A stretch of DNA of 28,488 nucleotides, from UHGV virus genome UHGV-0289470. The stretch is one strand, 5' to 3'. This document shows, one piece after another, positions 1-28,488 of the stretch. This DNA comes from a virus. Made by a program: the position numbers and the translations under genes. The notes below the pieces were generated by a model that saw only the letters and a list, made by a program, of their open reading frames with translations, did not search any database and was not told the DNA's origin. Numbering within the stretch: position 1 is the first letter of the stretch; the number at the start of each line of letters is the position of its first letter.

Positions 1-120
1 GGAATGGCATCAGACATCAGTCCGATTAGTAGGGCTTTTAAGTATGCGCTTGATGAAATCACAAAGAAAAAATCCCCGGCCGCCACCGAGGATTTTAAGC
101 AAATTGATATGCAATTCTGA
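1..120 (+). CDS. cII: cII-like transcriptional activator, C-terminal fragment (5' end lies outside the window)
   Basis: Frame-1 ORF runs off the left edge and stops at TGA 118-120. Its tail ...ITKKKSPAATEDFKQIDMQF resembles the lambda CII C-terminus as I recall it (..KKRPAATERSEQIQMEF). Position immediately upstream of the replication genes fits. Confidence 0.6.
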   Translation, partial: GMASDISPISRAFKYALDEITKKKSPAATEDFKQIDMQF

Positions 121-143
121 GGTCATTACTGGATCAATCCACA
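64..143 (-). ncRNA. oop: oop-like antisense RNA overlapping the 3' end of cII; ends approximate
   Basis: On the minus strand, revcomp of 100-143 contains GATCCAGTAATGACCTCAGAA, matching the 5' part of lambda oop RNA as recalled. Revcomp of 64-96 forms a GC-rich hairpin (plus-strand arms 69-79 and 86-96, one mismatch) followed by UUUUUUCUUUGU, an intrinsic terminator reading leftward. A CATAAT -10-like hexamer on the minus strand (plus 148-153) sits just upstream of the predicted 5' end. Confidence 0.5.
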
Positions 144-152
144 GGAGTCATT

Positions 153-314
153 ATGACAAAACGTCGTAAGAAATACCAGGAAAAAGAAGAGATTCGACAC
201 CCTGATTCACCTGAGGGATTAGTGGTAGCCGCAGCAAATAACAGGGCGTTCGCAGAGCGCCTTGTTGGTGTTTACAGACTAGCCAAAGCAGGAGTGAAAC
301 ATGGGCGTCGTTAA
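153..314 (+). CDS. hypothetical 53-aa ORF (MTKRRKKYQEKEE...); possibly a recombination remnant rather than a gene
   Basis: ATG 153 preceded by AGGAG (143-147). The flanking sequence caggagtcattATGACAAA matches the lambda cII-O junction as recalled, but the reading frame diverges after three codons and stops at 312-314. Overlaps the predicted oop promoter region. Not in the ORF track (<60 aa). Confidence 0.25.
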   Translation: MTKRRKKYQEKEEIRHPDSPEGLVVAAANNRAFAERLVGVYRLAKAGVKHGRR

Positions 315-363
315 GTTAGCTGATTACAGGCATAACCCTGTACAACATCAGGAGGCATCCAGT

Positions 364-1191
364 ATGGGGTATGTCTCTATACACCGCCAGTTTATGGACA
401 GCAGGCTCTATAAGGACTCTCAGGCAGTACATCTTTGGCTTCACTTAATCCTCAAGGCTAATCACGAATCTACTGTCGTCAATACGGATATCGGGCCGAT
501 AACTGTTGATCGCGGTCAGATGATAACTGGACGCCCGTCGCTGGTCAGAGAAACATTCATCCCCGACAACAAAGTTCGGAGCTTATTACGGACTTTTGAG
601 TCGAAAGGGATGCTTAATATTTGCTCGATGGGGAAGAAATTTAGCCTGTTTACAATCTTTAAATATGACGATTTTCAGGCAAAAAATTGTCCAACGGTTG
701 TCCAACGGTTGTCCAACGCAAACACCAGTAATGGCGCGGCTCTCAGCGGAGATTGTCCAACGGTTGTCCAACGGTTGTCCATAAACAATAATATAAATAA
801 TATCTCTAATACTGACGTATTAGAGAGTACCGCAGCAGACAAAAAGTCTGACAAGAAAAAACCTTCCGTTAGCTGTCAGGATGTTGTCGATGCTTACCAC
901 GAAATCCTTCCTGAAGCGCCAAGAATCCGCGCACTGAATGACAAGCGTAAAAACCAGATCCGAACGTTCTGGCGCAAAGCCGGAGTGATAACCCGCCAGC
1001 TTGACGGGCATGGTTTCACGATGCAGGACTGGAGAAATTATTTGAGCTACGTAGGCGAAAATTGCCGATGGATGTTCGAAGAGCGCCCAAACCATCAACG
1101 CGGAACCGTCTGGCACAAAAAGGGATTTGATTTCCTGCTTAACGATAATACCTACCTGAAAGTTCGTGAGGGTGAACACGATGACCGATAA
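364..1191 (+). CDS. replication initiator (O-like replisome organizer with N-terminal winged-helix domain); the origin is embedded in the gene
   Basis: ORF track 301..1191. I prefer ATG 364 because of a strong AGGAGG at 350-355 and because the N-terminus MGYVSIHRQFMDSRLYKDSQAVHLWLHLILKANHE looks like the start of replisome-organizer N-terminal domains. ATG 301 is an alternative start. Iterons lie in the middle of the ORF, as with lambda O. Stop TAA overlaps the helicase start. Confidence 0.75.
   Translation: MGYVSIHRQFMDSRLYKDSQAVHLWLHLILKANHESTVVNTDIGPITVDRGQMITGRPSLVRETFIPDNKVRSLLRTFESKGMLNICSMGKKFSLFTIFKYDDFQAKNCPTVVQRLSNANTSNGAALSGDCPTVVQRLSINNNINNISNTDVLESTAADKKSDKKKPSVSCQDVVDAYHEILPEAPRIRALNDKRKNQIRTFWRKAGVITRQLDGHGFTMQDWRNYLSYVGENCRWMFEERPNHQRGTVWHKKGFDFLLNDNTYLKVREGEHDDR
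687..785 (+). repeat. origin iterons: two clusters of three tandem 11-bp repeats TTGTCCAACGG (687-719 and 753-785), followed by an AT-rich stretch (781-830)
   Basis: Direct read: ttgtccaacgg ttgtccaacgg ttgtccaacgc ... ttgtccaacgg ttgtccaacgg ttgtccataaa, then aaacaataatataaataatatctctaatactgac. This is ori-like architecture inside the initiator gene; the repeats encode the repeated QRLSNG/CPTVVQRLS peptide segment. Confidence 0.75.
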
Positions 1192-2617
1192 TTTTTATGC
1201 GCCGCCCCATAGCATCGAGGCAGAGCAGGCGGTGATTGGTGGATTGCTTCTGGATGATGACAGCAGTGAGCGCGTCCAGAAAGTTCTGGCGATGCTGAAG
1301 CCTGACTCATTTTACTGCCGGCCACACAAAATCCTTTTCGAAGAAATAACCAGAATGCACCGTGAGCAAAAGCCAGTAGATGGCCTGACGCTTTTCGATG
1401 AACTGGAGCGTAAATCGTTAACGGCGTCTGTTGGCGGTTTTGCTTATATCGCTGAGATCGCAAAGAACACGCCAAGCGCAGCAAACATCGTTGCCTATGC
1501 AATGCAGGTTCGTGAAACCGCAATGGAACGCTACGCCATCAACCGCATGACTGAAGCGACGGAATTGCTCTATTCCCGCAACGGAATGACTGCAACGCAG
1601 AAGTACGAAGCTATTCAGGCGATTTTCACGCAACTGACAGACCATGCAAAAACCGGATCGCGTCGCGGCCTTCGTTCATTTGGTGAGGTCATGGAAGACT
1701 GGGTTAGCGACCTTGAGAAGCGATTTGACCCATCAGGCGAACAACGGGGAATGAGCACAGGGATCCCATCGCTGGACAGGATGCTGTCACCGAAAGGTCT
1801 GGTGAAAGGCTCTCTGTTTGTCATTGGCGCTCGCCCTAAGATGGGGAAAACGACGCTATACAGCCAGATGGCAATCAATTGCGCAGTGCATGAGAAAAAG
1901 CCCGCTTTGATGTTCAGCCTTGAAATGCCAGGTGATCAGATACTGGAAAAACTGGTAGGGCAGAAGTCTGGTGTTAACCCGAATATTTTTTACCTTCCGG
2001 CGACAAATGACGCTGATGACGGCTATCAGGGTGATTACGATGGTGCCTTCAACAGGGCGATCGAAACAGCTAATCGCTTGAGTGAAATCGACATGCTTTA
2101 CATCGACGACACGCCGGGATTATCTCTGGCTCAAATCGTCAGCGAAAGCCGTCGAATCAAGCGAGAAAAAGGATGTGTTGGCATGATTCTGGTCGATTAC
2201 CTGACACTAATGACCGCTGAGAAGGCCGATCGCAACGACCTTGCTTACGGCATGATCACCAAAGGACTGAAGAACCTTGCCAAAGAGCTTGATTGCGTTG
2301 TTGTGCTTCTGACGCAGCTTAACCGCGCACTGGAAAGCCGAACCAATAAACGCCCATTACCAAGTGACTCACGAGATACAGGGCAGATTGAACAGGATTG
2401 CGATTATTGGGTTGGGATCCATCGTGAAGGCGCTTTTGATGACAGTGTTCCACCTGGTGAAACCGAACTAATCCTTCGTCTCAATCGTCATGGCAATACC
2501 GGTACGGTGTATTGCATTCAGGCAAATGGCGCTATTTATGACACAGACCAACAGTCTGCTGAAATTCGCCGCCGTGAACGCGAGGAACCGCAGTCCAAGA
2601 AGAAAGGGGGATTCTGA
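1181..2617 (+). CDS. DnaB-family replicative DNA helicase (P22 gene 12-like)
   Basis: ORF track 1166..2617; ATG 1181 overlaps the initiator stop. Walker A GARPKMGKTT, N-terminal DnaB-like domain (HSIEAEQAVIGGLLLD), length about 478 aa. Confidence 0.9.
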   Translation: MTDNFYAPPHSIEAEQAVIGGLLLDDDSSERVQKVLAMLKPDSFYCRPHKILFEEITRMHREQKPVDGLTLFDELERKSLTASVGGFAYIAEIAKNTPSAANIVAYAMQVRETAMERYAINRMTEATELLYSRNGMTATQKYEAIQAIFTQLTDHAKTGSRRGLRSFGEVMEDWVSDLEKRFDPSGEQRGMSTGIPSLDRMLSPKGLVKGSLFVIGARPKMGKTTLYSQMAINCAVHEKKPALMFSLEMPGDQILEKLVGQKSGVNPNIFYLPATNDADDGYQGDYDGAFNRAIETANRLSEIDMLYIDDTPGLSLAQIVSESRRIKREKGCVGMILVDYLTLMTAEKADRNDLAYGMITKGLKNLAKELDCVVVLLTQLNRALESRTNKRPLPSDSRDTGQIEQDCDYWVGIHREGAFDDSVPPGETELILRLNRHGNTGTVYCIQANGAIYDTDQQSAEIRRREREEPQSKKKGGF

Positions 2618-2646
2618 TGACCATCTACATCACTGAGCTAATAACA

Positions 2647-2677
2647 GGGGCTATTTACACAGTAGCCCTTTTTTATT
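2647..2677 (+). terminator. rho-independent terminator downstream of the helicase gene (tR2-like position)
   Basis: Stem GGGCTA (2648-2653) / TAGCCC (2663-2668), 9-nt loop, then TTTTTTATT (2669-2677). Confidence 0.55.
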
Positions 2678-2701
2678 GGATTGGAAGTGAGAGGTAATAG
2701 C

Positions 2702-2869
2702 GTGAGTGAACCATCTAAACATACGCAGTATTTCCCATTCTGCCAGCGTCATATTGAGCCTGAGCGAGATGATTTAGGCGATCTGTACATTACACATGAA
2801 GGCGGATTTATTTATGTGCACGACGAAGTACTACACGATGACGATTACACATTTACGCCACTTAACTAA
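2702..2869 (+). CDS. hypothetical small acidic protein (accessory slot)
   Basis: ORF track 2681..2869 (TTG start). GTG 2702 with GAGG at 2691-2694 is the more plausible start. No recognisable domain. Confidence 0.35.
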   Translation: MSEPSKHTQYFPFCQRHIEPERDDLGDLYITHEGGFIYVHDEVLHDDDYTFTPLN

Positions 2870-2893
2870 CATCCAGCACTCTGATGGAGAGGA

Positions 2894-3094
2894 ATGATGA
2901 CAACGATTGGCGTTCTTTACGACGAGTGGACGAAAGAGCGATTCAGGCGTCATTACAAGATGGCAAAGGTCATCCGCAACAAGCCCTATCGCAATGACTA
3001 CCGCAAGGTCATGGCAAAAAACATGCAGAAGAATATCGACAAGATATTCCCACGTGGAAAGGCCGTTTGGCGCTTACTTAAAAACGAGTGGTGA
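2894..3094 (+). CDS. hypothetical small basic protein (accessory slot)
   Basis: ORF track; ATG 2894 or 2897 after GGAGAGG (2886-2892). Lys/Arg-rich 66 aa, no recognisable domain. Confidence 0.45.
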   Translation: MMTTIGVLYDEWTKERFRRHYKMAKVIRNKPYRNDYRKVMAKNMQKNIDKIFPRGKAVWRLLKNEW

Positions 3095-3105
3095 TGGAGA
3101 GGAAT

Positions 3106-3459
3106 ATGGACGAATCAAGAAAGTCTTTCGAGCAATGGGCATCAAAGCAATTCAATATCTCAGTAGAGGAAATTGTTAATAAGCGAATGCTGGGTGATTA
3201 CCTGCACAACCCAGACTTACATAATGCATGGCAAGCATGGATAGATAGCAGGGCGGCAATAGAAATTGAGCTACCAAAGCCTCATGCACATCTTATATGG
3301 ATTCAGGCTGGTCATGCGCCTGACGATTATTGGGATGATGTGGCGGTGTCATATAGCGAAAAGGATAAATGCTGCGACGGTTCAGACCGCTATCCTGTGC
3401 ATGCTGGATGGGAAATTGAAGAGGTTCTTCGCGCCGCTGGAATCAAAGTGAAGGAGTAA
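3106..3459 (+). CDS. hypothetical protein, about 117 aa (accessory slot)
   Basis: ORF track 3088..3459. ATG 3106 follows GGAGAGG (3096-3102); ATG 3094 (overlapping the upstream stop) is an alternative. No recognisable domain. Confidence 0.5.
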   Translation: MDESRKSFEQWASKQFNISVEEIVNKRMLGDYLHNPDLHNAWQAWIDSRAAIEIELPKPHAHLIWIQAGHAPDDYWDDVAVSYSEKDKCCDGSDRYPVHAGWEIEEVLRAAGIKVKE

Positions 3460-3461
3460 CG

Positions 3462-3908
3462 ATGAAGCAAATATACATACTTCGCAACGAAGCAATCAGA
3501 AATAACGCCATAGACGCCATTCTCTCACTACCCATCGACGGCAAGTCACCCCACGAAGTCCACGTTAGAGAACCCAAACGCAGCAAAGCGCAGAATGACC
3601 GTATGTGGCCGATGCTGAACGATGTTTCTCGTCAGGTGCTATGGCATGGTCAACGGCTGGCACCGGAAGACTGGAAAGACCTGTTCACTGCCCTGTGGCT
3701 TAAGACCAAAAAACTGGAGCAACGAAGTGTGCCTGGTATCGACGGTGGCGTAGTCATGCTTGGCGTGCGTACCAGCAAAATGCGAAAGGCCAGCATGACT
3801 GAGCTTATCGAAATCATGTTCTGGTTCGGCTCAGAGCGCAACGTGCGGTGGAGTGATGACTCCCGGCGAGAGTATGAATGGTCACAACGAAAAGGTAGGG
3901 ATGCATGA
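3462..3908 (+). CDS. ninB: NinB/Orf-family recombination protein
   Basis: Strong AAGGAG RBS at 3451-3456. The translation shares the lambda NinB pattern as recalled (..QNDRMW..L.DVSRQV.WHG..L..E.WK..FTA..). Confidence 0.8.
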   Translation: MKQIYILRNEAIRNNAIDAILSLPIDGKSPHEVHVREPKRSKAQNDRMWPMLNDVSRQVLWHGQRLAPEDWKDLFTALWLKTKKLEQRSVPGIDGGVVMLGVRTSKMRKASMTELIEIMFWFGSERNVRWSDDSRREYEWSQRKGRDA

Positions 3909-4432
3909 CTATCAAATCAAATACGCCAGCGTCAGATAGGTATCGGCTTATTGAGGATTATCTGTATTTAGACGGAGATACAGTCAGATACAAAAAGGAC
4001 TCGCTAAAACACCCCAACCACAGCCACCGGGCAGGAGATGAAATTAAAACATCGATAAATGGATCTGGGTATAGACAGGTGTGTTTTGCAGGCATTCAGA
4101 TGTTTGTTCACGTAGTTGTTTTTGCGCTGCACAACAAAAGAATGCCATTGAAAAATATTGACCATATTAACGGAAACAGGCTGGACAATTCCCCAAAAAA
4201 TCTTAGGGAGGCAGGCCGGATAGCAAACAGCCGAAATCAGAAAACTAAGTGCAATAGCCGTTCTGGAATAAAAAATGTTTTATGGAACAAGCAAAAAAAT
4301 AAATGGGCCGTTCAAGTGCGCACAGATTTTGGCCGGTTGTATTTTGGGCTCTATGAAGATCTTGAACTTGCTTGTTTGGTTGCCAGTGAGGCTATCAACA
4401 AATATCACGGACAATATGCGAAGGTTGTATGA
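3905..4432 (+). CDS. HNH homing-type endonuclease with C-terminal AP2-like DNA-binding domain
   Basis: HNH motif ..NIDHINGNRLDNSPKNLR..; C-terminal segment KWAVQVRTDFGRLYFGLYEDLELACLVASEAINKYHG is typical of AP2 domains. ATG overlaps the ninB stop (ATGA). Confidence 0.7.
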   Translation: MTIKSNTPASDRYRLIEDYLYLDGDTVRYKKDSLKHPNHSHRAGDEIKTSINGSGYRQVCFAGIQMFVHVVVFALHNKRMPLKNIDHINGNRLDNSPKNLREAGRIANSRNQKTKCNSRSGIKNVLWNKQKNKWAVQVRTDFGRLYFGLYEDLELACLVASEAINKYHGQYAKVV

Positions 4433-4959
4433 TTAAGCATAAATCAGAAACACCAAAAGAAGTTAGAGACTGCTGGCAAACGCCGCTTTGGCTTTTTGAT
4501 GCACTGGATATTGAGTTTGGATTCTGGCTGGATTCGGCAGCGAGCGACAAAAATGCTCTGTGCGCTCACTGGTTAACTGAGGCCGACGACGCGCTAAATT
4601 CTGAGTGGATAAGCCACGGTGCAATCTGGAATAACCCACCGTACAGCAATATCAGGCCGTGGGTGGGAAAAGCCGCTGAGCAGTGCATACAACAGCGACA
4701 GACGATAGTGATGCTTGTGCCAGAGGATATGTCTGTCGGATGGTTCAGCAAGGCTCTGGAGAGTATTGACGAAGTTCGCATCATTACTGATGGACGGATT
4801 AATTTTATCGAACCATCGACAGGGCTGGAGAAGAAGGGAAACAGCAAAGGCTCAATGCTACTGATTTGGCGACCGTTCATCAGTCCTCGACGGATGTTTA
4901 CTACCGTATCCAAAGCGGCATTGATGGCGATCGGGCAGGGCGTCAGGAGGGCGGCATGA
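4429..4959 (+). CDS. phage DNA N6-adenine methyltransferase (Dam-like, NPPY motif)
   Basis: Motifs [15 protein letters not shown]...DSAAS...NPPYS are typical of the phage N-6-adenine-methyltransferase family. Start overlaps the HNH stop. Confidence 0.7.
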
Positions 4960-5138
4960 GGCGACAGCGACGAAGTATCACCGACATAATCTGTGAAAAC
5001 TGCAAATACCTTCCAACGAAACGCTCCAGAAATAAACGCAAGCCAATCCCAAAAGAATCTGACGTAAAAACCTTCAACTACACGGCTCACCTGTGGGATA
5101 TCCGGTGGCTTAGAGAACGTGCGAGGAAAACAAGGTGA
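4956..5138 (+). CDS. ninE: NinE
   Basis: Nested in ORF track entry 4866..5138. ATG 4956 with CAGGAGGG RBS. Product [52 protein letters not shown].. matches lambda NinE as recalled. Confidence 0.7.
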
Positions 5139-5305
5139 TTGACCAAAATCGAAGTTACGAACAAGGAAGTGTCGAGCGAGCTTTAACGTGCGCTAACTGC
5201 GGTCAGAAGCTGCATGTGCTGGAAGTTCACGTGTGCTCCGATTGCTGCGCAGAACTGATGAGCGATCCGAATAGCTCAATGTACGAGGAAGAAGACGATG
5301 AGTGA
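5135..5305 (+). CDS. ninF: NinF
   Basis: Not in the ORF track (GTG start, 56 aa). GTG 5135 overlaps the ninE stop; GAGGA RBS at 5123-5127. Product [56 protein letters not shown] matches lambda NinF as recalled. Confidence 0.6.
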
Positions 5306-5510
5306 TTACCTGAAATGGTATCTCTGCCACCGCTGGTTAATTAAGTTTGCTGTAAAAGACTGGATGACTGCGGATGCCAACAAGCTTAAACAACGAAAGG
5401 ACTATTACTACGCCAGAATGAAGGAAAACTACTGCTCAATCCGCACTCGCATATTTATTAAAAAAGACCTTCAGTCAATTCTTCAATTGCGAGGGAAGGT
5501 AAATGGCTAA
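5298..5510 (+). CDS. hypothetical 70-aa protein occupying the position where lambda has ninG
   Basis: ORF track; overlaps ninF by 8 nt. No recognisable domain. Confidence 0.4.
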   Translation: MSDYLKWYLCHRWLIKFAVKDWMTADANKLKQRKDYYYARMKENYCSIRTRIFIKKDLQSILQLRGKVNG

Positions 5511-5793
5511 TCTACGCAAAGAAGCGCGCGGCAGAGAATGCCAGGTACGTATTTACGGCATATGCAATGGCAATCCTGAAACTACAGTTCTGGCACATTA
5601 CCGGATGGCTGGAATTTGCGGAACGGGAATGAAACCTGACGACCTGATCGGCGCATGGGCTTGTAGTGACTGCCACGCGGAGATCGACCGACGCACCCAT
5701 AATCTCGACAACAAAGACGCCAGACTTTACCACCTCGAAGGCGTGATCAGGACGCAGGCGATACTACTGAAGGAGGGGAAGATTAAGCCATGA
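5503..5793 (+). CDS. YbcO-like DUF1364 protein (putative Cys-rich metal-binding nuclease)
   Basis: 96 aa, MANLRKEARGRECQVRIYGICNGNPETTVLAHYRMAG..CSDCHAEIDRR, the conserved pattern of DLP12 YbcO-type proteins. GAGGGAAGG RBS. Confidence 0.65.
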   Translation: MANLRKEARGRECQVRIYGICNGNPETTVLAHYRMAGICGTGMKPDDLIGAWACSDCHAEIDRRTHNLDNKDARLYHLEGVIRTQAILLKEGKIKP

Positions 5794-6152
5794 ACGAATA
5801 TCAGTTTGTGCTTCCATACCCACCGTCGCTGAATACCTACTGGCGAAGACGGGGAAGCCAATACTACATCAGCGATAAAGGCCAGAAATACCGAAAAGAC
5901 GTTCAGCAAATCATCCGCCAACTTAAGTTAGACATTTTCACCAAATCACGACTCCGCATCAAAGTCATCGCAGACGTTCCAGACTCCCGCCGCCGCGACC
6001 TCGACAACATCCTGAAAGGTTTACTCGACTCCCTTATCCACGCCGGATTTGCGGAAGACGACGAGCAATTCGATGACATTCGCGTAATTCGTGGTGTGAA
6101 AGTACCAGGCGGACGGCTTGGAATAAAAATCACCGAACTGGAGAACGTATGA
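5790..6152 (+). CDS. rusA: RusA Holliday-junction resolvase
   Basis: 120 aa; LPYPPSLNTYWRR...RRRDLDNILKGLLDSL...GGRLGIKITELE matches the RusA family closely. Confidence 0.85.
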   Translation: MNEYQFVLPYPPSLNTYWRRRGSQYYISDKGQKYRKDVQQIIRQLKLDIFTKSRLRIKVIADVPDSRRRDLDNILKGLLDSLIHAGFAEDDEQFDDIRVIRGVKVPGGRLGIKITELENV

Positions 6153-6283
6153 ACAAAGCATTCGAACGATATATGCGCCAGCGTTATGGCAATCGCTACG
6201 ATCTTTCCCGCGATATTAGCGGTTTCTACTGCCGTGAGGTTGTGAAACGAATGTTTGAAGTGTGGTGTCATTGCAAAGGATAG
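6149..6283 (+). CDS. small YlcG-like protein (44 aa)
   Basis: Not in the ORF track. ATG 6149 overlaps the rusA stop (ATGA), GGAG at 6140-6143, stop TAG 6281-6283. It sits where DLP12-type prophages carry ylcG, between rusA and the Q gene. Confidence 0.4.
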   Translation: MNKAFERYMRQRYGNRYDLSRDISGFYCREVVKRMFEVWCHCKG

Positions 6284-6294
6284 AGGGGAAGACG

Positions 6295-6918
6295 ATGAGA
6301 CTCGAAAGTGTAGCTAAATTTCATTCGCCAAAAAGCCCGATGATGAGCGACTCACCACGGGCCACGGCTTCTGACTCTCTTTCCGGTACTGATGTGATGG
6401 CTGCTATGGGGATGGCGCAATCACAAGCTGGATTCGGAATGGCTGCATTCTGCGGTAAGCATGAACTCAGCCAGAACGACAAACAAAAGGCTATCAACTA
6501 TCTGATGCAATTTGCACACAAGGTATCGGGGAAATACCGTGGTGTGGCAAAGCTCGAAGGAAATACTAAGGCAAAGGTACTGCAAGTGCTCGCAACATTC
6601 GCTTATGCGGATTATTGCCGTAGTGCCGCGACGCCGGGGGCAAGATGCAGAGATTGCCACGGTACAGGCCGTGCGGTTGATATAGCCAAAACGGAGCAGT
6701 GGGGGAGAGTTGTTGAGAAAGAGTGCGGAAGATGCAAAGGTGTCGGCTATTCAAGAATGCCAGCAAGCGCCGCATATCGCGCTGTGACGATGCTAATCCC
6801 AAACCTTACCCAACCCACCTGGTCACGCACTGTTAAGCCTCTGTATGACGCTCTGGTGGTGCAATGCCACAAAGAAGAGTCAATCGCAGACAACATTTTG
6901 AATGCGGTCACACGTTAG
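6295..6918 (+). CDS. Q: late-gene antiterminator Q (lambda Q type)
   Basis: ORF track 6262..6918. From ATG 6295 (GAGGGG RBS) the product MRLESVAKFHSPKSPMMSDSPRATASDS... matches lambda Q as recalled almost residue for residue, including the zinc-finger cysteines CRDCHGTG...CGRCKG. Confidence 0.9.
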   Translation: MRLESVAKFHSPKSPMMSDSPRATASDSLSGTDVMAAMGMAQSQAGFGMAAFCGKHELSQNDKQKAINYLMQFAHKVSGKYRGVAKLEGNTKAKVLQVLATFAYADYCRSAATPGARCRDCHGTGRAVDIAKTEQWGRVVEKECGRCKGVGYSRMPASAAYRAVTMLIPNLTQPTWSRTVKPLYDALVVQCHKEESIADNILNAVTR

Positions 6919-6960
6919 CAGCATGATTGCCACGGATGGCAACATATTAACGGCATGATA

Positions 6961-6989
6961 TTGACTTTTTGAATAAAGTTGGGTAAATT
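6961..6989 (+). promoter_or_regulatory. late promoter pR' with overlapping Q-utilisation (qut) region
   Basis: TTGACT (6961-6966), 17-bp spacer, TAAATT (6984-6989). The surrounding sequence acggcatgatattgact..gaataaa.ttgggtaaatttgactcaacgatgg is near-identical to lambda pR' as recalled. Confidence 0.65.
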
Positions 6990-7025
6990 TGACTCAACGA
7001 TGGATAAATGCACTCGTTAAATAAA

Positions 7026-7055
7026 GCCCTGAGTTAATAGCTCGGGGCTTTTTTT
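7026..7055 (+). terminator. tR'-like intrinsic terminator ending a short (about 60 nt) 6S-like leader RNA
   Basis: Stem GCCCTGAG (7026-7033) / CTCGGGGC (7041-7048) with one G-U pair, then TTTTTTT (7049-7055). Followed by tatctgcacaacag, as after lambda tR'. Confidence 0.6.
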
Positions 7056-7442
7056 GTATCTGCACAACAGATAATTGCATTGGGGTGACCGGTTAATCCC
7101 GTTACGCTAACCGAAACAGGCGCAGTGCAATTATCGTTGTGGTGAATGCGCAGGCTGATGCGCTAACTTATCAGCTAGATGGTGAGGTAAAGGCTCACCA
7201 TGGCGACGACGGGTAGTTCATTTACATGCCGGAAAACACAGCACCGGTCACCACACACCAAATACCTACCAGGACCATAAGAGCAAAAGCTCAACGCACT
7301 ACCCTCTATTGCCCACCGCGCCGTGGTCTTTTTTATTGCAGGCCGCAGATATCATTTTCAGATGCCATGTAGCAATCAGAGTCTGACGGCCTTTCCCCTA
7401 CAAACACACACAGCACCATCCGGAAAATCGGAGGTGAGGCCT

Positions 7443-7766
7443 ATGAAAATGCCATACAAACAAGATTTCATCGCTGCGCTACTTGCCGCCAAGGAGCAGG
7501 GTATTGGTGCAATGCTGGCTTTTATCATGGCGTATCTGCGTGGTCGCTATAACGGCGGCGCGGTAACAAAAACGCTAATTGATGCGCTGATGTGCGCGAT
7601 GATTGCCTGGTTCGTTCGTGACCTTCTGGACTTTATCGGCCTGAGCAGCAACCTCGCCTACATAGCCAGCGTCTTTATTGGATACATCGGCACCGATTCG
7701 ATCGGCAATCTTATTAAAAAACTTGCAGCAAAAAAGGCGGGAGTTGACGATGCAAACCAGTCCTGA
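7443..7766 (+). CDS. S: class I holin (lambda S type) with dual-start motif
   Basis: ORF track 7323..7766. The internal Met-Lys-Met at 7443 begins a product [39 protein letters not shown]... that matches lambda S closely. Three predicted transmembrane segments. Confidence 0.85.
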
Positions 7767-8199
7767 CGGAATTGCTCTGATAAAAAAATTTGAAGGTTGT
7801 CGGCTGACTGCTTACCCCGACCCCGGAACGGGAGATGCGCCGTGGACCATCGGCTATGGCTGGACCCATCCGGTTGACGGAAAGCCAGTAAAGCGCGGTA
7901 TGACTATCGACCAGCAAACCGCTGACAGGCTTCTGAAAACAGGGCTTGTTGGTTATGAGAATGACGTGCTGAAAGTTGTCAGGGTGAAGCTGACACAAGG
8001 CCAGTTCGACGCACTGGTGTCGTTCGCTTACAACGTTGGGTCGCGTGCTCTTTCCACATCTACACTGCTGAAAAAGCTGAATGCTGGCGATATAAAAGGC
8101 GCGGCAGATGAATTTCTGCGCTGGAATAAATCAGGCGGAAAGGTGATGCCGGGGCTCACGAATCGCCGCAAGGCAGAGCGAGCTCTGTTCCTGTCATGA
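7750..8199 (+). CDS. R: endolysin, GH24 lysozyme (P22 gp19-like)
   Basis: ORF track 7678..8199. ATG 7750 after GGCGGGAG, overlapping the holin 3' end. Lysozyme-like core (..[11 protein letters not shown]..) and C-terminus ..[11 protein letters not shown] as in P22 lysozyme. Confidence 0.8.
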
Positions 8200-8663
8200 T
8201 TAGCGCACTGGTTAAGCGTTACTGGCTGCAGTTGCTGGTGCTGGCGTTAATCGGCGCACTGGCTTTCTTCGTGAACCACTACCGCGACAACGCCATCACT
8301 TACAGAGACCAGCGCGATAAGGCCACTGAGAAACTCCTCCTGGCGACCGCCACCATTAAAGACATGCAGACCCGCCAGCGTGATGTCGCTGCACTGGATG
8401 CCAAATACACCGGAGAACTGGCTGATGCGAAAGAAACCATTGAGCGTCTGCATAGCGATGTCATTGCTGGCCGTAAGCGCCTGCAAGTCGCCGCCACCTG
8501 TGCAAAGTCAACGACCGGAGCCAGCGGCATGGGCGATGGAGAAAGCCCAAGACTTACAGCAGATGCTGAACTCAATTATTACCGTCTCCGAAGTGGAATC
8601 GACAGGATAACCGCGCAGGTTAACTACCTGCAGGAGTACATCAGGACTCAGTGCCTGAAATAA
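8196..8663 (+). CDS. Rz: Rz i-spanin
   Basis: N-terminal transmembrane segment, then a coiled-coil periplasmic domain; [11 protein letters not shown]...[19 protein letters not shown] matches lambda Rz. ATGA overlap with the lysozyme stop. Confidence 0.8.
8425..8610 (+). CDS. Rz1: Rz1 o-spanin lipoprotein embedded in the +1 frame of Rz
   Basis: ATG 8425 with GGAGAA RBS at 8412-8417. Signal peptide [20 protein letters not shown] with lipobox VSAC, proline-rich mature part [13 protein letters not shown]. Lies entirely inside Rz. Confidence 0.65.
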
Positions 8664-8695
8664 TTTTTTTGCAAATCACAAAGTCCATTTAATGA

Positions 8696-8718
8696 GCCTC
8701 GCGATGCGGGGCTTTTTT
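8696..8718 (+). terminator. intrinsic terminator after the lysis cassette
   Basis: Stem GCCTCGC (8696-8702) / GCGGGGC (8706-8712), then TTTTTT (8713-8718). Confidence 0.5.
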
Positions 8719-8861
8719 ATGTCCGCAGTAAACGCGCATCTCACGCGCATATTAACGAGAGCCTTTCAGTAAGCGAGCCTGAGAAATGCCGTTATAGGTG
8801 GCGACCTCTCTCGGGCGGCTTTTCTGTGAGACAGGCTCACTTTCTAAAAGGTAAAGACGCA

Positions 8862-9404
8862 ATGAACTACCCAACCGTTGTTAACGATATAGATTTCAGA
8901 GACCTAATTTTTGTAGCAAACAACGATCCGGTTACAGATTCTTTTATGGTGGCAAAAGCATTTGGAAAGCTGCCGAAGAACGTAGTCCGTGACATTGAGC
9001 GAACCATAGAAGCTTGCCCTCCTGAGTTTGATACAAAGCTCAACTTTGAGCTTTGCTATAAAAACAATGAGTTACAGAATGGTAAGCCGCAAAAATTCTA
9101 CCGTCTCCGTAAGGATTGGTTGATGCTTTTGGTTATGTCCTACACCAAAAAAGAAGCAATGCGTATCAAAATTGCTTACATCAACGCATTTAACTGGATG
9201 TACGCCATGCTTCAGGTTGGTCATCGTCAATTTGAAGAAGAGAGAAATGCCGTAATGCTGGAGTACATGAAAGAGAAGGATGTTGCCAGCATGTCAGGTC
9301 GTCTGCTCAATCGCTGGGGAAAAATTAAGAAGCCTCAGCTACTGGCGAGAATTGAACGCCTTGAACAGCACGGGCAAACCGTAATCCCCGGACTCACCAG
9401 TTAA
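8862..9404 (+). CDS. Rha-family phage regulatory protein (antirepressor-like)
   Basis: ORF track 8826..9404; ATG 8862. The segment YRLRKDWLMLLVMSYTKKEAMRIKIAYINAFNWM fits the Rha domain core; N-terminal HTH-like region VTDSFMVAKAFGK. Confidence 0.55.
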   Translation: MNYPTVVNDIDFRDLIFVANNDPVTDSFMVAKAFGKLPKNVVRDIERTIEACPPEFDTKLNFELCYKNNELQNGKPQKFYRLRKDWLMLLVMSYTKKEAMRIKIAYINAFNWMYAMLQVGHRQFEEERNAVMLEYMKEKDVASMSGRLLNRWGKIKKPQLLARIERLEQHGQTVIPGLTS

Positions 9405-9690
9405 CGGCAGTACCACGAAGCAACCCAAGCCAGTAAGTGGGGAAATAACACTGGCAGCCACTGAAAGATGAACCTCCTGCCTTATGGCAAAAAAGATTCT
9501 TTGTGGTGGCGGACTGATGGAAAGACATCGGTTATTGCAGAGGCCATTCAATGAGTGGTCTCGACAATGGCTTATACCCTGCACGGGATAACTTAACTGA
9601 TATCCCTTTTAACGGATAAACGGAGCCAACAATGGCAGAGAATGTCGGCATTATGGCAGTGAAATTTGGATAAATCGGAGATTAGTACAT

Positions 9691-10041
9691 ATGCCGCCAC
9701 GAATCCCAAAAGCCTGCCGTGCTCGAGGTTGCCGTAATACCACGACAGACCCGTCAGGCTACTGCGAAAGCCACAAAAGCGAAGGCTGGAAGCAATACAA
9801 GCCAGGACAATCCCGTCATCAGCGCGGCTACGGTTCGAAGTGGGACGTTATCCGTGCGCGTGTGCTGAAACGTGACAAAGGCCTGTGTCAGTTATGTCTG
9901 CGTGCCGGGATGGTGCGTGAAGCTAAAACCGTTGACCACATCATCCCTAAAGCGCATGGCGGCACCGATGCAGACAGTAATCTGCAGAGCCTGTGCTGGC
10001 CGTGCCATAAGGCGAAGACGGCCCGTGAACGGTTGAAGTGA
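9691..10041 (+). CDS. HNH endonuclease associated with the terminase (HK97 gp74-like)
   Basis: Cys-rich N-terminus, HNH core ..VDHIIPKAHGG..N.QSLCWPCH..; immediately upstream of TerS. Confidence 0.8.
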   Translation: MPPRIPKACRARGCRNTTTDPSGYCESHKSEGWKQYKPGQSRHQRGYGSKWDVIRARVLKRDKGLCQLCLRAGMVREAKTVDHIIPKAHGGTDADSNLQSLCWPCHKAKTARERLK

Positions 10042-10067
10042 TAATAATTCTCAACTGCCTGAGGGGA

Positions 10068-10127
10068 GGGGCGGGTCAAATCCCTGCGGCCTGACGTCTT
10101 CCGGACTGCCCGCCCCATCGTTTTTTT
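10068..10127 (+). other. GC-rich imperfect palindrome plus T7 tract between HNH and terminase genes; terminator and/or cos-associated site
   Basis: GGGGCGGG (10068-10075) pairs with CCCGCCCC (10109-10116) around an internal GACGTC-centred sub-palindrome, followed by TTTTTTT (10121-10127). Confidence 0.4.
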
Positions 10128-10166
10128 ATACCCGCGAAAAATGAAATTTAACCAGGAGTGCCGCAT

Positions 10167-10661
10167 ATGGCTGGAACGGCGGGGCGTTCCGGGCGTCGCC
10201 CCAAGCCAACGGCGCGCAAGGCGCTGGCCGGAAACCCCGGCAAGCGAGCCCTGAACAAAGATGAACCTGTTTTTACGCCCATCAAAGGTGTTGAGCCACC
10301 AGAGTGGTTCGCTGAAGAAGATCTCCCTCTCGCCACGATCATGTGGCAACTGACAACCAAAGAACTCTGCGGTCAGGGCCTGTTGTGCGTGACTGACCTC
10401 GCGGTGCTTGAGCGGTGGTGCGTGGCCTATGAGTTCTGGCGACGTGCCGTGAAAAATATTGCCATACAGGGCAACACCATCACCGGTGCAATGGGCGGCA
10501 GGGTCAAAAATCCGGAGCTGACCGCCAAAAAAGAACAGGAGTCCGAGATGAGCAGCACGGGGGCAATGCTCGGACTCGACCCCAGCAGCCGCCAGCGTCT
10601 GATTGGCCTGGCGGGGCAGAAGAAAGCCACTAACCCGTTTCTGAAAATCATCGAGTCATGA
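10167..10661 (+). CDS. terminase small subunit (P27 family)
   Basis: ORF track 10158..10661; ATG 10167 after AGGAG (10154-10158). N-terminus [30 protein letters not shown] is typical of P27-family TerS. Confidence 0.75.
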
Positions 10662-12391
10662 GCCGGAAATCTTACCCCAACGTAAATGCTGCCAATCAGT
10701 ATGCCCGTGATGTTGTGCGCGGAAAGATTGTGGCCTGCCAGTTTGTGATTCAGGCCTGCCAGCGCCATCTTGATGACCTGATGGCGGAAAAAAGTAAGTC
10801 GTTTCGTTACCGCTTCGACAAGGACCTGGCTGAACGGGCCGCCAAATTTATTCAGCTGTTGCCGCACACCAAGGGTGAGTGGGCATTTAAACGGATGCCC
10901 ATCACGCTGGAGCCGTGGCAGCTATTTGTGATCTGCTGTGCGTTTGGCTGGGTCAATAAAGGGTCCCGGCTGCGCCGCTTCCGGGAGGTGTATACCGAAA
11001 TCCCCCGTAAGAACGGCAAATCGGCAATCTCTGCCGGTGTTGCCCTGTATTGTTTTGCCTGTGATAACGAGTTTGGCGCGGAAGTGTATTCCGGTGCCAC
11101 GACAGAGAAACAGGCGTGGGAAGTCTTTCGCCCGGCGCGACTGATGTGTAAACGCACACCCATGCTGACGGAAGCGTTCGGGATTGAGGTTAACGCCTCA
11201 AACATGAATCGTCCGGAGGATGGCGCGCGGTTTGAACCGCTGATCGGTAACCCCGGTGATGGTTCATCACCCCACTGTGCGGTGGTGGATGAATATCACG
11301 AGCACGCCACCGATGCGCTTTACACCACGATGCTTACCGGGATGGGGGCGCGACGTCAGCCACTGATGTGGGCCATTACTACTGCCGGGTACAACATTGA
11401 GGGGCCGTGCTACGACAAGCGGCGGGAAGTCATCGAGATGCTCAACGGCTCGGTGCCCAACGATGAACTGTTCGGGATCATCTATACCGTTGATGAAGGT
11501 GACGACTGGACCGACCCGCAGGTGCTGGAAAAAGCCAATCCAAATATTGGCGTGTCGGTTTATCGCGAATTTTTGTTAAGTCAGCAGCAGCGTGCGAAAA
11601 ATAACGCCCGTCTGGCAAACGTCTTTAAAACAAAACACCTCAATATCTGGGTGTCGGCGCGTTCGGCGTATTTCAACCTGGTGAGCTGGCAGAGCTGCGA
11701 GGATAAATCACTGACCCTTGAGCAGTTCGAGGGGCAGCCGTGCATTCTGGCCTTTGACCTGGCGCGTAAGCTGGATATGAACAGCATGCCGCGACTTTAT
11801 ACCCGCGAGATTGACGGTAAAACGCATTACTACAGTGTGGCCCCGCGTTTCTGGGTACCGTATGACACGGTGTACAGCGTCGAGAAAAATGAAGATCGAC
11901 GGACAGCCGAACGCTTTCAGAAATGGGTGGAAATGGGCGTCCTGACCGTTACCGATGGTGCAGAGGTGGATTATCGCTACATCCTCGAAGAGGCCAAAGC
12001 GGCGAACAAAATCAGCCCGGTCAGCGAGTCACCCATCGACCCCTTCGGGGCGACCGGGCTCTCACATGACCTTGCTGATGAAGGCCTGAACCCCGTCACC
12101 ATCATTCAGAACTACACCAACATGTCCGACCCGATGAAAGAGCTGGAAGCGGCAATTGAATCGGGGCGCTTTCATCATGATGGCAATCCCATCATGACCT
12201 GGTGTATCGGCAACGTGGTCGGCAAAACCATTCCGGGTAACGATGATGTGGTGAAGCCCGTCAAAGAGCAGGCGGAAAACAAAATCGATGGTGCAGTTGC
12301 GCTGATTATGGCGGTTGGCAGAGCCATGCTGTACGAGAAAGAAGACACGCTGTCTGACCACATTGAATCCTATGGGATCCGCTCGCTTTAA
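10658..12391 (+). CDS. terminase large subunit
   Basis: 577 aa, HK97-type large-terminase architecture (N-terminal ATPase, C-terminal nuclease); start overlaps the TerS stop. Confidence 0.85.
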
Positions 12392-12402
12392 CTGAGGTAA
12401 TT

Positions 12403-12585
12403 ATGATCATGCTGATTCTCGCGCCTCTGGTGGGCGTGCTGGGTGCGCTTTTGCTGGTGTATGGTGCCTGGCTGATTTATCCCCCGGCGGGGTTTGTTGT
12501 TGCCGGGGCGCTGTGCCTGTTCTGGTCGTGGCTGGTGGCGCGATATCTCGACCGTACACAGCCGTCTGTCGGCGGAGGTAAATAG
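12403..12585 (+). CDS. small hydrophobic (two-TM) membrane protein
   Basis: 60 aa, almost entirely hydrophobic ([26 protein letters not shown]...); GAGGT RBS. Confidence 0.4.
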
Positions 12586-13826
12586 TGTTCTTTTCGGGAT
12601 TATTTCAACGAAAAAGTGACGCACCGGTGACCACGCCAGCAGAGCTGGCGGATGCTATCGGGCTGTCATATGACACCTATACCGGAAAGCAGATCAGCAG
12701 CCAGCGGGCCATGCGACTGACGGCGGTTTTTTCCTGCGTCAGGGTGCTGGCTGAGTCGGTCGGGATGTTGCCCTGCAACCTGTATCACCTGAACGGCAGC
12801 CTGAAACAGAGAGCCACCGGCGAACGTCTGCATAAACTGATCTCCACGCATCCCAATGGCTATATGACGCCGCAGGAGTTCTGGGAGCTGGTGGTCACCT
12901 GTCTGTGCCTGCGGGGAAACTTTTACGCCTACAAAGTGAAAGCATTTGGCGAAGTGGCTGAACTGCTGCCCGTCGATCCCGGCTGTGTGGTACCGAAGCT
13001 TAACAGTAGCTGGGAGCCGATCTATCAGGTCACATTCCCGGATGGCTCCACGGATGTACTGAGCCAGGAGGATATCTGGCATGTGCGCACGCTGACGCTG
13101 GATGGACTGGTGGGGCTGAATCCCATAGCCTATGCCCGCGAGGCAATATCGCTGGCGGCAGCGACCGAAGAGCACGGGGCCAGACTGTTCAGCAATGGCG
13201 CGGTGACGTCGGGTGTGTTGCGTACAGAGCAGACGCTGTCAGATCAGGCTTATGAGCGCCTGAAGAAAGATTTTGAGGAGCGTCACACCGGGCTTGGCAA
13301 TGCTCACCGCCCGATGATCCTTGAGATGGGGCTGGACTGGAAGTCGATGGCGCTGAACGCCGAGGACAGCCAGTTCCTGGAAACCCGCAAGTTTCAGCTT
13401 GAAGAAATCTGTCGTCTGTTCCGGGTGCCGTTGCACATGGTGCAGAACACCGATCGAGCCACCTTCAACAATATCGAAGAGCTGGGGCTGGGATTTATCA
13501 ACTATTCACTGGTGCCGTATCTGACCCGCATCGAACAGCGGATCAACACCGGACTGGTACGAAAAAGTAAGCAGGGCGTTTATTACGCCAAATTTAACGC
13601 CGGGGCGTTACTGCGCGGGGATATGAAGTCCCGTTTTGAAGCCTACGCCACCGGGATCAACTGGGGAATTTACTCTCCCAATGACTGCCGCGACCTGGAA
13701 GATATGAATCCGCGTCCCGGTGGTGATGTCTATCTCACACCGATGAACATGACCACGAAACCCTCCGATGGCAGTAAAGCCGGTAAGCAGAAGGATAACG
13801 CCAATGCAGACGAAACAACGTCTTGA
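12585..13826 (+). CDS. portal protein (HK97 family)
   Basis: 413 aa; GTG start with GGAGG 6 nt upstream; position and size right for an HK97-type portal. Confidence 0.8.
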   Translation: MFFSGLFQRKSDAPVTTPAELADAIGLSYDTYTGKQISSQRAMRLTAVFSCVRVLAESVGMLPCNLYHLNGSLKQRATGERLHKLISTHPNGYMTPQEFWELVVTCLCLRGNFYAYKVKAFGEVAELLPVDPGCVVPKLNSSWEPIYQVTFPDGSTDVLSQEDIWHVRTLTLDGLVGLNPIAYAREAISLAAATEEHGARLFSNGAVTSGVLRTEQTLSDQAYERLKKDFEERHTGLGNAHRPMILEMGLDWKSMALNAEDSQFLETRKFQLEEICRLFRVPLHMVQNTDRATFNNIEELGLGFINYSLVPYLTRIEQRINTGLVRKSKQGVYYAKFNAGALLRGDMKSRFEAYATGINWGIYSPNDCRDLEDMNPRPGGDVYLTPMNMTTKPSDGSKAGKQKDNANADETTS

Positions 13827-14454
13827 TGTACCGCTGAGTCTGAAATCTGTCAGTGACTCCGGTGAGTTTGAAGGGTATGGCTCCGTCTTTGGTGTAAAGG
13901 ACAGCCACGATGATGTGGTGATGTCCGGGGCATTTGCTGCTTCCCTGCGGGCGTGGAGTGACAGAAAAGCGTTACCTGCGCTGCTCTGGCAGCACCGCAT
14001 GGATGAACCCATCGGTGTTTACACCGAAATGAAGGAAGACGATGTCGGGCTTTACGTCAGGGGACGGTTGCTTATTGATGATGATCCCCTCGCAAAACGC
14101 GCACATGCACACATGAAGGCCGGTTCGTTAACCGGCCTTTCTATTGGGTACGTCCTGAAAGACTGGGAATACGACCGGAGCAAAGAAGCCTTTCTGCTGA
14201 AAGAAATCGACCTCTGGGAAGTCAGCCTGGTGACGTTCCCGTCTAACGACGAGGCGCGGATCAGCGACGTCAAGAACGCACTGGCCCGCGGGGAAATCCC
14301 CGAACAGAAAAAAATCGAAAGAGTCCTGCGTGATGTCGGACTCTCCCGTACCCAGGCCAAAGCATTCATGGCCGGGGGCTATGGCGCACTGTCCCTGCGC
14401 GACGCTGAGGATGTGGGCTCTGCACTGAATGCACTGAAAAATCTGAACTTCTAA
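13804..14454 (+). CDS. prohead maturation protease (HK97 family, S78)
   Basis: ORF track 13768..14454; ATG 13804. Motifs ..GYGSVFGVKDSHDDVV..GAF.. typical of prohead proteases; overlaps the portal 3' end. Confidence 0.8.
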   Translation: MQTKQRLDVPLSLKSVSDSGEFEGYGSVFGVKDSHDDVVMSGAFAASLRAWSDRKALPALLWQHRMDEPIGVYTEMKEDDVGLYVRGRLLIDDDPLAKRAHAHMKAGSLTGLSIGYVLKDWEYDRSKEAFLLKEIDLWEVSLVTFPSNDEARISDVKNALARGEIPEQKKIERVLRDVGLSRTQAKAFMAGGYGALSLRDAEDVGSALNALKNLNF

Positions 14455-14468
14455 TCAGGATAAATACG

Positions 14469-15674
14469 ATGGCGGTTGATATTAAAGATGTCGAACAGGT
14501 CGCGCAGGAGCTGCAGCAGAAGTTTGACGACTTCAAAGCAAAGAACGACAAGCGCGTGGATGCGATTGAGCAGGAAAAATGCAAGCTTGCCGGGCAGGTG
14601 GAAACCCTGAACGGGAAACTCAGCGAGCTGGAAAACCTCAAAAGCGATCTTGAAAAAGAGCTGCTTGAGCTGAAACGTCCGGCAGGTGGTGCGCAAAATA
14701 AACTGGCCACCGAGCATAAAGAGGCGTTTGTGGGCTTCCTGCGTAAAGGCCGTGAAGACGGTCTGCGCGATCTGGAGCGTAAGGCATTGCAGGTGGGTAC
14801 CGATGAAGACGGTGGCTACGCCGTGCCGGAAGAATTGGATCGCAACATTCTTAACCTGCTGAAAGATGAAGTGGTGATGCGTCAGGAAGCCACGGTGATC
14901 ACCGTTGGCGGTTCCGACTACAAAAAACTGGTGAATCTGGGCGGCACGGCTTCCGGATGGGTGGGGGAAACGGATACGCGATCCCAGACTGCCACCTCCA
15001 GACTGGAGCTGATTGAACCTCTCATGGGGGAAATCTACGGCAACCCGCAGGCCACCCAGAAAATGCTGGACGATGTCTTCTTCAACGTGGAGGCCTGGAT
15101 CAACAGCGAGCTGGCAACCGAATTTGCCGAACAGGAAGAAATTGCCTTTACCTCAGGCGATGGCACCAAGAAGCCGAAAGGGTTCCTGGCGTATGAATCC
15201 ACTGATGAAACCGATAAGGTCCGGGCGTTCGGCAAACTTCAGCATATTGTATCCGGCGAAGCGACTGCGGTGACCGCAGACGCCATTATCAAACTGATTT
15301 ACACGCTGCGTAAGGCACACCGCACTGGCGCGAAGTTCATGATGAACAACAACAGCCTGTTTGCCATCCGTCTGCTGAAAGACAGCGAGGGTAATTATCT
15401 GTGGCGTCCGGGGCTGGAGCTGGGGCAGCCGTCCTCTCTGGCGGGTTACGGTATCGCTGAAAACGAACAGATGCCGGATATCGCCGCTGATGCGAAAGCC
15501 ATTGCATTTGGTAACTTCAAACGGGGTTACACCATCGTTGACCGTATCGGCACCCGCATTCTGCGTGACCCGTACACCAATAAACCGTTTGTCGGTTTTT
15601 ATACCACCAAGCGCACCGGCGGGATGCTGGTCGATTCGCAGGCCATCAAACTGCTGAAGATTGCAGCGGCGTAA
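14469..15674 (+). CDS. major capsid protein (HK97 fold) with N-terminal coiled-coil delta/scaffold domain
   Basis: 401 aa; the first ~100 aa are coiled-coil-rich (QELQQKFDDFKAKNDKR...LEKELLELKR), followed by a capsid core. Confidence 0.85.
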   Translation: MAVDIKDVEQVAQELQQKFDDFKAKNDKRVDAIEQEKCKLAGQVETLNGKLSELENLKSDLEKELLELKRPAGGAQNKLATEHKEAFVGFLRKGREDGLRDLERKALQVGTDEDGGYAVPEELDRNILNLLKDEVVMRQEATVITVGGSDYKKLVNLGGTASGWVGETDTRSQTATSRLELIEPLMGEIYGNPQATQKMLDDVFFNVEAWINSELATEFAEQEEIAFTSGDGTKKPKGFLAYESTDETDKVRAFGKLQHIVSGEATAVTADAIIKLIYTLRKAHRTGAKFMMNNNSLFAIRLLKDSEGNYLWRPGLELGQPSSLAGYGIAENEQMPDIAADAKAIAFGNFKRGYTIVDRIGTRILRDPYTNKPFVGFYTTKRTGGMLVDSQAIKLLKIAAA

Positions 15675-15681
15675 TCACTCA

Positions 15682-15702
15682 GGGGCGTGGAACCGCGCCC
15701 CC
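15682..15702 (+). other. GC-rich stem-loop just after the capsid gene (no U-tract)
   Basis: GGGGCG (15682-15687) / CGCCCC (15696-15701). Confidence 0.4.
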
Positions 15703-15723
15703 TGTTCTGACGGGTGAAGAATC

Positions 15724-15924
15724 ATGATCCTGAAACAAGATCTGAAATGGTCACCGGACGGTATGCGTGTTGAGGTCATTCGGGCCGGTGAGTATGACGA
15801 CGGGGCGCTTCCTGCCCGGGTGCAGGAGATTGCACTTCAGGCCGGGTTAGCAGAGCGCGGAACCAGTGCAAAAAGCAGTAAAGCGACAAAAGAGAAAAAA
15901 GCCACGACCAGTAAAGAGGGCTGA
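15724..15924 (+). CDS. hypothetical small protein with Lys/Ser/Thr-rich tail
   Basis: ORF track; 66 aa; sits between capsid and connector genes. Confidence 0.35.
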   Translation: MILKQDLKWSPDGMRVEVIRAGEYDDGALPARVQEIALQAGLAERGTSAKSSKATKEKKATTSKEG

Positions 15925-15926
15925 GT

Positions 15927-16250
15927 ATGCTTCTGACAATGGAAGAGATTAAAGCCCAACTCCGGCTGGATGAGGATTTCGATGCTGATGACCGCCATCT
16001 GCAACTGCTGGCCTGTGCGGCGCAAAAGCGGACGGAAACGTATCTGAACCGGAAGCTCTATGCTCCGGATGAAACCATTCCGGACAGCGATCCGGACGGG
16101 CTGCACCTGCCGGATGATATTCGTCTGGGGATGCTGATGCTTATCAGCCATTTTTACGAAAACCGCTCGTCGGTTACGGAAGTGGAGAAACTCGACATGC
16201 CGCAGAGTTTTGGCTGGCTTGTCGGCCCGTACAGGTACTTTCCGCAATGA
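15927..16250 (+). CDS. head-tail connector protein (gp6-like)
   Basis: 107 aa; N-terminus MLLTMEEIKAQLRLDEDFDADD.. is typical of the gp6-like connector family. Confidence 0.65.
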   Translation: MLLTMEEIKAQLRLDEDFDADDRHLQLLACAAQKRTETYLNRKLYAPDETIPDSDPDGLHLPDDIRLGMLMLISHFYENRSSVTEVEKLDMPQSFGWLVGPYRYFPQ

Positions 16251-16657
16251 AAATTCGTCAGGCGCAGACCAGCGCAACCTACATTCTGCCGGACCCCGGC
16301 GAACTGAATAAACGCGTCCTGATCCGCCAGCGGGTGGATATGCCCGCGGATAACTTTGGCGTGGAGCCTCAATACCCGGTTGCGTTCCGGGCATGGGCGA
16401 AGGTTATCCAGACCAGTGCCACCACCTGGCAGGAAACCGCGCAGACCGGAGATGCCATCACCCATTACATCACCATTCGTTACCGCCGGGGGATCACTGC
16501 TGATTATGAGGTGGTCTGTGATGACAGTGTGTACCGGGTGAAACGTCAGCGTGATCTGAACGGGGCGCGGCGCTTTCTGTTGCTGGAGTGTACAGAGCTG
16601 GGCGAATTTACGCAGAGTCACGGAGGCAGCAATGGCGACTCCCTTTTTGCACGTTGA
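16247..16657 (+). CDS. head closure / head-tail adaptor protein
   Basis: 136 aa; ATGA overlap with the upstream gene; position in the neck module. Confidence 0.55.
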   Translation: MKIRQAQTSATYILPDPGELNKRVLIRQRVDMPADNFGVEPQYPVAFRAWAKVIQTSATTWQETAQTGDAITHYITIRYRRGITADYEVVCDDSVYRVKRQRDLNGARRFLLLECTELGEFTQSHGGSNGDSLFAR

Positions 16658-17138
16658 TGTTCAGCAGCCCGCGGAGATGCGCTTTAACCGCGCCCGTGTC
16701 CGGCGGGCGTTTGTCACGATTGGGCAGCGTCATATGCGTGATGCCCGTCGGCTGGTGATGCGCCGTGCGCGGTCGGCACCGGGTGAAAACCCCGGTTATC
16801 AGACCGGACGCCTGGCTCGTTCGATTGGTTATATGGTGCCGAGAGCCAGTAAAAAGCGAGCCGGTTTTATGACACGCATTGCCCCTAACCAGCGCAACGG
16901 GAGGGGGAACCGGATGATCTCTGGTGACTTCTATCCGGCGTTTCTGTTTTTTGGTGTCCGGGGAGGAGCAAAACGTCGTCGTAGTCATCATCGTGGTGCA
17001 TCCGGTGGCAGCGGCTGGCGACTGGCTCCACGTAATAACTTCATGGTGGAAACTCTTGAAAAGAACCGCAGCTGGACACGCTATTTTCTGGCGCGGGAAT
17101 TGCGTAAATCACTGAAGCCGGAGCGACGACACAGATGA
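16632..17138 (+). CDS. HK97 gp10-like neck/tail-completion protein
   Basis: 168 aa, Arg-rich; CGGAGG RBS at 16621-16626. Confidence 0.5.
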   Translation: MATPFLHVDVQQPAEMRFNRARVRRAFVTIGQRHMRDARRLVMRRARSAPGENPGYQTGRLARSIGYMVPRASKKRAGFMTRIAPNQRNGRGNRMISGDFYPAFLFFGVRGGAKRRRSHHRGASGGSGWRLAPRNNFMVETLEKNRSWTRYFLARELRKSLKPERRHR

Positions 17139-17695
17139 AACTGACGCCTGTTATTGCTGCACTGCGTGCCCGCTGTCCGTATTTTGAAAACCGGGTTGCA
17201 GGCGCGGCCCAGTTCAAAAATCTGCCGGAGGTCGGAAAGCTGAAACTCCCGGCGGCATATGTTGTACCGGGTGATGATTCTCCGGGAGAAAACAAAAGCC
17301 AGACCGACTACTGGCAGGAGCTGAAAGAGGGTTTCTCCGTGGTTGTCATACTGAGTAACGGGCGTGATGAGCGCGGTCAGTTTGCTTCGTATGATGTGGT
17401 GGACGATGTCCGGCAGATGCTCTTTAAGGCCCTGCTGGGCTGGAACCCGGAGGCGTGCGGTAACCCGATTACCTATGACGGCGGCACGCTGCTGGATCTG
17501 AATCGTCATGAGCTGATTTATCAGTTCGATTTTTCGGTCATCAGCGAGCTGACCGAAGACGATACCCGCCAGCAGGATGACCTGAACAGTCTGGATGAAC
17601 TGCGAACGCTGGCGATTGATGTTGATTATCTCGATCCCGGTAACGGGCCTGACGGCGATATCGAACATCACACCGAAATAACCCTTCCTTCCTGA
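17135..17695 (+). CDS. tail-proximal virion protein (Mu gp37/DUF1834-like)
   Basis: 186 aa; lies just upstream of the sheath gene in Mu-like order. Confidence 0.45.
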   Translation: MKLTPVIAALRARCPYFENRVAGAAQFKNLPEVGKLKLPAAYVVPGDDSPGENKSQTDYWQELKEGFSVVVILSNGRDERGQFASYDVVDDVRQMLFKALLGWNPEACGNPITYDGGTLLDLNRHELIYQFDFSVISELTEDDTRQQDDLNSLDELRTLAIDVDYLDPGNGPDGDIEHHTEITLPS

Positions 17696-17703
17696 GGATC
17701 CTC

Positions 17704-17874
17704 ATGTTTGTCAAACCTGTTAAAGGGCGGTCAGTGCCTGACCCTGCCCGCGGCGACCTTTTGCCTGCCGAAGGGCGAAATGTTGACGAGAACAACTACT
17801 GGCTGCGCCGTGAAGCAGCGGGTGATATCCGGCGCGTGAATAAAAAGGTGAATACCGATGACGATAAGCTTTAA
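17704..17874 (+). CDS. small conserved protein upstream of the tail sheath (DUF2635-like)
   Basis: Not in the ORF track (56 aa). ATG 17704, stop TAA 17872-17874, overlaps the sheath start. Product MFVKPVKGRSVPDPARGDLLPAEGRNVDENNYWLRR... Confidence 0.4.
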   Translation: MFVKPVKGRSVPDPARGDLLPAEGRNVDENNYWLRREAAGDIRRVNKKVNTDDDKL

Positions 17875-19354
17875 CACCATTCCGTCGAATACGCTGGTTC
17901 CGTTGTTTTATGCGGAAATTGATAACCAGGCGGCGAATACTGCACAGGACAGCGGAGCATCGCTGCTGATTGGTCATGCCAATAACGGTGCAGAGATTGT
18001 TGCCAACAGTCTGGTGCTGATGCCATCGGCAGACTATGCACGCCAGATTTGTGGTGCGGGAAGTCAGCTGGCGCGTATGGTCGAGGCTTATCGCCAGACC
18101 GACCCGTTTGGTGAACTGTATGTGATTGCCGTTCCTGAATCCACGGGCGCGGCGGCAACAGTTACGCTGACGGTGACCGGCGCGGCAACCGAAACCGGCA
18201 CGGTGAATGTTTATGTGGGACGTACCCGCGTGCAGGCACCGGTGACCAACGGCGATAACGTCGCGACGATTGCCAGCAGTATCCAGGATGCCATCAATGC
18301 CGTTCCGACCCTGCCGTTTACGGCCTCATCTTCGGCTGGCGTGGTCACACTGACCGCGCGTCATAAGGGGCTTTGCGGGAATGAAATTCCTGTCAGCCTC
18401 AATTACTACGGCTTTGGTGGGGGCGAAGTGCTGCCAGCGGGCGTACAGATTGCCGTGGCGACGGGTACCGCCGGAACGGGCGCTCCTGTTCTCACCGGCG
18501 CGGTGGCTGCAATGGCGGATGAGCCGTTTGATTATATCGGCCTGCCGTTCAACGACACGGCCTCCGTTAACACGCTGGTGACCGAGATGAACGATACCAG
18601 CGGTCGCTGGAGCTATGCGCGTCAGCTGTATGGTCATGTGTATACGGCAAAGATCGGCACGCTGTCAGAACTGGTGACCGCAGGTGACCAGTTTAACCAG
18701 CAGCACATTACCCTGGCGGGATACGAAAAAGAGACCCAGACGCCTGCCGACGAACTGGCGGCAAGCCGTACCGCCCGCGCAGCGGTGTTTATTCGCAACG
18801 ATCCGGCACGTCCCACGCAGACCGGTGAGCTGGTGGGTATGCTGCCTGCGCCGAAGGGGAAACGGTTCACGATGACCGAGCAACAGACCCTGCTGTCTCA
18901 TGGCGTGGCAACGGCGTATGTCGAAAGCGGGGTGCTGCGCATTCAGCGTGATGTCACCACGTACAGGAAAAACGCTTACGGTGTTGCGGATAACAGCTAC
19001 CTCGACAGCGAGACGCTGCATACCAGCGCGTATGTGCTGCGCAAACTGAAATCCGTCATTACCAGTAAGTACGGGCGTCACAAGCTTGCCAGCGACGGTA
19101 CCCGCTTTGGTCCCGGTCAGGCGATTGTCACACCGGCGGTGATTAAAGGGGAACTGCTGGCAACCTACCGTCAGCTTGAGCGTGCGGGGATCGTGGAAAA
19201 CTACGAACTGTTTAAGCAGTACCTGGTTGTGGAGCGTGATGCCAGCGATCCGAACCGCCTGAACACGCTGTTCCCGCCTGACTATGTTAACCAGTTGCGT
19301 GTCTTTGCCGTGGTTAACCAGTTCCGTCTTCAGTATTCAGAGGAGTCTGCATAA
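17858..19354 (+). CDS. contractile tail sheath protein (Mu gpL-like)
   Basis: 498 aa; size and position upstream of the tube gene. Confidence 0.8.
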   Translation: MTISFNTIPSNTLVPLFYAEIDNQAANTAQDSGASLLIGHANNGAEIVANSLVLMPSADYARQICGAGSQLARMVEAYRQTDPFGELYVIAVPESTGAAATVTLTVTGAATETGTVNVYVGRTRVQAPVTNGDNVATIASSIQDAINAVPTLPFTASSSAGVVTLTARHKGLCGNEIPVSLNYYGFGGGEVLPAGVQIAVATGTAGTGAPVLTGAVAAMADEPFDYIGLPFNDTASVNTLVTEMNDTSGRWSYARQLYGHVYTAKIGTLSELVTAGDQFNQQHITLAGYEKETQTPADELAASRTARAAVFIRNDPARPTQTGELVGMLPAPKGKRFTMTEQQTLLSHGVATAYVESGVLRIQRDVTTYRKNAYGVADNSYLDSETLHTSAYVLRKLKSVITSKYGRHKLASDGTRFGPGQAIVTPAVIKGELLATYRQLERAGIVENYELFKQYLVVERDASDPNRLNTLFPPDYVNQLRVFAVVNQFRLQYSEESA

Positions 19355-19710
19355 TGGCCCGTATCGGGGGAACCTGTTATTTCAAAATTGACGGTCAACA
19401 GCTATCGCTGACCGGCGGCATTGAGGTGCCCATGAACAGGACGGTTAATGATGACATCATCGGCCTGGACGGTTCAGTGGACCGCAAGGAAACTCACCGT
19501 GCACCTTATGTCAAAGGGACCTTCAAGGTGCCGAAGAATTTTCCGGTGAGCAAAATCACCTCGTCTGATGAGATGACCATCACTGCCGAGCTGGCGAACG
19601 GTCAGGTCTATGTACTGTCGTCTGCCTGGCTGCACGGCGAAGCGAACCATAATGCCGAAGAAGGTACGGTTGATCTTGAGTTCCACGGTGAAGAAGGGGA
19701 TTACCAGTAA
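19354..19710 (+). CDS. tail tube protein (Mu gpM-like)
   Basis: 118 aa, directly after the sheath gene. Confidence 0.75.
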   Translation: MARIGGTCYFKIDGQQLSLTGGIEVPMNRTVNDDIIGLDGSVDRKETHRAPYVKGTFKVPKNFPVSKITSSDEMTITAELANGQVYVLSSAWLHGEANHNAEEGTVDLEFHGEEGDYQ

Positions 19711-19979
19711 TGAAAGAGCTTGAGTTAAAGAAACCTATTACTGCTCATGGCGAGACACTCTCCGTACTTGAGTTTGATGAGCCAACCGGGAAAGATGTCC
19801 GCGAACTGGGGTATCCCTACCAGATGAATCAGGATGAGTCAGTCAGACTTCTGGCGCATGTGGTGTCGAAATACATTGTGCGGCTGGCGAAAGTGCCGCA
19901 AAGCTCTGTCGACCAGATGTCTCCGGCAGACCTGAATGCAGCGGCGTGGCTTGTGGCTGGTTTTTTCCTCCAGGCCTGA
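19710..19979 (+). CDS. tail assembly chaperone (G-like, short form)
   Basis: 89 aa, immediately upstream of the tape measure gene; contains a slippery site near its 3' end. Confidence 0.7.
   Translation: MKELELKKPITAHGETLSVLEFDEPTGKDVRELGYPYQMNQDESVRLLAHVVSKYIVRLAKVPQSSVDQMSPADLNAAAWLVAGFFLQA
19961..19967 (+). other. programmed -1 ribosomal frameshift slippery heptamer T_TTT_TTC
   Basis: In the chaperone frame the codons are ..GGT TTT TTC..; a -1 slip enters the 19946..20128 frame, which stays open to 20128. Confidence 0.55.
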
Positions 19980-20128
19980 CGGCTGAATACCTCACTGATC
20001 GCTTCTTTGACTGCGCCAGCTACTGGCGCATTAATCCCTTCGAATTGCTGAATATGCCGATCAGTGAAATTCCCTTGCTGGTCAGTCAGGCAAACAGGAT
20101 AGAGCAGGAGAAACGCACACATGGCTGA
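19961..20128 (+). CDS. -1 frame extension of the tail assembly chaperone (GT-like long form)
   Basis: ORF track 19946..20128, overlapping the 3' end of the chaperone; ends a few nt into the tape measure gene. Confidence 0.5.
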   Translation, partial: FFPPGLTAEYLTDRFFDCASYWRINPFELLNMPISEIPLLVSQANRIEQEKRTHG

Positions 20129-21953
20129 ATTTGAGCTTAAGGCGTTGATCACCGGTGTCGACAGGCTTTCTCCCGCGCTGTCGAAAATGCAAAAGAAAAT
20201 CCGGGGATTTAAACGCCAGGCGGAAGAAGCGTCACAGGGTGGGCTGGCGCTTGGTGGAGGACTGGCAGCGGGGCTGACGCTTTCCCTGAAATCTTATGCC
20301 GATCAGGAAAACGCCGCTACCGGGCTGAAAGTCGCCATGATGGATGCGAACGGCGAGGTTGGAAAGAGCTTTCAGGACATCAATAAACTGGCTATTGGCC
20401 TGGGTAACCAGCTACCCGGTACAACGGCTGATTTCCAGAACATGATGCAGATGCTGGTGCGTCAGGGGATCCCGGCAGAAAACATTCTGGGTGGTGTGGG
20501 TAAAGCGACAGCTTATCTTGCGGTACAACTGAAAAAAACACCGGAAGCGGCTGCTGAGTTTGCTGCAAAGATGCAGGATGCTACCGGAACGGCGTCAGAA
20601 GACATGATGGGGCTGTTCGACACTATCCAGAAGGCGTTTTATCTGGGCGTTGACGATACCAACATGTTGTCCTTCTTCACTAAAACCAGTTCTGTTCTGA
20701 AGATGGTGAACAAGGACGGTCTTCAGGCTGCACAGAGCCTTGCCCCCATCAGCGTCATGATGGATCAGATGGGGATGAACGGGGAGTCGGCAGGTAATGC
20801 CCTGCGAAAAGTTATCCAGTCCGGATTAAGTGTTAAGAAAATCAGGGACGTCAATAAAGTCATGGCCCGCCAGAAACTCGGGGTACAGCTCGATTTTACT
20901 GACGGCAAAGGAAGTTTTGGCGGTCTTGATAACATGTTCAGGCAACTGGCAAAGTTGCGAAAACTGACCGACGTTAAGCGAACAGGCGTACTTAAGGCAA
21001 TATTTGGTGATGATGCCGAAACCCTTCAGGTGGTCAATGCCCTGATCGATAAAGGAAAGGATGGTTACGATCAGATCCAGCAGAAGATGAATAAACAGGC
21101 CAGCCTGAATAAACGTGTTCAGGCACAGCTTGGTACGCTGTCCAACCTGTGGGAGGCAATGACGGGGACCGCAACTAACGGTCTTGCAGCTATTGGCGGC
21201 GCATTTTCTGGTGACGCTAAAAATATCACGCAATGGCTGGGGGAGTTGGGGGAAAAATTCACGAAGTTTGCGGATGAAAATCCCCGGGTTATTCGCGGCG
21301 TCGTCGGGCTTGCTGCCGGTCTTGCGATTCTGAAACTGGGATTGATGGGCGTGGGCAGTGCCATCAGTATTGTCAGCAGGATTATGTCGATGACGCCGAT
21401 TGGCATGATTGCGACGGCGATTGCTCTGGCTGCGGGATTAATTATCACTAACTGGGATGTTGTCGGACCTTATTTTAAGAAGCTCTGGGAAACCATTGGT
21501 CCTTATTTTGAGGCTGGCTGGGAACTTCTGAAGAAAGTTTTTGCCTGGTCGCCGCTGGGAATGGTGATCAATAACTGGGGACCGGTTGTTAAGTGGTTTC
21601 AGGATATGTGGGACAAGCTGAAGCCAATTATTGAGTGGTTTACCGACAGTTCCGGTGACACGGTCGATGCCATTAACTCTGCGCAGTGGGGCGCGGGTGC
21701 TTATGATGCTTATGGGACGGGAATACCGACGCGGGGATACACACCTTATCCGGCGGTGGATCCGGCTCAGTCAAACAACGCCTCCGATGCCACAGGCTCG
21801 AATCCCTTCATGATTAACAAAGCTTCTGTGCCAAAAGTTGATGGTGAGATCAAGGTATCTTTTGTGAATTCGCCTCCGGGTATGCGGGTTATGGAAACGC
21901 GATCCAGCGGTTTTGATGTCAGCCATGATGTTGGCTATACGCGGTTCAGGTAG
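20121..21953 (+). CDS. tail tape measure protein
   Basis: 610 aa, Ala/Gly-rich helical protein with transmembrane-like central segments, downstream of the chaperone pair. Confidence 0.85.
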   Translation: MAEFELKALITGVDRLSPALSKMQKKIRGFKRQAEEASQGGLALGGGLAAGLTLSLKSYADQENAATGLKVAMMDANGEVGKSFQDINKLAIGLGNQLPGTTADFQNMMQMLVRQGIPAENILGGVGKATAYLAVQLKKTPEAAAEFAAKMQDATGTASEDMMGLFDTIQKAFYLGVDDTNMLSFFTKTSSVLKMVNKDGLQAAQSLAPISVMMDQMGMNGESAGNALRKVIQSGLSVKKIRDVNKVMARQKLGVQLDFTDGKGSFGGLDNMFRQLAKLRKLTDVKRTGVLKAIFGDDAETLQVVNALIDKGKDGYDQIQQKMNKQASLNKRVQAQLGTLSNLWEAMTGTATNGLAAIGGAFSGDAKNITQWLGELGEKFTKFADENPRVIRGVVGLAAGLAILKLGLMGVGSAISIVSRIMSMTPIGMIATAIALAAGLIITNWDVVGPYFKKLWETIGPYFEAGWELLKKVFAWSPLGMVINNWGPVVKWFQDMWDKLKPIIEWFTDSSGDTVDAINSAQWGAGAYDAYGTGIPTRGYTPYPAVDPAQSNNASDATGSNPFMINKASVPKVDGEIKVSFVNSPPGMRVMETRSSGFDVSHDVGYTRFR

Positions 21954-22016
21954 TGTACAAAATGATTAATGTGTTTTTGTCTGGCATAATTTGGGTTTTC
22001 AGCTTTAAGTAGTTAA

Positions 22017-22022
22017 TATAAT
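22017..22022 (+). promoter_or_regulatory. possible -10 hexamer (TATAAT) of a moron-specific promoter
   Basis: TATAAT at 22017-22022 in the AT-rich spacer upstream of the moron ORF; no good -35 hexamer seen. Confidence 0.25.
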
Positions 22023-22052
22023 CATTCCTTACAAATGATTGAAGGGATGATT

Positions 22053-22547
22053 ATGCGTATCTTTGTTTTTTTTATATCTGCACTTTTATCTTTTAACTTG
22101 GCTGCGGAAGAGTGTAAGTTCAGCTTTAATGAGTCAGAATTAATCTCTTCTATAGGTATTGCACCAGTTAAGCAAGAGATAATAAAGGATGAAGGAATAA
22201 CTAAGCGGCAATATGAATTCAGAAGAGAATTATCTTCTGAAGAAATGCTTAGTGATGACGCTGATGAAAAATATGAGCCGCAGTTTTATATATCTGTTTA
22301 TAATCCATCATGCCCACAAAAGGTTATTGTTTGGTTTTTCAAAGACAATAAAAACACAATGGATTTAAGTAATGAGGTCCTTGCTGGTAGAGCGTTCAAG
22401 TATTTAACTGGTGTTAATGAAAGTATTTTTGAAAATAAAATGAAAAAGTTTTTAAAGGTACAGTCATTTGAATCTTTTGATGAAAGGACAGATTCTAAAT
22501 TTATAAAGAGTGGTGATATTTATTCCATTGATGTTCAACTCAGATAG
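22053..22547 (+). CDS. moron-encoded secreted protein of unknown function (signal peptide, about 164 aa)
   Basis: ORF track 22035..22547; ATG 22053 after AAGGG. N-terminus MRIFVFFISALLSFNLAAEE is a typical Sec signal peptide. The ORF and its flanks are visibly AT-rich and the codon usage is A/T-biased, unlike neighbouring genes. Confidence 0.6.
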   Translation: MRIFVFFISALLSFNLAAEECKFSFNESELISSIGIAPVKQEIIKDEGITKRQYEFRRELSSEEMLSDDADEKYEPQFYISVYNPSCPQKVIVWFFKDNKNTMDLSNEVLAGRAFKYLTGVNESIFENKMKKFLKVQSFESFDERTDSKFIKSGDIYSIDVQLR

Positions 22548-22566
22548 TAATTAAAAATATTAGGTT

Positions 22567-22623
22567 CCCGCCACATCTTCTGCGATGTAAATAACTGACA
22601 AAGCAGATTTGGCGGGTTTTTTT
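22567..22623 (+). terminator. intrinsic terminator closing the moron
   Basis: CCCGCCA (22567-22573) / TGGCGGG (22610-22616) with a structured loop, then TTTTTTT (22617-22623). Confidence 0.45.
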
Positions 22624-22638
22624 GTATCCGGAGTTTAT

Positions 22639-23967
22639 ATGACGTGGAAAGACAGGCTTCAGGATGCGTCATTTCGCGGCGTACCGTTTAAGGTTGAAGA
22701 AGAAAGTGCGGGAACCGGTCGCCGTGTGGAAACACACGAATATCCGAACCGCGACAAGCCCTATACCGAAGATCTGGGAAAAGTCACTTTCCGCCCGTCC
22801 ATCACAGCTTATGTGGTGGGAGATGACTGCTTTGACCAGCGCGATCGCCTGATTGAAGCGCTGAATAAACCCGGTCCCGGCACGCTTGTCCACCCGACAT
22901 ATGGTGAGCTGAAAGTCTGTGTTGACGGGGAAGTTCGGGTCAGCACATCGAAAAGTGAAGGGCGTATTGTCCGCTTTGACCTGAAGTTTGTCGAAGCAGG
23001 AGAACTCTCTTACCCCACATCAGGTGCGGCGACGGCGCAAACGCTGATGTCATCCTGTTCTGCACTGGATGACTGCATCAGTGACAGCTTCAGCGGTTTC
23101 AGTATCGATGGTGTGGCGGATTTCGTGCAGAACGACGTCGTCGGTAATGCCAGCACAATGCTTGGGTATGTTTCTGATGCGATGAAAGTGGTGGATTCTG
23201 CCGTATCGGATGCCGCCAGGCTGTTGCAGGGGGATATCTCGGTACTTCTGCCGCCGCCATCGTCAGGCAAAAATTTCGTTGAGCAGGTGCAGAAAATGTG
23301 GCGTACCGGGAAACGCCTTTATGGTAACGCCAGCGACCTGGTCACCATGATAAAAACGCTTTCCGGTGTCAGCCTCGGCAGCGATCTGCAACCGCGCGGC
23401 GTCTGGAAAACGGACAGTAAAACCACCGCCACGGCGACGCAGCAGCGTAACGTGGTTGCCAGCACCCTTCGTACGACCGCAATCAGCGAAGCGGCGTATG
23501 CCGTCACCCGATTGCCTGCGCCAACAATTTCTGCGGTGATGCAGAATGCCGCAGTGGGGCAGGCAACAACACCCGCGCAGAGCACTGGCTGGCCTTCCGT
23601 CACGCATCCGGCACTGAACAATGCACCGGCGGTGAAAAACACGGTTGACCTGCCGACGTGGGAAGAACTGACTGACATTCGCGACACACTGAATACGGCA
23701 ATTGATAAGGAGTTGTCCCGTACAACCAGTGATGCGCTGTTTCTGGCGCTGCGCCGGGTGAAAGCAGATCTGAATGCGGATATCAACACGCGCCTTGAAC
23801 AGTCTGCACGGATCATTCAGCGCACGCCGGATGAGGTTTTACCCGCGCTGGTGCTGGCGGAGACCTGGTTTGATAACGCGGCGCGTGACGCGGACATTAT
23901 CCGGCGTAATGCCATTACACATCCCGGCTTTGTGCCGGTGATCCCTCTGAAGGTGCCAGTGCAATGA
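22639..23967 (+). CDS. DNA circularisation protein (Mu gpN-like)
   Basis: ORF track 22609..23967; ATG 22639 after CCGGAG. N-terminal motif ..ASFRGVPF.V...GRR...HEYP.RD.PY.EDLG.. is characteristic of the Mu N family. Confidence 0.75.
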   Translation: MTWKDRLQDASFRGVPFKVEEESAGTGRRVETHEYPNRDKPYTEDLGKVTFRPSITAYVVGDDCFDQRDRLIEALNKPGPGTLVHPTYGELKVCVDGEVRVSTSKSEGRIVRFDLKFVEAGELSYPTSGAATAQTLMSSCSALDDCISDSFSGFSIDGVADFVQNDVVGNASTMLGYVSDAMKVVDSAVSDAARLLQGDISVLLPPPSSGKNFVEQVQKMWRTGKRLYGNASDLVTMIKTLSGVSLGSDLQPRGVWKTDSKTTATATQQRNVVASTLRTTAISEAAYAVTRLPAPTISAVMQNAAVGQATTPAQSTGWPSVTHPALNNAPAVKNTVDLPTWEELTDIRDTLNTAIDKELSRTTSDALFLALRRVKADLNADINTRLEQSARIIQRTPDEVLPALVLAETWFDNAARDADIIRRNAITHPGFVPVIPLKVPVQ

Positions 23968-25043
23968 ACGACAATGTCACGCTACGGGTAAATGGCCGGG
24001 AGTGGAATGGCTGGACATCGGTGCGCATCGGTGCCGGTATTGAACGGCTGGCGCGGGATTTCAGTGTGGAGATCACTCGCCAGTGGCCGGGAGATGAGGG
24101 TATCACCACGCTTCAGCCGCGCATTAAAAACGGTTCAAAAGTGGAAGTGCTGATTGGTGATGAGCTGGTGATCACCGGCTGGGTGGAGGCGACGCCCGTT
24201 CGTTACGATGCCCGTTCGGTCAGCACCGGTATTGCCGGACGTAGTCTGACGGCTGACCTGATTGACTGTGCAGCCGAACCGACACAGTTTAACGGACGCT
24301 CGCTGGTGCAGATTGCGCAGGCGCTTGCTGCGCCTTTCGGCATTGAGGTGGTGAACAGCGGTGCGCCGTCGGGTGTTATTCCTGATGTTCAGCCTGATCA
24401 CGGTGAAACGGTGATTGAGGTAATCAACAAAATACTCGGTCAGCAGCAGGCGCTGGCTTACGACGACCCGCACGGCAGGCTGGTGATTGGCGGTATTGGC
24501 TCAACGCGGGCACATACCGCGCTGGTACTTGGGGAAAACATCCTTTCCTGTGATACGGAGAAGAGTATCCGGGAGCGGTTTTCTGTTTACCAGGTGGCGG
24601 GGCAGCATGCCGGAAACGACGATGATTTCGGTGAGGCCACCACCACCGCGCTGCGGGCCCGCACAGAGGACGCATTTATTGCCCGTTACCGTCCGATGTA
24701 TATCAGGCAGACAGGGCAGGCTACGGGGGCAGGCTGTATTGCCCGTGCGGACTTTGAAGCCCGACAACGGGCGGCGCGGACGGATGAAACCACCTATGTG
24801 GTGCAGGGCTGGCGACAGGGTAACGGTACGCTGTGGCAACCCAACCAGCGGGTGATTGTCTTTGATCCGGTCTGTGGTTTCGACAATACCGAACTGCTTG
24901 TTTCGGAAGTCACGTTTACTCAGGACCAGAACGGCACCCTGACGGAAATCCGTGTCGGCCCGCCTGATGCTTATCTGCCTGAGCCCGAAGCCCCCGGCGC
25001 GCGGAAAAAGAAAAAAGCCAGAGTACAGGAGGACCCGTTCTGA
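23964..25043 (+). CDS. baseplate hub / gpD-like tail protein (Mu gpP-like)
   Basis: 359 aa; position and size in Mu-type order. Confidence 0.75.
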   Translation: MNDNVTLRVNGREWNGWTSVRIGAGIERLARDFSVEITRQWPGDEGITTLQPRIKNGSKVEVLIGDELVITGWVEATPVRYDARSVSTGIAGRSLTADLIDCAAEPTQFNGRSLVQIAQALAAPFGIEVVNSGAPSGVIPDVQPDHGETVIEVINKILGQQQALAYDDPHGRLVIGGIGSTRAHTALVLGENILSCDTEKSIRERFSVYQVAGQHAGNDDDFGEATTTALRARTEDAFIARYRPMYIRQTGQATGAGCIARADFEARQRAARTDETTYVVQGWRQGNGTLWQPNQRVIVFDPVCGFDNTELLVSEVTFTQDQNGTLTEIRVGPPDAYLPEPEAPGARKKKKARVQEDPF

Positions 25044-25591
25044 TGAGGACGATTGAAGCCATGCAGCGACAACTCCTCGGCCTGATTGGGCGGGCCGTTG
25101 TGAAAAGCATCAGTGCCGCCACGAAATGTCAGACTGTGGATGTGTCCCTGATTGCCGGTGAACCCAAAGCAGGGGTTGAACATCTTGAACCCTACGGTTT
25201 TACCGCAAGGGCAAACAGCGGTGCGGAAGCGGTGGTGTTGTTTCCGGATGGCGACCGTTCTCATGCGGTGGTTGTTACGGTGTCGGACCGGCGCTACCGC
25301 CTGAAAGGGCTGCAGACGGGTGAGGTGGCTGTCTATGACGATCAGGGGCAGTCCGTGACGCTGACCCGGGAGGGGATCGTGGTGGACGGTGCAGGTAAAA
25401 CGATCACGTTTCGCAATTCACCTAAAGCACGTTTTGAAATGGACCTGGAAGTGACAGGACAGGTGAAAGACCTGTGCGACTCCGGCGGCACCACCATGTC
25501 AGCGATGCGGCTTGCCTATAACGGGCATCGTCACAGAGAGAACGGTCAGGGAAGTAATACCGACAAACCTGATAAAGCGATGGAGGCATGA
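25043..25591 (+). CDS. baseplate spike / assembly protein V-like (Mu gp45-like)
   Basis: 182 aa; TGATG overlap with the upstream gene. Confidence 0.7.
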   Translation: MRTIEAMQRQLLGLIGRAVVKSISAATKCQTVDVSLIAGEPKAGVEHLEPYGFTARANSGAEAVVLFPDGDRSHAVVVTVSDRRYRLKGLQTGEVAVYDDQGQSVTLTREGIVVDGAGKTITFRNSPKARFEMDLEVTGQVKDLCDSGGTTMSAMRLAYNGHRHRENGQGSNTDKPDKAMEA

Positions 25592-26016
25592 TGGAACTGT
25601 GGCTGACGGTGAACGGTAAACGCACCTGCGCCAGCGCACCGCTGGATCCGCTGACCCGCGCCGTGGTGATTTCCCTGTTTACCTGGCGGCGGGCGGAGCC
25701 TGATGACAACGCCGACGTCCCGATGGGATGGTGGGGGGATACCTGGCCTGCGGTACAGAATGACCGTTACGGCTCCCGACTGTGGCTGCTTCAGCGCAGC
25801 AAACTGACCAATCAGCTGGTGCAGACGGTAAGGGGGTATATCCGCGAATGCCTGCAATGGATGATTGATGATGGCGTGGTGTCCCGTATTGATCTGGATA
25901 TCCGCCGCACCGGGATTAATGAACTGGGTAACAGTATCACTCTCTGGCGTCGTGACGGACCGGTAATGATTTCTTTTGATGATCTGTGGAGTGCGATAAC
26001 GCATGGCGGACAGTGA
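25588..26016 (+). CDS. baseplate protein (GP46 family)
   Basis: 142 aa; ATG 25588 or 25591 after GGAGG; position in Mu-type order. Confidence 0.7.
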   Translation: MMELWLTVNGKRTCASAPLDPLTRAVVISLFTWRRAEPDDNADVPMGWWGDTWPAVQNDRYGSRLWLLQRSKLTNQLVQTVRGYIRECLQWMIDDGVVSRIDLDIRRTGINELGNSITLWRRDGPVMISFDDLWSAITHGGQ

Positions 26017-27061
26017 ATTTCAGCGCCCGACGCTGGCAGAAAATATCAGTATGCTCCGTAACGATTTATTCGCCAGGCTGGACGTCAGCGACACGCTCCG
26101 GCGCATGGATGAAGACGTGCGGGCAAAGGTGTATGCGGCGGCGCTGCATACGGTTTACGGGTACATCGATTATCTGGCAATGAACATGCTGCCTGACCTG
26201 TGCGATGAGTCCTGGCTGGCGCGACATGCTGCGATGAAACGGTGTCCGCGCAAGGGGGCCACGGCTGCCAGCGGGTATATGCGCTGGGAAGGTGTCAGCG
26301 ATGGCCTGAAGGTGACCGCCGGGAGTGTTATTCAGCGCGATGACCTGGTTCAGTACACGGCAACTGCCGATGCAACCAGCTCCGGTGGTGTCCTGCGCGT
26401 GCCGATCGCCTGCTCAAGTGCAGGCGCGGTCGGTAACGCTGACGACGGTACGTCATTAATCCTGGTCACGCCGGTGAATGGTCTGCCGTCTTCCGGCGTG
26501 GCAGATACACTGACAGGTGGATTTGATACTGAAGAGCTGGAAACGTGGCGCGCCCGCGTCATTGAGCGGTATTACTGGACGCCTCAGGGCGGGGCTGACG
26601 GGGACTATGTCGTCTGGGCTAAAGAAGTTCCCGGCATTACCCGCGCATGGACATACCGACACTGGATGGGAACGGGGACTGTCTGTGTGATGATTGCCAG
26701 CAGCGACCTGATTAATCCCATTCCGGAAGAATCAACGGAAACGGCGGCAAGACAACATATCGGGCCACTGGCCCCGGTGGCAGGCTCTGATTTGTATGTG
26801 TTCAGGCCGGTGGCGCATACGGTGGATTTTCATATCCGTGTGACGCCGGATACACCAGAAATACGGGCTGCCATCACCGCCGAGTTGCGTTCGTTCCTGC
26901 TGCGTGATGGTTATCCGCAGGGAGAACTGAAGGTGTCGCGTATCAGTGAAGCGATTTCCGGTGCGAACGGGGAATACAGCCATCAGTTGCTTGCACCGGC
27001 AGACAATATCTCCATTGCAAAAAATGAACTGGCGGTTCTGGGGACGATTTCATGGACGTGA
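26003..27061 (+). CDS. baseplate J-like protein (Mu gp47-like)
   Basis: 352 aa; position and size. Confidence 0.75.
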
Positions 27062-27636
27062 CAAACGATGATTACATCCGTCTGTTGTCGGCACTGCTGC
27101 CGCCCGGTCCGGCGTGGTCAGCCAGCGATCCGGCGATTGCAGGTGCGGCACCGTCATTAACCCGTGTTCATCAGCGTGCGGATGCCCTGATGCGGGAGCT
27201 GGATCCGCGCACCACCACTGAACTGATAAACCGCTGGGAGCGTTTGTGCGGTCTGCCGGATGAATGTATTCCCGCAGGGACACAGACCCTTCGCCAGCGT
27301 CAGCAACGGCTGGATGCGAAGGTTAATCTGGCGGGCGGCATCAATGAGGATTTTTACCTTGCACAGCTTGCTGCCCTGGGCAGACCAGACGCCACTATCA
27401 CGCGATACGATAAAAGCACGTTCACCTGCTCATCGGCCTGTACTGACGCGGTGAATGCGCCGGAATGGCGGTATTACTGGCAGGTCAACATGCCAGCCGC
27501 CACCAACACCACCTGGATGACATGTGGTGATCCCTGTGATTCCGCACTGCGTATCTGGGGTGACACCGTTGTCGAGTGCGTGCTTAACAAACTCTGCCCG
27601 TCGCATACCTACGTAATTTTTAAATATCCGGAGTAA
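27052..27636 (+). CDS. baseplate/tail protein, DUF2313 (Mu gp48 / YmfQ-like)
   Basis: 194 aa, Cys-containing C-terminus; located before the fibre gene. Confidence 0.65.
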
Positions 27637-27639
27637 TCC

Positions 27640-28401
27640 ATGCATCGTATAGACACGAAAACCGCGCAGAAGGATAAGTTCGGCGCGGGTAAGAACGGTT
27701 TTACCCGTGGTAACCCCCAGACCGGCACACCTGCCACCGATCTGGATGATGACTACTTTGACATGTTGCAGGAAGAACTTTGTAGCGTGGTGGAGGCCTC
27801 TGGTGCCAGCCTGGAGAAAGGGCGGCATGACCAGCTGCTTACCGCACTTCGTGCGCTGCTGTTAAGCCGCAAGAATCCGTTTGGCGATATCAAATCGGAT
27901 GGCACTGTGCAAACGGCTCTCGAAAACCTTGGTTTGGGAGCGGGCGCGCCAGCCATCGGGATTCCGTTCTTCTGGCCGTCAGCAGCAATGCCAAATACCG
28001 TCATGCCAGAGTGGTCTGACATGGTATTTCTGAAGTTCAACGGCGCGACGTTCTCGGCGGCTACTTATCCTAAACTTGCTCTTGTTTTCCCTGGGTTGGT
28101 TTTGACTGAAGCGCGCGGGGAATTTTTGCGTATCTGGGATGATGGGCGCGGAGTTGATGCAGGCCGTGGCCTGTTAAGCGCTCAGGGTCATACCTATCAA
28201 AGCCACTCGCACCGATTGCTCATGAGCGCAGGTAGTGCAGGGACCGGCAATGTTATTGGTATTGATAGTAGTTTAAATGGAACGTTCACTTACAACATTA
28301 ACCAGCCAGACGGCGGGAGACTTCAGGCGATTGAAAATACAGGCGACACCGAAACACGCCCACGTAACATTGCATTCAACTTTTTAGTAAGGGCTAAATA
28401 A
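27640..28401 (+). CDS. tail fibre protein with C-terminal tail-collar domain
   Basis: N-terminus [46 protein letters not shown] is the conserved fibre N-terminal anchor; C-terminal ..[32 protein letters not shown].. is collar-like. Confidence 0.7.
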
Positions 28402-28488
28402 TGAAACCTGTTTTCGATGAAAATGGACTGGCAAAAGAAGCCGGTGAAATCCGATGCTATTACTACGACGCGGTGACGTTTGAATATA
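28401..28488 (+). CDS. tail fibre assembly protein, N-terminal fragment (runs off the right edge)
   Basis: ATG 28401 overlaps the fibre stop (TAATG); [29 protein letters not shown]..; position after the fibre gene. Confidence 0.4.
   Translation, partial: MKPVFDENGLAKEAGEIRCYYYDAVTFEY

Follow-up and report, generated by a model that had tools for sequence, protein, structure and literature searches.

The minus strand of the window between positions 142 and 66 very probably carries the oop gene of a lambdoid prophage or phage (we put the probability at roughly 0.85), in the sequence variant of HK97, HK106, and the Stx phages. The window is the whole stretch of DNA that was analyzed, 28,488 nucleotides of the viral genome UHGV-0289470. 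The oop element opposite the end of cII is a long-known antisense RNA gene of lambda-like phages and not a new one; few antisense regulators have been known for longer, and oop has already been described in print for HK97-like and Stx-converting phages. Work on the lambda OOP RNA was reportedly done by Krinke and Wulff in 1987 and 1990, as cited in PMC5869508. The original prediction, which read the site as an oop-like antisense RNA with its terminator inside the 3′ end of cII, is supported. We make the assignment because of a gapless alignment to lambda oop, the same place in the genome, an identical −10 element at identical spacing, a two-hairpin fold, a terminator stem that has been kept, and relatives in which the element is annotated. 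The oop homology, the position, the fold, the conservation of the terminator, and the identity of the −10 element were all computed here, and the features are collected in the table.

For the alignment, lambda positions 38200–39100 were taken, and 38675..38599 was used as the lambda oop RNA. The 5′ end of lambda oop is at 38,675, and its −10 element lies 8–13 nt to the right of this position (PMC5869508). The window sequence is identical to lambda oop at 60 of 77 positions with no gaps, and at 26 of the first 28 nt, with the 17 substitutions falling mostly in the half that codes for cII. The prediction had been built on a 21-mer of lambda oop, GATCCAGTAATGACCTCAGAA, and one exact copy of it is indeed present, on the minus strand at 135..115; in 100 dinucleotide-preserving shuffles, there were no matches with three or fewer mismatches. 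An antisense overlap of about 55 nt with cII had also been proposed, and an RNA ending at 66 does cover 55 nt of the gene when the stop codon (TGA, 118–120) is included. [quoted passage not shown] Position, orientation, length, extent of overlap, the presence of two hairpins, and the dyad at the start are all like those of lambda OOP (pO-oop-tO, 77 nt).

Table. Features of the oop region and of the neighboring genes, in window coordinates.
Feature	Position	Strand	Basis or remark
Predicted oop RNA, 77 nt, 5′-GUGGAUUGAUCCAGUAAUGACCUCAGAAUUGCAUAUCAAUUUGCUUAAAAUCCUCGGUGGCGGCCGGGGAUUUUUUC-3′	66..142	−	gapless correspondence to lambda oop 38675..38599
33-bp “high homology region” or mosaic boundary sequence of lambdoid phages	128..160	.	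one mismatch to ACTGGATCaATCcACAGGAGTaATTATGaCAAA
5′ stem-loop, RNA positions 1–44	99..142	−	minimum free energy (MFE) and centroid structures: 1–10 pair with 35–44, inner helix
tO intrinsic terminator, 12-pair stem, 4-nt loop, U6 run 72..67	67..96	−	terminator scan
pO −10 region, TGTCATAAT	150..158	−	CATAAT 155..150, TG 158..157 (extended −10-like)
Candidate pO −35	173..178	−	TGGTAT at 17-bp spacing or CTGGTA at 18 bp; weak, read from sequence
CTG-N10-CAG dyad, CTGTGGATTGATCCAG, LexA-box-like, across predicted start	129..144	−	pattern search
cII, 3′ part	1..120	+	translation; window begins within the gene; ends ...KKSPAATEDFKQIDMQF*; oop overlap 66..120
53-aa HK97 gp53/Sf6 gp42-like ORF	153..314	+	ORF list; HK106, HK629, and Sf6 annotations
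296-aa replication-initiator ORF with internal iterons	301–1191	+	ORF list
DnaB-type helicase	1166–2617		

The 77-mer is predicted to fold into a 5′ hairpin (RNA positions 1–44) and a terminator hairpin (47–74) with a U tail, at −27.2 kcal/mol and z = −3.65, and the MFE and centroid structures of this prediction are the same. The predicted fold of lambda oop has the same architecture (−28.5 kcal/mol), and two hairpins are likewise predicted for the third variant and for the P22-type RNAs. The 5′ stem-loop spans the complement of the cII stop codon and of the spacer between cII and the following ORF; its register differs from that of lambda, in which about positions 4–14 pair with 35–45. A leftward GC hairpin with a U-run inside the 3′ end of cII, as foreseen in the original prediction, was called on the minus strand by the terminator scan (96..69, then a T-run), and folding of the minus strand also gave a hairpin there (96..67, −16.8 kcal/mol). 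The hairpin was thus rightly foreseen, but its distance was not: it had been placed about 80 nt downstream of the oop-like motif, and the stem begins about 20 nt past the motif's end. A length of about 77 nt is what separates the predicted 5′ end (142) from the end of the U-run (66), where the RNA presumably has its 3′ end. The stem consists of a G-C core, CCUCGG/CCGGGG, lengthened by A-U pairs (the scan counts 5 of the 12 pairs as G-C), and differs from the lambda terminator stem by two swapped pairs and by the A-U extension.

Conservation of the terminator was assessed in an alignment of 124 copies, the window's own included, which came mostly from 120 viral-contig loci, were located by a pattern tolerant of a variable dinucleotide, and amounted to 33 distinct sequences. 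These 33 variants fall into four hairpin types. In the terminator stem, 98.5% of the pair cells hold standard pairs, compared with 37–58% when the partners are slid. Pairs 51–73 and 52–72 are altered on both sides, from C-G/G-C to U-A/C-G. These two adjacent double changes are probably a single evolutionary event, of modest statistical weight and thin as covariation support, and the count of pairs altered on both sides in the 33-variant alignment was not above that in shuffles. The changes are still informative because, between the lambda type and the HK97 type, they replace two residues in the C-terminal tail of CII (R to S and R to D). The protein sequence gives way to the terminator stem here rather than accounting for its retention, and the structure of the antisense RNA apparently constrains the sequence of the CII protein. 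It had been claimed that no protein ORF explains the structure; this holds for the hairpin, but part of the sequence conservation at 66–120 is explained by cII coding, since these positions belong to the cII frame on the plus strand. For the 5′ hairpin, RNAalifold, which recovered the terminator helix only, gave no single consensus register, because the lambda-type and HK97-type RNAs use different ones. This hairpin is kept through a shift in register and not through pair-for-pair covariation.

Some further observations concern the same stretch. The stem at 67–96 faces the cII codons for ...KKSPAATED.... Recombinant oop variants occur in the viral-contig loci (L009, L111, and others), in which a lambda-type 5′ end (GUUGAUAG) is joined to an HK97-type 3′ half, or the reverse. 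Reading of the sequence, without a folding run, indicates that both recombinant types can still form a 5′ hairpin, through GUUGAU/AUCAAU or GAUCCAG/CUGGAUU. A 38-aa ORF on the minus strand (126..10) is not a credible gene; it has no stop codon before the terminator, reads through it, and mirrors the tail of cII.

The −10 hexamer of pO is identical to lambda 38683–38688 and stands at an equal distance from the aligned +1. In lambda, a mutation in the −10 element of pO abolishes oop function (PMC5869508). Among the 124 copies, the hexamer is constant in all four upstream contexts, and the rare point variants are confined to the preceding TG motif. Upstream of about −19, however, the window is unrelated to lambda: the gp53-like ORF takes the place of the start of lambda O, and the −35 region of pO lies inside this ORF. 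The same point of divergence has been described for a lambda/P22 hybrid (PMC3349717). With the gp53-like ORF in place of O, the alignment shows no lambda −35 element TTGAGT at the window's pO, and the two candidates in this region match the consensus at 2 of 6 (TGGTAT) or 3 of 6 (CTGGTA) positions. A consensus promoter scan calls no promoter at the pO site, and the assignment therefore relies on homology to the mapped −10 element of lambda. A 45-bp lambda pO fragment with both hexamers had almost no activity and required another 49 bp of O sequence (PMC5869508); this upstream activating sequence has no counterpart in the window, and any strength ascribed to pO here is presumptive. P22 shares TG-n-CATAAT, as well as CCTGGT at −35, in an upstream context that is also not O. 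Given that an oop RNA was detected in P22 in this comparable context, oop is likely to be expressed in the phage studied here, with pO presumably firing from its present upstream sequence.

The CCTGGT element is found 17–18 bp upstream of the −10 hexamer in both phages (window 173–180 on the minus strand; about 443–450 in the P22 locus, L124), the contexts being otherwise unrelated. The same letters also encode Tyr-Gln in both small ORFs, the gp53 type and the P22 orf48 type.

The CTG-N10-CAG dyad across the predicted start is retained from lambda, where it reads CTGTTGATAGATCCAG. A LexA binding sequence has been reported within lambda oop-pO (PMC5869508), and we infer that its exact position corresponds to this dyad. 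The dyad is part of a longer conserved block, 128–160, whose published counterpart, ACTGGATCaATCcACAGGAGTaATTATGaCAAA, has been used as a 33-bp high homology region to locate oop in lambdoid phages (PMC3349717). In the window, this block holds the oop 5′ end, the pO −10 element, the LexA-like dyad, and the Shine-Dalgarno sequence and ATG of the downstream ORF. In P22, ES18, and Sf6, similarity to the window query is confined to the block. It also marks a mosaic junction.

The closest relatives share far more than this block. HK97, HK106, mEp234, HK75, Nil2, and the Stx-converting phages are 95–99% identical across the cII 3′ end, oop, the gp53-like ORF, and the O-like gene, and the window differs from the HK97-group phages by point differences only; at RNA positions 18–20, for example, the window reads UGA and HK106 reads UUC. 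Over window positions 1–400, HK106 and mEp234 are each 98.8% identical, and HK97, HK629, Nil2, and many Stx-converting phages 95–98.5%. An identical 77-mer was found in three copies in the collected viral-contig loci, the window's own included. The layout cII-oop-orf-O was compared across lambdoid phages, including HK97 and Nil2, by Hayes and colleagues in 2012 (PMC3349717), and in these two phages, a 162-nt ORF separates oop from the O-like gene, in the order cII-oop-orf(162 nt)-O-like (PMC3349717). The records of HK629 and HK633 annotate a feature “similar to lambda oop” at the homologous place, but most HK97-group records have no annotated oop RNA. Reviews list oop in lambda and the Stx phages. 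The literature on oop in HK97 and the Stx phages consisted of reviews and sequence comparisons, in which direct transcript evidence was not found.

Transcript evidence comes from other phages. The P22 record annotates oop together with its promoter and terminator, and a 63-nt oop RNA of P22 was found by small-RNA sequencing, with reads that start GAUUGAUCCAGU (PMC13397905); if this read start holds, the predicted 5′ end in the window could be 139 rather than 142. An OOP transcript is also annotated in the transcriptome of the BTP1 prophage (PMC7067206); phage BTP1 is not among the 60 P22-like matches listed. As in the window, oop and the replication gene of P22, Sf6, and BTP1 are separated by a small ORF, CCTGGT occurs in the −35 region, and P22 and Sf6 have the conserved start block and a hairpin with a U-run antisense to the end of the cII homologue. 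In contrast to the window, the RNA body and terminator of P22, Sf6, and BTP1 are unrelated in sequence after about 16 nt, and the RNA is about 11 nt shorter.

Other explanations of the same sequence have to be weighed. It is highly improbable that the hairpin has its function in the plus-strand RNA, whether to terminate rightward transcription or, as a 3′ structure, to stabilize the cII mRNA. A plus-strand RNA can also form a hairpin, which is followed by UUUUAAG, but at −11.1 kcal/mol; the G-U pairs of the stem favor the minus-strand RNA by 5.7 kcal/mol, and this strand-specific stability points to the minus-strand transcript as the selected one. On the plus strand, the stem is interrupted by a mismatch and the run is limited to four U, all of them within the stem, the lambda version has no T-run whatsoever on the plus strand, and the terminator scan calls the site on the minus strand only. 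The site is also 17 codons before the cII stop, so that transcripts ending there would contain an incomplete cII and lack the replication genes. The terminator form of the plus-strand reading was rejected on the energies and the missing T-run. A different possibility, which we consider unlikely, is that the site is an untranscribed relic of oop, in which 128–160 persists only because it provides the gp53-like ORF with its ribosome-binding site and start and serves as a mosaic recombination boundary, and the hairpin is kept by cII coding. Conservation of the block can indeed be explained in these terms as well, as it contains AGGAG-N6-ATG of the downstream ORF, and its counterpart is labeled “bsq5 boundary sequence” in the Sf6 record. 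The unconserved −35 element, the lack of a promoter call, and the loss of the extra O sequence that lambda pO requires would fit a relic too. However, the compensatory changes in the stem alter amino acids, which is the opposite of what coding constraint would lead one to expect, and the G-U pairs make the stem specific for the minus-strand transcript. Moreover, P22 expresses oop from a comparable non-O context that shares CCTGGT, and P22 and Sf6 have terminators of unrelated sequence at the same antisense position.

A similarly low probability is given to the proposal that pO-oop mainly controls replication, either by transcription near the origin or through the “inhibition phenotype” of oop plus iterons, and not cII. 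Acting together with the iterons of ori, lambda oop silences the replication of phages that have the lambda replication module, and its synthesis increases along with replication (PMC3349717, PMC5869508); the window, too, has an iteron-type origin about 550 bp to the right. Yet only phages with the lambda replication module showed this phenotype; a lambda/P22 hybrid was not subject to it (PMC3349717), and the window has an Sf6/HK97-type replication module whose iterons differ. A replication role would also add to the cII antisense role and not replace it, the RNA being by construction fully complementary to cII. As has been proposed for lambda, oop may have a lesser part in replication control as well. 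A broader evolutionary proposal starts from the modules of the gp53 and orf48 types. There, pO might have been rebuilt on an extended −10 element and a different upstream element (the shared CCTGGT) with the LexA-like dyad kept, so that oop expression and the bias between lysis and lysogeny would be wired unlike lambda in the many E. coli and Shigella prophages that have such a module, with the CII tail forced to co-vary with the terminator stem. This proposal is tentative, and we consider it unlikely.

If the site is an oop gene acting on cII, as we favor, RNA polymerase would start leftward at pO, using the CATAAT hexamer at 155..150 and the TG upstream of it, at about position 142. Transcription would run for about 77 nt, first through the spacer that separates cII from the gp53-like ORF and then into cII itself, over its last 55 nt, and would stop at the intrinsic terminator tO (hairpin 96..69 plus the U-run). 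[quoted passage not shown] As in lambda, RNase III would then cut the duplex, cII expression would fall, and the decision would tilt to lysis. The RNase III-dependent mechanism of oop on cII has been established for lambda only (PMC5869508). By analogy with lambda, we infer that both this mechanism and LexA control carry over to the phage studied here.

The value of the finding lies mainly in annotation, as the oop RNA gene goes unmarked in most of the closest phage records. A search of the whole window against Rfam at the gathering score gave no match. When positions 1–400 were searched at E values up to 10, eight weak matches to unrelated families were returned, the best at E 0.17 and all far below the thresholds, with no oop family among them; these look like chance similarity to a terminator-like hairpin. 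With no Rfam match, Rfam-based pipelines will not mark oop, which would help to explain the sparse annotation in the records. The first 3 kb of the window match, at least in part, 1719 of 5426 complete E. coli genomes. Given this match at the start of the window, the coordinates reported here could be transferred to related prophages.

The genes around oop are those of a lambdoid early region. The full-length cII of HK106 matches the Pfam family Phage_CII (E 6e-32), the tail of the window's cII aligns to that of lambda CII, and related records label the homologous genes CII, gp53-like hypothetical protein, and replication protein O. No Pfam match was obtained for the 53-aa gp53-like ORF or for the 296-aa replication initiator. 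From about 9.7 kb onward (about 9690–25000), the late region matches phages of the SfII/SfI/SfIV/SfV type at about 97% identity. With HK106/HK97-like matches in the early part and SfII/SfV-type matches in the late part, the window reads as part of a mosaic lambdoid phage or prophage, lambdoid-early and SfV-late. The matches in the late region are to structural genes of these myoviruses (terminase, portal, sheath, and tape measure).

In the replication module, the gp53-like ORF and the replication-initiator ORF overlap by 14 nt, the ATG at 301 lying inside the end of the small ORF. Within the O-like ORF, positions 686–830 have an origin-like architecture. Here, 11-bp iterons (TTGTCCAACGG) form two clusters of three, at 688–720 and 754–786, and are followed by an AT-rich stretch with a 10-pair inverted repeat at 803–826, which the scan lists as terminator-like.

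Follow-up and report, generated by a model that had tools for sequence, protein, structure and literature searches.

Hayes et al. 2012 (PMC3349717) described a 33-bp homology in the oop-pO region of 23 lambdoid phages, a boundary that corresponds to the 'sequence 5' of Clark et al. 2001 (HK620), as quoted in PMC3349717. [quoted passage not shown] P22-like phages (P22, L, and ST160) carry the same patch in the gene order c1 - oop - orf48 - gene 18 - gene 12, and their small ORF (orf48) starts at the ATG within the patch and overlaps the start of the initiator. The GenBank record of Sf6 annotates the patch as 'bsq5; boundary sequence' at 27827-27859. A literature search for lambdoid boundary sequences and Sf6 returned no match; Casjens 2004 (Sf6) and Clark et al. 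2001 (HK620) are cited here via the GenBank feature, PMC3349717, and PMC3029335.

We analysed a stretch of 28,488 nt from the UHGV virus genome UHGV-0289470 (hereafter the window; coordinates are window positions). Sf6 bsq5 corresponds exactly to window 128-160, where 31 of 33 bases are identical to lambda and 31 of 33 to bsq5 itself. Membership in boundary sequence 5 was defined as at least 90% identity to the 33-nt consensus, and the window's copy belongs to it by this definition. The patch is placed between the stop codon of a cII-like gene (118-120) and the first ORF of the replication module, whose ATG (153) it contains. The mosaic joint found here is genuine, but it is already annotated and published, and we regard its detection as a correct rediscovery of a known boundary, because base 38694, at which the lambda/P22 hybrid switches, is window 161, the first departure from lambda. 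Compared with the other phages that carry boundary sequence 5, nothing essential differs in the window.

The window was aligned with lambda without gaps by placing ATG 153 opposite the start codon of lambda O (NC_001416, 38686). Identity is 16/60 at positions 1-60 and 37/52 at 61-112, reaches 45/48 at 113-160, through the O start codon plus five bases, and then drops to 10/40 at 161-200 and 59/203 over the whole of 161-363. Positions 121-160, ggtcattactggatcaatccacaggagtcattATGACAAA, match lambda at 38 of 40 bases, and right of 160 the identity is 25-29%, which is the random level. In blastn searches, 59-160 matched lambda at 82% (E 2e-26), and 161-1200 gave no significant match to lambda (best E 0.35). 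Similarity is thus lost abruptly at about 160, as judged from the drop in the identity profile and from the blastn result beyond it. The last bases in common with lambda are ATGACAAA, which amount to two and two-thirds codons of the O frame. The window contains a single copy of a 32-nt core of the matching stretch; 100 shuffled sequences contained no copy, even when three mismatches were tolerated. The hexamer AAATAC at 171-176, also present in lambda, was considered as residual homology; it lies 2 nt out of register and is best taken as chance. The first-pass annotation had noted a match to the lambda cII-O junction at about 130-160 that includes the O start codon, had expected an alignment to break off sharply there, and had described the frame opened at 153 as leaving lambda after about three codons and spanning 53 codons (153-314); the alignment bears out all three statements.

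Lambda corresponds to the window in the oop region, the terminator hairpin, the -10 element with its upstream TG, the ribosome binding site, and the ATG. It differs in the -35 element of pO and in everything rightward: a 53-aa gene is interposed in the window, and a DnaB-type helicase is present where lambda has P as the partner of its initiator. The joint is not particular to the window, because positions 1-1200 are 99% identical to HK106, mEp234, and HK75. Together with HK629, these phages are 97.5-99% identical over this interval and have the same gene order and overlaps. Sf6 is 99% identical to the window from 128 onwards, but its gene to the left of the patch is of the P22 c1 type. The records of all five phages (HK106, mEp234, HK75, HK629, and Sf6) list cII, a 53-aa hypothetical protein ('similar to HK97 Gp53'), an initiator, and a DnaB-type helicase, and the P22-like phages have the same helicase type.

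IMG/VR was scanned with the motif as an exact pattern, which yielded more than 120 loci; the full motif was required and many of the loci are near-identical prophages, so the counts are of non-independent events. Three classes of ORF open at the motif ATG, namely lambda O (55 loci), gp53-type genes (50 loci), and P22-type orf48 (19 loci). At least five cII/c1 types make up the left flanks, and almost all pairings of left and right flank are represented. Single-base variants inside the motif assort with both flanks, which fits crossovers inside the patch. Base 149 is C in 55/55 lambda-O loci and A in 43/50 gp53 loci; the window has C together with gp53, which is a minority combination.

We consider it very probable that 113-160 is a conserved oop-pO patch that divides the immunity/cII region from the replication module and serves module exchange, with a real gp53 gene to its right. 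The minus strand of the patch would supply the pO -10 element and the first ~14 nt of oop RNA, which would run back into the end of cII and stop at a hairpin terminator. The plus strand would supply the ribosome binding site and start codon for whichever gene opens the replication module, be it lambda O, a P22-like orf48 followed by gene 18, or the gp53 gene that is found in the window, HK97, Sf6, HK106, and ES18. Because the patch is kept nearly identical among otherwise dissimilar phages, it would provide a short homology at the place where modules exchange, and we infer that recombination used it as a substrate.

Functional constraint alone could account for the conservation of the patch without a crossover there. 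The patch would then be a dense regulatory cassette, and the flanking joints would stem from illegitimate recombination and selection (the Hendrix/Juhala model) rather than from homologous crossover. Each base of 129-158 can indeed be assigned to a signal (oop start, pO -10, candidate LexA site, ribosome binding site, or ATG), and divergent Cronobacter, Enterobacter, and Citrobacter phages keep a -10-like element and CAAC(A/G)GGAG within otherwise different sequence. Conserved boundary sequences are also absent at most phage mosaic joints (PMC3029335). We nevertheless think this account unlikely, given that the variant bases within the patch are combined in various ways with the flanks on either side, that the lambda/P22 hybrid switches at exactly this position (PMC3349717), and that three right-hand classes have one and the same junction base.

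Left of the patch, the window starts inside the cII-like activator gene and contains its 3' end (1-120, plus strand, stop TGA at 118-120; Pfam Phage_CII E 1.2e-5, PHROG 191 E 1.2e-9). The equivalent gene is annotated CII in HK106 and HK629. Terminator scanning and folding predict an oop-type antisense RNA gene at 63-142 on the minus strand, with its 5' end at ~142; the lambda oop start, 38675 (PMC3349717), maps to window 142. The predicted RNA overlaps the last ~55 nt of cII and has two hairpins after the 5' end, with the intrinsic terminator stem at 96..69 and a T-run at 68-63. One feature sought in an oop gene was a minus-strand intrinsic terminator within the 3' part of cII and some 75-80 nt from the RNA start, and such a terminator is present here. 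The same hairpin architecture folds in all cII/c1 types, and pairing in the terminator stem is maintained across these types by compensatory changes (CG<->UA and CG<->GC), the window's sequence included. A feature 'similar to coliphage lambda oop RNA' in the HK629 record corresponds to window 66-135. A scan of window 1-3000 against Rfam at E <= 1 gave no match; oop has no Rfam family.

The 33-bp boundary sequence (128-160) lies within the longer stretch of lambda-like identity (113-160), and both strands of it carry recognisable signals. On the minus strand, the pO -10 hexamer CATAAT is the complement of 150-155 and has a TG (157-158) upstream as an extended -10 (150-158). The CAT of this hexamer is, read on the other strand, the ATG at 153, and unrelated genes therefore share their first two or three codons, MT(N/K). 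A Shine-Dalgarno sequence, AGGAG (143-147, plus strand), lies 5 nt before this ATG. The distance between the pO- mutation and the first O codon is 2 bp (PMC3985674). As controls for a simple promoter scan, pO reads TTGAGT-17-CATAAT in lambda and TGGTCA-17-CATAAT in the P22-like phage ST160, both with the same hexamer and TG. With TGGTAT (2/6) at the -35 position, the window yielded no pO call in the scan. Expression of oop in gp53-type phages would therefore rest on the extended -10, and pO and oop are presumed to be active in this phage. PMC5869508, in a passage that cites Lewis et al. 1994, places a LexA-binding sequence within oop-pO; a LexA-box-like palindrome read from the window, CTGG-N8-ACAG at 129-144, is a candidate, and we would guess that it is that site. 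A putative DnaA box in the patch (CAATCCACA, 7/9) is a weak match that nothing else supported, and it was dropped.

The ORF that opens in the patch (153-314, plus strand) encodes a 53-aa member of the HK97 gp53 / Sf6 gp42 / ES18 gp58 family (PHROG 1331) and is annotated as HK97 gp53, Sf6 gene 42, or ES18 gp58 in relatives. Its product matches PHROG 1331 at E 1.4e-37, with residues 1-53 on profile positions 1-53 of 53, and a gp53-type gene occupies the same slot in 97 phage records. Homologues in Cronobacter, Enterobacter, Citrobacter, Lelliottia, and Erwinia prophages have 62-80% identity and are all 51-55 aa long. The order cII-like gene, gp53, initiator, DnaB-type helicase recurs without exception in eight further contigs. 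When the gene is compared with its copies in the Cronobacter, Erwinia, and Enterobacter phages, the differences cluster at third codon positions (8/4/23, 11/7/28, and 9/3/26 for the three positions), and dN/dS is 0.13, 0.10, and 0.07, respectively. Purifying selection spans the whole length of the sequence (overall range of dN/dS 0.07-0.15), and the family alignment has 8 invariant and 13 nearly invariant columns. No Pfam or NCBIfam family matched gp53, and a literature search for HK97 gp53 found only unrelated proteins named 'gp53'. An AlphaFold model built from a 29-sequence alignment (mean pLDDT 68) has helices at 21-29 and 31-46; it predicts that the charged N-terminus is disordered and that residues 21-46 form a helical region.

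These data bear on the first-pass annotation, which had taken the locus for a recombination scar. Read as a one-off event, the start of lambda O would have been fused to foreign DNA, the 53-codon frame would be meaningless, and the initiator would begin at 364. The end of lambda similarity after ATGACAAA agrees with such an event, and one part of the reading stands, in that a lambda-like cII/oop end does meet a non-lambda replication module. The 53-codon frame as a by-product does not stand, nor does the view that it is not a conserved gene: it is a full-length member of PHROG 1331, the length of which stays at 51-55 aa between genera, and its dN/dS is about 0.1. Divergent homologues start with MPK, MSK, or MRK, and the start of the family is therefore independent of the joint with lambda, since these members have other second codons. 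On comparative sequence grounds, 153-314 is a genuine conserved gene and not a scar.

The orf48 of P22 (PHROG 1913) resembles gp53 only in its first 11 residues, which are encoded opposite the interval from -10 to -35 of pO. Within the gp53 gene, the stretch TACCAGGAAAAAGA at 174-187 is invariant, synonymous sites included, in five divergent homologues, and ACCAGGA is common to this stretch and P22-type orf48, in register. This is where the -35 element of pO should be, and the conservation suggests a nucleotide-level constraint on top of coding. PHROG 1913, which orf48 matches (e.g., L129 692-838), is labelled 'tail protein'; the label is doubtful because orf48 sits fixed between c1/oop and gene 18.

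The stop codon of gp53 overlaps the ATG of the initiator at 301 by 14 nt, as ATGGGCGTCGTTAA (301-314), and the same arrangement is found in 13 loci. Owing to this overlap, gp53 and the initiator are probably translationally coupled. A stronger version would make gp53 a leader ORF, the translation of which brings ribosomes to the overlapping initiator start, with a product that has no function of its own. The overlap and an internal Shine-Dalgarno sequence are kept in 13/13 loci examined, P22 orf48 has an analogous ATGAGTAA overlap in the same slot, no family of known function matches gp53, and the structure model has only moderate confidence, all of which are compatible with such a role. The purifying selection along the entire protein, however, and the 8 invariant and 13 nearly invariant columns would be unneeded for pure ribosome delivery, and we judge a mere leader to be improbable. 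The preferred reading is that gp53 is a gene in its own right, placed directly before the initiator.

The initiator (301-1191, plus strand) is of the P22 gp18 / Sf6 gp43 type, as supported by PHROG 345 (E 3e-85), by annotations, and by conservation of its leader. Its ORF opens at 301 and contains an in-frame ATG at 364, which the first-pass annotation had preferred as the start, with 301 as the alternative. ATG 364 has a good AGGAGG 8 nt upstream, and similarity to P22-like gp18 begins at 362-366; both would also agree with a scar from which the initiator starts afresh. Records of relatives start the initiator at the equivalent of 301, and ATG 301 with the leader MGVVKLADYR is kept in 13 loci, before three unrelated initiator bodies. 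A Cronobacter phage departs from the window at four bases of codons 5-10 without altering any residue, and by a 6-nt indel that preserves the reading frame. P22-like gp18 has K at the position of the window's Met 364. Since the leader changes only synonymously, the indel is in frame, and the P22-like protein has K at 364, the initiator most likely starts at 301 rather than 364, and the preference for 364 is not upheld. With both the small gene and the upstream start conserved, a one-off scar is highly improbable. A second isoform from an internal start at 364 was also considered and is unproven, as the Met is absent from P22-like gp18.

The first-pass annotation had called the initiator unlike lambda O, and in sequence this is correct: BLASTP against lambda O gave E 4.6, which is no similarity, and Pfam Phage_rep_O (PF04492) did not match at E <= 0.01. 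The only family match is the broad PHROG 345, 'replication initiation O-like'; no Pfam or NCBIfam family was assigned, and a PDB sequence search returned nothing at E <= 1.

A second mosaic joint lies inside the initiator frame, at 326-330, just after the shared leader. Irrespective of the body, gp53-linked initiators all begin with the leader M-[G/A/N]-V-[V/A]-K-[L/I]-x-D-Y-R. We distinguish three bodies: that of the window and P22 gp18 (...GMGF/YVSIHRQF), that of HK97, which is lambda-O-like (...VE.RVA.L.DG), and a third kind (...RSSRVDNRK.GHFALF). Among 48 gp53-bearing IMG/VR loci, the sequence stays window-like past the leader in 24; in 22 it passes at 326-327, in frame, into the HK97/lambda-O-like body. 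P22-like gp18, in contrast, is 85% identical to the window initiator only from 362-366 onwards, and begins with MSNISNLAEAR... where the window has MGVVKLADYR.

The lambda O N-terminus, TNTAKILNFGR, and STAKLVKSKAT of Dps are ClpX N-motif-1 degrons (PMC12723719, PMC8138137), for which we looked for a hydrophobic-hydrophobic-basic-hydrophobic pattern near the N-terminus, in an unstructured leader. The GVVKL, NVAKL, or AVVKL found in all gp53-linked initiators resembles the lambda O and Dps degrons, as compared by eye and without a statistic; the P22-like leader MSNISNLAEAR does not fit the degron pattern. We tentatively propose, as a possibility that falls short of being likely, that the gp53 module consists of the small gene plus a portable initiator leader, fused in frame at about codon 10 to at least three unrelated bodies, which would replace the degron-bearing N-terminus of lambda O. 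If the leader is a degron, lambdoid phages would swap initiator bodies and keep a common ClpXP-instability tag, and 326-330 would be a domain-level joint kept in frame by selection.

Further along the initiator gene, a repeat search located a putative replication origin at 686-815; the rep_origin of Sf6 is annotated at the equivalent place. The 11-bp iteron TTGTCCAACGG is present in two triplets (686-718 and 752-784, 66 bp apart start to start), with six iterons in all at 11-bp spacing (686-784), followed by an A+T-rich run. The organisation resembles that of lambda O, with iterons and an A+T-rich origin inside the initiator gene. The next gene encodes a DnaB-type replicative helicase of the P22 gp12 type (1181-2617, plus strand; Pfam DnaB and DnaB_C, and annotations in relatives), the ATG of which overlaps the end of the initiator by 11 nt (1181-1191). 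The three genes of the replication module are thus linked by stop/start overlaps, at 301-314 and at 1181-1191.

Elsewhere in the window, an ORF for an HNH_3 endonuclease (3905-4432, E 5e-10) directly follows NinB (3462-3908, Pfam NinB E 4e-48) in the nin region and may be a homing-endonuclease insertion. The structural genes at 9690-25000 (terminase, portal, tail sheath, and tape measure) are 97% identical to those of Shigella phages SfII, SfI, SfIV, and SfV and related E. coli myoviruses. With this match, the window pairs an early region of the HK97/Sf6 type with a late region of the contractile-tail SfV type.

We recommend that annotations retain the 53-codon ORF as a gene, place the initiator start at 301, and add a minus-strand oop RNA. 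The locus is a textbook-quality example of lambdoid module swapping and leaves current understanding unchanged. It illustrates how a regulatory patch of ~33-48 bp serves both strands, with the promoter of an antisense RNA on one and a ribosome binding site and start codon on the other. The patch sits exactly where immunity and replication modules exchange, and as a result unrelated genes share their first codons.

Follow-up and report, generated by a model that had tools for sequence, protein, structure and literature searches.

A putative iteron origin of the Sf6/HK620/phage L type lies within the initiator gene of a mosaic lambdoid phage, next to a DnaB-family helicase gene

The stretch of viral DNA analysed here (the window, 28,488 nt) carries at positions 687–826 what is very probably, with a probability of about 0.85, the vegetative (theta-type) origin of a lambdoid prophage or phage, placed within its own initiator gene, where the linker is encoded. 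The module that holds it is an ordinary lambdoid replication module of the Sf6/HK620/phage L type, which has already been annotated and published. An origin embedded in the initiator gene had been proposed in a first-pass annotation of the window, and the proposal is supported, at the level of sequence comparison, by the annotation of Sf6, HK620 and phage L, by the phage L genome paper, by signs of selection on the DNA itself and by a geometry that recurs in about 40 loci. The features on which the argument turns are the following, in window coordinates:

153–314, plus strand: conserved 53-aa ORF overlapping the start of the initiator gene (phrog_1331, E=1e-37)
301–1191, plus strand: initiator gene, 296 aa, 'O-like' by position and layout (phrog_345)
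687–719, plus strand: iteron triplet 1, with TTGTCCAACGG at 687 and 698 and TTGTCCAACGc (one mismatch) at 709
720–752, no strand assigned: non-repeat spacer of 33 bp, defined by the spacing of the iterons
753–785, plus strand: iteron triplet 2, with TTGTCCAACGG at 753 and 764 and a truncated copy, TTGTCCAtaaa, at 775
782–802, no strand assigned: AT-rich tract, presumed DNA-unwinding element, with 1 G/C in 21 nt
803–826, no strand assigned: perfect dyad, putative third origin element, TCTCTAATAC-TGAC-GTATTAGAGA, with arms at 803–812 and 817–826
1181–2617, plus strand: DnaB-family replicative helicase gene, 478 aa from the ATG at 1181, overlapping the end of the initiator gene

The 11-bp unit, TTGTCCAACGG, was delimited to blocks 687–718 and 753–781 by a repeat search and by Tandem Repeats Finder, which agree. 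A pattern search of the whole 28.5-kb window, allowing at most one mismatch, retrieved five copies (at 687, 698, 709, 753 and 764) within a span of ~90 bp and no copy elsewhere. By chance, 0.54 matches would be expected, and five were reached in none of 100 shuffles. The start-to-start distances between successive iterons are 11, 11, 44, 11 and 11, which places all six on a single 11-bp lattice, and the 33-bp spacer holds the two triplets both in 11-bp register and in a common reading frame (66 bp, or 22 codons). The sixth iteron (775–785) retains the 7-nt core alone, so that the correct count is five full iterons and one truncated; the first-pass count of six 11-bp iterons in two triplets therefore stands for the lattice and the two triplets and needs correcting for the last copy. 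Tandem Repeats Finder detected no further repeat cluster within the window, and a scan for DnaA boxes found none near the putative origin, with counts at chance level. The AT-rich tract adjoins the iterons, and GC content drops to 0.30–0.32 in 60-nt windows around it. Iterons and tract all fall inside the initiator ORF, as had been claimed. The interval originally singled out, 687–830, also takes in the dyad, which went unmentioned at that stage.

The initiator matches phrog_345, labelled 'replication initiation O-like', over its full length (aa 1–296, E=3e-85). Its AlphaFold2 model, built on a shallow alignment, consists of a confident N-terminal domain (aa ~24–125, helix-helix-strand / helix-helix-strand), a segment with pLDDT below 50 (aa 126–188) and a confident helical C-terminal domain (aa 189–293). 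The low-confidence segment corresponds to nt 676–864 and coincides with the origin region, which supports reading it as a disordered linker. Within it, both 33-bp iteron triplets encode the same peptide, CPTVVQRLS (aa 130–138 and aa 152–160), in agreement with the earlier statement that the iterons encode a repeated peptide linker.

Family assignment of the initiator was less straightforward. It has no Pfam family at E≤0.01 (raising the limit to 10 returned only a sub-threshold DUF7376, E=0.01), no NCBIfam match and, in a sequence search, no PDB match at E≤1. A Foldseek search of the model against the PDB retrieved winged-helix DNA binders with weak scores (E≥0.03), while the comparison with viral models returned proteins named 'replisome organizer', DnaD-domain protein or replication initiator, with E values down to 2e-10. 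On these matches the modelled N-domain can be placed in the winged-helix DNA-binding fold class, within which we assign no family. Over aa 22–189 the initiator also matches PHROG families that bear the label 'DnaD-like helicase loader' (E=3e-23), and its N-domain shares 25–31% identity with proteins of Staphylococcus, Lactobacillus, Vibrio and Shewanella phages.

Membership in the lambda O family (PF04492) was not supported. The N-domain gave no match to the Pfam profile PF04492 (Phage_rep_O) even at E≤10, while the positive controls, lambda O and P22 gp18, matched it with E=6e-36 and E=7e-38, and the profile of the initiator family aligned to lambda O with an hhalign probability of 0.2%, that is, no relation. 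The same profile gave only a low-probability hhalign alignment with P22 gp18. The C-terminal third of the initiator weakly resembles the gp18 C-terminus (25% over 116 aa, E=2e-4), and its C-domain shows no similarity to lambda O, whose partner is a loader. The initiator is best described as an analogue of lambda O by layout, not as a demonstrable member of its family; since no relation to lambda O or to the P22 gp18 N-domain is detectable, an 'O-like' mechanism rests on analogy.

The gene following the initiator encodes a DnaB-family helicase with both expected domains (PF00772, DnaB N-terminal, E=4e-31; PF03796, C-terminal, E=9e-60), a score of 581 bits against TIGR03600 phage_DnaB (cut-off 499) and intact NTPase motifs (P-loop ARPKMGKT, ILVDY, QLNR and IEQD). 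The downstream nin-region ORFs up to Q (NinB, HNH, Dam, NinF, YbcO, RusA and Q) include no loader or primase. No lambda P- or DnaC-type loader module is seen, the helicase being the next gene and the nin region up to Q being free of a loader. The Pfam and TIGR03600 matches, together with the composition of the nin region, bear out the first-pass claim that a full DnaB-family helicase, rather than a lambda P-type loader, follows the initiator. The helicase is 32% identical to P22 gp12 (for which PMC8022706 cites Wickner 1984) and, by analogy with that protein, would substitute for the host helicase. A lambda hybrid carrying repP22 (P22 genes 18 and 12) grows on dnaB-GrpD55, an allele that blocks lambda P-dependent initiation (PMC3349717).

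Several other features of the window were recorded alongside the replication genes. The window starts with the end of a cII-like gene, followed by the ORFs at 153–314, 301–1191 and 1181–2617. The first of these ORFs is homologous to Sf6 gene 42 and has a positional counterpart in P22 orf48; it is annotated in Sf6, L and P22 and also present in four surveyed loci (L044–L047). It always accompanies the Sf6/HK620/L-type module and is absent in lambda; its membership of the replication module is uncertain. On the minus strand, 69–160 forms an oop-like antisense element, with a terminator hairpin (96 to 69) followed by a T tail and a block (128–160) in agreement with the 33-bp conserved 5' consensus of pO/oop given in PMC3349717; a search of positions 1–3000 at E≤0.1 gave no Rfam family match for it. 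A tR2-like intrinsic terminator, annotated in Sf6 and HK620, lies just past the helicase gene (2646–2670), in the short NinA-like ORF region. The HNH endonuclease ORF (PF13392, 3905–4432), flanked by NinB and the gene for a Dam-type N6-adenine methyltransferase (4429–4959), is a possible mobile insertion into the nin region. The late region (9690–25000) is 97% identical to the structural genes of SfII/SfI/SfV-type myoviruses (sheath, tape measure), and the window therefore represents a mosaic phage, in which a lambdoid/P22-like early-right operon is combined with a contractile-tail module.

The close relatives of the module are well known. The first 2.7 kb of the window are 98–99% identical to the coliphages mEp506, HK75, HK106, mEp234 and others, and the replication module is 98% identical to that of Shigella phage Sf6 and 92% identical to that of Salmonella phage L. 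In tblastn comparisons, the initiator shares 98.6% identity with its Sf6 counterpart, 83% with those of L and ST160 and 65–66% with those of HK620 and HK022. Sf6 (genes 43/44), HK620 and HK022 (O/P) and L and ST64T (homologues of genes 18/12) carry the same gene family in the same module, with helicases 98–99% identical to that of the window and the same arrangement of 3+3 iterons (11 bp each), AT tract and dyad. Sf6 is essentially identical to the window, from which it differs by two point differences in the iterons. HK620 and HK022 show a mosaic joint, in which a nearly identical C-domain (96–98%) and helicase (99%) are combined with an N-domain that shares 48% identity with that of the window and with another iteron core, TACCAGCA.

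The repeat block of these relatives has been annotated as an origin in the databases, in every case as 'putative'. The Sf6 record describes it as 'rep_origin, putative; repeat region reminiscent of the phage lambda origin; similar to phage HK620', and the records of HK620 and phage L carry rep_origin features at the corresponding place. In the genome paper on phage L, of 2020, a set of six 11-bp repeats (TGTCCAACGGA) within gene 18 was put forward as the probable origin (PMC8022706), and the window iteron is that published repeat, with the core TGTCCAACGG. A search of the literature for experimental tests of the 11-bp iteron class returned only this paper, and no demonstration of origin activity or of binding by the initiator. 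The paper also recounts older genetics of P22/L exchange, where the whole replication region swaps and single genes do not (PMC8022706).

The homologous gene was surveyed in 8 phages and 33 bacterial genomes (as part of prophages in many Enterobacterales), with the ST-29 locus (L009) dropped on account of an ORF truncated by a frameshift or an assembly problem. Of the 38 loci matched over the full length, 35 have, in succession, three iterons, a 33-bp spacer, three further iterons, an AT tract and a perfect dyad with 9–11-nt arms. The 66-bp offset between triplets was likewise found in 35/38 full-length-match loci, the named exceptions being L029, L030 and L040–L043. The AT-rich tract is present at the matching position in all surveyed relatives, with an AT content of 0.77–0.87 over 30 nt and a length of ~20–25 bp. 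L029 and L030 are off the 11-bp lattice. In L029, a Leclercia MAG, ATTACCA repeats occur at 12-bp spacing in triplets 68 bp apart (L029:2410–2510), with the same AT tract and dyad.

The dyad at 803–826, identified by repeat search, has 10-nt arms around a 4-nt centre and occupies the same homologous position in every locus surveyed. Folded as a single-stranded DNA hairpin, it has an energy of −7.9 kcal/mol (z = −5.0 versus shuffled controls). Among 16 distinct variants aligned on their centres, 10 of 11 pairs differ on both sides, and the inner nine pairs are Watson–Crick in 144/144 cases, with zero G-T intermediates; slid-alignment controls gave only 35–50% pairing, the alignment itself being made from the best palindrome per locus and so biased towards pairing. 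The changes alter the encoded residues, which read ISNTDVLES, NSLTNVRES, ISSTDVEES or LLPNGSKYV, and, judged from these alignments, the dyad appears to be preserved by compensatory changes at an amino-acid cost. In lambda, a dyad with 12-nt arms (92% complementary) lies directly right of the AT tract, and P22 has a CCCCCT/AGGGGG dyad at the equivalent position. A dyad is, thus, found at that place in all three lambdoid origin types compared, namely lambda, P22 and the Sf6/HK620/L-type family.

The dyad might instead belong, together with a T-rich stretch on the minus strand, to an intrinsic terminator of leftward (antisense) transcription, or form an RNA hairpin, and be no element of the origin. 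We consider this improbable. It is true that a terminator scan raised a minus-strand flag at the dyad, that in the record of phage L an automatic 'terminator' feature has been placed at this point and that the hairpin is stable relative to shuffles. However, the stem contains only three G-C pairs, and a set of pairs that is Watson–Crick throughout, with no G-T/G-U intermediates, is more easily reconciled with a dyad in DNA than with an RNA stem. Moreover, lambda and P22 have their dyads in the equivalent position, within origins that have been annotated or defined by experiment, and no Rfam family matched in positions 1–3000 at E≤0.1.

The number of iterons varies in nature. Initiator homologues of 274, 296 and 318 aa are found in databases, according to whether the 66-bp unit, which comprises three iterons and a spacer and encodes 22 aa, is present once, twice or three times, so that otherwise near-identical prophages carry 3, 6 or 9 iterons. 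Copy-number alleles are seen at L045:2187–2350 and L047:2187–2219, as compared with 687–785 in the window, and the 3-iteron allele is widespread among E. coli and Shigella contigs. We met no earlier description in the literature of the 3/6/9-iteron alleles or of the 12-bp spacing in Leclercia. The existence of natural 3-iteron alleles implies either that six iterons are dispensable or that 3-iteron prophages are replication-defective.

Such variation in number could also be expected if the iterons were mainly regulatory or titration sites for the initiator (for copy-number control, handcuffing, autoregulation or the exclusion of related phages) rather than the site of strand opening, a reading to which we give a small chance, slightly below that of a terminator at the dyad. 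Lambda iterons on a plasmid are known to inhibit rep-lambda phages in trans (PMC3349717), and each triplet of the window has a weak promoter-like match on the minus strand (TGGACA-18-GACAAT). Against this, promoter-like matches occur at chance level (4 found, 4.1 expected), and the constant adjacency of an AT tract and a dyad, as in the lambda and P22 origins, argues for an origin. Titration is, in any case, compatible with origin function and does not exclude it.

The way in which the iterons vary points to selection on the DNA. The cores differ by group (TGTCCAAC, TACCAGCA, TGCCAACA, TGTCCAGCC and AATCCAA), and the peptide encoded by a triplet varies with its core (CPTVVQRLS, CPTDVQRMS, VPADYQQIT, VPTECQQSA and CPADVQPVS). 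Within a locus the cores are invariant, whereas the encoded residues vary between loci (V to D, R to Q and others), and the variable iteron bases are always the 3–4 nt between cores, regardless of codon position. As 11 bp do not make up a whole number of codons, the copies of each triplet are read in three frames. Constancy of the cores per locus, differences in the encoded residues and a period that is out of frame together suggest that it is the DNA, not the peptide, that is under selection. That the repeats arose as a protein-level tandem duplication of a linker peptide, with no DNA function and with the origin elsewhere, is very improbable: both triplets do encode the same 9–10 residues (CPTVVQRLS) and a disordered linker does tolerate a 22-aa insertion or deletion, but peptide selection can neither create nor maintain an 11-bp period with copies in three frames, the DNA cores stay constant per locus while the encoded residues vary among relatives, and the window has no second repeat cluster.

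The survey also bears on cognate specificity. Where the core is that of the window (6 loci), the N-domain shares 74–99% identity with the window N-domain; where the core is another (25 loci), it shares 39–55%. In these sequences, the iteron core changes together with the initiator N-domain, as cognate specificity would predict. In L042:1554–2321 and L043:1566–2333, N-domains unrelated to that of the window are joined to the same C-domain family (NCRWMLEDRP motif), and the helicase gene still follows. The combination of unrelated N-domains with one C-domain family indicates domain shuffling at the origin-encoding linker. A DnaB-family helicase gene comes directly after the initiator in nearly every locus, and in most of those surveyed the match to the helicase overlaps the last 4–7 nt of the match to the initiator C-domain. 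This pattern fits a division of labour in which the N-domain would read the iterons and the C-domain would handle the helicase. Across loci, C-domain and helicase identities to the window are not significantly correlated (Spearman 0.19); since their divergences are uncorrelated, co-inheritance gives no support for a specific contact between the two, and it is their constant adjacency and the analogy with known systems that suggest one.

The P22 architecture is shared: an origin inside gene 18 with iterons, AT-rich tract and short dyad, then the DnaB-like gene 12 and no loader. P22 differs in its gp18 N-domain, which belongs to Pfam Phage_rep_O, unlike that of the window initiator, and in its four iterons of ~20 bp and unrelated sequence. 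Lambda, too, has its origin midway along the initiator gene, in the part encoding the O linker that connects the DNA-binding N-domain to the C-domain responsible for recruitment (PMC7466680), and it shares the order of elements: iterons, AT-rich tract and a dyad with 12-nt arms. However, the four lambda iterons are 18 bp long, have internal dyad symmetry and are spaced 20–24 bp from start to start, whereas the six of the window are 11-bp units arranged head to tail. As the window iterons lack this internal symmetry, binding stoichiometry may differ from that of the O-some. Lambda O belongs to PF04492, to which the window initiator has no detectable homology, and lambda P hijacks the host DnaB, whereas the next gene in the window encodes a DnaB-family helicase itself. 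A possible likeness to SPP1-type G38P and to DnaD-like initiators of Gram-positive phages is suggested by the fold matches to viral models named 'replisome organizer' or DnaD-domain protein (E down to 2e-10). The SPP1 origin, too, lies within gene 38, and the phage has a helicase of the DnaB type (G40P). It differs in having a separate loader (G39P), and the C-domains differ from that of the window initiator.

From the sequence anatomy, homologies, domain layout and comparative conservation described above, we infer initiator binding, unwinding, helicase recruitment and origin activity along the following lines. The N-terminal winged-helix domain of the initiator would bind the 11-bp direct repeats, which would lie on approximately one helix face in two clusters of three. 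The resulting nucleoprotein complex would strain and open the adjoining AT-rich tract. The C-terminal domain would then directly recruit the phage DnaB-type hexameric helicase, with no lambda P-type or DnaC-type loader, and the helicase would act alongside host primase and DNA polymerase III. The dyad to the right of the AT tract would be the third conserved element, either as a hairpin once single-stranded or as a symmetric protein site. A bolder proposal, which we rate as unlikely, is that the covarying dyad and the initiator C-domain may load the DnaB-type ring without a dedicated loader, and that the 66-bp unit, in one, two or three copies, may dial origin strength.

For the window itself, these results carry little weight, given that it holds a near-identical copy of an annotated and published module. 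The module family, in turn, offers clean natural variation for work on how initiators of the P22 and HK022 types place a DnaB-type ring helicase on DNA with no loader, in the form of swapped N-domains and matching cores, 3, 6 or 9 iterons and a covarying dyad. It could be used for annotating prophage origins and for predicting groups of replication incompatibility or specificity among lambdoid and Stx prophages. If loading by the dyad and C-domain and the iteron dial were true, the family would provide a tractable system for loader-independent DnaB loading.

Follow-up and report, generated by a model that had tools for sequence, protein, structure and literature searches.

Three uncharacterised genes in the tR2–ninB interval of an SfV/SfII-like lambdoid prophage: a variable accessory stretch bordered by short conserved junctions

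What do the three small open reading frames that separate the replicative helicase gene from ninB encode, and are their products directed at the host, at the phage or at nothing? We addressed this question for a virus genome (UHGV-0289470), of which a stretch of 28,488 nucleotides, referred to here as the window, was analysed. The host element is an SfV/SfII-like lambdoid prophage, and the interval lies within its pR operon.

Layout of the interval and its position relative to tR2

The interval runs from the helicase gene through a tR2-type terminator and ORF1, ORF2 and ORF3 to ninB, with all three ORFs on the + strand (Table 1). The earlier note had described small ORFs of about 55, 66 and 117 aa behind a tR2-like terminator, one highly acidic and another highly basic. 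All of these are present, the second having 66 aa if an alternative ATG at 2894 is used, and the difference in charge is reflected both in the isoelectric points and in the charged residues (12 acidic and 3 basic in ORF1; 18 basic and 6 acidic in ORF2). The three proteins are hydrophilic, with GRAVY values of -0.65 to -1.07. A GAGG motif is located 7 nt before the GTG of ORF1, and GGAGAGG is located 4 and 3 nt before the ATGs of ORF2 and ORF3, respectively; the Shine-Dalgarno sequence of ninB, read from the sequence, lies within the last codons of ORF3. ORFs with the same frames and lengths are annotated by RefSeq in other E. coli prophages.

Table 1 Features of the helicase–ninB interval and its borders
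Feature	Position	Strand	Description
DnaB-type replicative helicase	1166..2617	+	Left border of the slot; Pfam DnaB_C E 9e-60, DnaB E 4e-31
ninA mini-ORF, 26 aa (MTIYITELITGAIYTVALFYWIGSER)	2617..2697	+	ATG overlaps the helicase TGA stop; terminator hairpin inside
tR2-type intrinsic terminator	2646..2678	+	10-bp stem (2646-2670), 5-nt loop, T run; terminator scan
ORF1, 55 aa	2702..2869	+	GTG start; acidic, pI 4.5
Junction 14-mer TGATGGAGAGGAAT, copy 1	2882..2895	+	Contains the ORF2 Shine-Dalgarno; exact repeat
ORF2, 65 aa	2897..3094	+	ATG start; very basic, pI 10.5; orphan
Junction 14-mer TGATGGAGAGGAAT, copy 2	3092..3105	+	The ORF2 stop codon and the ORF3 Shine-Dalgarno lie within it
ORF3, 117 aa	3106..3459	+	ATG start; pI 5.0; Pfam PF26207 Phage_phiTE_015
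ninB/orf recombination mediator	3462..3908	+	Right border of the slot; Pfam NinB E 4.3e-48; PHROG 72

The ninA mini-ORF, which the earlier note had overlooked, starts at an ATG (2617) placed 29 nt ahead of the terminator stem. The equivalent ORF of phage L is annotated as ninA, and the NinA start has been placed 30 bp upstream of tR2 (PMC4824070). In the 5' flank of the terminator, 32 of 33 bases agree with the ninA/tR2 region of lambda, and the 5' part of the ninA region (2610-2649) is common to lambda and to 85 of the 97 fetched loci. The terminator RNA has a fold energy of -17.4 kcal/mol; lambda and most loci exhibit a different stem of the same architecture at the tR2 place. The hairpin with its T run, the ATG 29 nt ahead and the lambda-like 5' flank together identify this, in structure, as a lambda-type tR2/ninA element.

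The position of this element bears on two further claims, namely that the ORFs occupy the ren-equivalent position and that they are early-expressed. In lambda, as in every locus with Ren, P is followed by Ren and then by ninA/tR2, whereas ORF1–3 lie downstream of ninA/tR2 and the ren position in the window is empty, so the claimed equivalence does not hold. The three proteins resemble lambda Ren in being small accessory proteins encoded after the replication genes at a variable position, but protein clustering revealed no sequence similarity between them and Ren. Their location past tR2 further suggests that ORF1–3 would be delayed-early genes that need transcription to pass tR2, rather than immediate-early ones. 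Within positions 2300-3800, no promoter-like sites were found, against 2.2 expected from shuffles. From position, the nutR and N region being outside the window, we infer that ORF1–3 depend on antitermination: transcription would read through tR2 by N-type antitermination in lytic growth, leading to the synthesis of ORF1–3, and the repressed prophage would not express them.

Relatives and conserved residues of the three proteins

ORF1 matches PHROG 36993 (E 4.6e-37), a family without assigned function, and its exact sequence is found on at least 100 contigs. Four residues, C14, H17, H40 and H45, are invariant among the six sequences of the family, suggesting that ORF1 probably binds a metal through them. 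An AF2 model places a beta-hairpin at the Cys knuckle (pLDDT 72). The window copy carries Phe where Cys11 stands in five of the six family members; decay of the gene, which this substitution and the GTG start might suggest, was considered and rejected, as all E. coli copies start with GTG and the Phe form occurs on at least 100 contigs. ORF1 is similar in size to Lar/Ral proteins (PF14354) and has a CPFC knuckle in common with them, but it is acidic and has two His residues in place of the second of the two Cys pairs in the zinc ribbon that the Lar profile describes. Neither the window copy nor homologs with an intact CxxC matched PF14354, and alignment with hhalign recovered only the knuckle (10 columns, probability 23.5%). 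With the second Cys pair absent as well, membership of ORF1 in the Lar family was rejected.

ORF2 occurs in prophages of E. coli, Salmonella and Enterobacter, and its only relatives among 1.84 billion representative proteins belong to its own cluster. Its upstream partner is either ORF1 or an unrelated 62-aa protein, and ORF1 is also found without ORF2, and an obligate acidic/basic pair of the toxin-antitoxin type was rejected on these grounds. ORF2 occupies the position of DUF7301 (Pfam PF23975) and probably binds nucleic acid. It lies at the same place as ST64T orf69, a DUF7301 protein, between the same two 14-mers, and is similar to it in length and charge. The sequence similarity is weak (25% identity with phage L orf69 at a pairwise BLASTP E of 0.002; hhalign against DUF7301, probability 8.7%, E 0.0038; PHROG 4459, E 0.0016), no hmmscan match to DUF7301 was obtained, and an exhaustive search of the 1.84 billion representatives revealed no sequences bridging the two.

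ORF3 is a member of PF26207, as shown by a precomputed Pfam hit on the identical 117-aa protein (six loci) and on close homologs, and it matches PHROG 343; both are families without an assigned function. The statement that the ORFs have no recognisable domains thus stands for ORF1 and ORF2 and fails for ORF3. The protein is present on at least 374 contigs and has 1070 homologs; a BFVD search returned only the ORF3 family itself. In it, a conserved SRAAIE hinge joins an N-terminal three-helix module (residues 1-50) to a C-terminal module (residues 56-117) that is strongly conserved. Among 29 sequences of 50-98% identity, all 27 invariant columns fall within residues 57-112, and the core PHAHLIW.QAG..PDDYWDD...CCDGS.RY places ORF3 in the family. 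One ORF3-type N-module recurs unchanged beside two different C-modules, and a single C-module is combined with six N-modules. These combinations indicate that a variable N-module and a conserved C-module reassort independently.

Selection was estimated for ORF1 (dN/dS 0.14 at dS 0.84) and for ORF2 (dN/dS 0.05 at dS 0.51), and in both cases revealed purifying selection. Judged from their sequences, ORF1, ORF2 and ORF3 are three independent, genuine protein-coding genes; the purifying selection on ORF1 and ORF2, the many homologs of ORF3 with their invariant columns, the Shine-Dalgarno motifs and the RefSeq CDS calls speak against the ORFs being untranslated, an outcome that the earlier note had regarded as fatal to its proposal.

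Variation of the interval and its conserved junctions

Comparison with related prophages showed that the content of the interval varies, in agreement with the claim that it is a slot for swapped accessory genes. The 73 NinB-anchored loci exhibit 36 gene orders, and the slot ranges from 172 to 2379 bp in length. The combination of three genes seen here was found in none of the phage records or complete E. coli genomes of the collections. Each of the three is found elsewhere beside different neighbours, and a Cronobacter homolog of ORF1 and an Enterobacter homolog of ORF2 lie in the same interval with other neighbours.

Across the 97 fetched loci, conservation is concentrated in islands at 2610-2649, 2870-2909, 3100-3129 and from 3460 onward. 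The third of these, which adjoins copy 2 of the junction 14-mer, is common to 39 of the 97. Paired copies of TGATGGAGAGGAAT flank ORF2 in the window and in locus L001, and flank the unrelated orf69/DUF7301 in phage L. The cassette borders are short conserved junctions that consist of a stop codon and a Shine-Dalgarno sequence or of the codons with which a gene begins or ends, and other lambdoid phages possess the same junctions even with different genes between them. Homologous recombination at such junctions would allow cassettes to be swapped, added or deleted, and this junction-based exchange of modules agrees with published relaxed homologous recombination (PMC3945230).

The closest known counterparts are the nin region of lambda, from tR2 to Q, and the segment ninA-orf90-orf69-orf86-orf98-ninB of P22, ST64T and phage L, with which the interval shares its position and the ninA/tR2 element. 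ORF1 and ORF2 stand in place of orf90 and orf69, the latter flanked in phage L by the same 14-mer as ORF2. ORF3 shows about 32% identity with ST64T orf86 and 36% with Sf6 gp48; orf86 does not have the phiTE_015 C-module that ORF3 carries. The genes of the P22/ST64T/phage L segment are likewise without an assigned function. In lambda and in locus L050 the tR2–ninB interval is empty, which suggests that the cassette genes are non-essential.

Possible roles of the encoded proteins

Scans of the three proteins against Pfam, NCBIfam and PADLOC gave nothing significant, the PF26207 assignment of ORF3 coming from the precomputed hit. PADLOC defence models gave no match for any of them at E values up to 1, PHROGs returned solely families without an assigned function, and the Protein Data Bank yielded no match in either sequence or profile searches. 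In Pfam, PHROGs, NCBIfam and the Protein Data Bank, ORF1–3 showed no homology to replication or recombination families, the other finding by which the earlier note would have regarded its proposal as refuted. A literature search for PF26207, DUF7301, phrog_343 and anti-defence functions in the nin region returned nothing relevant, and these sequences do not appear in the supplements of an accessory-gene screen (PMC12373910).

The only functional clue, an indirect one, comes from the sibling loci, of which 35 of 73 carry a Lar-family gene (PF14354, E 1.8e-10) in the tR2–ninB interval; anti-restriction genes therefore do occur here. Together with the lack of a replication or recombination match and the hydrophilic character of the proteins, these Lar genes point to a host-directed role. 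On balance, and by a modest preponderance of the evidence, we favour the reading of the tR2–ninB interval as an array of dispensable accessory cassettes in an SfV/SfII-like lambdoid pR operon, with host-directed products made only in lytic growth. The products would be soluble cytoplasmic factors that act during lytic growth on host components, such as restriction, other defences or physiology. Their target would lie on the host side and not in phage replication or recombination.

By analogy with the Lar neighbours in sibling loci, an anti-defence role for ORF1–3 is plausible. The stricter proposal, that a dedicated anti-defence protein such as an anti-restriction factor is encoded by one or more of the three genes, is possible though doubtful. 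It is consistent with Lar-family genes as alternative occupants, the fast turnover of cassettes, the small size and strong charge of the proteins, the Lar-like CPFC knuckle of ORF1 and the hypervariable N-module that ORF3 carries on a conserved C-module, and also with the presence in the neighbouring sub-slot of lambda Ren, which counters Rex exclusion. However, neither sequence nor predicted fold links any of the three to a known defence protein or to a known anti-defence protein (Ocr, ArdA, Ral, Gam, Acr, Tad, Gad and others), and ORF1 failed the tests for Lar membership. Plasmids often carry broadly acting anti-restriction genes, but the genes of ORF1–3 are essentially absent from plasmids and an association with plasmid leading regions was not found. 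Moreover, ORF1 and ORF2 are under strong purifying rather than diversifying selection, and the positional association is weak, as the region also holds membrane proteins and many uncharacterised genes. A more specific version is rather speculative: the ORF3 superfamily may represent a new class of bipartite early phage proteins whose interchangeable, hypervariable N-terminal helical module and alternative C-modules are shuffled at the conserved hinge in an arms race with host immunity, and ORF1 and ORF2 may be further unrecognised inhibitors beside Lar.

The prevalence of the ORF3 superfamily beside ninB would also fit a conserved function in the nin region. The superfamily occurs 60 times in the 73 loci, usually adjoining ninB; an identical ORF3 protein is encoded 2 nt ahead of ninB at five of the six places examined, with the ninB Shine-Dalgarno in its conserved last codons. 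These observations favour a role of the superfamily as a partner of NinB or in nin recombination, with ORF1 and ORF2 as unrelated passengers. We nevertheless regard this as improbable, given that lambda and loci L016, L018, L050, L065, L073 and L077 possess NinB without a superfamily member, and that the two genes are often parted by Lar or other genes. In addition, Klebsiella Ead/Ea22-like proteins and Pectobacterium phages also have the C-module, and the stretches examined there showed no ninB beside the gene.

The same Klebsiella proteins raise the question of whether ORF3 is an Ea22-like modulator of the lysis-lysogeny decision that acts through a host partner. Many Klebsiella proteins that carry an Ead/Ea22 N-domain and a coiled coil have a C-terminus 74-86% identical to the C-module of ORF3; one of these proteins (P0034) matches PF13935 with an E value of 9e-8. 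ORF3 and the Ead/Ea22-like proteins share a modular build in which an N-domain is joined to a C-terminal domain that can be exchanged. The lambda ea22 gene lies in the exo-xis-type region, whereas the Klebsiella fusions lie downstream of replication genes, as ORF3 does, and none was seen in an exo-xis-type region. Unlike these proteins, ORF3 has neither a PF13935 domain nor a coiled coil; in hmmscan, PF13935 matched neither ORF3 (E up to 0.1) nor the 98% homolog of ORF3 (E up to 1). Ea22 itself, which favours lysogeny, consists of an N-domain, a coiled coil and a variable C-terminal domain, and the last of these, known from an NMR structure (PMC10834534), would be expected in the Protein Data Bank, yet no chain there matched the ORF3 sequence. 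A gene past tR2 would also be expressed late for a function in the decision, and a role of this kind appears distinctly unlikely for ORF3. The reading of the ORFs as non-functional or untranslated filler, with the interval serving only as spacer or RNA, is disfavoured and very improbable: the isolation of ORF2 outside its own cluster and the Phe residue of ORF1 would suit it, but it is contradicted by the low dN/dS values at substantial dS, the intact Shine-Dalgarno motifs, the wide occurrence of the Phe form and an Rfam search of the window that matched no family.

The region is an ordinary lambdoid mosaic accessory stretch that holds three uncharacterised genes. Its conserved junctions illustrate cleanly how lambdoid phages exchange modules by way of short linkers that they have in common. 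Should any of the three proteins prove to inhibit a host defence, the tR2–ninB interval would be a mapped hunting ground for genes of this kind, delimited by its junctions, in thousands of enterobacterial prophages.

Gene order around the variable segment

The window opens within the early-right operon of a lambdoid prophage. In its virion genes this prophage shares 97% identity with SfII, SfI, SfIV and SfV, myovirus-tailed phages of Shigella and E. coli. The O-like replication protein contains a peptide repeat (CPTVVQRLSN/CPTVVQRLSI, at about 700–800) that implies direct DNA repeats within the gene, and by analogy with lambda O these are probably origin iterons. Beyond the segment under study, an HNH gene separates ninB from the Dam methylase gene with a 4-nt overlap at each side. 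It looks like a free-standing homing-endonuclease insertion; in two comparison loci, L001 and L095, ninB directly abuts the Dam gene.

Features of the segment and its surroundings, with the number of loci sharing each conserved island
Feature	Position	Strand	Details
O-like replication protein	301–1191	+	
DnaB-type helicase	1166–2617	+	DnaB_C, E 9e-60
ninA start (island)	2610–2649		85 of 97 loci
ninA mini-ORF	2617–2697	+	26 aa, MTIYITELITGAIYTVALFYWIGSER
tR2-like stem	2646–2670		10 bp, then T run
Three-ORF segment	2678–3459	+	
ORF1	2702 (GTG)–2869	+	55 aa, pI 4.5
Junction before ORF2 (island)	2870–2909		9 of 97 loci
14-mer TGATGGAGAGGAAT, copies 1 and 2	2882–2895, 3092–3105		exact repeat
ORF2	2897–3094	+	65 aa (66 aa if start is ATG at 2894), pI 10.5
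Start of ORF3-type gene (island)	3100–3129		39 of 97 loci
ORF3	3106–3459	+	117 aa, pI 5.0
ninB (island)	3460 onward		up to 84 of 97 loci
NinB	3462–3908	+	E 4.3e-48
HNH endonuclease	3905–4432	+	HNH_3, E 5e-10
Dam methylase	4429–4959	+	

A tR2-like terminator, as the earlier note proposed, is present at the level of sequence pattern. It lies within a mini-ORF that the note overlooked, the start of which overlaps the helicase stop (TGATG) and the reading frame of which crosses the hairpin. The first 33 bases match the lambda sequence immediately 3' of ren at 32 positions, and lambda carries a different hairpin (GGCCTGCtggtaatcGCAGGCC, then TTTTTATTT), which is tR2, at an equal distance. The equivalent ORF of phage L is annotated ninA and contains terminators. 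NinA has been described as starting 30 bp upstream of tR2 and stopping 16 bp downstream of it (PMC4824070). The ninA/tR2 element occurs 87 times in the fetched loci and falls into three hairpin classes. Every Ren-bearing locus has P first, then Ren, then ninA/tR2 and finally the variable genes, an arrangement that defines two variable sub-slots. The first, from the replication gene to ninA/tR2, can contain Ren or a protein of 89 or 57 aa, or can be empty, as it is in the window; the second, from tR2 to ninB, holds ORF1–3. Contrary to the earlier suggestion, the position is thus not equivalent to that of ren, because Ren lies 5' of ninA/tR2 in every locus that carries it and ORF1–3 lie 3'; these genes are part of the nin segment proper. 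No promoter-like sites were found within 2300–3800, so expression of ORF1–3 should require readthrough of tR2 and, judging by position, their timing should be tied to it.

The ninA peptide is hydrophobic and transmembrane-like across all three hairpin classes (window; L038, L070, L082, L096). One class has a weak RNA hairpin (−6 to −8 kcal/mol; peptide MTIYITELIAGLSLLMVLTVYIIKYILYANKKTN) and keeps this character, so the peptide, beyond the terminator alone, may be under selection. In L016 and L027 about 21 nt of the tR2 hairpin are duplicated in tandem (peptide ...GLLVIAGLLVIAGLF...), and a longer structure is predicted (−21.3 kcal/mol).

Coding capacity and probable cassette exchange

All three frames described previously were found, and the contrast between one acidic (ORF1) and one basic (ORF2) product was borne out. 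Each is preceded by a suitably spaced Shine-Dalgarno motif, and in other E. coli prophages RefSeq has the same CDS calls, labelled hypothetical. Compared with the 88% identical E. coli prophage L093, ORF1 has 16.7 synonymous and 14.3 non-synonymous differences (dS 0.84, dN/dS 0.14) and ORF2 has 14.0 and 4.0 (dS 0.51, dN/dS 0.05). The GTG start of ORF1 is common to other E. coli copies, and ORF3 has 1070 homologs (E up to 1e-3). These patterns of sequence evolution argue that the genes are translated. The exact proteins occur on at least 100 (ORF1), 106 (ORF2) and 374 (ORF3) contigs of E. coli, Salmonella and Enterobacter, every entry being named hypothetical.

None of 50,697 phage records or 5,426 complete E. 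coli genomes covered at least 80% of window positions 2600–3500. We fetched 80 viral contigs with a NinB at least 95% identical to that of the window, pooled them with other loci and catalogued the interval from the last large replication gene to ninB. The 73 catalogued loci displayed 36 gene orders and intervals of 172 to 2379 bp, in agreement with a variable accessory slot. Their occupants include the ORF3 superfamily (60 occurrences), DUF7301 (37), a Lar_restr_allev protein (PF14354, E 1.8e-10; 35), a 52–64-aa membrane protein (22) and, in the upstream sub-slot, Ren (21); ORF1 was found in three loci and ORF2 in two. Gene neighbourhoods indicate that ORF1, ORF2 and ORF3 each move independently. 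A Cronobacter homolog of ORF1 has a NinX-like gene on one side and a 47-aa gene on the other, the Enterobacter ORF2 homolog is preceded by a different 58-aa gene, and E. coli copies of ORF2 are preceded by ORF1 or by an unrelated 62-aa acidic protein. The exact ORF3 protein is most often accompanied by another trio (L002, L004, L006, L008, L009), made up of a Cys-rich protein of 67 aa (CKCGKSP...GCQIYCANH), one of 60 aa, and DUF7301. A small Cys/His-rich protein, such as ORF1 here, is thus a frequent first cassette after tR2. In an Enterobacter cloacae prophage (L010, 3811–6188), an IS66-family element with TnpA, TnpB and DDE transposase genes lies directly 3' of the ORF2 homolog, within the accessory interval.

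Conservation over 97 loci is mostly confined to short islands. The 14-mer TGATGGAGAGGAAT, which includes a Shine-Dalgarno motif and a TGA that serves as the ORF2 stop in copy 2, brackets ORF2 in the window and in L001, and a dissimilar orf69/DUF7301 gene in phage L. Islands and 14-mers are consistent with cassette exchange by recombination at short common junctions, a pattern that agrees with the relaxed homologous recombination demonstrated between lambdoid phages (PMC3945230), and we infer that the junctions are real crossover points. The ninB-proximal junction of the window consists of IRAAGIKVKE-TAA and a gap of 2 nt. A second junction type (L014, L019, L029 and others) is marked by the ending ...ASQRSNQK. 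It is common to Lar, ORF3-superfamily variants and phage L orf98, which are unrelated to one another and all extend about 44 nt past the start of ninB.

Features of the encoded proteins

ORF1 matches PHROG 36993, and its homologs form five database clusters. Its invariant residues include C14, H17, H40 and H45, which suggests a small metal-binding knuckle, and the predicted model places a beta-hairpin at this site. The window copy has Phe at position 11, where most relatives have Cys; Cys11 is probably dispensable, since the Phe form is equally common. Membership in the Lar family was rejected by profile (PF14354) and alignment comparison. ORF2 is an orphan: a search over all 1.84 billion representative proteins returned just its own cluster, two frameshift variants and one marginal match (E 8.8e-4, 26% identity). 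It occupies exactly the place of DUF7301, with similar length and charge and a sequence similarity too faint to establish homology. In two database entries, P0125 and P0126, portions of ORF2 are fused to translations of this region in another frame; these are probably frameshifts or recombination scars.

ORF3 belongs to families without assigned function (PF26207 Phage_phiTE_015, from precomputed hits; PHROG 343, E 2e-21) and consists of two modules. Residues 1–50 are modelled as three helices (pLDDT 88–96) and are hypervariable except for an F..W and W.AW framework, whereas residues 56–117, modelled with lower confidence (pLDDT 59–80), contain all 27 invariant columns, including H62, Q67, PDDYW, CCDGS and RY. 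In the superfamily at large, N- and C-modules are set off by a conserved MDESRK start, SRAAIE hinge and IRAAGIKVKE end and assort independently, with one N-module joined to two C-modules and one C-module to six N-modules. Many Klebsiella proteins that combine an Ead/Ea22 N-domain with a coiled coil also end in the C-module of ORF3 and, like ORF3, are encoded downstream of replication genes. In another Klebsiella protein, P0107, the C-module is attached to a fragment of an MT-A70 methyltransferase, probably as a frameshift or recombination scar. Among its relatives at 30–37% identity are Sf6 gp48, ST64T orf86 and genes without names in HK022, mEp213, mEp235 and Stx phages, none of them characterised, and structure searches with ORF3 gave no informative match.

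Possible roles of the segment

Nothing connects the three proteins to replication or recombination, and they are best read as accessory cassettes that are delayed-early, non-essential and directed at the host. At least one of them may have a specific anti-defence role, but this is less likely than not. The sole positive functional clue comes from other loci, where the interval can instead house Lar-family restriction-alleviation genes and the adjoining sub-slot can house Ren. Against it, ORF1 and ORF2 are under purifying selection, the genes are nearly absent from plasmids, the ORF3 superfamily is almost always present beside ninB, and nothing connects ORF1, ORF2 or ORF3 to any known anti-defence protein. 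That the ORF3 superfamily is an obligate partner of NinB is unlikely, since NinB occurs without it in lambda and several loci. The earlier interpretation thus holds for a variable slot in which anti-restriction genes are found, but not for the ren position. ORF1–3 are three uncharacterised members of a known feature type in a typical mosaic stretch of the nin region.

Follow-up and report, generated by a model that had tools for sequence, protein, structure and literature searches.

Gene organization between ninB and ninE

The window analysed here is a 28,488-nucleotide stretch of viral DNA (UHGV-0289470), which includes part of a lambdoid nin operon in which a gene for an HNH endonuclease lies directly upstream of dam. 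The genes concerned are as follows.

3462–3908, + strand: ninB, Orf-family recombination mediator (PF05772, 4e-48), upstream neighbour of the HNH gene
3905–4432, + strand: intact 175 aa ORF, HNH-AP2-type endonuclease (HNH_3, 5e-10; phrog_99, 3e-42)
4429–4959, + strand: dam, 176 aa phage orphan N6-adenine methyltransferase (PF05869 / TIGR01712)
4956–5138, + strand: ninE, downstream neighbour of dam (PF05322, 3e-43)

Three ATGA stop/start overlaps are read from the sequence, joining the ninB stop to the HNH start (3905–3908), the HNH stop to the dam start (4429–4432), and the dam stop to the ninE start (4956–4959), and there is an SD-like sequence, AGGTAGGGA, within ninB at 3893–3901. A preliminary description of this DNA noted that both genes overlap their neighbours in this manner, and the ORFs are found at exactly these coordinates. 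The same style of coupling runs on into ninF, so the overlaps reflect the usual style of the operon and are no special trait of HNH and dam. The preliminary description also regarded the two genes as a pair inserted between ninB and ninE; of the two, the inserted one is the HNH block alone, and dam is the resident gene inside which it lies. The HNH ORF is 41% GC, compared with 50–52% in the flanks.

A cassette inserted within the 5’ end of dam

Comparison with HNH-less relatives, which the preliminary description had suggested, places the insertion within dam by alignment of occupied and empty alleles, and defines the following segments.

3905–3930, + strand: 5’ stub captured from the resident ‘A-type’ dam, with its start codon and opening 26 nt (encoding MTIKSNTPA), the same in HNH-less alleles
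3931–4467, + strand: inserted cassette, 537 nt, 41% GC
4429–4467, + strand: cassette-borne substitute dam 5’ end (‘B-type’), 13 codons, tied to HNH or its scars

The empty allele, present in mEp213 and 64 other loci, has ninB followed in succession by ATGACTATCAAATCAAATACGCCAGC, ACACGACAAG and GACTGCTGG; the centre of this A-type site, the ninB/dam junction of mEp213, is ATGACTATCAAATCAAATACGCCAGCACACGACAAGGACTGCTGGCAAACGCC. In the window and all other HNH-containing loci the common 26 nt are followed by the HNH gene, by ATGATTAAGCAT...GTTAGA, and then by GACTGCTGG. The cassette thus takes the place of 10 nt of the empty allele (ACACGACAAG) for a net insert of 527 nt, although judged against a divergent occupied locus (L006, below) its right end may reach 4473. 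In HNH-less mEp213 and in 65/65 A-type loci, dam opens with exactly the same 26 nt as the stub, whose MTIKSNTPA now supplies the start of the HNH protein. Across 106 loci the association is perfect, with the B-type 5’ end in 34/34 HNH-containing loci and HNH absent from 65/65 A-type loci. The right boundary falls within dam and not at a gene border. Two simpler geometries are ruled out: an insertion falling cleanly between the genes ninB and dam, because the HNH ORF begins with dam’s own 26 nt, and an intein-like in-frame insertion, because 527 nt is not a multiple of three, HNH has its own stop codon, and dam restarts in another frame.

Being fused in frame to the dam start and first 26 nt, the HNH gene inherits the dam ribosome-binding site and the coupling to ninB. 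At its 3’ end the cassette provides 13 foreign, AT-rich dam codons whose ATG overlaps the HNH stop, so that full-length Dam is still made. Downstream of 4468, in the dam body, there are no fixed differences between loci with and without HNH, and 11 common polymorphisms segregate in both classes; a co-conversion tract linked to HNH was looked for in the dam body and not found.

Among the empty alleles the insertion zone is polymorphic at 5/18 sites, compared with ~0.12 per site elsewhere, an excess that is no more than suggestive of selection for resistance.

The HNH protein

Two domains can be recognized in the endonuclease.

4103–4228, + strand: HNH_3 nuclease motif, residues 67–108 (PF13392 profile match, 39.2 bits against a cut-off of 24.8, and conserved residues)
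4265–4411, + strand: AP2-like DNA-binding domain, residues ~121–169, three strands and a helix (profile and AlphaFold model)

The catalytic residues D86-H87...N99...N108 of the beta-beta-alpha-metal motif (DH...N...N) are unchanged across 29 homologues. The AP2 label given in the preliminary description stands, although on weaker ground, in that the C-terminal fragment scores below the Pfam cut-off for AP2 (E=0.057, 14 bits against 33). A profile of the 29 sequences matches the AP2 domains of WRI1 (1.3e-3) and TEM1 (9e-3), the AlphaFold model (pLDDT 86) superimposes on the TEM1 AP2 domain at 1.8–2.2 Å over ~50 residues (probability 0.99–1.0), and several homologues of ~40% identity (P0012, P0020, P0031) have a precomputed PF00847 match; it is this combined evidence that identifies a C-terminal AP2 DNA-binding domain. 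The first eight residues, within the segment encoded by the dam stub, are unstructured in the model (mean pLDDT 64 over residues 1–10).

The best match of the profile in the PDB is the homing endonuclease I-HmuI of Bacillus phage SPO1 (PDB 1U3E, 4.4e-8), which is also the best Foldseek match (probability 0.99); the global TM-score is just 0.39 because the orientation of the domains differs. In both proteins a DNA-binding beta-sheet region at the N-terminus precedes an HNH(N) motif. However, I-HmuI, a nickase, is intron-encoded and has a helix-turn-helix C-terminus, whereas the window protein is free-standing, ends in an AP2-like domain, and shares only ~22% identity with it.

Over the long term the HNH gene has a dN/dS of 0.169/1.56, and polymorphism within the E. 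coli clade is near-neutral, with 12 amino-acid-changing codons and 5 synonymous. The copy in the window is 100% identical in nucleotide sequence to that of a prophage in E. coli F344. Many HNH copies, possibly including the window’s own, may no longer be under selection.

Dam is a resident orphan methyltransferase

Dam matches PF05869 over its full length (7e-65, 218 bits against a cut-off of 28) and the TIGR01712 equivalog model (1e-77, 259 bits against 97), and the translation contains the catalytic (D/N)PPY motif as NPPY at residues 68–71 (WNNPPYS). It is 95% identical (163/172 aligned residues) to M.EcoVT2Dam, the orphan Dam of VT2-Sakai/933W-type phages, which likewise lies between ninB and ninE and contains NPPY. 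M.EcoVT2Dam is reported to target GATC (PMC6602927), and on the strength of this sequence identity the window Dam is predicted to have the same specificity. The preliminary description proposed that it may protect phage DNA from host restriction or modulate mismatch repair. The two differ in that the first 12–13 residues, where M.EcoVT2Dam has MTIKSNTPAHDK, are swapped in the window Dam, as a result of the HNH insertion. In PADLOC searches Dam scores best against orphan-methyltransferase models, with far weaker matches to Type II methyltransferases, and the one match of the HNH protein, to ‘homing endonuclease’, is weak. The dam gene is resident in the nin region and lies outside the mobile unit, and Dam does not serve the nuclease as its modification partner.

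Distribution, decay and loss of the HNH gene

A ninB-dam-ninE region is matched in 2,188 of 5,426 complete E. coli genomes, and the HNH gene is present in 34 of the 5,426, or ~1.6% of the dam-bearing nin regions. In these 34 genomes it is always directly upstream of dam, and it is also upstream of a PF05869 Dam in the divergent L006, while its 5’ neighbour varies among HNH-containing loci (three ninB types, and DUF1367 in L006). A scan of contigs with the HNH protein, using one genome per species, gave a single distant match, since such a sample misses a rare prophage gene. None of the deposited phage genomes contains this HNH at >60% aa identity, and no account of this element in the nin region turned up in a literature search.

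Several HNH copies have decayed, through an IS100 insertion, a premature stop, frameshifts, 5’ truncation, or deletions, and dam is intact in all of them; the reverse, with Dam broken or lost and HNH retained, was never seen among the compared loci. B-type alleles lacking HNH occur in 6 of the 5,426 E. coli genomes and in four IMG/VR loci (L046, L057, L058, L060), and fall into four types of deletion junction, two of which retain 25–40 nt of HNH and one an HNH-end signature. An HNH-less B-type allele is that of E. coli TW10590. All of the observed HNH deletions leave the B-type dam end and never the A-type. The possibility that the B-type end is an independent, pre-existing allele was rejected for lack of support. 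In E. coli E2, HNH was lost by recombination between two copies of a 7-nt direct repeat that are also present in the window.

3909–3915, + strand: CTATCAA, left copy of the repeat used in the E. coli E2 deletion
4392–4398, + strand: CTATCAA, right copy, recombined with the left one in E. coli E2

A second, divergent pair of occupied and empty alleles

In contig L006 the gene order is DUF1367-HNH-Dam-NinE, with an HNH protein 75% identical and a Dam 48% identical to those of the window; the two dam genes are 63% identical at the DNA level. The empty counterparts of L006 are L125–L128, whose Dam proteins are 91–94% identical to that of L006 and start with MTDKSNTPPEDKDRW; the L006 HNH protein begins MTDKS|EQKYRLIED and its Dam begins MIKHKSQTPIESRDCW. 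The flanks of the L006 insertion are 89–96% identical to its own empty site. There are thus two independent pairs of occupied and empty alleles showing presence or absence at a fixed site in collinear genomes. Despite the 48% identity of the Dam bodies, the window and L006 share the dam 5’ end (13/16 residues, 38/48 nt), a short stretch of similarity that suggests this end moves with the cassette across lineages. The left junctions of the two lineages differ by 12 nt, so at least one of the events was illegitimate rather than clean homing.

A probable homing cassette and its alternatives

The cassette sits within the first dozen codons of an orphan, predicted GATC-specific methyltransferase gene in a lambdoid nin operon, and we consider it likely that 3931–4467 is a free-standing HNH_3 + AP2 homing-endonuclease cassette that targets phage dam (PF05869) genes. 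The nuclease would nick or cut an HNH-less dam near codons 6–15, beside the DNA encoding the conserved (D)CW(Q/R)TP, and repair off an occupied allele would copy the cassette in. Occupied alleles, and those that have lost HNH but retain the substitute 5’ end, would be immune, their site being disrupted or recoded. Cleavage and homing are both predicted activities, and the putative target site is deduced solely from the point of insertion.

Recombination at gene borders makes lambdoid phage genomes mosaic, and ordinary homologous recombination could carry an HNH-dam module from one to another with no help from the nuclease; HNH would then be either inactive or play some other part in the phage, such as degradation of competitor phage DNA or marker exclusion, rather than homing. 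The positions of the boundaries, at or near gene starts as is typical of lambdoid mosaics, fit such a history, as do the low frequency of HNH, its near-neutral recent evolution and its several broken copies. Nonetheless, it seems unlikely that the module is merely passive, as the same insertion architecture recurs in the 63%-identical dam of L006, with flanks closely similar to its own empty site, a pattern that homologous recombination by itself would hardly produce; the position of the right boundary within dam and the long-term purifying selection on the nuclease also speak against it. A history in the opposite direction, in which A-type dam arose by deletion from an HNH-containing ancestor, can draw on the fact that HNH deletions do occur, with four types of junction, but every one of them keeps the B-type end. 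Moreover, the A-type N-terminus MTIKSNTPAHDKDCWQTP matches widespread enterobacterial Dam homologues (e.g. MTDKSNTPAEHKDCWQTP), the B-type N-terminus is confined to HNH or its scars, and HNH is compositionally foreign, and we give this history almost no credence.

An arrangement akin to restriction-modification, with Dam methylation shielding the phage DNA and HNH attacking unmethylated incoming DNA, appears hardly less improbable. HNH does strictly adjoin a PF05869 Dam, L006 included, and the two genes are translationally coupled, but the adjacency arises because the insertion site lies inside dam, and dam overwhelmingly occurs without HNH (2,188 genomes with the region against 34). HNH is lost or broken where Dam is intact and never the reverse, discrimination based on GATC would serve no purpose in a host that is already Dam+, HNH has the fold and domain layout of homing enzymes, and PADLOC ranks Dam as an orphan and HNH as a weak homing-endonuclease match. 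There is no GATC in the predicted target region. A type II restriction-modification system was specifically rejected, in that the nuclease and methylase are not inherited interdependently and their decay is asymmetric. The preliminary description had interpreted the locus as a homing-type HNH beside an orphan phage Dam and not as a restriction-modification system, and the distribution of the genes, the decay of HNH, the match to I-HmuI and the identity to M.EcoVT2Dam all agree with this. The annotation should accordingly be corrected to that of an ordinary orphan phage Dam with a selfish passenger in its first codons, and not a restriction-modification system or defence locus.

As a homing-endonuclease gene the cassette would belong to a known kind of mobile gene, of which it is a tidy but unsurprising example. 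A broader proposal, for and against which we see about equal grounds, is that it is a dam-specialised parasite across the Enterobacterales that brings its own ‘repair kit’, invading the 5’ end, fusing to the start codon, and carrying a portable recoded N-terminus that makes the methylase whole again and at the same time renders the allele immune, an immunity that outlasts deletion of HNH. If so, it would be the homing-endonuclease counterpart of integrases that bear a substitute gene end, and would offer an uncomplicated and tractable means of measuring homing, its cycle and co-conversion in temperate phages. Homing elements are far less studied in these than in T4-like lytic phages, and because lambdoid phages are easy to manipulate and present occupied, empty and ‘scarred-empty’ alleles that match one another, homing, recoding immunity and HNH loss are directly testable. 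For annotators, the cassette explains why the Dam N-terminus differs in HNH-bearing prophages and why dam and HNH start calls are inconsistent.

Relationship to other mobile elements

The free-standing homing endonuclease genes of T4-family phages split or abut host genes, as with mobE in nrdA of Aeromonas phage Aeh1 and the seg/mob genes. Like the window element they lie inside a host ORF or at its border, leave its function in place, are sporadic in distribution, and, as predicted for the window, have occupied alleles that are immune through altered flanks. In contrast to mobE in nrdA, dam is not split into two functional pieces, a 9-codon stub instead being fused to the nuclease, and unlike the T4-family elements the window cassette brings a homologous replacement for the 5’ end of its target. 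The latter feature recalls e14 and phage 21 in icd, and the many phages integrating into tRNA genes, which carry a substitute end of the target gene. As with e14 and phage 21, the mobile DNA in the window interrupts one end of a gene and completes the ORF again from a diverged copy of that end which it carries; however, e14, phage 21 and their like depend on tyrosine integrases and att sites and act at the 3’ end, whereas the window element uses a presumed homing nuclease and acts at the 5’ end.

Another instance of a homing-type gene in a phage methyltransferase ORF, also with a disjoint distribution among close relatives, is the ShiLan-domain ‘hidden’ HNH inside actinophage DNA methylase genes (PMC11855218). 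There the insertion is in mid-gene and, translated in frame with the methylase, forms an additional loop of it, with HNH in another frame, whereas the window HNH borrows its in-frame start from dam, has its own stop, and is followed by a dam restart; the methylase families and hosts are also different.

Proteins combining an N-terminal HNH and a C-terminal AP2 domain are a recognised family of homing endonucleases (PMC10448857), described from phages, cyanobacteria and protists by Magnani et al. (2004), as cited in that paper. The phage members, including ‘IPA-HNH’ of Vibrio phage ICP1, resemble the window gene in being free-standing, sporadic, and located beside conserved genes (PMC10448857). 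The HNH domains of the ICP1-type proteins are too divergent for Pfam HNH_3, whereas the window protein passes this model, and they are associated with essential replication or structural genes, whereas the window HNH is found in temperate lambdoid prophages with the non-essential, accessory dam as its predicted target. The more distant homologues of the window HNH (≤50% identity) sit in unrelated phage contexts.

Organization of the HNH-dam region

The HNH nuclease and methylase genes lie within a lambdoid nin operon, which ORF calling places on the + strand of the window:

3462-3908, + strand: ninB (PF05772, 4e-48, profile search)
3905-4432, + strand: HNH ORF, 175 aa (HNH_3, PF13392, 5e-10, above the curated cut-off)
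4429-4959, + strand: dam, 176-aa ORF (PF05869, 7e-65; TIGR01712 equivalog, 1e-77)
4956-5138, + strand: ninE (profile search)
5135-5305, + strand: ninF (profile search), intact in the window

The overlapping stop/start codons noted in the preliminary description are read from the DNA as three ATGA overlaps (3905-3908, 4429-4432 and 4956-4959); the 'in-register' joining is thus real, but since tight coupling extends further down the operon it reflects no more than the general build of this operon. The window's late genes share 97% identity with SfII/SfV-type temperate myoviruses. No Pfam family matches two small ORFs of the nin region: 3088-3459 (+), with phrog_343 as its sole match, and 5298-5510 (+), which has ninF on one side and, on the other, a YbcO-family nuclease gene (5503-5793) and then rusA (5790-6152). 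Another HNH gene, unrelated to the first (9691-10041, +; PF01844, 7e-16), lies directly upstream of the terminase small subunit gene (Terminase_4, 10158-10661); it is the packaging-associated HNH gene usual in HK97/SfV-like phages and not a homing enzyme.

The nuclease and the methylase

The catalytic pattern D86-H87...N99...N108 shows no variation among 29 aligned homologues of the HNH protein, and the profile built from this alignment matches the homing endonuclease I-HmuI (1U3E) at 4e-8, followed by plant AP2 domains (WRI1, 1.3e-3; TEM1, 9e-3). I-HmuI is also the best PDB match of the AlphaFold model (mean pLDDT 86; residues 1-8 unstructured, residues 1-10 averaging pLDDT 64), whose C-terminal three-strand-plus-helix unit fits the TEM1 AP2 domain to ~2 Å over ~50 residues. 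The Pfam AP2 model alone is sub-threshold (E=0.057), so the 'AP2' label rests on profile and fold evidence and on those homologues that carry PF00847. Together with PF13392, these matches uphold the assignment as a homing-type HNH-AP2 nuclease, a recognised homing endonuclease gene (HEG) family of phages, cyanobacteria and protists (PMC10448857). Homologues at ≤50% identity occur in unrelated contexts, for example near tail-fibre or thioredoxin genes, the pattern that a family of site-specific selfish genes should show. A dN/dS of 0.169/1.56 between the window-type HNH lineage and that of the divergent contig L006 points to a long-functional protein; inside the E. coli clade, amino-acid variation affects 12 codons and synonymous variation 5, which is close to neutral.

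The window Dam is 95% identical (163/172) to the Dam of phage VT2-Sakai, with nearly all differences in the first 12-13 residues; the latter is M.EcoVT2Dam, an orphan enzyme with a known GATC target (PMC6602927). This similarity, the PF05869/TIGR01712 matches and the best PADLOC score, 'orphan methyltransferase', all agree with the proposed orphan phage Dam type. Several Dam homologues recovered by protein search are fused to PF00145 domains (e.g. P0139, P0144, P0151).

An insertion within dam

The key comparison is with the HNH-less phage mEp213, in which ninB is followed by ATGACTATCAAATCAAATACGCCAGC/ACACGACAAG/GACTGCTGGCAAACGCC, encoding the Dam start MTIKSNTPAHDKDCWQTP. The window has the same first 26 nt at 3905-3930, where they form the start of the HNH ORF (MTIKSNTPA/SDRYRLIED...), and dam begins anew at 4429, its 5' end (ATGATTAAGCATAAATCAGAAACACCAAAAGAAGTTAGA/GACTGCTGG) being homologous to the resident one yet diverged from it. 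The alignment, of the kind suggested in the preliminary description, thus fixes the insertion as 3931-4467 (537 nt), replacing 10 nt inside dam. Only the HNH block is inserted, and not the HNH-dam pair as had been proposed; the same comparison rules out an intergenic position, and the net gain of 527 nt an in-frame, intein-like element. Allele comparison establishes where the cassette lies, where it ends and what it contains, and likewise the capture of the dam start codon by the HNH ORF and the restoration of the dam ORF. The GC content of the HNH ORF is 41% versus 50-52% in dam and ninB, and that of the 39-nt substitute dam end, counted from the sequence, is ~28%.

In a joint set of 106 loci, drawn from E. 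coli genomes and from IMG/VR, the substitute dam 5' end (B-type) is present in 34/34 HNH+ loci, and HNH is absent from all 65 loci with the resident end (A-type). In this survey no fixed differences between HNH+ and HNH- loci were found downstream of 4468, eleven common dam polymorphisms segregate in both classes, and three different ninB types, one with a GTGA junction, lie upstream of HNH+ alleles. In the 65 empty A-type alleles, 5 of 18 sites at dam nt 19-36 (the equivalent of the window insertion point, 3930/3931) are polymorphic, as against about 0.12 per site outside this zone and about 6-13% in other parts of dam; this slight excess, on small numbers, is only suggestive and could mean either that the N-terminal tail is less constrained or that resistance to cleavage has been selected.

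Distribution and a second case

The 2.1-kb region around HNH-dam has prophage matches in 2,188 of 5,426 complete E. coli genomes and matches in 421 deposited phages, the majority without the HNH gene (the covered query fraction falls to ~60%); in mEp213, VT2-Sakai and others ninB, dam and ninE are in direct succession. The HNH gene itself occurs in 34 E. coli genomes (43 places) at 98-100% identity and is annotated directly upstream of a phage dam in all 34 matches listed, where PGAP already names the pair 'HNH endonuclease' and 'phage N-6-adenine-methyltransferase'. No HNH at >60% amino-acid identity was found in deposited phages.

In metagenomic contig L006, an HNH gene 75% identical to that of the window follows DUF1367 and immediately precedes genes for a PF05869 Dam and NinE. 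This Dam shares only 48% identity with the window Dam, although 13 of the first 16 residues are identical (MIKHKSQTPIESRDCW); the DNA of the two loci is 79% identical in the first 48 nt of dam, 75% in the HNH body and 63% in the remainder of dam. The nearest HNH-less relatives of this Dam (L125-L128, 91-94% identical) have the order DUF1367-Dam-NinE and start MTDKSNTPPEDKDRWRTP. The empty site in this lineage reads ATGACCGACAAATC/AAATACCCCGCCAGAAGACAAAGACAGA/TGGCGCACCCC and the occupied site ATGACCGACAAATC/TGAACAAAAG...HNH...CGCGATTGC/TGGCGCACCCC, with the HNH starting MTDKS/EQKYRLIED. The anatomy of the two loci shows that in two dam lineages the nuclease ORF took the resident dam start and first codons, and that the same foreign dam N-terminus was delivered with HNH in both. 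L006 also encodes a C5 cytosine methylase (PF00145; 3447-4553) between ninE and ninF.

Loss and decay

The B-type dam end is present in 40 E. coli genomes, 34 with HNH and 6 without, and HNH-less B-type alleles are present in IMG/VR too. Taken together, the HNH-less B-type alleles show four junction types, and HNH copies in other loci are broken:

Junction type 1 (E. coli E2): HNH nt 1-11 and the final 29 nt remain, fused at a 7-nt repeat, CTATCAA (window 3909-3915 and 4392-4398)
Junction type 2 (L057, L060): ninB end fused to the final ~25 nt of HNH
Junction type 3 (E308, L046): GAGGG/TTGAATGA, the HNH-end signature
Junction type 4 (TW10590, L058): joined exactly at ATGA
Broken HNH, L007 (E. 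coli 503829), 633-2434: IS100 after codon ~13
Broken HNH, L030: premature stop
Broken HNH, L031: frameshift
Broken HNH, L032: 5' truncation and frameshift

In L007 the IS100 parts HNH from ninB and leaves a truncated HNH ORF with dam intact, and Dam is 176 aa in every locus with a whole gene. HEGs usually pass through a cycle of invasion, decay and loss, and the pattern of loss, decay and selection seen here matches it. Loss of HNH leaves a recoded, presumably resistant dam target.

Mechanism and alternative explanations

We propose that the enzyme attacks empty dam alleles, by nicking or cutting, close to codons 6-15 and next to the DNA that encodes the conserved CW(Q/R)TP, and that the cassette would be copied into the cut dam by recombinational repair, the split or recoded dam site being immune. 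HNH would be translated through coupling to ninB, and Dam through the ATGA restart. Comparison of alleles also shows that the arrangement recurs in a divergent dam lineage, is sporadically distributed and decays. A partnership of nuclease and Dam resembling restriction-modification, which the preliminary description had discounted, is contradicted by the distribution of HNH against that of the dam region, by the one-sided decay in which HNH is broken and Dam whole, and by the homing-type fold of the nuclease. In recent E. coli history the cassette may have spread passively as a mosaic module, but the recurrence of this architecture in a dam with 63% DNA identity is not readily accounted for in that way. 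Derivation of A-type dam by deletion is contradicted both by its N-terminus, the widespread enterobacterial form, and by the B-type end left by all deletions observed. The original observation is therefore confirmed and its interpretation as a homing endonuclease with an orphan Dam supported, with the correction to the anatomy.

HNH-AP2 HEGs are a well-known group, as are orphan phage Dams. Actinophages provide a published example of an HNH within a phage methylase, the ShiLan domain, whose architecture differs from that of the window HNH in being mid-gene and out-of-frame (PMC11855218). Literature searches for this HNH-dam element found no description; three of its details, the start-codon capture, the scarred empty alleles and the portable substitute 5' end, seem not to have been described before and remain variations on known homing-endonuclease biology.

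Another HNH-AP2-like gene, sharing 33% identity with that of the window, interrupts ninF in the related E. coli EC02 and E308 prophages (L009 4085-4739 and L003 4220-4929) and is a pseudogene in E308. Past ...HVLEVHVC the interrupted NinF ends in a new C-terminus, and the 3' end of the original ninF persists downstream as a second 'NinF'. The nin region is thus host to several endonuclease genes lodged in small ORFs.

Follow-up and report, generated by a model that had tools for sequence, protein, structure and literature searches.

Introduction

The C4 RNA of phages P1 and P7 and the CI RNA of phage P4 are small structured RNAs, cut by RNase P from an operon leader, which combine a conserved fold with phage-specific variable loops. 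Short terminated RNAs from the late promoter pR' have been documented for lambda, 21, phi80, 82, P22 and Stx phages, and Q control yields, as a by-product, a constitutive short RNA that ends at tR' (PMC7547250). Larger noncoding RNAs are also carried by phages: GOLLD and ROOL, encoded by phages and prophages and often near tRNA islands, are enigmatic RNAs with a conserved core together with a variable region able to hold tRNAs, and GOLLD rises during lysis (PMC12286853). The PasA, PasC and PasD RNAs of EPEC and EHEC prophages adjoin Q or holin-lysozyme genes, and sometimes tRNAs (bioRxiv 10.64898/2026.05.13.724894; PMC8550237). Among non-ribosomal RNAs with a proposed connection to ribosomal proteins, OLE RNA has been suggested to sequester RpsU (PMC12286853). 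The binding site of S17 is helix 11 of 16S rRNA (PMC4604426; PMC3359968), and a review of moonlighting ribosomal proteins gives uS17 no role in regulation or outside the ribosome (PMC10931766).

Here we describe positions 6919-7442 of the virus genome UHGV-0289470, within a stretch of 28,488 nucleotides (the window), and compare this interval with the systems above. The short leader and the untranslated gap, which an initial annotation made from the sequence alone had singled out, are in our reading ordinary lambdoid architecture, and represent neither a deletion nor an empty cargo slot. What fills the gap appears to be a structured RNA that is conserved almost nucleotide for nucleotide across proteobacterial phages.

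The late switch and its leader

By homology, the interval begins with a standard lambda-type Q/pR'/tR' switch. The lambda-type Q antiterminator gene (6295-6918, + strand; Pfam PF03589, E=1.3e-57) is 97-100% identical at its 3' end to the Q genes of HK544, HK97 and HK022. A promoter scan of 6200-8200 recovered a sole sigma-70-like site, namely the late promoter pR' (TTGACT-17-TAAATT, 6961-6989, + strand) with its qut region, where homologous phages already carry promoter/qut annotation. As the initial annotation had recognized, the promoter and early leader are lambda-like, with only two substitutions, both in the spacer, across pR' and approximately the first 22 nt of the transcribed region. 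The predicted transcript start, A6996, was read by register with lambda, for which 6S RNA (194 nt; 788-981 of L003) served as the reference; this register was taken by eye from conserved blocks, global MAFFT alignment having misplaced the leader. From this start to the T7 run, a short terminated leader RNA of ~60 nt, analogous to 6S/StxS, is predicted at 6996-7055 (+ strand), in keeping with the ~60 nt earlier estimated between start and terminator hairpin. The terminator tR' (7023-7055, + strand), which is annotated as 'terminator' in phage Emek, comprises a 13-bp G+C-rich hairpin (7023-7051) and then T7 (7049-7055), and is predicted to be strong.

The brevity of the leader had been ascribed to an internal deletion of 6S, which our comparison does not bear out. 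Full-length 6S homology is absent between +1 and tR', where both the interior and the terminator hairpin are unlike those of lambda (~60 vs 194 nt). The first ~22 nt of the window transcript nonetheless run co-linear with lambda, as does the sequence from the T-run on, and as the hairpin between these co-linear ends is different and shorter, the sequences point to allelic replacement with no odd internal deletion of 6S. The short leader is 97-100% identical in HK544, mEp235, HK97, HK022, HK620 and the P22-like Emek, is found in 139 phage records, and has prior annotation in homologous phages as qut plus terminator; it is the ordinary HK97/HK022/P22-type majority allele.

The gap between tR' and S

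The gap between tR' and S (7056-7442) is ~385 bases long, a normal length, its lambda counterpart measuring ~405 bp. Its distal part (7335-7442, + strand) is assigned from sequence to the lysis cassette, as its proximal 5' UTR, and includes the ribosome-binding site of S (GGAGGTGAGG). The lambda-family holin gene S (7443-7766, + strand; Pfam PF05106, E=8.5e-30) starts with MKM at 7443, which constitutes the dual-start motif, and the R gene matches Pfam PF00959. We agree with the initial annotation that the gap lacks a credible ORF. The longest, of 48 aa (7226-7372), has no Pfam match, has lost its ATG (to ATA) in the near-identical homologue L019, and has its frame broken by 1-nt indels in homologues L040 and L064. 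A coding gap was rejected on these indels, the lost start codon, and covariation of the RNA type.

Anatomy of the predicted RNA cassette

We model the seemingly empty gap as a structured-RNA cassette (7063-7334) in three parts: a hairpin, a cloverleaf-like four-way junction and a trailer. The hairpin, module A (7063-7141, + strand), has 20 pairs, with its 5' arm at 7063-7084, a variable interior at 7085-7120 and its 3' arm at 7121-7141, and its closing CAC(A)...(U)GUG abuts helix P1 of the scaffold that follows. This scaffold (7138-7255, + strand) has the topology of a cloverleaf, with helices P2, P3 and P4 leaving one junction closed by the 7-bp helix P1. The acceptor-like 5' strand of P1 (UGUGGUG, 7138-7144, + strand) pairs with the 3' strand CACCACA (7249-7255), which runs into a tail CA-CCA (7249-7260 in all, + strand; CCA at 7258-7260). 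Fold and covariation define P2, a hairpin GCGCA-GGCUGA-UGCGC in the D-arm position (7148-7163, + strand), and P4, a hairpin GCCGG-(11-nt loop)-CCGGU in the T-arm position (7228-7248, + strand). Between them stands the variable arm P3 (7167-7213, + strand), with a core stem at 7179-7186/7194-7201. The perfect stem noticed earlier belongs here and is real, though it was placed 10 nt off, at 7191-7209; its GGTGAG-gtaaagg-CTCACC lies at 7181-7199 and extends to 8 bp (7179-7201). The likeness to a cloverleaf is one of topology only, as the loops bear none of the D, T or anticodon signatures of a tRNA. A putative loop-loop pairing of the family, GCUGAU/AUCAGC, retains four of five counted pairs in the window, and showed zero double compensatory changes in the alignment of 61 scaffolds. 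The 5' half of the window copy matches the family consensus UGUGGUGAAUGCGCAGGCUGAUGCGC exactly, and the family 3' half, GCCGG-loop-CCGG(C/U)CACCACA, is also present, with a loop of 11 nt vs 9 nt in the consensus.

The 3' trailer (7261-7334, + strand) contains the hairpin and T-tract previously seen at about 7313-7337, which we locate as a weak terminator-like hairpin (7315-7327) with T6 just beyond it (7329-7334). The same hairpin is annotated as 'terminator' in phage L; its stem is perfect (GCCCAC/GTGGGC) after the tRNA-Asn of L002, and has one mismatch in the window. In 39/141 loci the scaffold is followed, after 50-100 nt, by a run of at least T6. Full-length members of the family are 400-600 nt long, with their own promoter and T-loop-like hairpins, and have a 5' domain of ~200 nt whose motifs include UUAGCGGUCUGGGG and, further on, GGUAGCCGGAAUGUG; all three motifs occur in 23/141 copies, and at least one in 41/141. 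These motifs are absent from the window, where tR' sits 7 nt before module A, and because the ~200-nt 5' domain is missing, we take the window copy to be a short form of ~270 nt, embedded in an operon leader and with all of its modelled helices intact.

A variable arm resembling 16S helix 11

The P3 arm (7167-7213) matches the Rfam SSU rRNA model at 33.2 bits (E=1.6e-7) with all consensus pairs formed, and L001 has a corresponding match (E=1.1e-7). When E. coli 16S is aligned with three types of phage element, 34 columns are invariant and the stem differences are compensatory. In both sequence and pairing pattern, P3 in the window is a mimic of 16S helix 11. The helix-11 hairpin was found in 99 viral contigs, in none of which (0/99) does it belong to an rRNA gene or have 16S sequence flanking it. 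A 16S gene or gene fragment was rejected, given a match of only 47 nt, a score of 33.2 bits vs a gathering score of 50, and flanks that do not align with 16S. We likewise rejected the proposal that all variable arms mimic host RNAs: beyond helix 11, the elements at 20 loci, inserts included, gave no Rfam family match. One variable arm carries a GGAGGAAAGUC stretch that recalls RNase P RNA.

The Rfam/Infernal scan suggested earlier for the gap yielded this helix-11 match, yet no family at threshold; indeed, a scan of the whole window at Rfam 15 gathering thresholds returned nothing. Under permissive settings, the window, L001, lambda and 20 further loci gave only helix-11 matches, true tRNAs, and weak tmRNA-like matches that in five loci lay upstream of module A (E 0.1-0.6). 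We found no published description of the element and no Rfam 15 family for it, and the scaffold apparently represents a previously undescribed, very widespread phage RNA class.

Fold and covariation

The initial annotation had raised the possibility of a structured RNA in the gap, and the fold favors it: the + strand of 7056-7340 has z=-3.3, with 0/200 shuffles as good, and the - strand z=-1.1. The scaffold alone (z=-2.9) folds as a four-way junction, and RNAalifold independently recovered module A, P1, P2, P3 and P4 from 12 homologues. Among 61 distinct scaffolds, 94.2% of cells are paired (25-54% in a slid-partner control), nine pairs have changed on both sides vs 3.7±1.4 when shuffled (1/500 shuffles reach nine), and the covariation score is 0.122 vs 0.063 (0/500 shuffles reach 0.122). 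This alignment was gathered by a pattern that fixes most of the P1 5' strand and P2, which limits the evidence from those columns.

Compensatory changes occur helix by helix. In 10 loci UUGGAUG/CAUCCAA replaces the whole of helix P1 (UGUGGUG/CACCACA), which reads UGUGCUG/CAGCACA in lambda and UUGACCUUG/CAUGGUCAA in rV5-like phages. Variants of P2 include GAGCA/UGCUC, GCCCA/UGGGU and, in phage P1, GCACA/UGUGC; those of P4, from an inexact-match scan run as blastn-short, include CAGG/CCUG, CCAG/CUGG, UUGG/CCAA and CUGG/CCAG. The stem of module A is kept with different, compensating sequences in lambda and in dozens of loci, and a U.G pair in it is tolerated on the + strand only. These substitutions argue that 7063-7260 is not a remnant of excised cargo, as had been entertained, and that scaffold and module A together form an intact member of a conserved RNA family, as opposed to decaying DNA.

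Distribution and the tRNA slot

The scaffold is present in at least 140 viral contigs and at least 120 IMG/VR contigs, in 1267/5426 complete E. coli genomes (approximately a quarter), and in the genomes of 50 species, including Beta- and Alphaproteobacteria; its 5' half (25 nt) is the same from one bacterial class to the next. Carriers include phage P1, Stx phages, rV5-like and JD001-like phages, and lambda keeps a reduced, vestigial copy. The conserved ends flank a hypervariable central arm. The element is found downstream of two unrelated Q families (PF03589 and PF06530) and, in the pL leader, of CI-type repressors. In JD001-like myophages it is a unit with its own promoter (TTGACA-17-TGnAATTAT) and strong terminator, antisense to tail genes. 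E. coli KCJ3K291, ET729 and ES3 carry prophages that match the gap at 99.7% identity. The region as a whole is a patchwork of 40-120-bp blocks, 90-99% identical to unrelated phages, and CUS-3 has one neighboring block annotated as 'bsq3; boundary sequence'.

That the gap corresponds to a tRNA slot, as the initial annotation surmised from Stx phages, is evident from sibling E. coli prophages, in which a tRNA-Asn ends in CCA exactly where the window element does (7258-7260), after which the downstream sequences are identical. In L002, tRNA-Asn ends in CCA at this junction and is followed by the same trailer. In rV5-like phages a lambda-type version has tRNA-Ser on one side and the next tRNA on the other, and three tandem units in phage P1 start 1 nt past the CCA of tRNA-Thr; where tRNAs lie downstream of the scaffold, they start 7-12 nt beyond it on the same strand. 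The idea that the element always sits beside tRNAs was nevertheless rejected, since only 9/141 copies have one within 700 nt, and only a minority of copies encode the CCA. With ARAGORN, the window gave no tRNA and the 141 loci no tmRNA, and the Rfam model RF00005 has no match in 6800-7600 at E up to 10.

Discussion

The reading we favor, and consider probable, is that 6919-7442 combines a standard late switch with a tRNA-shaped noncoding RNA cassette that is likely to be processed. The promoter pR' would fire constitutively, with polymerase stopping at tR' after ~60 nt, whereas Q-modified polymerase is expected to override tR' and to read through into 7063-7334. There, leader hairpin, junction and trailer appear to be assembled as in a tRNA transcription unit, of which the weak trailer terminator would be ignored by Q-modified polymerase. 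As the junction occupies a tRNA slot, and abuts tRNAs at tRNA-like spacing elsewhere, this Q-dependent RNA is most likely excised from the late transcript by host tRNA-processing enzymes, with RNase P a candidate for the cut on the 5' side of helix P1 and RNase E, RNase Z or exonucleases for that on the 3' side. Such processing would leave a stable RNA of ~120 nt, confined to the late phase of infection. We infer read-through, processing and stability alike from the sequence. Given that the P3 arm copies helix 11, the primary binding site of uS17, the RNA may recruit, or serve as a decoy for, uS17 or another ligand of helix 11; the choice of uS17, and any effect on the host, are speculative. 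More tentatively, and with somewhat less than an even chance in our estimation, the family at large may be an undescribed class in which a tRNA-processed scaffold, accompanied by a long covarying hairpin, presents its hypervariable arm as a swappable ligand module, which here would mimic the uS17 site. Copies in late leaders could be dispensable, in that the window copy lacks the 5' domain and lambda survives with a vestige.

The tRNA slot invites a different reading, in which the gap holds the now functionless remains of late-leader tRNA genes, such as Stx phages carry. The tRNA-Asn in this slot in sibling prophages, the cloverleaf-like shape, true T-arm sequences (e.g., GGTTCGAATCC) in other family members, the reduced copy in lambda, and the mismatch in the second terminator of the window would all fit such decay. 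We nevertheless consider it quite unlikely, as P1, P2, P4 and module A keep their helices by compensatory change, which pseudogenes would not; the 5' half of 25 nt is identical across bacterial classes, all helices are intact in the window copy, and the sequence of the element is not tRNA-like. Conservation of the ends around hypervariable centers, the patchwork of blocks common to unrelated phages, and the 'bsq3' neighbor in CUS-3 might instead indicate DNA boundary sequences for the exchange of lambdoid modules, with the inserts as the exchanged DNA. This, too, has a low probability in our judgment, for G.U variants are tolerated on the + strand only, compensatory changes between the two strands of P1 span 13 to >160 nt of unrelated insert, inserts of 13 nt hold no gene to exchange, and the JD001-like unit stands alone with its own promoter and terminator.

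A role for the element in cis, as the 5' UTR of the late/lysis mRNA, deserves a little more credence but still appears unlikely. Under this explanation it would be a site for RNase III, RNase E or RNase P, a 5' stabilizer, or a put-like antitermination RNA, and would not act in trans. In its favor, the element is found in the leaders of antiterminated operons (those of the two Q families, and pL after CI-type repressors), and a 20-bp stem such as that of module A is a plausible RNase III substrate. A related helix-11 element, a three-way junction, directly follows sequences that resemble what we presume, from their position, to be putL/putR of HK022; this put-likeness is confined to the flanks of that related element. 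However, neither the scaffold nor the helix-11 motif turned up in HK022 itself, even at 12 mismatches, and HK022 put RNA was rejected as an identity for the element; the window gap also differs from the HK022 gap after tR'. Antitermination is, moreover, already supplied by Q, the element sits within the tRNA arrays of phage P1 and rV5-like phages with no operon leader, and in JD001-like phages it is a stand-alone terminated gene antisense to tail genes. Finally, it is extremely improbable that the gap acts by encoding short peptides, for example from 7139-7216 (25 aa) or 7226-7372 (48 aa). Such ORFs exist, the homologous array of phage P1 is annotated with plp and upl on its opposite strand, and several phage records have a 'hypothetical protein' over the element. 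Against this stand the lack of a Pfam match, and the start codon loss and 1-nt indels of near-identical homologues; the helix-11 arm changes in RNA-compensating pairs (AU/AU, UU/AA, UA/UA) which as codons would replace D>V and H>Q, the variable inserts are unrelated in length and sequence, and plp of phage P1 overlaps trnT.

If the processed, tRNA-shaped RNA that we favor does belong to a real class, it would account for the conservation after tR' (and after pL) in the best-studied phages, and would correct probable mis-annotations, such as plp and upl of phage P1 and many a 'hypothetical protein'. Lambda, with its vestige, and phage P1, with three tandem copies annotated as plp/upl, would then have carried this RNA unnoticed. 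It might also serve as a natural tRNA-scaffold system for the display of RNA modules.

Compared with lambda 6S and StxS, the window leader shares with lambda its promoter, qut and initial transcribed sequence, but is ~60 nt long, vs 194 nt in lambda and 258 nt, processed to 74 nt, in Stx phages; its terminator hairpin also differs from that of lambda, and is of the HK97/HK022/P22 type. The C4 and CI RNAs differ from the element in sequence and architecture; Rfam C4 has no match in the window or the 20 loci, and variable arms complementary to neighboring targets, the C4/CI arrangement, were rejected, because the longest reverse-complement matches within ±2.5 kb do not exceed those of shuffled arms. 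Pas sRNAs (PasA and PasC) were rejected as well, being antisense and unrelated in sequence despite lying beside holin genes: PasA, in particular, is antisense to the late operon and of unrelated published sequence, and PasD is STnc100-like, a family for which the window has no Rfam match. GOLLD and ROOL have no Rfam match at E up to 10 (window, L001) or E up to 1 (20 loci); full-length members of the family resemble them in being long (400-600 nt), with their own promoter, and differ in their proteobacterial hosts, the window copy being, in addition, a short form of ~270 nt in an operon leader. A real class would be a proteobacterial counterpart to GOLLD/ROOL.

With the tRNA genes of late leaders and phage tRNA arrays, the element shares the slot of tRNA-Asn, a CCA tail, and tRNA spacing in phage P1 and rV5-like phages; its four-way junction is likewise closed by a helix of 7 bp and bears arms in the D and T positions. 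Unlike tRNAs, its loops are not D or T loops and it is missed by ARAGORN and RF00005, and the position of the anticodon arm is taken by an insert, 13 to >160 nt long, which varies from phage to phage. In that it appears to reproduce a ribosomal protein binding site, here helix 11 and thus a predicted site for uS17, within a non-ribosomal RNA, the element is akin to ribosomal protein operon leaders and to OLE. It departs from such leaders in being phage-encoded and unlinked to rpsQ, with binding that is conjectural. The copy of helix 11 makes binding of uS17 by a phage RNA a directly testable hypothesis and, if true, this would be the first phage RNA aimed at a primary ribosome-assembly protein.

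Results

Late switch and short leader

The order Q, S, lysozyme in the window is that expected for a lysis region: a lambda-type Q (6295-6918; Pfam PF03589), a holin S of the lambda family that starts MKM (7443-7766; PF05106) and a lysozyme (7750-8199; PF00959). Upstream, 5503-6283 carries nin-type genes, typical for such phages, with nothing unusual seen; small ORFs precede Q, and a RusA-like ORF at 5790-6152 was inferred via annotation of a sibling prophage (L002). Within 6200-8200 the promoter scan returned pR' (TTGACT-17-TAAATT, 6961-6989) as the sole sigma-70-like promoter, and pR'/qut with the first ~22 transcribed nt differ from lambda by two substitutions, both in the spacer, which bears out the initial annotation's description of this part as lambda-like. 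As the register is that of the lambda 6S RNA start (194 nt; 788-981 of the lambda locus, L003), the transcription start is placed at A6996, and with the predicted tR' terminator, a 13-bp hairpin (7023-7051) followed by T7 (7049-7055), the leader is about 60 nt long, as proposed.

The further proposal, that this brevity reflects an internal deletion of lambda 6S RNA, did not hold: leader interior and terminator hairpin are of different sequence from lambda's, with conserved blocks on both sides, and the form is common to 139 phage records matching 6850-7053 (Q end, pR', leader and terminator), several of which annotate the qut site and terminator. HK544 matches this segment at 100% identity, and mEp235, HK97, HK022, HK620, the P22-like Emek and many others do so at 97-99.5%. 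The short leader is an alternative allele, commoner than lambda's, and not a deletion arisen in UHGV-0289470. Nor is the length of the following gap an oddity, since 385 bp compares with ~405 bp between tR' and S in lambda. Lambda, 21, phi80, 82, P22 and Stx phages are known to make terminated short pR' RNAs, one of which, StxS of the Stx phages, is a regulatory sRNA (PMC7547250); the switch and short leader were already known, and the original finding is mostly ordinary.

Modules of the gap

The gap itself (7056-7442) is probably filled by a phage structured RNA of a new class, which even lambda and phage P1 carry. Its longest ORF (48 aa, 7226-7372) has no Pfam match, loses its ATG in near-identical homologues (L019) and is frameshifted by single-base indels in others (L040, L064), in keeping with the earlier view that the gap lacks a credible ORF. 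The + strand of 7056-7340 folds much better than shuffled sequence (z=-3.3; 0/200 shuffles as good), whereas the - strand does not (z=-1.1); this fold, compensatory changes in each helix and the recovery of the helices by RNAalifold support the structured RNA that had been suggested. The hairpin and T-tract placed near 7313-7337 lie at 7315-7334, and the perfect stem is real, although it sits at 7181-7199, ten bases leftward of the 7191-7209 first assigned.

Noncoding modules, arranged in a conserved architecture, make the gap a mosaic with three separable parts. Module A, a hairpin of 20 pairs (7063-7141), starts 7 nt past the tR' T-run. Across 103 distinct upstream flanks its stem invariably closes with CAC(A)...(U)GUG and abuts the scaffold, while being rebuilt with quite different sequences (e.g., CACAACGGGAAGGACACUGG/CCAGUGUUCUUCCCGUUGUG and CACAGGAGGGGCGAUUG/CAGUCGCUCCUCCUGUG) around an interior of 27-95 nt that bears no relation between loci. 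Canonical T-arm sequences sometimes occur in these interiors (e.g., GAGGGTTCGAATCCCTAC and GCGGTTCGATTCCGCC; L013, L060, L218, L274), which suggests embedded tRNA-like or T-loop modules. In the window, GGTGACCGGT (7085-7094, module A interior) is the exact complement of ACCGGTCACC (7244-7253, 3' strands of P4 and P1); this pairing could be an alternative fold disrupting the scaffold, or chance, both halves being partly palindromic.

The scaffold (7138-7255) is predicted to fold as a four-way junction, comprising an acceptor-like helix P1 (7138-7144 with 7249-7255; UGUGGUG/CACCACA), P2 at the D-arm position (7148-7163; GCGCA-GGCUGA-UGCGC), a variable arm P3, here helix-11-like (7167-7213), and P4 at the T-arm position (7228-7248; GCCGG-(11-nt loop)-CCGGU), with a CA-CCA tail (7256-7260) directly 3' of helix P1. 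The trailer (7261-7334) ends with a weak terminator-like hairpin and T6. Its stem is a perfect GCCCAC/GTGGGC in L002 (1556-1576), and the window copy (7310-7334) carries a G-to-T change (GTGGTC) that weakens this second terminator. In 12 window-related IMG/VR loci (e.g., L093), from sister phages that share its trailer and S leader, the MKM motif at which S starts here begins an ORF for a homing endonuclease (Pfam HNH_3 + AP2), suggesting that an endonuclease gene has entered the lysis cassette at its head.

Breadth and covariation

A pattern for the scaffold 5' half was found in at least 120 IMG/VR contigs and in 50 species genomes, including many Enterobacterales, Aeromonas, Marinobacterium, Moraxellaceae and Lysobacterales, the Betaproteobacteria Janthinobacterium, Massilia, Undibacterium and Xenophilus, one alphaproteobacterium and one Geobacteraceae MAG. 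Among 5426 complete E. coli genomes, 1267 carry the sequence of a 32-nt query. Across 141 copies the scaffold halves are near-invariant, around inserts of 13 to >160 nt that form 60 unrelated clusters. One recurrent P3 insert (L219, L106, L115, L154, L163) contains GGAG(G/A)AAAGUCUUGGGG, which may be reminiscent of GGAGGAAAGUCCGGGC, a universally conserved stretch in RNase P RNA.

Compensatory changes support each scaffold helix. In 10 loci the whole of helix P1 changes together to UUGGAUG/CAUCCAA, and in rV5-like phages it is UUGACCUUG/CAUGGUCAA; P2 varies as GAGCA/UGCUC, GCCCA/UGGGU and, in phage P1, GCACA/UGUGC; and P4 as CAGG/CCUG, CCAG/CUGG, UUGG/CCAA and CUGG/CCAG. One-sided changes are nearly all G.U on the + strand. 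Among 61 distinct scaffolds, 94.2% of cells are paired (25-54% with slid partners), nine pairs are changed on both sides (3.7±1.4 in shuffles; 1/500 as high) and the covariation score is 0.122 (0.063 in shuffles; 0/500 as high). Most of P1-5' and P2 was set by the pattern used to collect copies, so the informative variation stems from diverged copies that blastn-short picked up in the fetched loci. RNAalifold independently predicted module A, P1, P2, P3 and P4 from 12 full homologues. Conservation of GCUGAU in P2 and AUCAGC in P4 may reflect a loop-loop contact, for which the 61 scaffolds offer no supporting double changes.

The P3 arm and 16S helix 11

The window P3 arm (7167-7213) scores 33.2 bits (E=1.6e-7) against the helix-11 positions of the SSU rRNA covariance model and forms all consensus pairs; another fetched locus, L001, gives the same match. 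In an alignment of this arm, E. coli 16S 230-300 and two further types of phage element that carry the same hairpin in different scaffolds, 34 columns are invariant and the stem differences are compensatory (UA/UA to AU/AU or UU/AA; GGG/CCC to CUU/GGG). The hairpin occurs in 99 viral contigs, in none of which is it flanked by 16S sequence. In 72 of these it sits in a three-way junction (the second element type, L006-L104, e.g., L050 3890-4020) closed by a helix P1 of GCUUUGGGCUGGC/GCCAGCACCAAAGC and located in the early-left leader downstream of a CI-like repressor; the sequences just 5' of it resemble what we take, from position, to be HK022 putL/putR. The third type (L049, L057) resembles E. 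coli helix 11 still more closely. As 20 loci scanned gave no Rfam match to any part besides helix 11, the mimicry belongs to this arm and not to the class.

Genomic context

The whole gap occurs in six complete E. coli genomes (98.8-99.7% identity; five of six full-length), and other E. coli genomes share 7258-7445 only, with tRNA-Asn directly upstream. In L002 this tRNA ends ...GTCCCGCCA and is followed by AATACCTACCAGG..., the same sequence that follows the window scaffold after ...CACCACACACCA; tRNA and scaffold are thus alternative occupants of one position, with CCA end, trailer and terminator common to both, which agrees with the earlier suggestion of a tRNA slot. The seven-tRNA array of rV5-like phages includes a lambda-type version, placed between tRNA-Ser and the tRNA after it, and in phage Bas80 a scaffold that has another P3 precedes tRNA-Met by 104 nt. 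tRNAs that lie 3' of the scaffold share its strand and begin 7-12 nt beyond it; a minority of copies (9/141) have a tRNA within 700 nt.

Lambda carries a further reduced form, with module A in the same position (L003 ~986-1066) showing compensating differences from the window, two small hairpins and a helix P1 (UGUGCUG/CAGCACA) in which a G-C to C-G change from the consensus is compensatory. Module A and reduced scaffold lie in L003 986-1140 (lambda 44785-44939), with module A (CACAACAGGTAAGAGCATTG...CAGTGCTCTTTCCGTTGTG) directly following tR'. The tRNA arrays of rV5-like phages and of the P1-like D6 contain a stretch with 82-98% identity to L003 1067-1153. In phage P1 and P1-like plasmids, three tandem units of module A and scaffold begin one base after the CCA of tRNA-Thr (NC_005856 69502-70127; fetched as L274 1485-2110 and L275). 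The array is annotated as hypothetical antisense genes plp, which overlaps trnT, and upl, both probably mis-annotations over an array of RNA units; it occurs at ~726 places on E. coli plasmids (P1-like phage-plasmids).

Among loci with classifiable flanking ORFs, a CI-type repressor (Peptidase_S24) lies upstream in 25, lambda-type Q (PF03589) in 16 and the unrelated Q family PF06530 in nine, and an RdgC gene lies 13 nt downstream in 22; one Stx2a phage carries the element between cI and the first pL gene. These neighbours indicate that the element usually resides in leaders of antiterminated operons, either pL or pR'. In JD001-like Klebsiella/E. coli myophages the whole ~520-nt unit stands alone, antisense to the surrounding tail genes, with its own extended -10 promoter and strong terminator, which argues for an RNA gene over a mere leader. 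Full-length members (L001 2641-3190; upstream of module A in L218, L217, L185, L177 and L174) carry an extra conserved 5' domain of ~200 nt, absent from the short form in the window, over which Rfam gave weak tmRNA-like matches only (E 0.1-0.6). This domain (...UUAGCGGUCUGGGG...GGUAGCCGGAAUGUG...GCGUGGCGAUUCGG...) starts just past a promoter.

Discussion

Alongside the observed anatomy, conservation, covariation, tRNA-slot equivalence and rRNA resemblance, a route from late transcript to functional RNA can be proposed. Q-dependent read-through of tR' would transcribe the cassette as the 5' part of the late RNA, from which tRNA-processing enzymes might free the tRNA-shaped junction as a stable RNA of ~120 nt; we rate such excision at close to an even chance, perhaps slightly below. 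The trailer terminator would be irrelevant to Q-modified polymerase and would end the unit where the unit has its own promoter. The displayed helix-11 copy might bind uS17 or another helix-11 ligand. uS17 is a primary assembly protein that binds helix 11 (PMC4604426, PMC3359968), and one review of moonlighting r-proteins lists no extraribosomal role for it (PMC10931766); we regard it as a doubtful candidate ligand.

That the cassette is a selected structured RNA is very likely. Were the copies decaying tRNA remnants, or boundary sequences for recombination, neither covariation nor strand-specific G.U pairs would be anticipated, and we consider both explanations quite improbable. Frameshifts, start-codon loss and covariation of the RNA type leave small ORFs scarcely credible. 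A purely cis-acting leader element, serving processing, stabilisation or a put-like function, is unlikely in view of the stand-alone genes and the copies within tRNA arrays.

In the literature searched, which covers a minority of subscription journals, no description of the scaffold family was found. The selected RNA proposed here shares only topology and position with tRNAs, neither ARAGORN nor Rfam recognising it as one, and resembles rRNA-mimicking leaders and OLE-RpsU without being a member. The C4 and CI RNAs are processed by RNase P, and the cassette resembles them too, although it lacks excess target complementarity. Pas sRNAs, a further similar kind, lie on the opposite strand and are unrelated in sequence. 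GOLLD and ROOL are phage RNAs that lie close to tRNA islands and have a variable region and no known function (PMC12286853); the cassette resembles them, with no covariance-model match to either. The cassette therefore resembles several known kinds of RNA, and belongs to none.

Follow-up and report, generated by a model that had tools for sequence, protein, structure and literature searches.

Genes and DNA elements at the locus

The DNA analysed here, referred to as the window, is a stretch of 28,488 nucleotides of the virus genome UHGV-0289470. Positions 9691–10166 comprise an HNH endonuclease gene and the 125-nt intergenic region that separates it from the gene of the small terminase subunit (TerS). 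The genes and DNA elements in and around this interval are listed below in their order along the window; "nick" refers to the predicted cleavage positions flanking 10107–10116.

9691–10041, plus strand: HNH endonuclease gene, 116 aa, terminase-associated nuclease of the gp74 type (Pfam PF01844, E 6.6e-16)
10063–10075, plus strand: G-rich box (G-box) GGGGAGGGGCGGG, conserved upstream cos element, at a fixed distance to the nick in 53 distinct relatives
10076–10082, plus strand: TCAAATC heptamer, 24–30 nt left of the left nick, conserved in the family and identical in HK97
10083–10103, plus strand: 21-nt spacer of constant length, first 5 nt semi-conserved and the rest variable; holds GACGTC and most of TCCGGA
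10104–10106, plus strand: GAC triplet immediately left of the left nick, A and C nearly invariant; GAC of HK97 in the same register
10107–10116, plus strand: predicted cohesive-end sequence TGCCCGCCCC, equivalent of cosN, by identity with the SfI end
10117–10127, plus strand: ATCG and seven T's, predicted to begin the left chromosome end; the T-run forms the left portion of the conserved box
10122–10151, plus strand: 30-nt box TTTTTTATACCCGCGAAAAATGAAATTTAA, nearly invariant (column entropy about 0), +6 to +35 from the nick
10167–10661, plus strand: small terminase subunit TerS, P27 family, 164 aa (PF05119 Terminase_4, E 3.7e-20)
10658–12391, plus strand: large terminase subunit TerL, HK97 type (PF03354 and PF20441, ATPase and nuclease domains)

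The HNH protein resembles the terminase-associated HNH endonuclease of Geobacillus phage GVE2 (PDB 5H0M, E 8e-13), and a BLASTP comparison with HK97 gp74 gave 38% identity over 65 aa (E 1e-10), showing that the two are homologous. TerS scored 72.6 bits against PF05119, for which the gathering cut-off is 24.7, and its homologues carry the NCBI name "phage terminase small subunit P27 family". TerL matched the structure of HK97 TerL (PDB 6Z6D, E 2.2e-25) and its first 80 aa share 99% identity with SfV orf2. Downstream of TerL follow genes for a portal protein (PF04860), an S78 prohead protease (PF04586), and an HK97-type capsid protein (PF05065). The HNH gene adjoins the terminase genes on the same strand, and the association of such nucleases with terminases is established knowledge (Kala et al. 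2014, cited in PMC5304195). The TerL and HNH homologies, together with the portal, protease, and capsid order, bear out the earlier proposal that an HNH gene directly upstream of a P27-family TerS represents the HK97-type arrangement. The true start of terS is the ATG at 10167, as indicated by the homologues and by an AGGAG at 10154–10158; unlike this, the program-made list of open reading frames opens the gene at the GTG at 10158.

In the intergenic region, the last 8 nt of the G-box, GGGGCGGG (10068–10075), face CCCGCCCC at 10109–10116 with 8 out of 8 positions complementary and 33 nt between the arms. The region also holds two 6-bp palindromes, GACGTC at 10093–10098 and TCCGGA at 10100–10105, and the seven T's (10121–10127) begin 4 nt (ATCG) past the 3′ arm. 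The HNH gene, TerS, the 8-bp arms, GACGTC, and the seven T's had all been pointed out in the preliminary description of this DNA, and each lies where it had been placed. The description had proposed that the element could be a transcriptional terminator or attenuator, part of the cos site, or both.

Identity with the cos site of SfV- and SfI-type phages

A megablast search with positions 9600–10700 against deposited phage genomes matched the serotype-converting phages SfII, SfIV, SfV, and SfI of Shigella flexneri at 97–99% (97.8–98.9%) identity, and several E. coli and Salmonella phages were matched along the entire interval from HNH to terS. When the ends of SfI virion DNA were sequenced by run-off, a 10-nt gap, 5′-TGCCCGCCCC-3′, was seen relative to the prophage, from which cos packaging was concluded, as had been postulated for SfV (PMC3636060). 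The cos is described as identical in SfI, SfII, SfIV, and SfV (PMC3851460). In the window, the decamer TGCCCGCCCC occurs as a single copy, at 10107–10116, and the sequence GGACTGCCCGCCCC is identical in the window and in the cos of the SfV/SfI group. The 3′ arm of the noted stem would therefore be the cohesive end itself. Thus, of the proposals made for this element, the one that it forms part of the cos site has held, as the region of the 3′ arm coincides with the experimentally determined end of SfI. We are highly confident that 9691–10166 comprises the packaging-initiation and packaging-termination cos site of a temperate phage of the SfV/SfI/SfII/SfIV type, together with its HNH gene.

By identity with SfI, the bottom strand is expected to be nicked at 10106/10107 and the top strand at 10116/10117, which would give 10-nt 3′ overhangs. 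We infer this polarity, for the ends of both SfI and the window, from the word "gap", since a gap in both run-off reads is expected of recessed 5′ ends; it agrees with HK97, whose ends are 10-nt 3′ overhangs (PMC9410871).

The differences between the window and the described phages are small. The spacer is CCCTGCGGCC in the window and TCTGTGACC in SfV/SfI, with few substitutions, and at +1 the window and SfV have A where SfI has G. The SfI paper also speaks of a single T/A exchange relative to the SfV cos, which was not found in the deposited sequences. Whereas the ends of SfI were mapped on virion DNA, the window is an uncharacterised copy known from its sequence. A full-text literature search for the cohesive-end string returned unrelated primers only, among the best 10 of 36 matches.

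The cos site of SfV/SfI-type phages is already published and the window is one more prophage copy of it. Of 5426 complete E. coli genomes, 1789 carry the module, which is also present in at least 591 IMG/VR contigs; as the already described cos site of a very common E. coli/Shigella prophage, the finding is ordinary, and as a re-identification there is little at stake in it. In practice, the sequence allows the precise chromosome ends of such prophages to be predicted, as GAC, the nick, and then 10 nt.

The GenBank records of the SfV/SfI-type group are inconsistent in their positions of linearisation. The SfI record ends with ...GGACTGCCCGCCCC and restarts with GTCGTTTTTTTATACCCGCG, corresponding to 10116|10117 of the window, while the SfV record ends with ...CCTGACGTCT and restarts with TCCGGACTGCCCGCCCC, corresponding to 10099|10100, 7 nt to the left of the overhang; the published records therefore disagree on the exact end. 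Relative to this one cos, four linearisation points were seen: 10099|10100 in U82619.2 (SfV), 10041|10042 in KC736978.1 (SfII), 10116|10117 in JX509734.1 (SfI), and about 10151|10152 in AY055382.1 (ST64B). The position in the SfI record alone matches the experimentally determined end.

Conservation of the cos region among relatives

A scan of IMG/VR for related loci yielded only copies that were 99–100% identical and useless for covariation, and it was replaced by a profile scan of a one-genome-per-species collection. The profile, built from 23 TerS homologues, retrieved 62 loci from Enterobacteriaceae, Xenorhabdus/Photorhabdus, Morganellaceae, Gilliamella, and beta-proteobacteria (Comamonas, Acidovorax, and Pseudorhodoferax). 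In 57 of them, TerS is preceded by an HNH homologue on its own strand. Of the five others, four have almost no upstream sequence in the locus, and the fifth is a distant locus of Chloroflexota with a TerS identity of 30%.

The loci contained 53 distinct cos regions, which, anchored on one motif, gave a gap-free alignment between the G-box and the terS side. Three blocks are conserved: the G-box with TCAAATC, GAC-YGCC at the nick, and a box of about 30 nt to its right, whereas variation is seen in the outer spacer and directly to the right of the nick. The family form of the 30-nt box is aTTTTtAtacCCGCGAAAaATgAAaTTtAA, corresponding to 10122–10151 of the window; in loci L088–L147 the box was taken to extend from about 11 nt ahead of the CGCGAAA motif to 19 nt past it. 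Between 21 and 29 of its 30 positions are identical to the window in loci where TerS is 53–80% identical at the DNA level and 44–89% at the protein level. The near-invariance spans hosts from E. coli to Comamonas and Acidovorax and exceeds the conservation of either flanking protein. T's (at least 4, usually 5–7) stand at the position of the T-run in nearly all relatives, whatever precedes them. In the loci of Xenorhabdus, Photorhabdus, and Morganellaceae, some 50–60 nt are added between the box and the terS start, and the box stays beside the nick.

Two further readings of the left part were tried and rejected. An IHF-like site at (G/A)TCAAATC, judged by eye only, is a poor match to the consensus WATCAANNNNTTR. 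Mutual information was used to look for a structured RNA, such as a tRNA T-arm-like stem around TCAAATC; the screen of all pairs of alignment columns gave a clade signal only and no Watson-Crick covariation.

The inverted repeat and the terminator reading

What the locus has in common with intrinsic terminators is a coding-strand T-run preceded by a G:C-rich inverted repeat. Read in this way, the stem and the seven T's would form a Rho-independent terminator or attenuator, alone or superimposed on cos, that stops transcripts of the lysis/HNH region before the head genes unless the RNA polymerase is antiterminated. The 8-bp G:C stem, the U-run starting 4 nt after it, and a local minimum free energy of −27.9 kcal/mol fit such a role. 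However, a consensus terminator scan made no call, the loop is 33 nt where 3–8 nt is the criterion, and the T-run stands 4 nt off the stem end at 10116 where 0–2 nt would be required. RNA folding z-scores, computed against dinucleotide shuffles, were 0.06 for 10042–10166, −0.96 for 10060–10130, and −0.23 for the core, so that the fold has no excess stability; the mean and median over the family were −0.71 and −0.43, respectively. A search of 9300–10500 on either strand against Rfam 15 gave no match up to an E-value of 1.

The comparison of relatives points in the same direction. In the covariation alignment (A2, 47 sequences), the 8 pairs of the stem are standard in 69.7% of the cells, as opposed to 71.8% after shuffling, with 489 of 500 shuffles reaching at least the observed value, and partner columns slid by one pair give 70.2%. 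There is thus no covariation, and RNAalifold predicted zero consensus pairs. A canonical hairpin before the T-run is present in 12 of the 53 regions, confined to the Xenorhabdus/Photorhabdus group and one Yersinia locus, while the T-run is retained within the DNA box even in regions that lack a preceding hairpin. With the terminator scan, stability, covariation, and loop length all against it, the terminator or attenuator part of the earlier proposal did not stand, and we regard such a function of the window element as highly improbable.

The situation differs in the Xenorhabdus clade, which speaks for a terminator at this place. Its hairpins have 7–10 bp and loops of 6–8 nt, straddle the nick, are followed by T6–T7, and reach z-scores of −2 to −3; in eight Xenorhabdus loci, a canonical hairpin abuts T6–T7 at the nick. 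Some lineages may thus plausibly have a terminator here, and one superimposed on cos looks real in the Xenorhabdus lineage and not in the clade of the window. An example of these hairpins is GCCTCAGGGG-ACCGCC-CCCTTGGGGC followed by TTTTTTT, located roughly 45 to 10 nt before the conserved box. They were seen over the predicted cos nick in loci L114, L116–L120, and L131, and the sequences of the arms differ between species.

The repeat could also act as DNA. According to this explanation, GGGGCGGG and CCCGCCCC would be a functional symmetry element, either a pair of half-sites that flank the spacer and are bound by one protein (TerL or HNH), or a cruciform or fold-back placing the nicks. The complementarity is perfect in the clade of the window, the Gilliamella loci likewise reach 8 bp (a length attained by 1–2 of 200 shuffles), and a third related copy, GGCGGGGCG, lies at 10178–10186, where arm I1 pairs with 10111–10122. 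When the arms of the window were shuffled, the expected longest match was 4.9 and 8 was reached in 5 of 200 shuffles, so for a G-rich arm facing a C-rich arm an 8-bp complementarity is only modestly unusual. Among the 53 relatives, however, 8 bp between the G-box and the cos end is kept in only 6; the commonest value is 5 and the mean 5.2, against 4.5 expected. The pairing in the alignment is no higher than in the shuffled or slid controls given above, and the dyad centre of the nicks (10111/10112) differs from the centre of the repeat. HK97 keeps the G-box, yet its overhang CGCCGCCAAA is not complementary to it. A selected symmetry of this kind is thus improbable. Most simply, the perfect 8-bp repeat of the E. 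coli/Shigella clade results by coincidence from two G/C-rich motifs, G-rich upstream and C-rich at the cohesive end, each conserved on its own for recognition by proteins, and is not a selected hairpin.

The same applies to the smaller palindromes. The GACGTC hairpin of the window has a p-value of 0.92, the best hairpin in the spacer averages 3.4 over the family when 3.2 is expected, and GACGTC is confined to the closest clade. The idea of a conserved hairpin or palindrome within the spacer, be it GACGTC or those picked by eye in relatives, was rejected, as only 3 of 53 regions had p ≤ 0.05, which is chance level. Hence, the 8-bp stem enclosing a GACGTC-centred palindrome is present in the sequence as had been described, but its pairing in the window is only modestly unusual and is not kept among the relatives, and the palindrome is neither beyond chance nor conserved.

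Comparison with HK97

The window shares with HK97 the order HNH, cos, terS, terL, a 10-nt overhang, which in the window is predicted, and a TerS site, likewise a predicted one in the window, just right of the nick. The HK97 record ends with ...GGGGGGGGGATCAAATC-(21 nt)-GAC-CGCCGCCAAA and restarts with GTTTGAATTTAAC..., and the order in the window is GGGGCGGG-TCAAATC-(21 nt)-GAC-TGCCCGCCCC followed, across the nick, by ATCG.... At the right end of HK97 (L007, 570–633), GGGGGGGGG occupies the position of the G-box, TCAAATC is identical, and the spacing to GAC is also 21 nt. When the sequences were anchored at the nick, HK97 matched 15 of the 20 strongly conserved columns to the left of it, compared with 4–13 at other offsets. 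To the right of the nick, 10 of 28 conserved columns were matched.

On the other hand, the overhang of HK97 is CGCCGCCAAA and that of the window TGCCCGCCCC, and the distance from the end of the HNH gene to the nick is about 320 bp in HK97 and 65 bp in the window. The small subunits differ as well: TerS of the window is a P27/Terminase_4 protein, whereas HK97 gp1 falls outside PF05119, and no sequence similarity was detectable between the two. The predicted fold of TerS resembles that of HK97 TerS, although for TerS a Foldseek search alone was not significant.

With the left half of cos shared and the right half and TerS different, the left half travels with the homologous TerL and HNH proteins. 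This suggests that TerL/HNH may recognise the left half of cos and TerS the right half. For HK97, gp74 has been found to stimulate cleavage at cos by terminase in vitro (PMC9410871; PMC11331095). By analogy, the G-box may be a site for TerL/HNH or a cosQ-like site.

The 30-nt box as a putative TerS site

The minimal TerS site of HK97 lies at +15 to +29, CTAACCCGATTTTTT; its C:G pair at +21 is contacted in a base-specific manner and the adjacent A/T tract is required (PMC11331095). The window has TACCCG at +13 to +18, then CG, and then AAAAA at +21 to +25. Because the box at 10122–10151 sits where HK97 TerS binds and has CCCG beside an A/T tract, it is probably the recognition site of the P27-family TerS and the equivalent of cosB. 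As TerS of the window has no detectable similarity to gp1, the transfer of the site from HK97 is one of analogy in position.

Alternatively, the box could serve as a promoter or regulator site of the head operon, or be bound by a host bending protein, rather than by TerS. It lies upstream of terS and is AT-rich with A and T tracts in phase, and a conserved regulator could explain why it is conserved in different hosts. Against this, no sigma-70-like promoter was found within 8800–11200, and in the loci with some 50–60 nt extra the distance of the box is fixed to the nick and not to the start of terS. Moreover, TerS binds the equivalent position in HK97 and needs a CCCG core beside the A/T tract, and it is the right half of cos that differs between HK97 and the SfV-type family, as does TerS, while the left half is shared. 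We therefore consider a regulatory or bending-protein site unlikely and keep to the putative TerS site.

In the literature examined, no description of the deep conservation of this cos architecture and of the 30-nt box was found. A cos architecture of about 100 bp, and above all its 30-nt box, surpasses TerS in conservation in two classes of Proteobacteria, which may be of use for questions of terminase specificity, transduction range, and satellites that hijack cos.

A third copy resembling the G-box was observed in codons 3–7 of terS. It reads AACGGCGGGGCG (10175–10186), contains the GGCGGGGCG mentioned above, and forms with 10111–10122 (CGCCCCATCGTT, which spans the right nick) a 12-nt inverted repeat of 83%. 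Constraint on DNA and on protein cannot be separated at 10175–10186, as the copy encodes invariant N-terminal residues of TerS.

Proposed packaging scheme

In the scheme that we propose, TerS would bind the box at 10122–10151 just right of the nick on concatemeric DNA. TerL, aided by the HNH protein, would then nick the strands 10 nt apart around TGCCCGCCCC, leaving 10-nt 3′ cohesive ends. The DNA on the right of the cut, from terS, terL, and portal onward, would enter the capsid first, and the HNH gene and the G-box end would enter last. The G-box/TCAAATC-GAC segment would thereby be the last DNA to pass the motor at the next cos, in a position like that of cosQ, and is a candidate termination signal; by analogy, the G-box and TCAAATC are most likely read by TerL/HNH during cleavage or termination. 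The identity with the SfI/SfV cos, the homologies, and the conservation pattern used here were obtained with sequence tools; the ends of SfI and the overhang, TerS site, and gp74 stimulation of HK97 come from the literature on these relatives; and we infer the 3′ polarity in the window, the TerS site, and the role of the G-box.

A comparable three-part layout is known from lambda, with a short upstream termination element, a nick site, and a downstream region bound by TerS (PMC4669245). The upstream element, cosQ, is a conserved element of 7 bp that is required for termination (PMC4669245). In lambda, packaging likewise proceeds rightward from the TerS side. There are differences too: lambda has no HNH partner, its TerS is of the Nu1 type with R sites and IHF, and there is no sequence similarity. 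The overhangs of lambda are 12-nt 5′ overhangs. Its cohesive end is given as 12 positions in PMC4669245, and different lengths are quoted in the discussion of PMC9410871. The G-box and TCAAATC may be equated with cosQ of lambda by analogy of position only.

Taken more widely, the HNH-dependent cos of the HK97 type could be composed of modular DNA elements whose conservation goes deeper than that of the proteins reading them. Its left half would go with TerL/HNH, its right half, TTTTTATACCCGCGAAAAATGAAATTTAA, would be a near-universal site of P27-family TerS from Enterobacteriaceae to Comamonadaceae, and Xenorhabdus would add a terminator hairpin at the nick. We offer this generalisation tentatively, as a possibility that falls somewhat short of even chances. 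If it is true, packaging specificity would be almost independent of the host in this very large group of phages and satellites, and a replicon carrying about 100 bp of cos could be packaged by unrelated prophages across genera.

Upstream boundary of the module

A mosaic joint was observed in the window at 9600–9690. Positions 9600–9641 match, at 100% identity, the right-end region of many P22-like and lambda-like phages (HK620, epsilon34, HK75, mEpX1, and others), and from about 9690 onward the matches are to SfV-type phages only. On the minus strand, a terminator-like hairpin with a T-run is located at 9473–9494, in the non-coding gap between a Rha-family gene (8826–9404) and the HNH gene.

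Follow-up and report, generated by a model that had tools for sequence, protein, structure and literature searches.

The tail-assembly chaperone gene in the window (by which we mean the whole 28,488-nucleotide stretch of prophage DNA that was analyzed) very probably specifies two proteins with a common N-terminus: an 89-amino acid product of ordinary translation, and a long chaperone of 139 amino acids that would be made by programmed −1 ribosomal frameshifting at the heptamer T_TTT_TTC. From comparisons among related sequences, we consider the locus to be a real, ordinary and currently unannotated member of the tail-chaperone (G/GT) class of frameshift genes, of the type seen in gene E/E+E' of phage P2. 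A programmed −1 frameshift at this place was also the original prediction, and it is now supported by a selection pattern that is specific to the −1 frame, by the lack of any start codon for the extension in four diverged relatives, and by a slip site that all of 29 unique sequences have conserved.

The window's DNA shows 98.4% identity to that of Shigella phage SfV. Of 5426 complete E. coli genomes, 1099 contain a similar stretch. The tail module is also found in three phages that convert the serotype of Shigella (SfV, SfI and SfII), in Salmonella phage ST64B, and in the Stx2e phage phiP27.

The chaperone locus and its slippery heptamer

The features of the locus and of its neighbors are listed in Table 1. 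The sheath gene, the leftmost of these, is described in the SfV record as 'similar to phage Mu GpL'. The chaperone ORF (19710–19979) matches the Pfam family PF10109 (Phage_TAC_7, with the description 'Phage tail assembly chaperone proteins, E, or 41 or 14') along residues 4–86, with an E-value of 1.9e-16 and a score of 60.3 bits against a cut-off of 25. It also belongs to phrog_166 (tail protein), and RefSeq names its 89-aa product 'phage tail assembly protein'. The gene sits between the tube and tape-measure genes, each of which was identified by both Pfam and PHROGs, and the stop codon of the tube gene overlaps the start of the chaperone gene (ATGA).

Table 1. Features at and around the chaperone locus, in window coordinates.
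Feature	Position	Strand	Remarks
Tail sheath gene, 498 aa	17858..19354	+	PF04984/PF17482/PF17481, phrog_165
Tail tube gene, 118 aa	19354..19710	+	PF10618 Tail_tube (E=2.4e-33), phrog_185
Short chaperone product (G/E-like), 89 aa	19710..19979	+	Normal zero-frame translation; ORF list, Pfam, PHROGs
GTG, the ORF-caller 'start' of the 60-aa ORF 19946–20128	19946..19948	+	Frame −1 with respect to the chaperone ORF
Slippery heptamer T_TTT_TTC	19961..19967	+	On (GG)T TTT TTC = Gly-Phe-Phe, codons 84–86
−1 frame extension (E'/T-like)	19967..20128	+	First new codon CCT 19967–19969; TGA 20126–20128
Local hairpin UGCGCCAG-CUA-CUGGCGCA, perfect 8 bp	20012..20030	+	44 nt 3' of heptamer; predicted fold
AGGAG Shine-Dalgarno of tape-measure gene	20106..20110	+	Inside extension CDS; 10 nt before ATG
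Tape measure protein gene, 610 aa	20121..21953	+	PF10145, phrog_28/17727; first 8 nt overlap extension end
Mu N-like DNA-circulation/hub protein gene	22609..23967		Pfam, PHROGs

At its 3' end the chaperone ORF reads, in the zero frame, GCT GGT TTT TTC CTC CAG GCC TGA, with GGT beginning at position 19959, TTT at 19962 and TTC at 19965. The heptamer is in the correct X_XXY_YYZ phase, as tandem −1 slippage requires. From the heptamer onward the −1 frame contains no stop for 55 codons, and the TGA that ends it lies just inside the tape-measure gene, giving an overlap of 8 nt (ATGGCTGA). Joining the two frames as join(19710..19967,19967..20128) gives a predicted fusion protein of 139 aa, whose junction peptide spans …LVAGFFPPGLTAEY… / …LVAGFFPPGLTAEYLTDR. 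The extension has a PHROG match of its own (phrog_32181; E=6.5e-41). We established the heptamer, its phase and the two frames by reading the sequence directly and by recomputation. The original prediction had placed T_TTT_TTC inside the chaperone ORF, had the −1 frame open to a point just into the tape-measure gene, and had called the gene a tail-assembly chaperone; each of these statements holds, and all the coordinates it gave are correct to the base.

We propose that most ribosomes would read the chaperone ORF to its zero-frame stop and release the 89-aa protein. A minority would slip, with tRNA-Phe on UUU in the P site and on UUC in the A site of U_UUU_UUC; both tRNAs would move back by one base onto UUU_UUU, and decoding would restart at CCU (19967), with 53 further codons up to the UGA. 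The resulting long form would consist of residues 1–86, in common with the short form, and a C-terminal domain that the short form lacks. In analogy to the lambda G/GT proteins, the N-terminal domain common to both forms would coat the tape measure protein, whose gene begins at 20121, and the extension would recruit the tube protein encoded directly upstream. Tail assembly would, on the same analogy, rely on a fixed and low ratio of long to short chaperone, with neither protein present in the virion.

Heptamers of the form XXXYYYZ occur in frame 29 times in the 8202 codons of the window's long ORFs (approximately 1 per 283 codons), and a run of at least 55 open codons in the −1 frame is available at only 4.6% of in-frame positions (median, 9 codons). 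Besides the chaperone heptamer, the sole member of this set with an equally long open −1 frame is G_GGA_AAC at position 4836, in a Dam methylase gene. By chance alone, a heptamer near the end of a gene together with a −1 frame that ends at the start of the next gene would be found with a probability of roughly 10^-3, a figure that leaves conservation out of account. Conservation among relatives settles the question of chance.

As the original prediction anticipated, the fusion has been missed by standard ORF calling: the records we inspected (RefSeq/PGAP, SfV and other phage records) give only the 89-aa protein, sometimes together with a 60-aa 'hypothetical protein'. The exact 139-aa sequence does occur in NCBI, as KDU22203.1 and KEL88680.1. 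There are four contigs that encode exactly these 139 aa; a single nucleotide inserted in their slip site (GGGTTTTTT or GGTTTTTTT) fuses the two frames in the DNA. We considered KDU22203.1 and KEL88680.1 as possible earlier annotations of the frameshift and rejected them, because the contigs that encode them carry this insertion. In the literature we searched, we found no description of the site in SfV, ST64B or phiP27; the survey by Xu et al. (2004) may list them.

Conservation of the slip site and of the −1 frame

The predicted fusion proteins of phages EPP-1, AH07, ST64B, phiP27 and YeP1 are 30–76% identical in sequence to that of the window. All five have TTTTTTC or TTTTTTT on Phe-Phe codons, at codon 84–89, followed by a −1 frame that is open for 54–55 codons and ends 8–11 nt inside the tape-measure gene. 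The zero-frame tail past Phe-Phe ranges from 3 to 22 residues among these phages, and is unconserved. To scan for the locus more widely we took one genome per species, which gave 38 loci. The pattern (a T6 or T7 run at codon 82–87, and a −1 extension of 52–61 codons) is intact in 33 of them, and in these the extension ends at the start of the tape-measure gene, with an 8-nt overlap in most relatives. In some loci the run is preceded by GG, creating an additional, overlapping heptamer, G_GGT_TTT. The intact loci are spread over many Enterobacterales and reach beyond them to Derxia, a Methylococcales MAG and uncultured proteobacteria. Of the five non-conforming loci, two match only in part, and the other three, from insect endosymbionts, look like decayed copies. 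A scan of viral contigs yielded near-identical copies only.

The motif NNT TTT TTY has no exception among the 29 unique sequences, a count that overstates the number of independent observations because the relatives share ancestry. The codon bearing X ends in T in every one of the 29, though the residue it encodes can be Gly, Asn, Arg or Ser; as background, GGT makes up 33% of the Gly codons in the window's structural genes. The XXY codon is likewise TTT in 29 of 29, compared to a background of 61%. Since the X codon always ends in T and XXY is always TTT despite this variation in residues, the heptamer is constrained at the nucleotide level, beyond what is needed to encode Gly-Phe-Phe. The two codons immediately 5' of the slip site are filled by 7 and 11 different codons among the 29 sequences, and this free synonymous turnover next to the heptamer means that enough time for change had passed. 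The length of the run is T6 in the SfV clade and T7 in the ST64B/phiP27 clade, with a maximum of 7 in the 29 unique relatives.

Substitutions 3' of the heptamer follow the −1 frame. Between the window and EPP-1, 27 of the 43 differences are at third positions of that frame, and the ratio of synonymous to nonsynonymous codon changes is 20:14 in the −1 frame versus 3:28 and 4:26 in the other two. The corresponding ratios between ST64B and phiP27 are 21:11 versus 3:31 and 1:33. The extension is thus under purifying selection specifically in the −1 frame, which is also the only one of the six frames that is open in all 15 diverse relatives. Searches with the extension against Pfam and NCBIfam matched no model, and a PDB sequence search with the extension or the fusion found no solved relative. 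A single-sequence AlphaFold model of the fusion had a mean pLDDT of 46.5 and was unusable.

In four phages (AH07, ST64B, phiP27 and YeP1) the stretch of the −1 frame that runs from its upstream stop to the heptamer is devoid of ATG, GTG and TTG codons. With no start codon for the extension in these four diverged relatives, it can be reached only by a change of frame. The nearest −1 stop before the heptamer is 7 codons away (in phiP27), and the nearest zero-frame stop after it is 3 codons away (in the SfV clade). The closeness of both stops places the frame change within an interval of about 10 codons, in which the T-run is the sole conserved slippery element.

These observations bear directly on the other ways in which the region might be read. 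The 60-aa ORF at 19946–20128 could be an independent small gene, translated from its own GTG without any fusion: it is called by the ORF caller, it has its own PHROG (phrog_32181), and it appears as a 'hypothetical protein' on about 1000 contigs, with a separate annotation in phage vB_EcoM-689R6. However, there is no Shine-Dalgarno-like sequence in the 20 nt upstream of the GTG (GCAGACCTGAATGCAGCGGC), which is probably not a real initiation site, and the extension is conserved in AH07, ST64B, phiP27 and YeP1 even though they have no start codon for it. Nor would a separate gene require the nucleotide-level constraint that is seen on the heptamer. We rejected independent initiation on the grounds that start codons are absent in the four diverged relatives, and we give almost no credence to a small gene of this kind. 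Less credible still is a coincidental overlap, or conservation caused by an antisense ORF (19829–20152, − strand) or by a nucleotide signal of the tape-measure gene. The antisense ORF is open for 107 aa in the window, the Shine-Dalgarno of the tape-measure gene is within the region, and the region includes a strongly conserved nucleotide stretch (TGCGCCAGCTACTGGCGC), but the antisense frame carries 1–5 stops in 11 of 14 relatives whereas no stop interrupts the extension frame in any of the 14, and the substitutions are distributed as they would be for a protein translated in the −1 frame of the + strand. Coincidence has an expectation of only about 10^-3 for the window alone. We rejected the 107-aa antisense ORF as a conserved entity because of its stops in those 11 relatives, and the combination of substitution pattern and frame openness effectively refutes this whole group of explanations.

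A frame change could also occur during transcription, if RNA polymerase adds an extra U on the T6 run so that some mRNAs encode all 139 aa in a single frame. Such a one-U insertion would yield an identical product (…A-G-F-F-P-P…), so protein data cannot separate transcriptional slippage from ribosomal frameshifting. In favor of this route, the conserved element is a homopolymer in both clades. E. coli genes contain fewer UUUUUUU heptamers than expected, whichever of the three frames is examined, and this shortage has been credited in part to transcriptional slippage (Sharma et al., PMC4066793). The bare heptamer, moreover, is a weak ribosomal shifter in reporters (0.12%), and the +1 insertions seen at the DNA level in public assemblies are at exactly this run, so the run is slippage-prone for polymerases generally. 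On the other hand, the reports of efficient slippage by bacterial RNA polymerase concern runs of 9 A/T, and at T5C5 slippage is undetectable unless a context hairpin is present (PMC5009743), whereas the run here never exceeds 7 in the 29 unique relatives. Productive slippage is associated with a run of about 9 or more A/T, or with a shorter run that has an adjacent upstream hairpin (PMC5009743); the window has T6, and by inspection there is no hairpin directly 5' of it, the position being taken instead by a direct repeat, GTGGCT-TGTGGCT. The T6 run of P2, at the same position in the gene, is annotated as a −1 translational frameshift site. We therefore regard transcriptional slippage as quite improbable, and programmed −1 ribosomal frameshifting as the preferred reading.

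Comparison with P2, lambda and Mu

The original prediction described the site as the conserved G/GT type of frameshift. Membership of that class stands, and the precise counterpart differs: the closest known system is gpE/gpE+E' of P2, rather than G/GT of lambda. P2 gpE+E' is produced by a −1 frameshift at T_TTT_TTG (Christie et al. 2002; Xu, Hendrix & Duda 2004, both as cited in PMC3091744). The P2 record gives E as 91 aa and E+E' as a joined CDS of 142 aa, with the −1 frameshift site in GGT TTT TTG; E+E' ends at 19857 and gene T starts at 19850 in that record, an overlap of 8 nt. [quoted passage not shown] No downstream RNA structure is reported for P2 and its relatives in PMC3091744, and the window likewise has no supported one. 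There are also differences. The P2 heptamer ends in G, placing Leu in the A site, whereas that of the window ends in C and that of the ST64B/phiP27 clade in T (Phe in both cases). The sheath, tube and DNA-circulation/hub genes of the window are Mu-like and not P2-like. Lastly, the P2 shift is annotated in its record and credited to experiment, whereas the window's shift is predicted.

Similarity to P2 at the protein level is below the reach of a pairwise search: the BLASTP match is insignificant (E=0.56). When a profile of 18 fusions was aligned to P2 E+E' using hhalign, the match extended over 119 columns with an E-value of 1.4e-5 and a probability of 80%, and it placed GFF on GFL. Taken separately, the two halves score 24.0 (N-terminal part) and 20.7 (extension, against P2 E'), compared to at most 12.7 for 30 shuffles of E'; the similarity of the extension is weak (E=6e-4, probability 29%). 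The profile comparison supports a probable homology to P2 gpE/gpE+E', to which both halves of the protein contribute, the extension as a candidate homolog of E'.

In lambda, gpG and gpGT arise through a −1 frameshift at G_GGA_AAG (Levin, Hendrix & Casjens 1993; Xu et al. 2013, 2014, as cited in PMC5009743). The lambda model, as outlined in PMC5009743, is that the G part binds the tape measure and the T part binds the tube protein, with neither in the virion. The window shares with lambda the location of the gene between the major tail protein and tape-measure genes and, by prediction, two products with a common N-terminus, the longer of which arises from low-level −1 slippage near the 3' end. 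It differs in its slippery sequence and in the tRNAs involved, which are Lys/Gly in lambda and Phe/Phe in the window. The lambda tail is non-contractile. In addition, T is a full-length downstream ORF and gpGT is much longer, whereas the extension in the window has only 53 residues.

Phage Mu presents a different case. Its gp41 is named in the PF10109 family, and Mu has the closest tail gene order to that of the window (gp38-like DUF2635, sheath L, tube M, chaperone, tape measure, DNA-circulation N, baseplate P). The sheath and other context genes of the window appear to make up a Mu-like contractile tail module. However, gp41 is reported to involve a −2 frameshift (Xu et al. 2004; Baranov et al. 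2006, as cited in PMC5009743); it is 144 aa long and has its extension in the +1/−2 frame, whereas in the window a classical heptamer leads into an extension in the −1 frame. A −2 frameshift of the Mu gp41 type is ruled out for the window by the frame of its extension. With a −1 frame on a classical heptamer, the recoding follows P2 and not Mu, within a tail that is otherwise Mu-like.

Stimulation, efficiency and meaning of the predicted frameshift

The original prediction had raised the matter of a downstream stimulatory structure, for which we found no support. The segment 3' of the heptamer (19968–20060) folds with a z-score of −1.29. A longer segment (19930–20130) has a z-score of −1.96 and includes a long-range stem beginning 6 nt past the heptamer. 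In an RNAalifold analysis of 16 clade-A sequences the long-range stem was lost, and the covariation term was −0.05 kcal/mol. The same 16-sequence alignment contained no conserved structure at the usual spacing of 5–9 nt. The local hairpin (Table 1) is 44 nt downstream, and is therefore too distant for a classical stimulator. Its base pairs are either invariant or broken among the 16 sequences, and never compensated. It coincides with the most conserved peptide, C-A-S-Y-W-R, and is probably incidental to the codons for these residues. By inspection, there is no Shine-Dalgarno-like GGAG, GAGG or AGGA sequence 5' of the heptamer. An Rfam scan of positions 19700–20300 (E≤1) returned just a sub-threshold match to a CRISPR repeat, on the other strand. 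We rejected a stimulated −1 signal of the dnaX, IS3 or IS911 type, because there is neither a conserved hairpin or pseudoknot 5–9 nt on the 3' side in the 16-sequence alignment nor, by inspection, a Shine-Dalgarno-like element 6–17 nt on the 5' side.

Reporter experiments in E. coli indicate what heptamers of this kind can do. In a neutral reporter, UUUUUUC shifts at 0.121% without a stimulator, and it shifts at 7.6% with the IS3 pseudoknot (Sharma et al., PMC4066793 Table S3). With UUUUUUU these values rise to 0.326% and 10.2%, and with the UUUUUUG of P2 they are 0.118% and 0.77% (PMC4066793). The H_HHU_UUY class, to which U_UUU_UUC belongs, is among the most efficient motifs in E. coli, and both U_UUU_UUC and U_UUU_UUU are shift-prone by experiment in that species (PMC4066793). 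A passage in PMC5009743 reports the P2-type shift as 2–3 fold more efficient than lambda's ratio of 30:1. If shifting at an SfV-type site is truly at the percent level, then it must have a driver other than the bare heptamer and the canonical elements. Candidates for such a driver would be the conserved hydrophobic nascent peptide (…W-L-V-A-G-F-F), the invariant hairpin 44 nt downstream, which might act from afar or by way of ribosome queueing, and slippage of RNA polymerase on T6/T7. That the chaperone family depends on a frameshift stimulator of an unrecognized kind is an idea we mention as a rather unlikely one. The efficiency of the shift in its natural context is the only part of the locus with a potential for novelty.

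For the rest, the biology holds no surprise for a phage specialist. The omission in annotation is systematic, and an entry join(19710..19967,19967..20128), flagged as ribosomal slippage, would mend it and would remove a false small gene. The conserved loci also make a clean comparative set on which to train frameshift predictors, with the clades T6-C and T7-A and a range from enterobacteria to Methylococcales. The predicted frameshift would mean that a tail of the Mu-like kind can rely on a −1 shift of the P2 type, instead of the −2 frameshift of Mu.

Slip sites and short forms in two clades

We compared the chaperone loci of two clades: an SfV-like clade (the window and related loci L003, L004 and L009-L027) and an ST64B/phiP27-like clade (L005, L006 and L028-L039). 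The long form, the predicted −1 fusion of the chaperone to its extension, is conserved across both. In the SfV-like clade the slip site is T6 followed by C and the zero-frame tail is 3-14 residues long, whereas in the ST64B/phiP27-like clade it is T7 followed by A and the tail is 15-26 residues long and acidic or Ser/Thr-rich (for example, …SETEEDSESGSTTPHTSGE). Because these tails are unlike each other, the short form differs considerably between the clades. In the Salmonella prophage ST64B (L005 region), the gene with the predicted programmed frameshift is sb15; a mutation in ST64B is described in the literature, and the sb15 frameshift might have been mistaken for it.

Within the extension, we found a stretch (TTTGAYTGCGCCAGCTACTGGCGCAT) whose nucleotides are nearly invariant among 16 diverged clade-A relatives in alignment A2. 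Synonymous positions are also kept: Cys is always encoded by TGC, and Ala by GCC in 14 of the 16 sequences. The stretch forms a perfect 8-bp hairpin. Its conservation may reflect constraint on the peptide C-A-S-Y-W-R together with codon preference, an explanation that leaves the freeze at synonymous sites unaccounted for.

Slip-site insertions and decayed loci

Four public contigs contain one extra nucleotide precisely at the slip site, reading GGGTTTTTT in two of them and GGTTTTTTT in the other two. The insertion joins the chaperone and extension frames at the DNA level, so the 139-aa long form would be the sole product encoded by these contigs. Either sequencing errors at the homopolymer or genuine mutations explain them, and true mutants would be expected to be tail-defective because the short form is absent.

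Three copies of the chaperone locus in insect-endosymbiont genomes are apparently decayed. In a Candidatus Pantoea bathycoeliae MAG (L040), the phases are swapped by the loss of one base immediately 5' of the T7 run. In two Arsenophonus endosymbiont loci (L043 and L046) the ORFs are truncated or shifted. Such decay fits the erosion of prophages in genomes undergoing reduction.

Coordinates of the features discussed
Feature	Position	Strand	Context
Dam-family gene	4429-4959	+	
G_GGA_AAC heptamer, in frame	4836-4842	+	inside gene 4429-4959
90-aa ORF	4866-5138		−1 frame of heptamer
Conserved stretch	20007-20031		alignment A2 columns 53-77
170-aa ORF	22035-22547	+	between tape measure and DNA-circulation/hub genes; RefSeq: hypothetical protein
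Slip-site insertions	~850-860 in contig (window 19959-19967)		L129 JOQY01000022; L130 JNMR01000055; L131 SRR21472822; L132 ERR1302121

A second heptamer and a low-GC ORF

Besides the chaperone slip site, just one heptamer in the window, G_GGA_AAC, opens into a long −1 frame (100 codons, including the 90-aa ORF). It lies in a gene for a Dam-family DNA adenine methyltransferase (PF05869), and Sharma et al. (PMC4066793) graded this motif as having low efficiency.

The 170-aa ORF lies in a sharp trough in GC content (31-34%, versus about 53% in its flanks). Pfam searches gave no match for it; its hydrophobic N-terminus (MRIFVFFISALLSFNLAAEE…) resembles a signal peptide. Among 5426 complete E. coli genomes, the flanks were matched in 598 and the full insertion in only 84. 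The ORF looks like a moron, a cargo gene within the tail operon.

Follow-up and report, generated by a model that had tools for sequence, protein, structure and literature searches.

Between the tail tape measure protein (TMP) gene and the gpN-like gene of an SfV/SfII-type prophage, we found an optional, compositionally foreign accessory gene for a predicted exported protein, located in a cargo slot that is empty or differently occupied in closely related phages. Our leading, though still tentative, reading is that this is a moron-type gene whose product would be a soluble periplasmic protein, most likely one that blocks genome injection by superinfecting phages.

The Source Prophage and Its AT-Rich Island

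The window, i.e., the whole stretch of 28,488 nucleotides that was analyzed (UHGV-0289470), belongs to an SfV/SfII-type prophage with a Mu-like, contractile tail. In the cassette region it is 99% identical to Escherichia phage SKA5, in which the counterpart of the gene described here is annotated as a "hypothetical protein", and the flanks of the cassette share 95–96% identity with SfII, SfV, and SfI, which are serotype-converting phages of Shigella. The left flank is the TMP gene (20121–21953, + strand, 610 aa), assigned by PF10145 with an E-value of 1e-26 and by phrog_28/17727. The right flank encodes a gpN-like DNA-circularization/baseplate hub protein of 442 aa (22639–23967, + strand), assigned by PF07157 (DNA_circ_N) with an E-value of 4e-34 and by phrog_184, and is preceded by the ribosome binding site (RBS) GGAG at 22630–22633. 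Both identities agree with those given in the original prediction, which had been made from the letters alone.

The same prediction had described the DNA between these two genes as conspicuously AT-rich, and sliding-window calculation confirmed this. In 300-nt windows the GC content of positions 21900–22649 is 31–35%, compared with 50–60% on either side. In 400-nt steps, the bin 22001–22400 (33% GC) is the lowest of all 28.5 kb, and every other bin has at least 41.7%. The GC and GC3 values are 31.3% and 26% for the inserted open reading frame (ORF), 51% and 56% for TMP, and 56% and 60% for gpN. The island at 21954–22638 is the strongest compositional outlier in the window. An Rfam scan of the island returned nothing at E < 0.4.

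The Encoded Protein

The island contains a single ORF (22053–22547, + strand) that encodes a protein of 164 aa, with the RBS AAGGGA (22042–22047) 5 nt before the ATG; one gene with its own RBS had been predicted here. An alternative in-frame ATG at 22035 would add six residues and give a product of 170 aa. The 164-aa start is preferred, as the homologs all begin with MR and NCBI PGAP calls the 164-aa form.

The predicted Sec signal peptide was assessed by inspection, based on the n/h/c pattern, small residues at −3/−1, and conservation among homologs, and the claim held. Residues 1–18 (MRIFVFFISALLSFNLAA; 22053–22106, + strand) consist of MR, a 13-residue hydrophobic core (FVFFISALLSFNL), and (L)AA↓EEC, so that the segment ends NLAA↓EEC with the predicted cleavage before EEC. 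In the family alignment, every full-length member inspected except one retains the n-h-c pattern, although with different residues; for example, the counterpart of the cleavage site in Pantoea phage AH07 is VSA↓SEC. The exception is the member P0023, whose start has possibly been miscalled. Cys21 is preceded by A-E-E here and by A-E-Q in relatives; there is thus no lipobox, and the protein is not of the bacterial lipoprotein type.

The mature domain (residues 19–164; 22107–22547 including the stop codon, + strand) was characterized by alignments, an AlphaFold model, and dN/dS. The two cysteines noticed earlier, C21 and C87, are both invariant in an alignment of 14 sequences, which has 30 invariant columns altogether. 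Beside the cysteines, the motif EPQFY (75–79), a DN.NT loop (98–102), and approximately 25 other positions are conserved. The AlphaFold2 model, built from a 13-sequence alignment, has a mean pLDDT of 87.8 and a pTM of 0.79. The mature domain exceeds a pLDDT of 90, residues 11–19 fall below 50, and the signal peptide is disordered in the model. The predicted fold is of the alpha/beta type, with a seven-stranded sheet packed with four or more helices. The product is predicted to reach the periplasm, to lose its signal peptide by cleavage after Ala18, and to form a disulfide bond between C21 and C87.

Homology and Fold Searches

The 164-aa protein has no Pfam match at E ≤ 1 and no match in NCBIfam or PADLOC, and no similarity to Bor, Lom, Cor, or Sie proteins was found, in agreement with the earlier statement that it fits no known moron family. 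The check for homology to a structural tail component likewise gave no tail PHROG or Pfam family. Among the PHROGs, the sole match is phrog 8976 (function not annotated), which covers the full length with an E-value of 3e-107. The SKA5 protein WQM42337.1 is 100% identical, and the RefSeq entry WP_001219113.1, a "hypothetical protein", belongs to the same family. When tblastn was run against 50,697 phage records, only SKA5 and AH07 matched. The gene had been put forward as the strongest candidate for an undescribed function; it is undescribed in function only, as the family is already catalogued in PHROG 8976 and RefSeq. None of the PHROG, RefSeq, and SKA5 entries has a function, localization, structure, or context analysis attached, and a literature search for SKA5, the RefSeq accessions, and PHROG 8976 found no paper mentioning them.

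Structure prediction followed by Foldseek, which had been suggested as a check, gave a confident model (pLDDT 88) and no informative fold match. Foldseek against the PDB with the predicted model returned nothing at E ≤ 1e-3. A search of BFVD gave one match, an uncharacterized metagenomic siphovirus protein (A0A8S5RVB8; TM 0.62–0.67, 11% identity) that carries an uninformative automatic name. When the PDB was searched with the family sequence profile, only noise was obtained, with a best E-value of 0.014 over 38 residues. As modeled, the protein has a confident predicted fold without an informative relative.

A Polymorphic Slot between TMP and gpN

To describe the junction in related phages, 80 IMG/VR loci with a gpN 98–100% identical to that of the window were taken, and the junction was readable in 77 of them. 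Four states were found. The junction is empty in 42 of the 77 loci, with 60 nt between the two genes and no product. Cassette A, that of the window, is present in 13 loci (684 nt, 31% GC) and encodes the 164-aa protein with its signal peptide on the + strand. Cassette B (17 loci; 680–683 nt, 34% GC) encodes, also on the + strand, a protein of 176 aa with an N-terminal hydrophobic helix that belongs to phrog_5485 (function not annotated). Cassette C (5 loci; 589 nt, 37% GC) encodes, on the − strand, a protein of 148 aa with an N-terminal TM helix and an OB-fold domain. The phages SfII, SfV, and SfI do not have the 640-nt insert, and approximately 60 nt, including a small hairpin and a T-run, lie between their TMP stop and gpN start; the SfIV junction is likewise empty. 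The original view of the island as an AT-rich, single-gene insert is borne out, and the insert is optional.

The A, B, and C cargo proteins each have an N-terminal export or anchor segment, and hhalign found no remote homology among them (probabilities below 1%). For cassette B, tblastn against the phage records gave no match. The cassette C product matches the Pfam family tRNA_anti-like (PF12869) and phrog_8545, which is placed in the moron category as "superinfection exclusion Sie-like"; this label is a database annotation only. Cassette C is transcribed divergently from the late operon and must therefore have its own promoter and be an independent unit. Its relative in the Burkholderia phage Carl1 lies directly downstream of the immunity repressor and is followed by a terminator, and another relative, in a Klebsiella phage, is an opposite-strand insert within the baseplate operon. 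Given cassettes A, B, and C, and the relatives of C elsewhere, we conclude that the slot gathers AT-rich genes for envelope-targeted proteins and that one of its occupants, if not more, acts like a classical mobile moron.

The first three quarters of TMP are 99–100% identical in all four states, and the C-terminal quarter alone varies. The identity of this quarter tracks the state (A 98–99%, empty about 96–98%, C about 94%, and B 89–93%), these figures being approximate as the marker-based classification put a few B and C loci under empty. Such a pattern would be expected if cassettes were exchanged by homologous recombination, with the breakpoints falling within the 3' end of TMP; co-adaptation of the TMP C-terminus with the cargo could also account for it. 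At the left border, cassette A and the empty site have only approximately 17 nt after the TMP stop in common (21959–21975). The idea that this border arose by duplication of the hairpin and gpN start region of the empty site and has since decayed was rejected, as 67 of 500 shuffles reached its score.

The gpN module is common, being present in 1,094 of 5,426 complete E. coli genomes (about 20%), with 1,230 E. coli copies in total. Cassette A was found in 85 of the 5,426 genomes, always on the chromosome, in isolates from gut, poultry, and clinical sources.

The Protein Family and Its Evolution

The proteins related to the cassette A product (family A) are few. A word-index search of 5.8 billion proteins gave 16 clusters, all enterobacterial and all unnamed, and an exhaustive profile search of 1.84 billion representatives gave only 12 members, four of them distant and full-length. 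Every member with readable flanks sits between a PF10145 TMP gene and a PF07157 gpN gene of the same tail module. Among these are members from Kosakonia, Atlantibacter, two metagenomic lineages, a chromosomal locus in CP011078.1, the P0024 contigs, and Pantoea phage AH07, and the distant members P0019 and P0024 are also in the TMP–gpN slot. On contig L101, the upstream side alone is readable, and the upstream product has no Pfam call. Family A is thus small, enterobacterial, and confined to the TMP–gpN slot wherever the flanks can be read.

In all six loci measured, the GC content of the gene is below that of its flanks (31–40% versus 47–57%). Compared with Kosakonia, the gene product is 59% identical, TMP 81%, and gpN 75%; compared with AH07, the respective values are 40%, 63%, and 57%. 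The dN of the family A gene exceeds that of the flanks 1.2- to 2.5-fold. Close E. coli alleles give a dN/dS of 0.15–0.20, similar to the flanks, which indicates purifying selection, and no gene-wide positive selection was seen. A sporadic recent import was ruled out, as the family occupies the exact slot across several enterobacterial genera and roughly co-diverges with the flanks. In view of the dN/dS values, the fidelity to the slot, and the co-divergence with the neighbors, the sequences argue that the gene is functional and a long-standing resident of the slot that has repeatedly been lost or replaced.

Transcription Signals around the Gene

The original prediction had given the cassette a possible TATAAT −10 and its own terminator. 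The left intergenic region (99 nt, 21954–22052, + strand), which holds the RBS, does contain a perfect TATAAT at 22017–22022. The best −35 is, however, a poor one (TTTTCA at 15-nt spacing), a promoter scan upstream of the ORF found no site where 3.6 were expected by chance from shuffles, and no promoter is conserved across 10 family loci. Hexamers resembling a −10 recur 30–35 nt before the start in five of these 10 loci and were not counted as evidence; in AH07 and L013 they fall in the last TMP codons (G-Y-N-R-F), and the gene starts only 15–16 nt past the TMP stop. Of the promoter claim, only the existence of the TATAAT was upheld.

Downstream of the ORF, an intrinsic-terminator-like element is located at 22567–22623 (+ strand). 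It consists of a 7-bp G+C-rich stem (22567–22573/22610–22616) with a 36-nt structured interior, followed by T7 at 22617–22623, and has a folding energy of −21.6 kcal/mol (z = −2.6). A simple terminator scan does not list the long-loop stem at 22567–22616. Family relatives have a compact CCCGC-TTCG-GCGGG followed by T7 at the equivalent place, the empty junctions have CCCAC-TCCG-GTGGG and a T-run just before gpN, and the other cassettes likewise have a hairpin and T-run before gpN, that of cassette B being a different one of its own. The only oddity of the hairpin in the window is the 36-nt structured insertion within the loop. While a hairpin with a T-tract does follow the ORF as claimed, the same kind of element at the empty junctions means that it is not diagnostic of an independent cassette, and it may be part of the phage backbone instead. 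No terminator was found between the TMP stop and the ORF, so that read-through from the late operon should express the ORF.

Discussion

The gene described here is predicted to be expressed by read-through from the late tail operon and, in the lysogen, possibly also from its own weak promoter. We tentatively favor a product that would act at the envelope as a superinfection-exclusion factor, binding or obstructing the tail-tip/tape-measure machinery of incoming phages as it crosses the periplasm. Genome injection would then fail after adsorption, an effect like that of HK97 gp15 but exerted by a soluble periplasmic protein. We favor this reading as the cargo of the slot is always envelope-directed, the alternative occupant C bears a Sie-type annotation, and the family is tied to one tail module while evolving faster than that module. 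In addition, of the tail-operon morons that adjoin a TMP gene, the best studied is HK97 gene 15, which encodes such a factor. On the other hand, the protein resembles no known Sie protein or defense family, and no promoter was detected or found to be conserved, whereas a Sie role requires expression in the lysogen. The packing of the AH07 and L013 genes 15–16 nt behind TMP is that of ordinary late-operon genes, and the lack of gene-wide positive selection also speaks against exclusion.

A more far-reaching form of this proposal is doubtful. In it, the family A proteins, soluble in the periplasm and disulfide-bonded, would form a new class of exclusion proteins with a hitherto unseen fold, and their target would be the ejection complex of tape measure and hub in Mu-type contractile tails. 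In SfV-type prophages, the TMP–gpN junction would be a dedicated hotspot of interchangeable injection blockers acting at the envelope (A, B, and C), and the linked divergence of the TMP C-terminus would reflect co-adaptation and not recombination hitch-hiking.

Among the alternatives to superinfection exclusion, a host-directed role in lysogenic conversion is on the unlikely side. The periplasmic protein would in that case alter the envelope physiology or virulence of the host, e.g., stress tolerance, resistance to serum or antimicrobials, or colonization, and have no anti-phage role. An optional, AT-rich cargo gene with an export signal has the classic profile of a conversion gene, its occurrence in gut, poultry, and clinical isolates of E. 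coli (85 complete genomes) would suit such a role, and so would the lack of similarity to defense families. However, generic fitness genes usually spread more widely than family A, which has never been seen outside one slot of one tail module, either in chromosomal or in other phage contexts. Neither Bor, Lom, Ail, nor any virulence family was matched, and no promoter for expression in the lysogen was detected.

The transcription signals bear on another reading, which we judge unlikely, namely that the gene is not a prophage-expressed moron but an accessory of the late lytic cycle, co-transcribed with the tail operon and its product exported late. Such a protein might keep progeny phages from re-adsorbing to, or injecting abortively into, debris or the dying cell, or it might modulate the envelope before lysis. 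The hairpin located after the ORF and not before it, the short gap to TMP in AH07 and L013, and the empty promoter scan are what a late gene would show, and the strict conservation of the slot and the co-divergence with the tail genes agree with this. Yet the gene is dispensable, as 42 of the 77 near-identical modules carry no cargo and SfII, SfV, and SfI are viable without it. It is AT-rich in every lineage, as cargo that is silenced or exchanged horizontally typically is, and cassette C, in the same slot, is oriented against the late operon.

That the protein is orphan immunity cargo, which would neutralize or inhibit a toxin acting in the periplasm (e.g., a T6SS effector, colicin, or lysozyme), appears quite improbable. 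Immunity proteins and inhibitors of this kind are typically small, soluble, disulfide-bonded periplasmic alpha/beta proteins of approximately 150 aa, and the gene evolves relatively fast. Still, the 164-aa protein matches no Ivy, MliC/PliC, PliG, or Tsi/Tai/Tli-type family in Pfam or NCBIfam, a toxin gene is never adjacent, and the family is absent from T6SS and bacteriocin loci. A structural tail component or virion assembly factor, as the co-oriented position within the tail-gene block might suggest, is essentially excluded, since 42 of the 77 near-identical modules, as well as SfII, SfV, SfI, and SfIV, lack the gene, its base composition is foreign, it has no tail PHROG or Pfam match, and the Sec signal peptide would take its product out of the cytoplasm, where tails are assembled.

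If the role of the protein turns out to be mundane or host-directed, the gene is an ordinary moron. Should it be exclusion, the slot could reveal new injection-blocking (Sie) mechanisms against contractile-tailed phages, and these would bear on the host range in phage therapy and on prophage-mediated competition. The SfV/SfII-type prophages, to which the serotype-converting phages of Shigella belong, are very common. A slot that is either empty or filled by one of three unrelated envelope proteins offers a compact and directly testable system. Family A itself is apparently an orphan fold tied to a single position in the genome, an unusual trait in phage cargo.

Morons and other accessory genes in tail operons are a well-known kind of element, and the protein is already catalogued as a hypothetical one. 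What is new is the four-state TMP–gpN cargo slot, the confinement of family A to this slot across genera, and its confident predicted fold without an informative relative; no literature was found on any of these, and the moron described in the SfIV paper lies elsewhere, between Q and the lysis genes. In the sense of Juhala and Hendrix, a moron is extra DNA between genes that are adjacent in relatives, with a deviant composition, its own promoter and terminator, and expression from the prophage (PMC3594210). Cassette A shows the presence/absence pattern among close relatives and the deviant base composition (31% versus 51–56% GC).

HK97 gp15 is reportedly the superinfection exclusion protein described by Cumby et al. 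in 2012. Its gene is a moron that adjoins the TMP gene, and gp15 blocks genome injection in a manner dependent on the tail of the incoming phage (PMC3594210). Like gene 15, cassette A is a single-gene insert of deviant composition that lies in the tail operon beside TMP and is absent from close relatives, and its product is likewise predicted to be located in the envelope. However, gp15 is small, resides in the inner membrane, is related to YebO, and has many homologs on chromosomes, whereas the protein described here is predicted to be a soluble periplasmic domain of 146 aa with a cleavable signal peptide, has no sequence relationship to gp15, and has no homologs outside the prophage slot. 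Other contractile-tailed phages make soluble proteins that are exported to the periplasm by Sec and stop infection after adsorption, namely P1 Sim and T4 Spackle. They represent the mechanistic class proposed for the cassette A product, although no similarity to them was found in the comparison, which was by sequence search only; T4 Spackle is all-helical, while the cassette A protein is modeled as an alpha/beta sandwich.

The cassette also resembles the lambda-type genes bor, lom, and cor, which are optional, AT-rich genes for envelope proteins that temperate coliphages carry within or close to their late operons. Whereas Bor and Cor are lipoproteins and Lom forms a beta-barrel in the outer membrane, the cassette A product has no lipobox, beta-barrel, or Pfam match. 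Hotspots of phage accessory genes are known from the P2/P4 defense hotspots. As in these, the position between TMP and gpN is fixed between conserved genes, and alternative, unrelated AT-rich cargo is exchanged in otherwise near-identical genomes. In contrast to the P2/P4 hotspots, the TMP–gpN cargo consists of small, single envelope proteins and not of known multi-gene defense systems, none of which was detected by PADLOC.

Alternative cassettes between the tape measure and baseplate genes

In near-identical prophages, the slot between the tail tape measure protein (TMP) gene and gpN, the DNA-circularisation/baseplate hub gene, corresponding to window positions 21954-22638, was found to be filled by two further AT-rich one-gene cassettes, B and C. 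Cassette B (L023:2818-3500) encodes a 176-aa product with a hydrophobic helix at its N-terminus; it is assigned to phrog_5485, whose listed function is unknown, and tblastn gave no match to it among 50,697 phage records. Cassette C (L030:2911-3499), located on the minus strand, encodes a 148-aa TM-anchored OB-fold protein assigned to PF12869 and to phrog_8545.

To the left of the slot, the TMP of the window was compared with those of loci L019-L098. Outside the last quarter, the identity between loci was 99-100%, while in the last quarter (window 21500-21953) the divergence followed the state of the downstream slot. The last-quarter identity to the window was 98-99% for loci with cassette A, about 96-98% for empty slots, about 94% for cassette C, and 89-93% for cassette B, these values being approximate as the marker-based classification misfiled a few B and C loci as empty. 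This cassette-linked divergence could be due to recombination hitch-hiking, or the cargo could be co-adapted with the membrane-inserting end of the TMP.

Other features of the slot and the tail module

The final TMP codons (G-Y-N-R-F) of Pantoea phage AH07 (L002:3935-3945) and of L013 (about 2135-2145) read TATAAT or TACAAT. These hexamers are located 30-34 nt upstream of the start codon of family A, the predicted exported protein of cassette A, and the intergenic TATAAT of the window lies at the same distance. The shared spacing could be a coincidence or could reflect an embedded -10 element.

Within the loop of the terminator hairpin, the window carries a 36-nt structured insertion (22574-22609; inner stem CUGC...GCAG), for which an Rfam scan of the island gave no match. 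Four other family A loci (L004, L006, L010, and AH07) have a compact CCCGC-TTCG-GCGGG hairpin in place of this long-loop form. On the minus strand, the terminator scan indicated a terminator-like hairpin inside the family A gene (22218-22241; 9 bp, 3 G-C pairs); the number of such hairpins was not above shuffle expectation, and it is probably a chance occurrence.

In the Atlantibacter prophage (L010:7980-9778), two additional genes, encoding products of 506 and 93 aa without Pfam matches, separate gpN from the gpP-like baseplate gene, while the two are contiguous in the window and the remaining loci. This junction may be a second cargo slot of the same tail module.

Relatives of the cassette C protein

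Relatives of the OB-fold protein were also found at other genomic positions. In the P2-like Burkholderia phage Carl1 (L103:2044-3865), the relative lies within the immunity-repressor operon, with a terminator after it. In Klebsiella phage ST405-OXA48phi1.2 (L104:3132-3800), it is inserted in a baseplate operon on the opposite strand and annotated as 'hydrogenase maduration factor'; phrog_8545, matched by the cassette C product, carries the database label 'Sie-like'.
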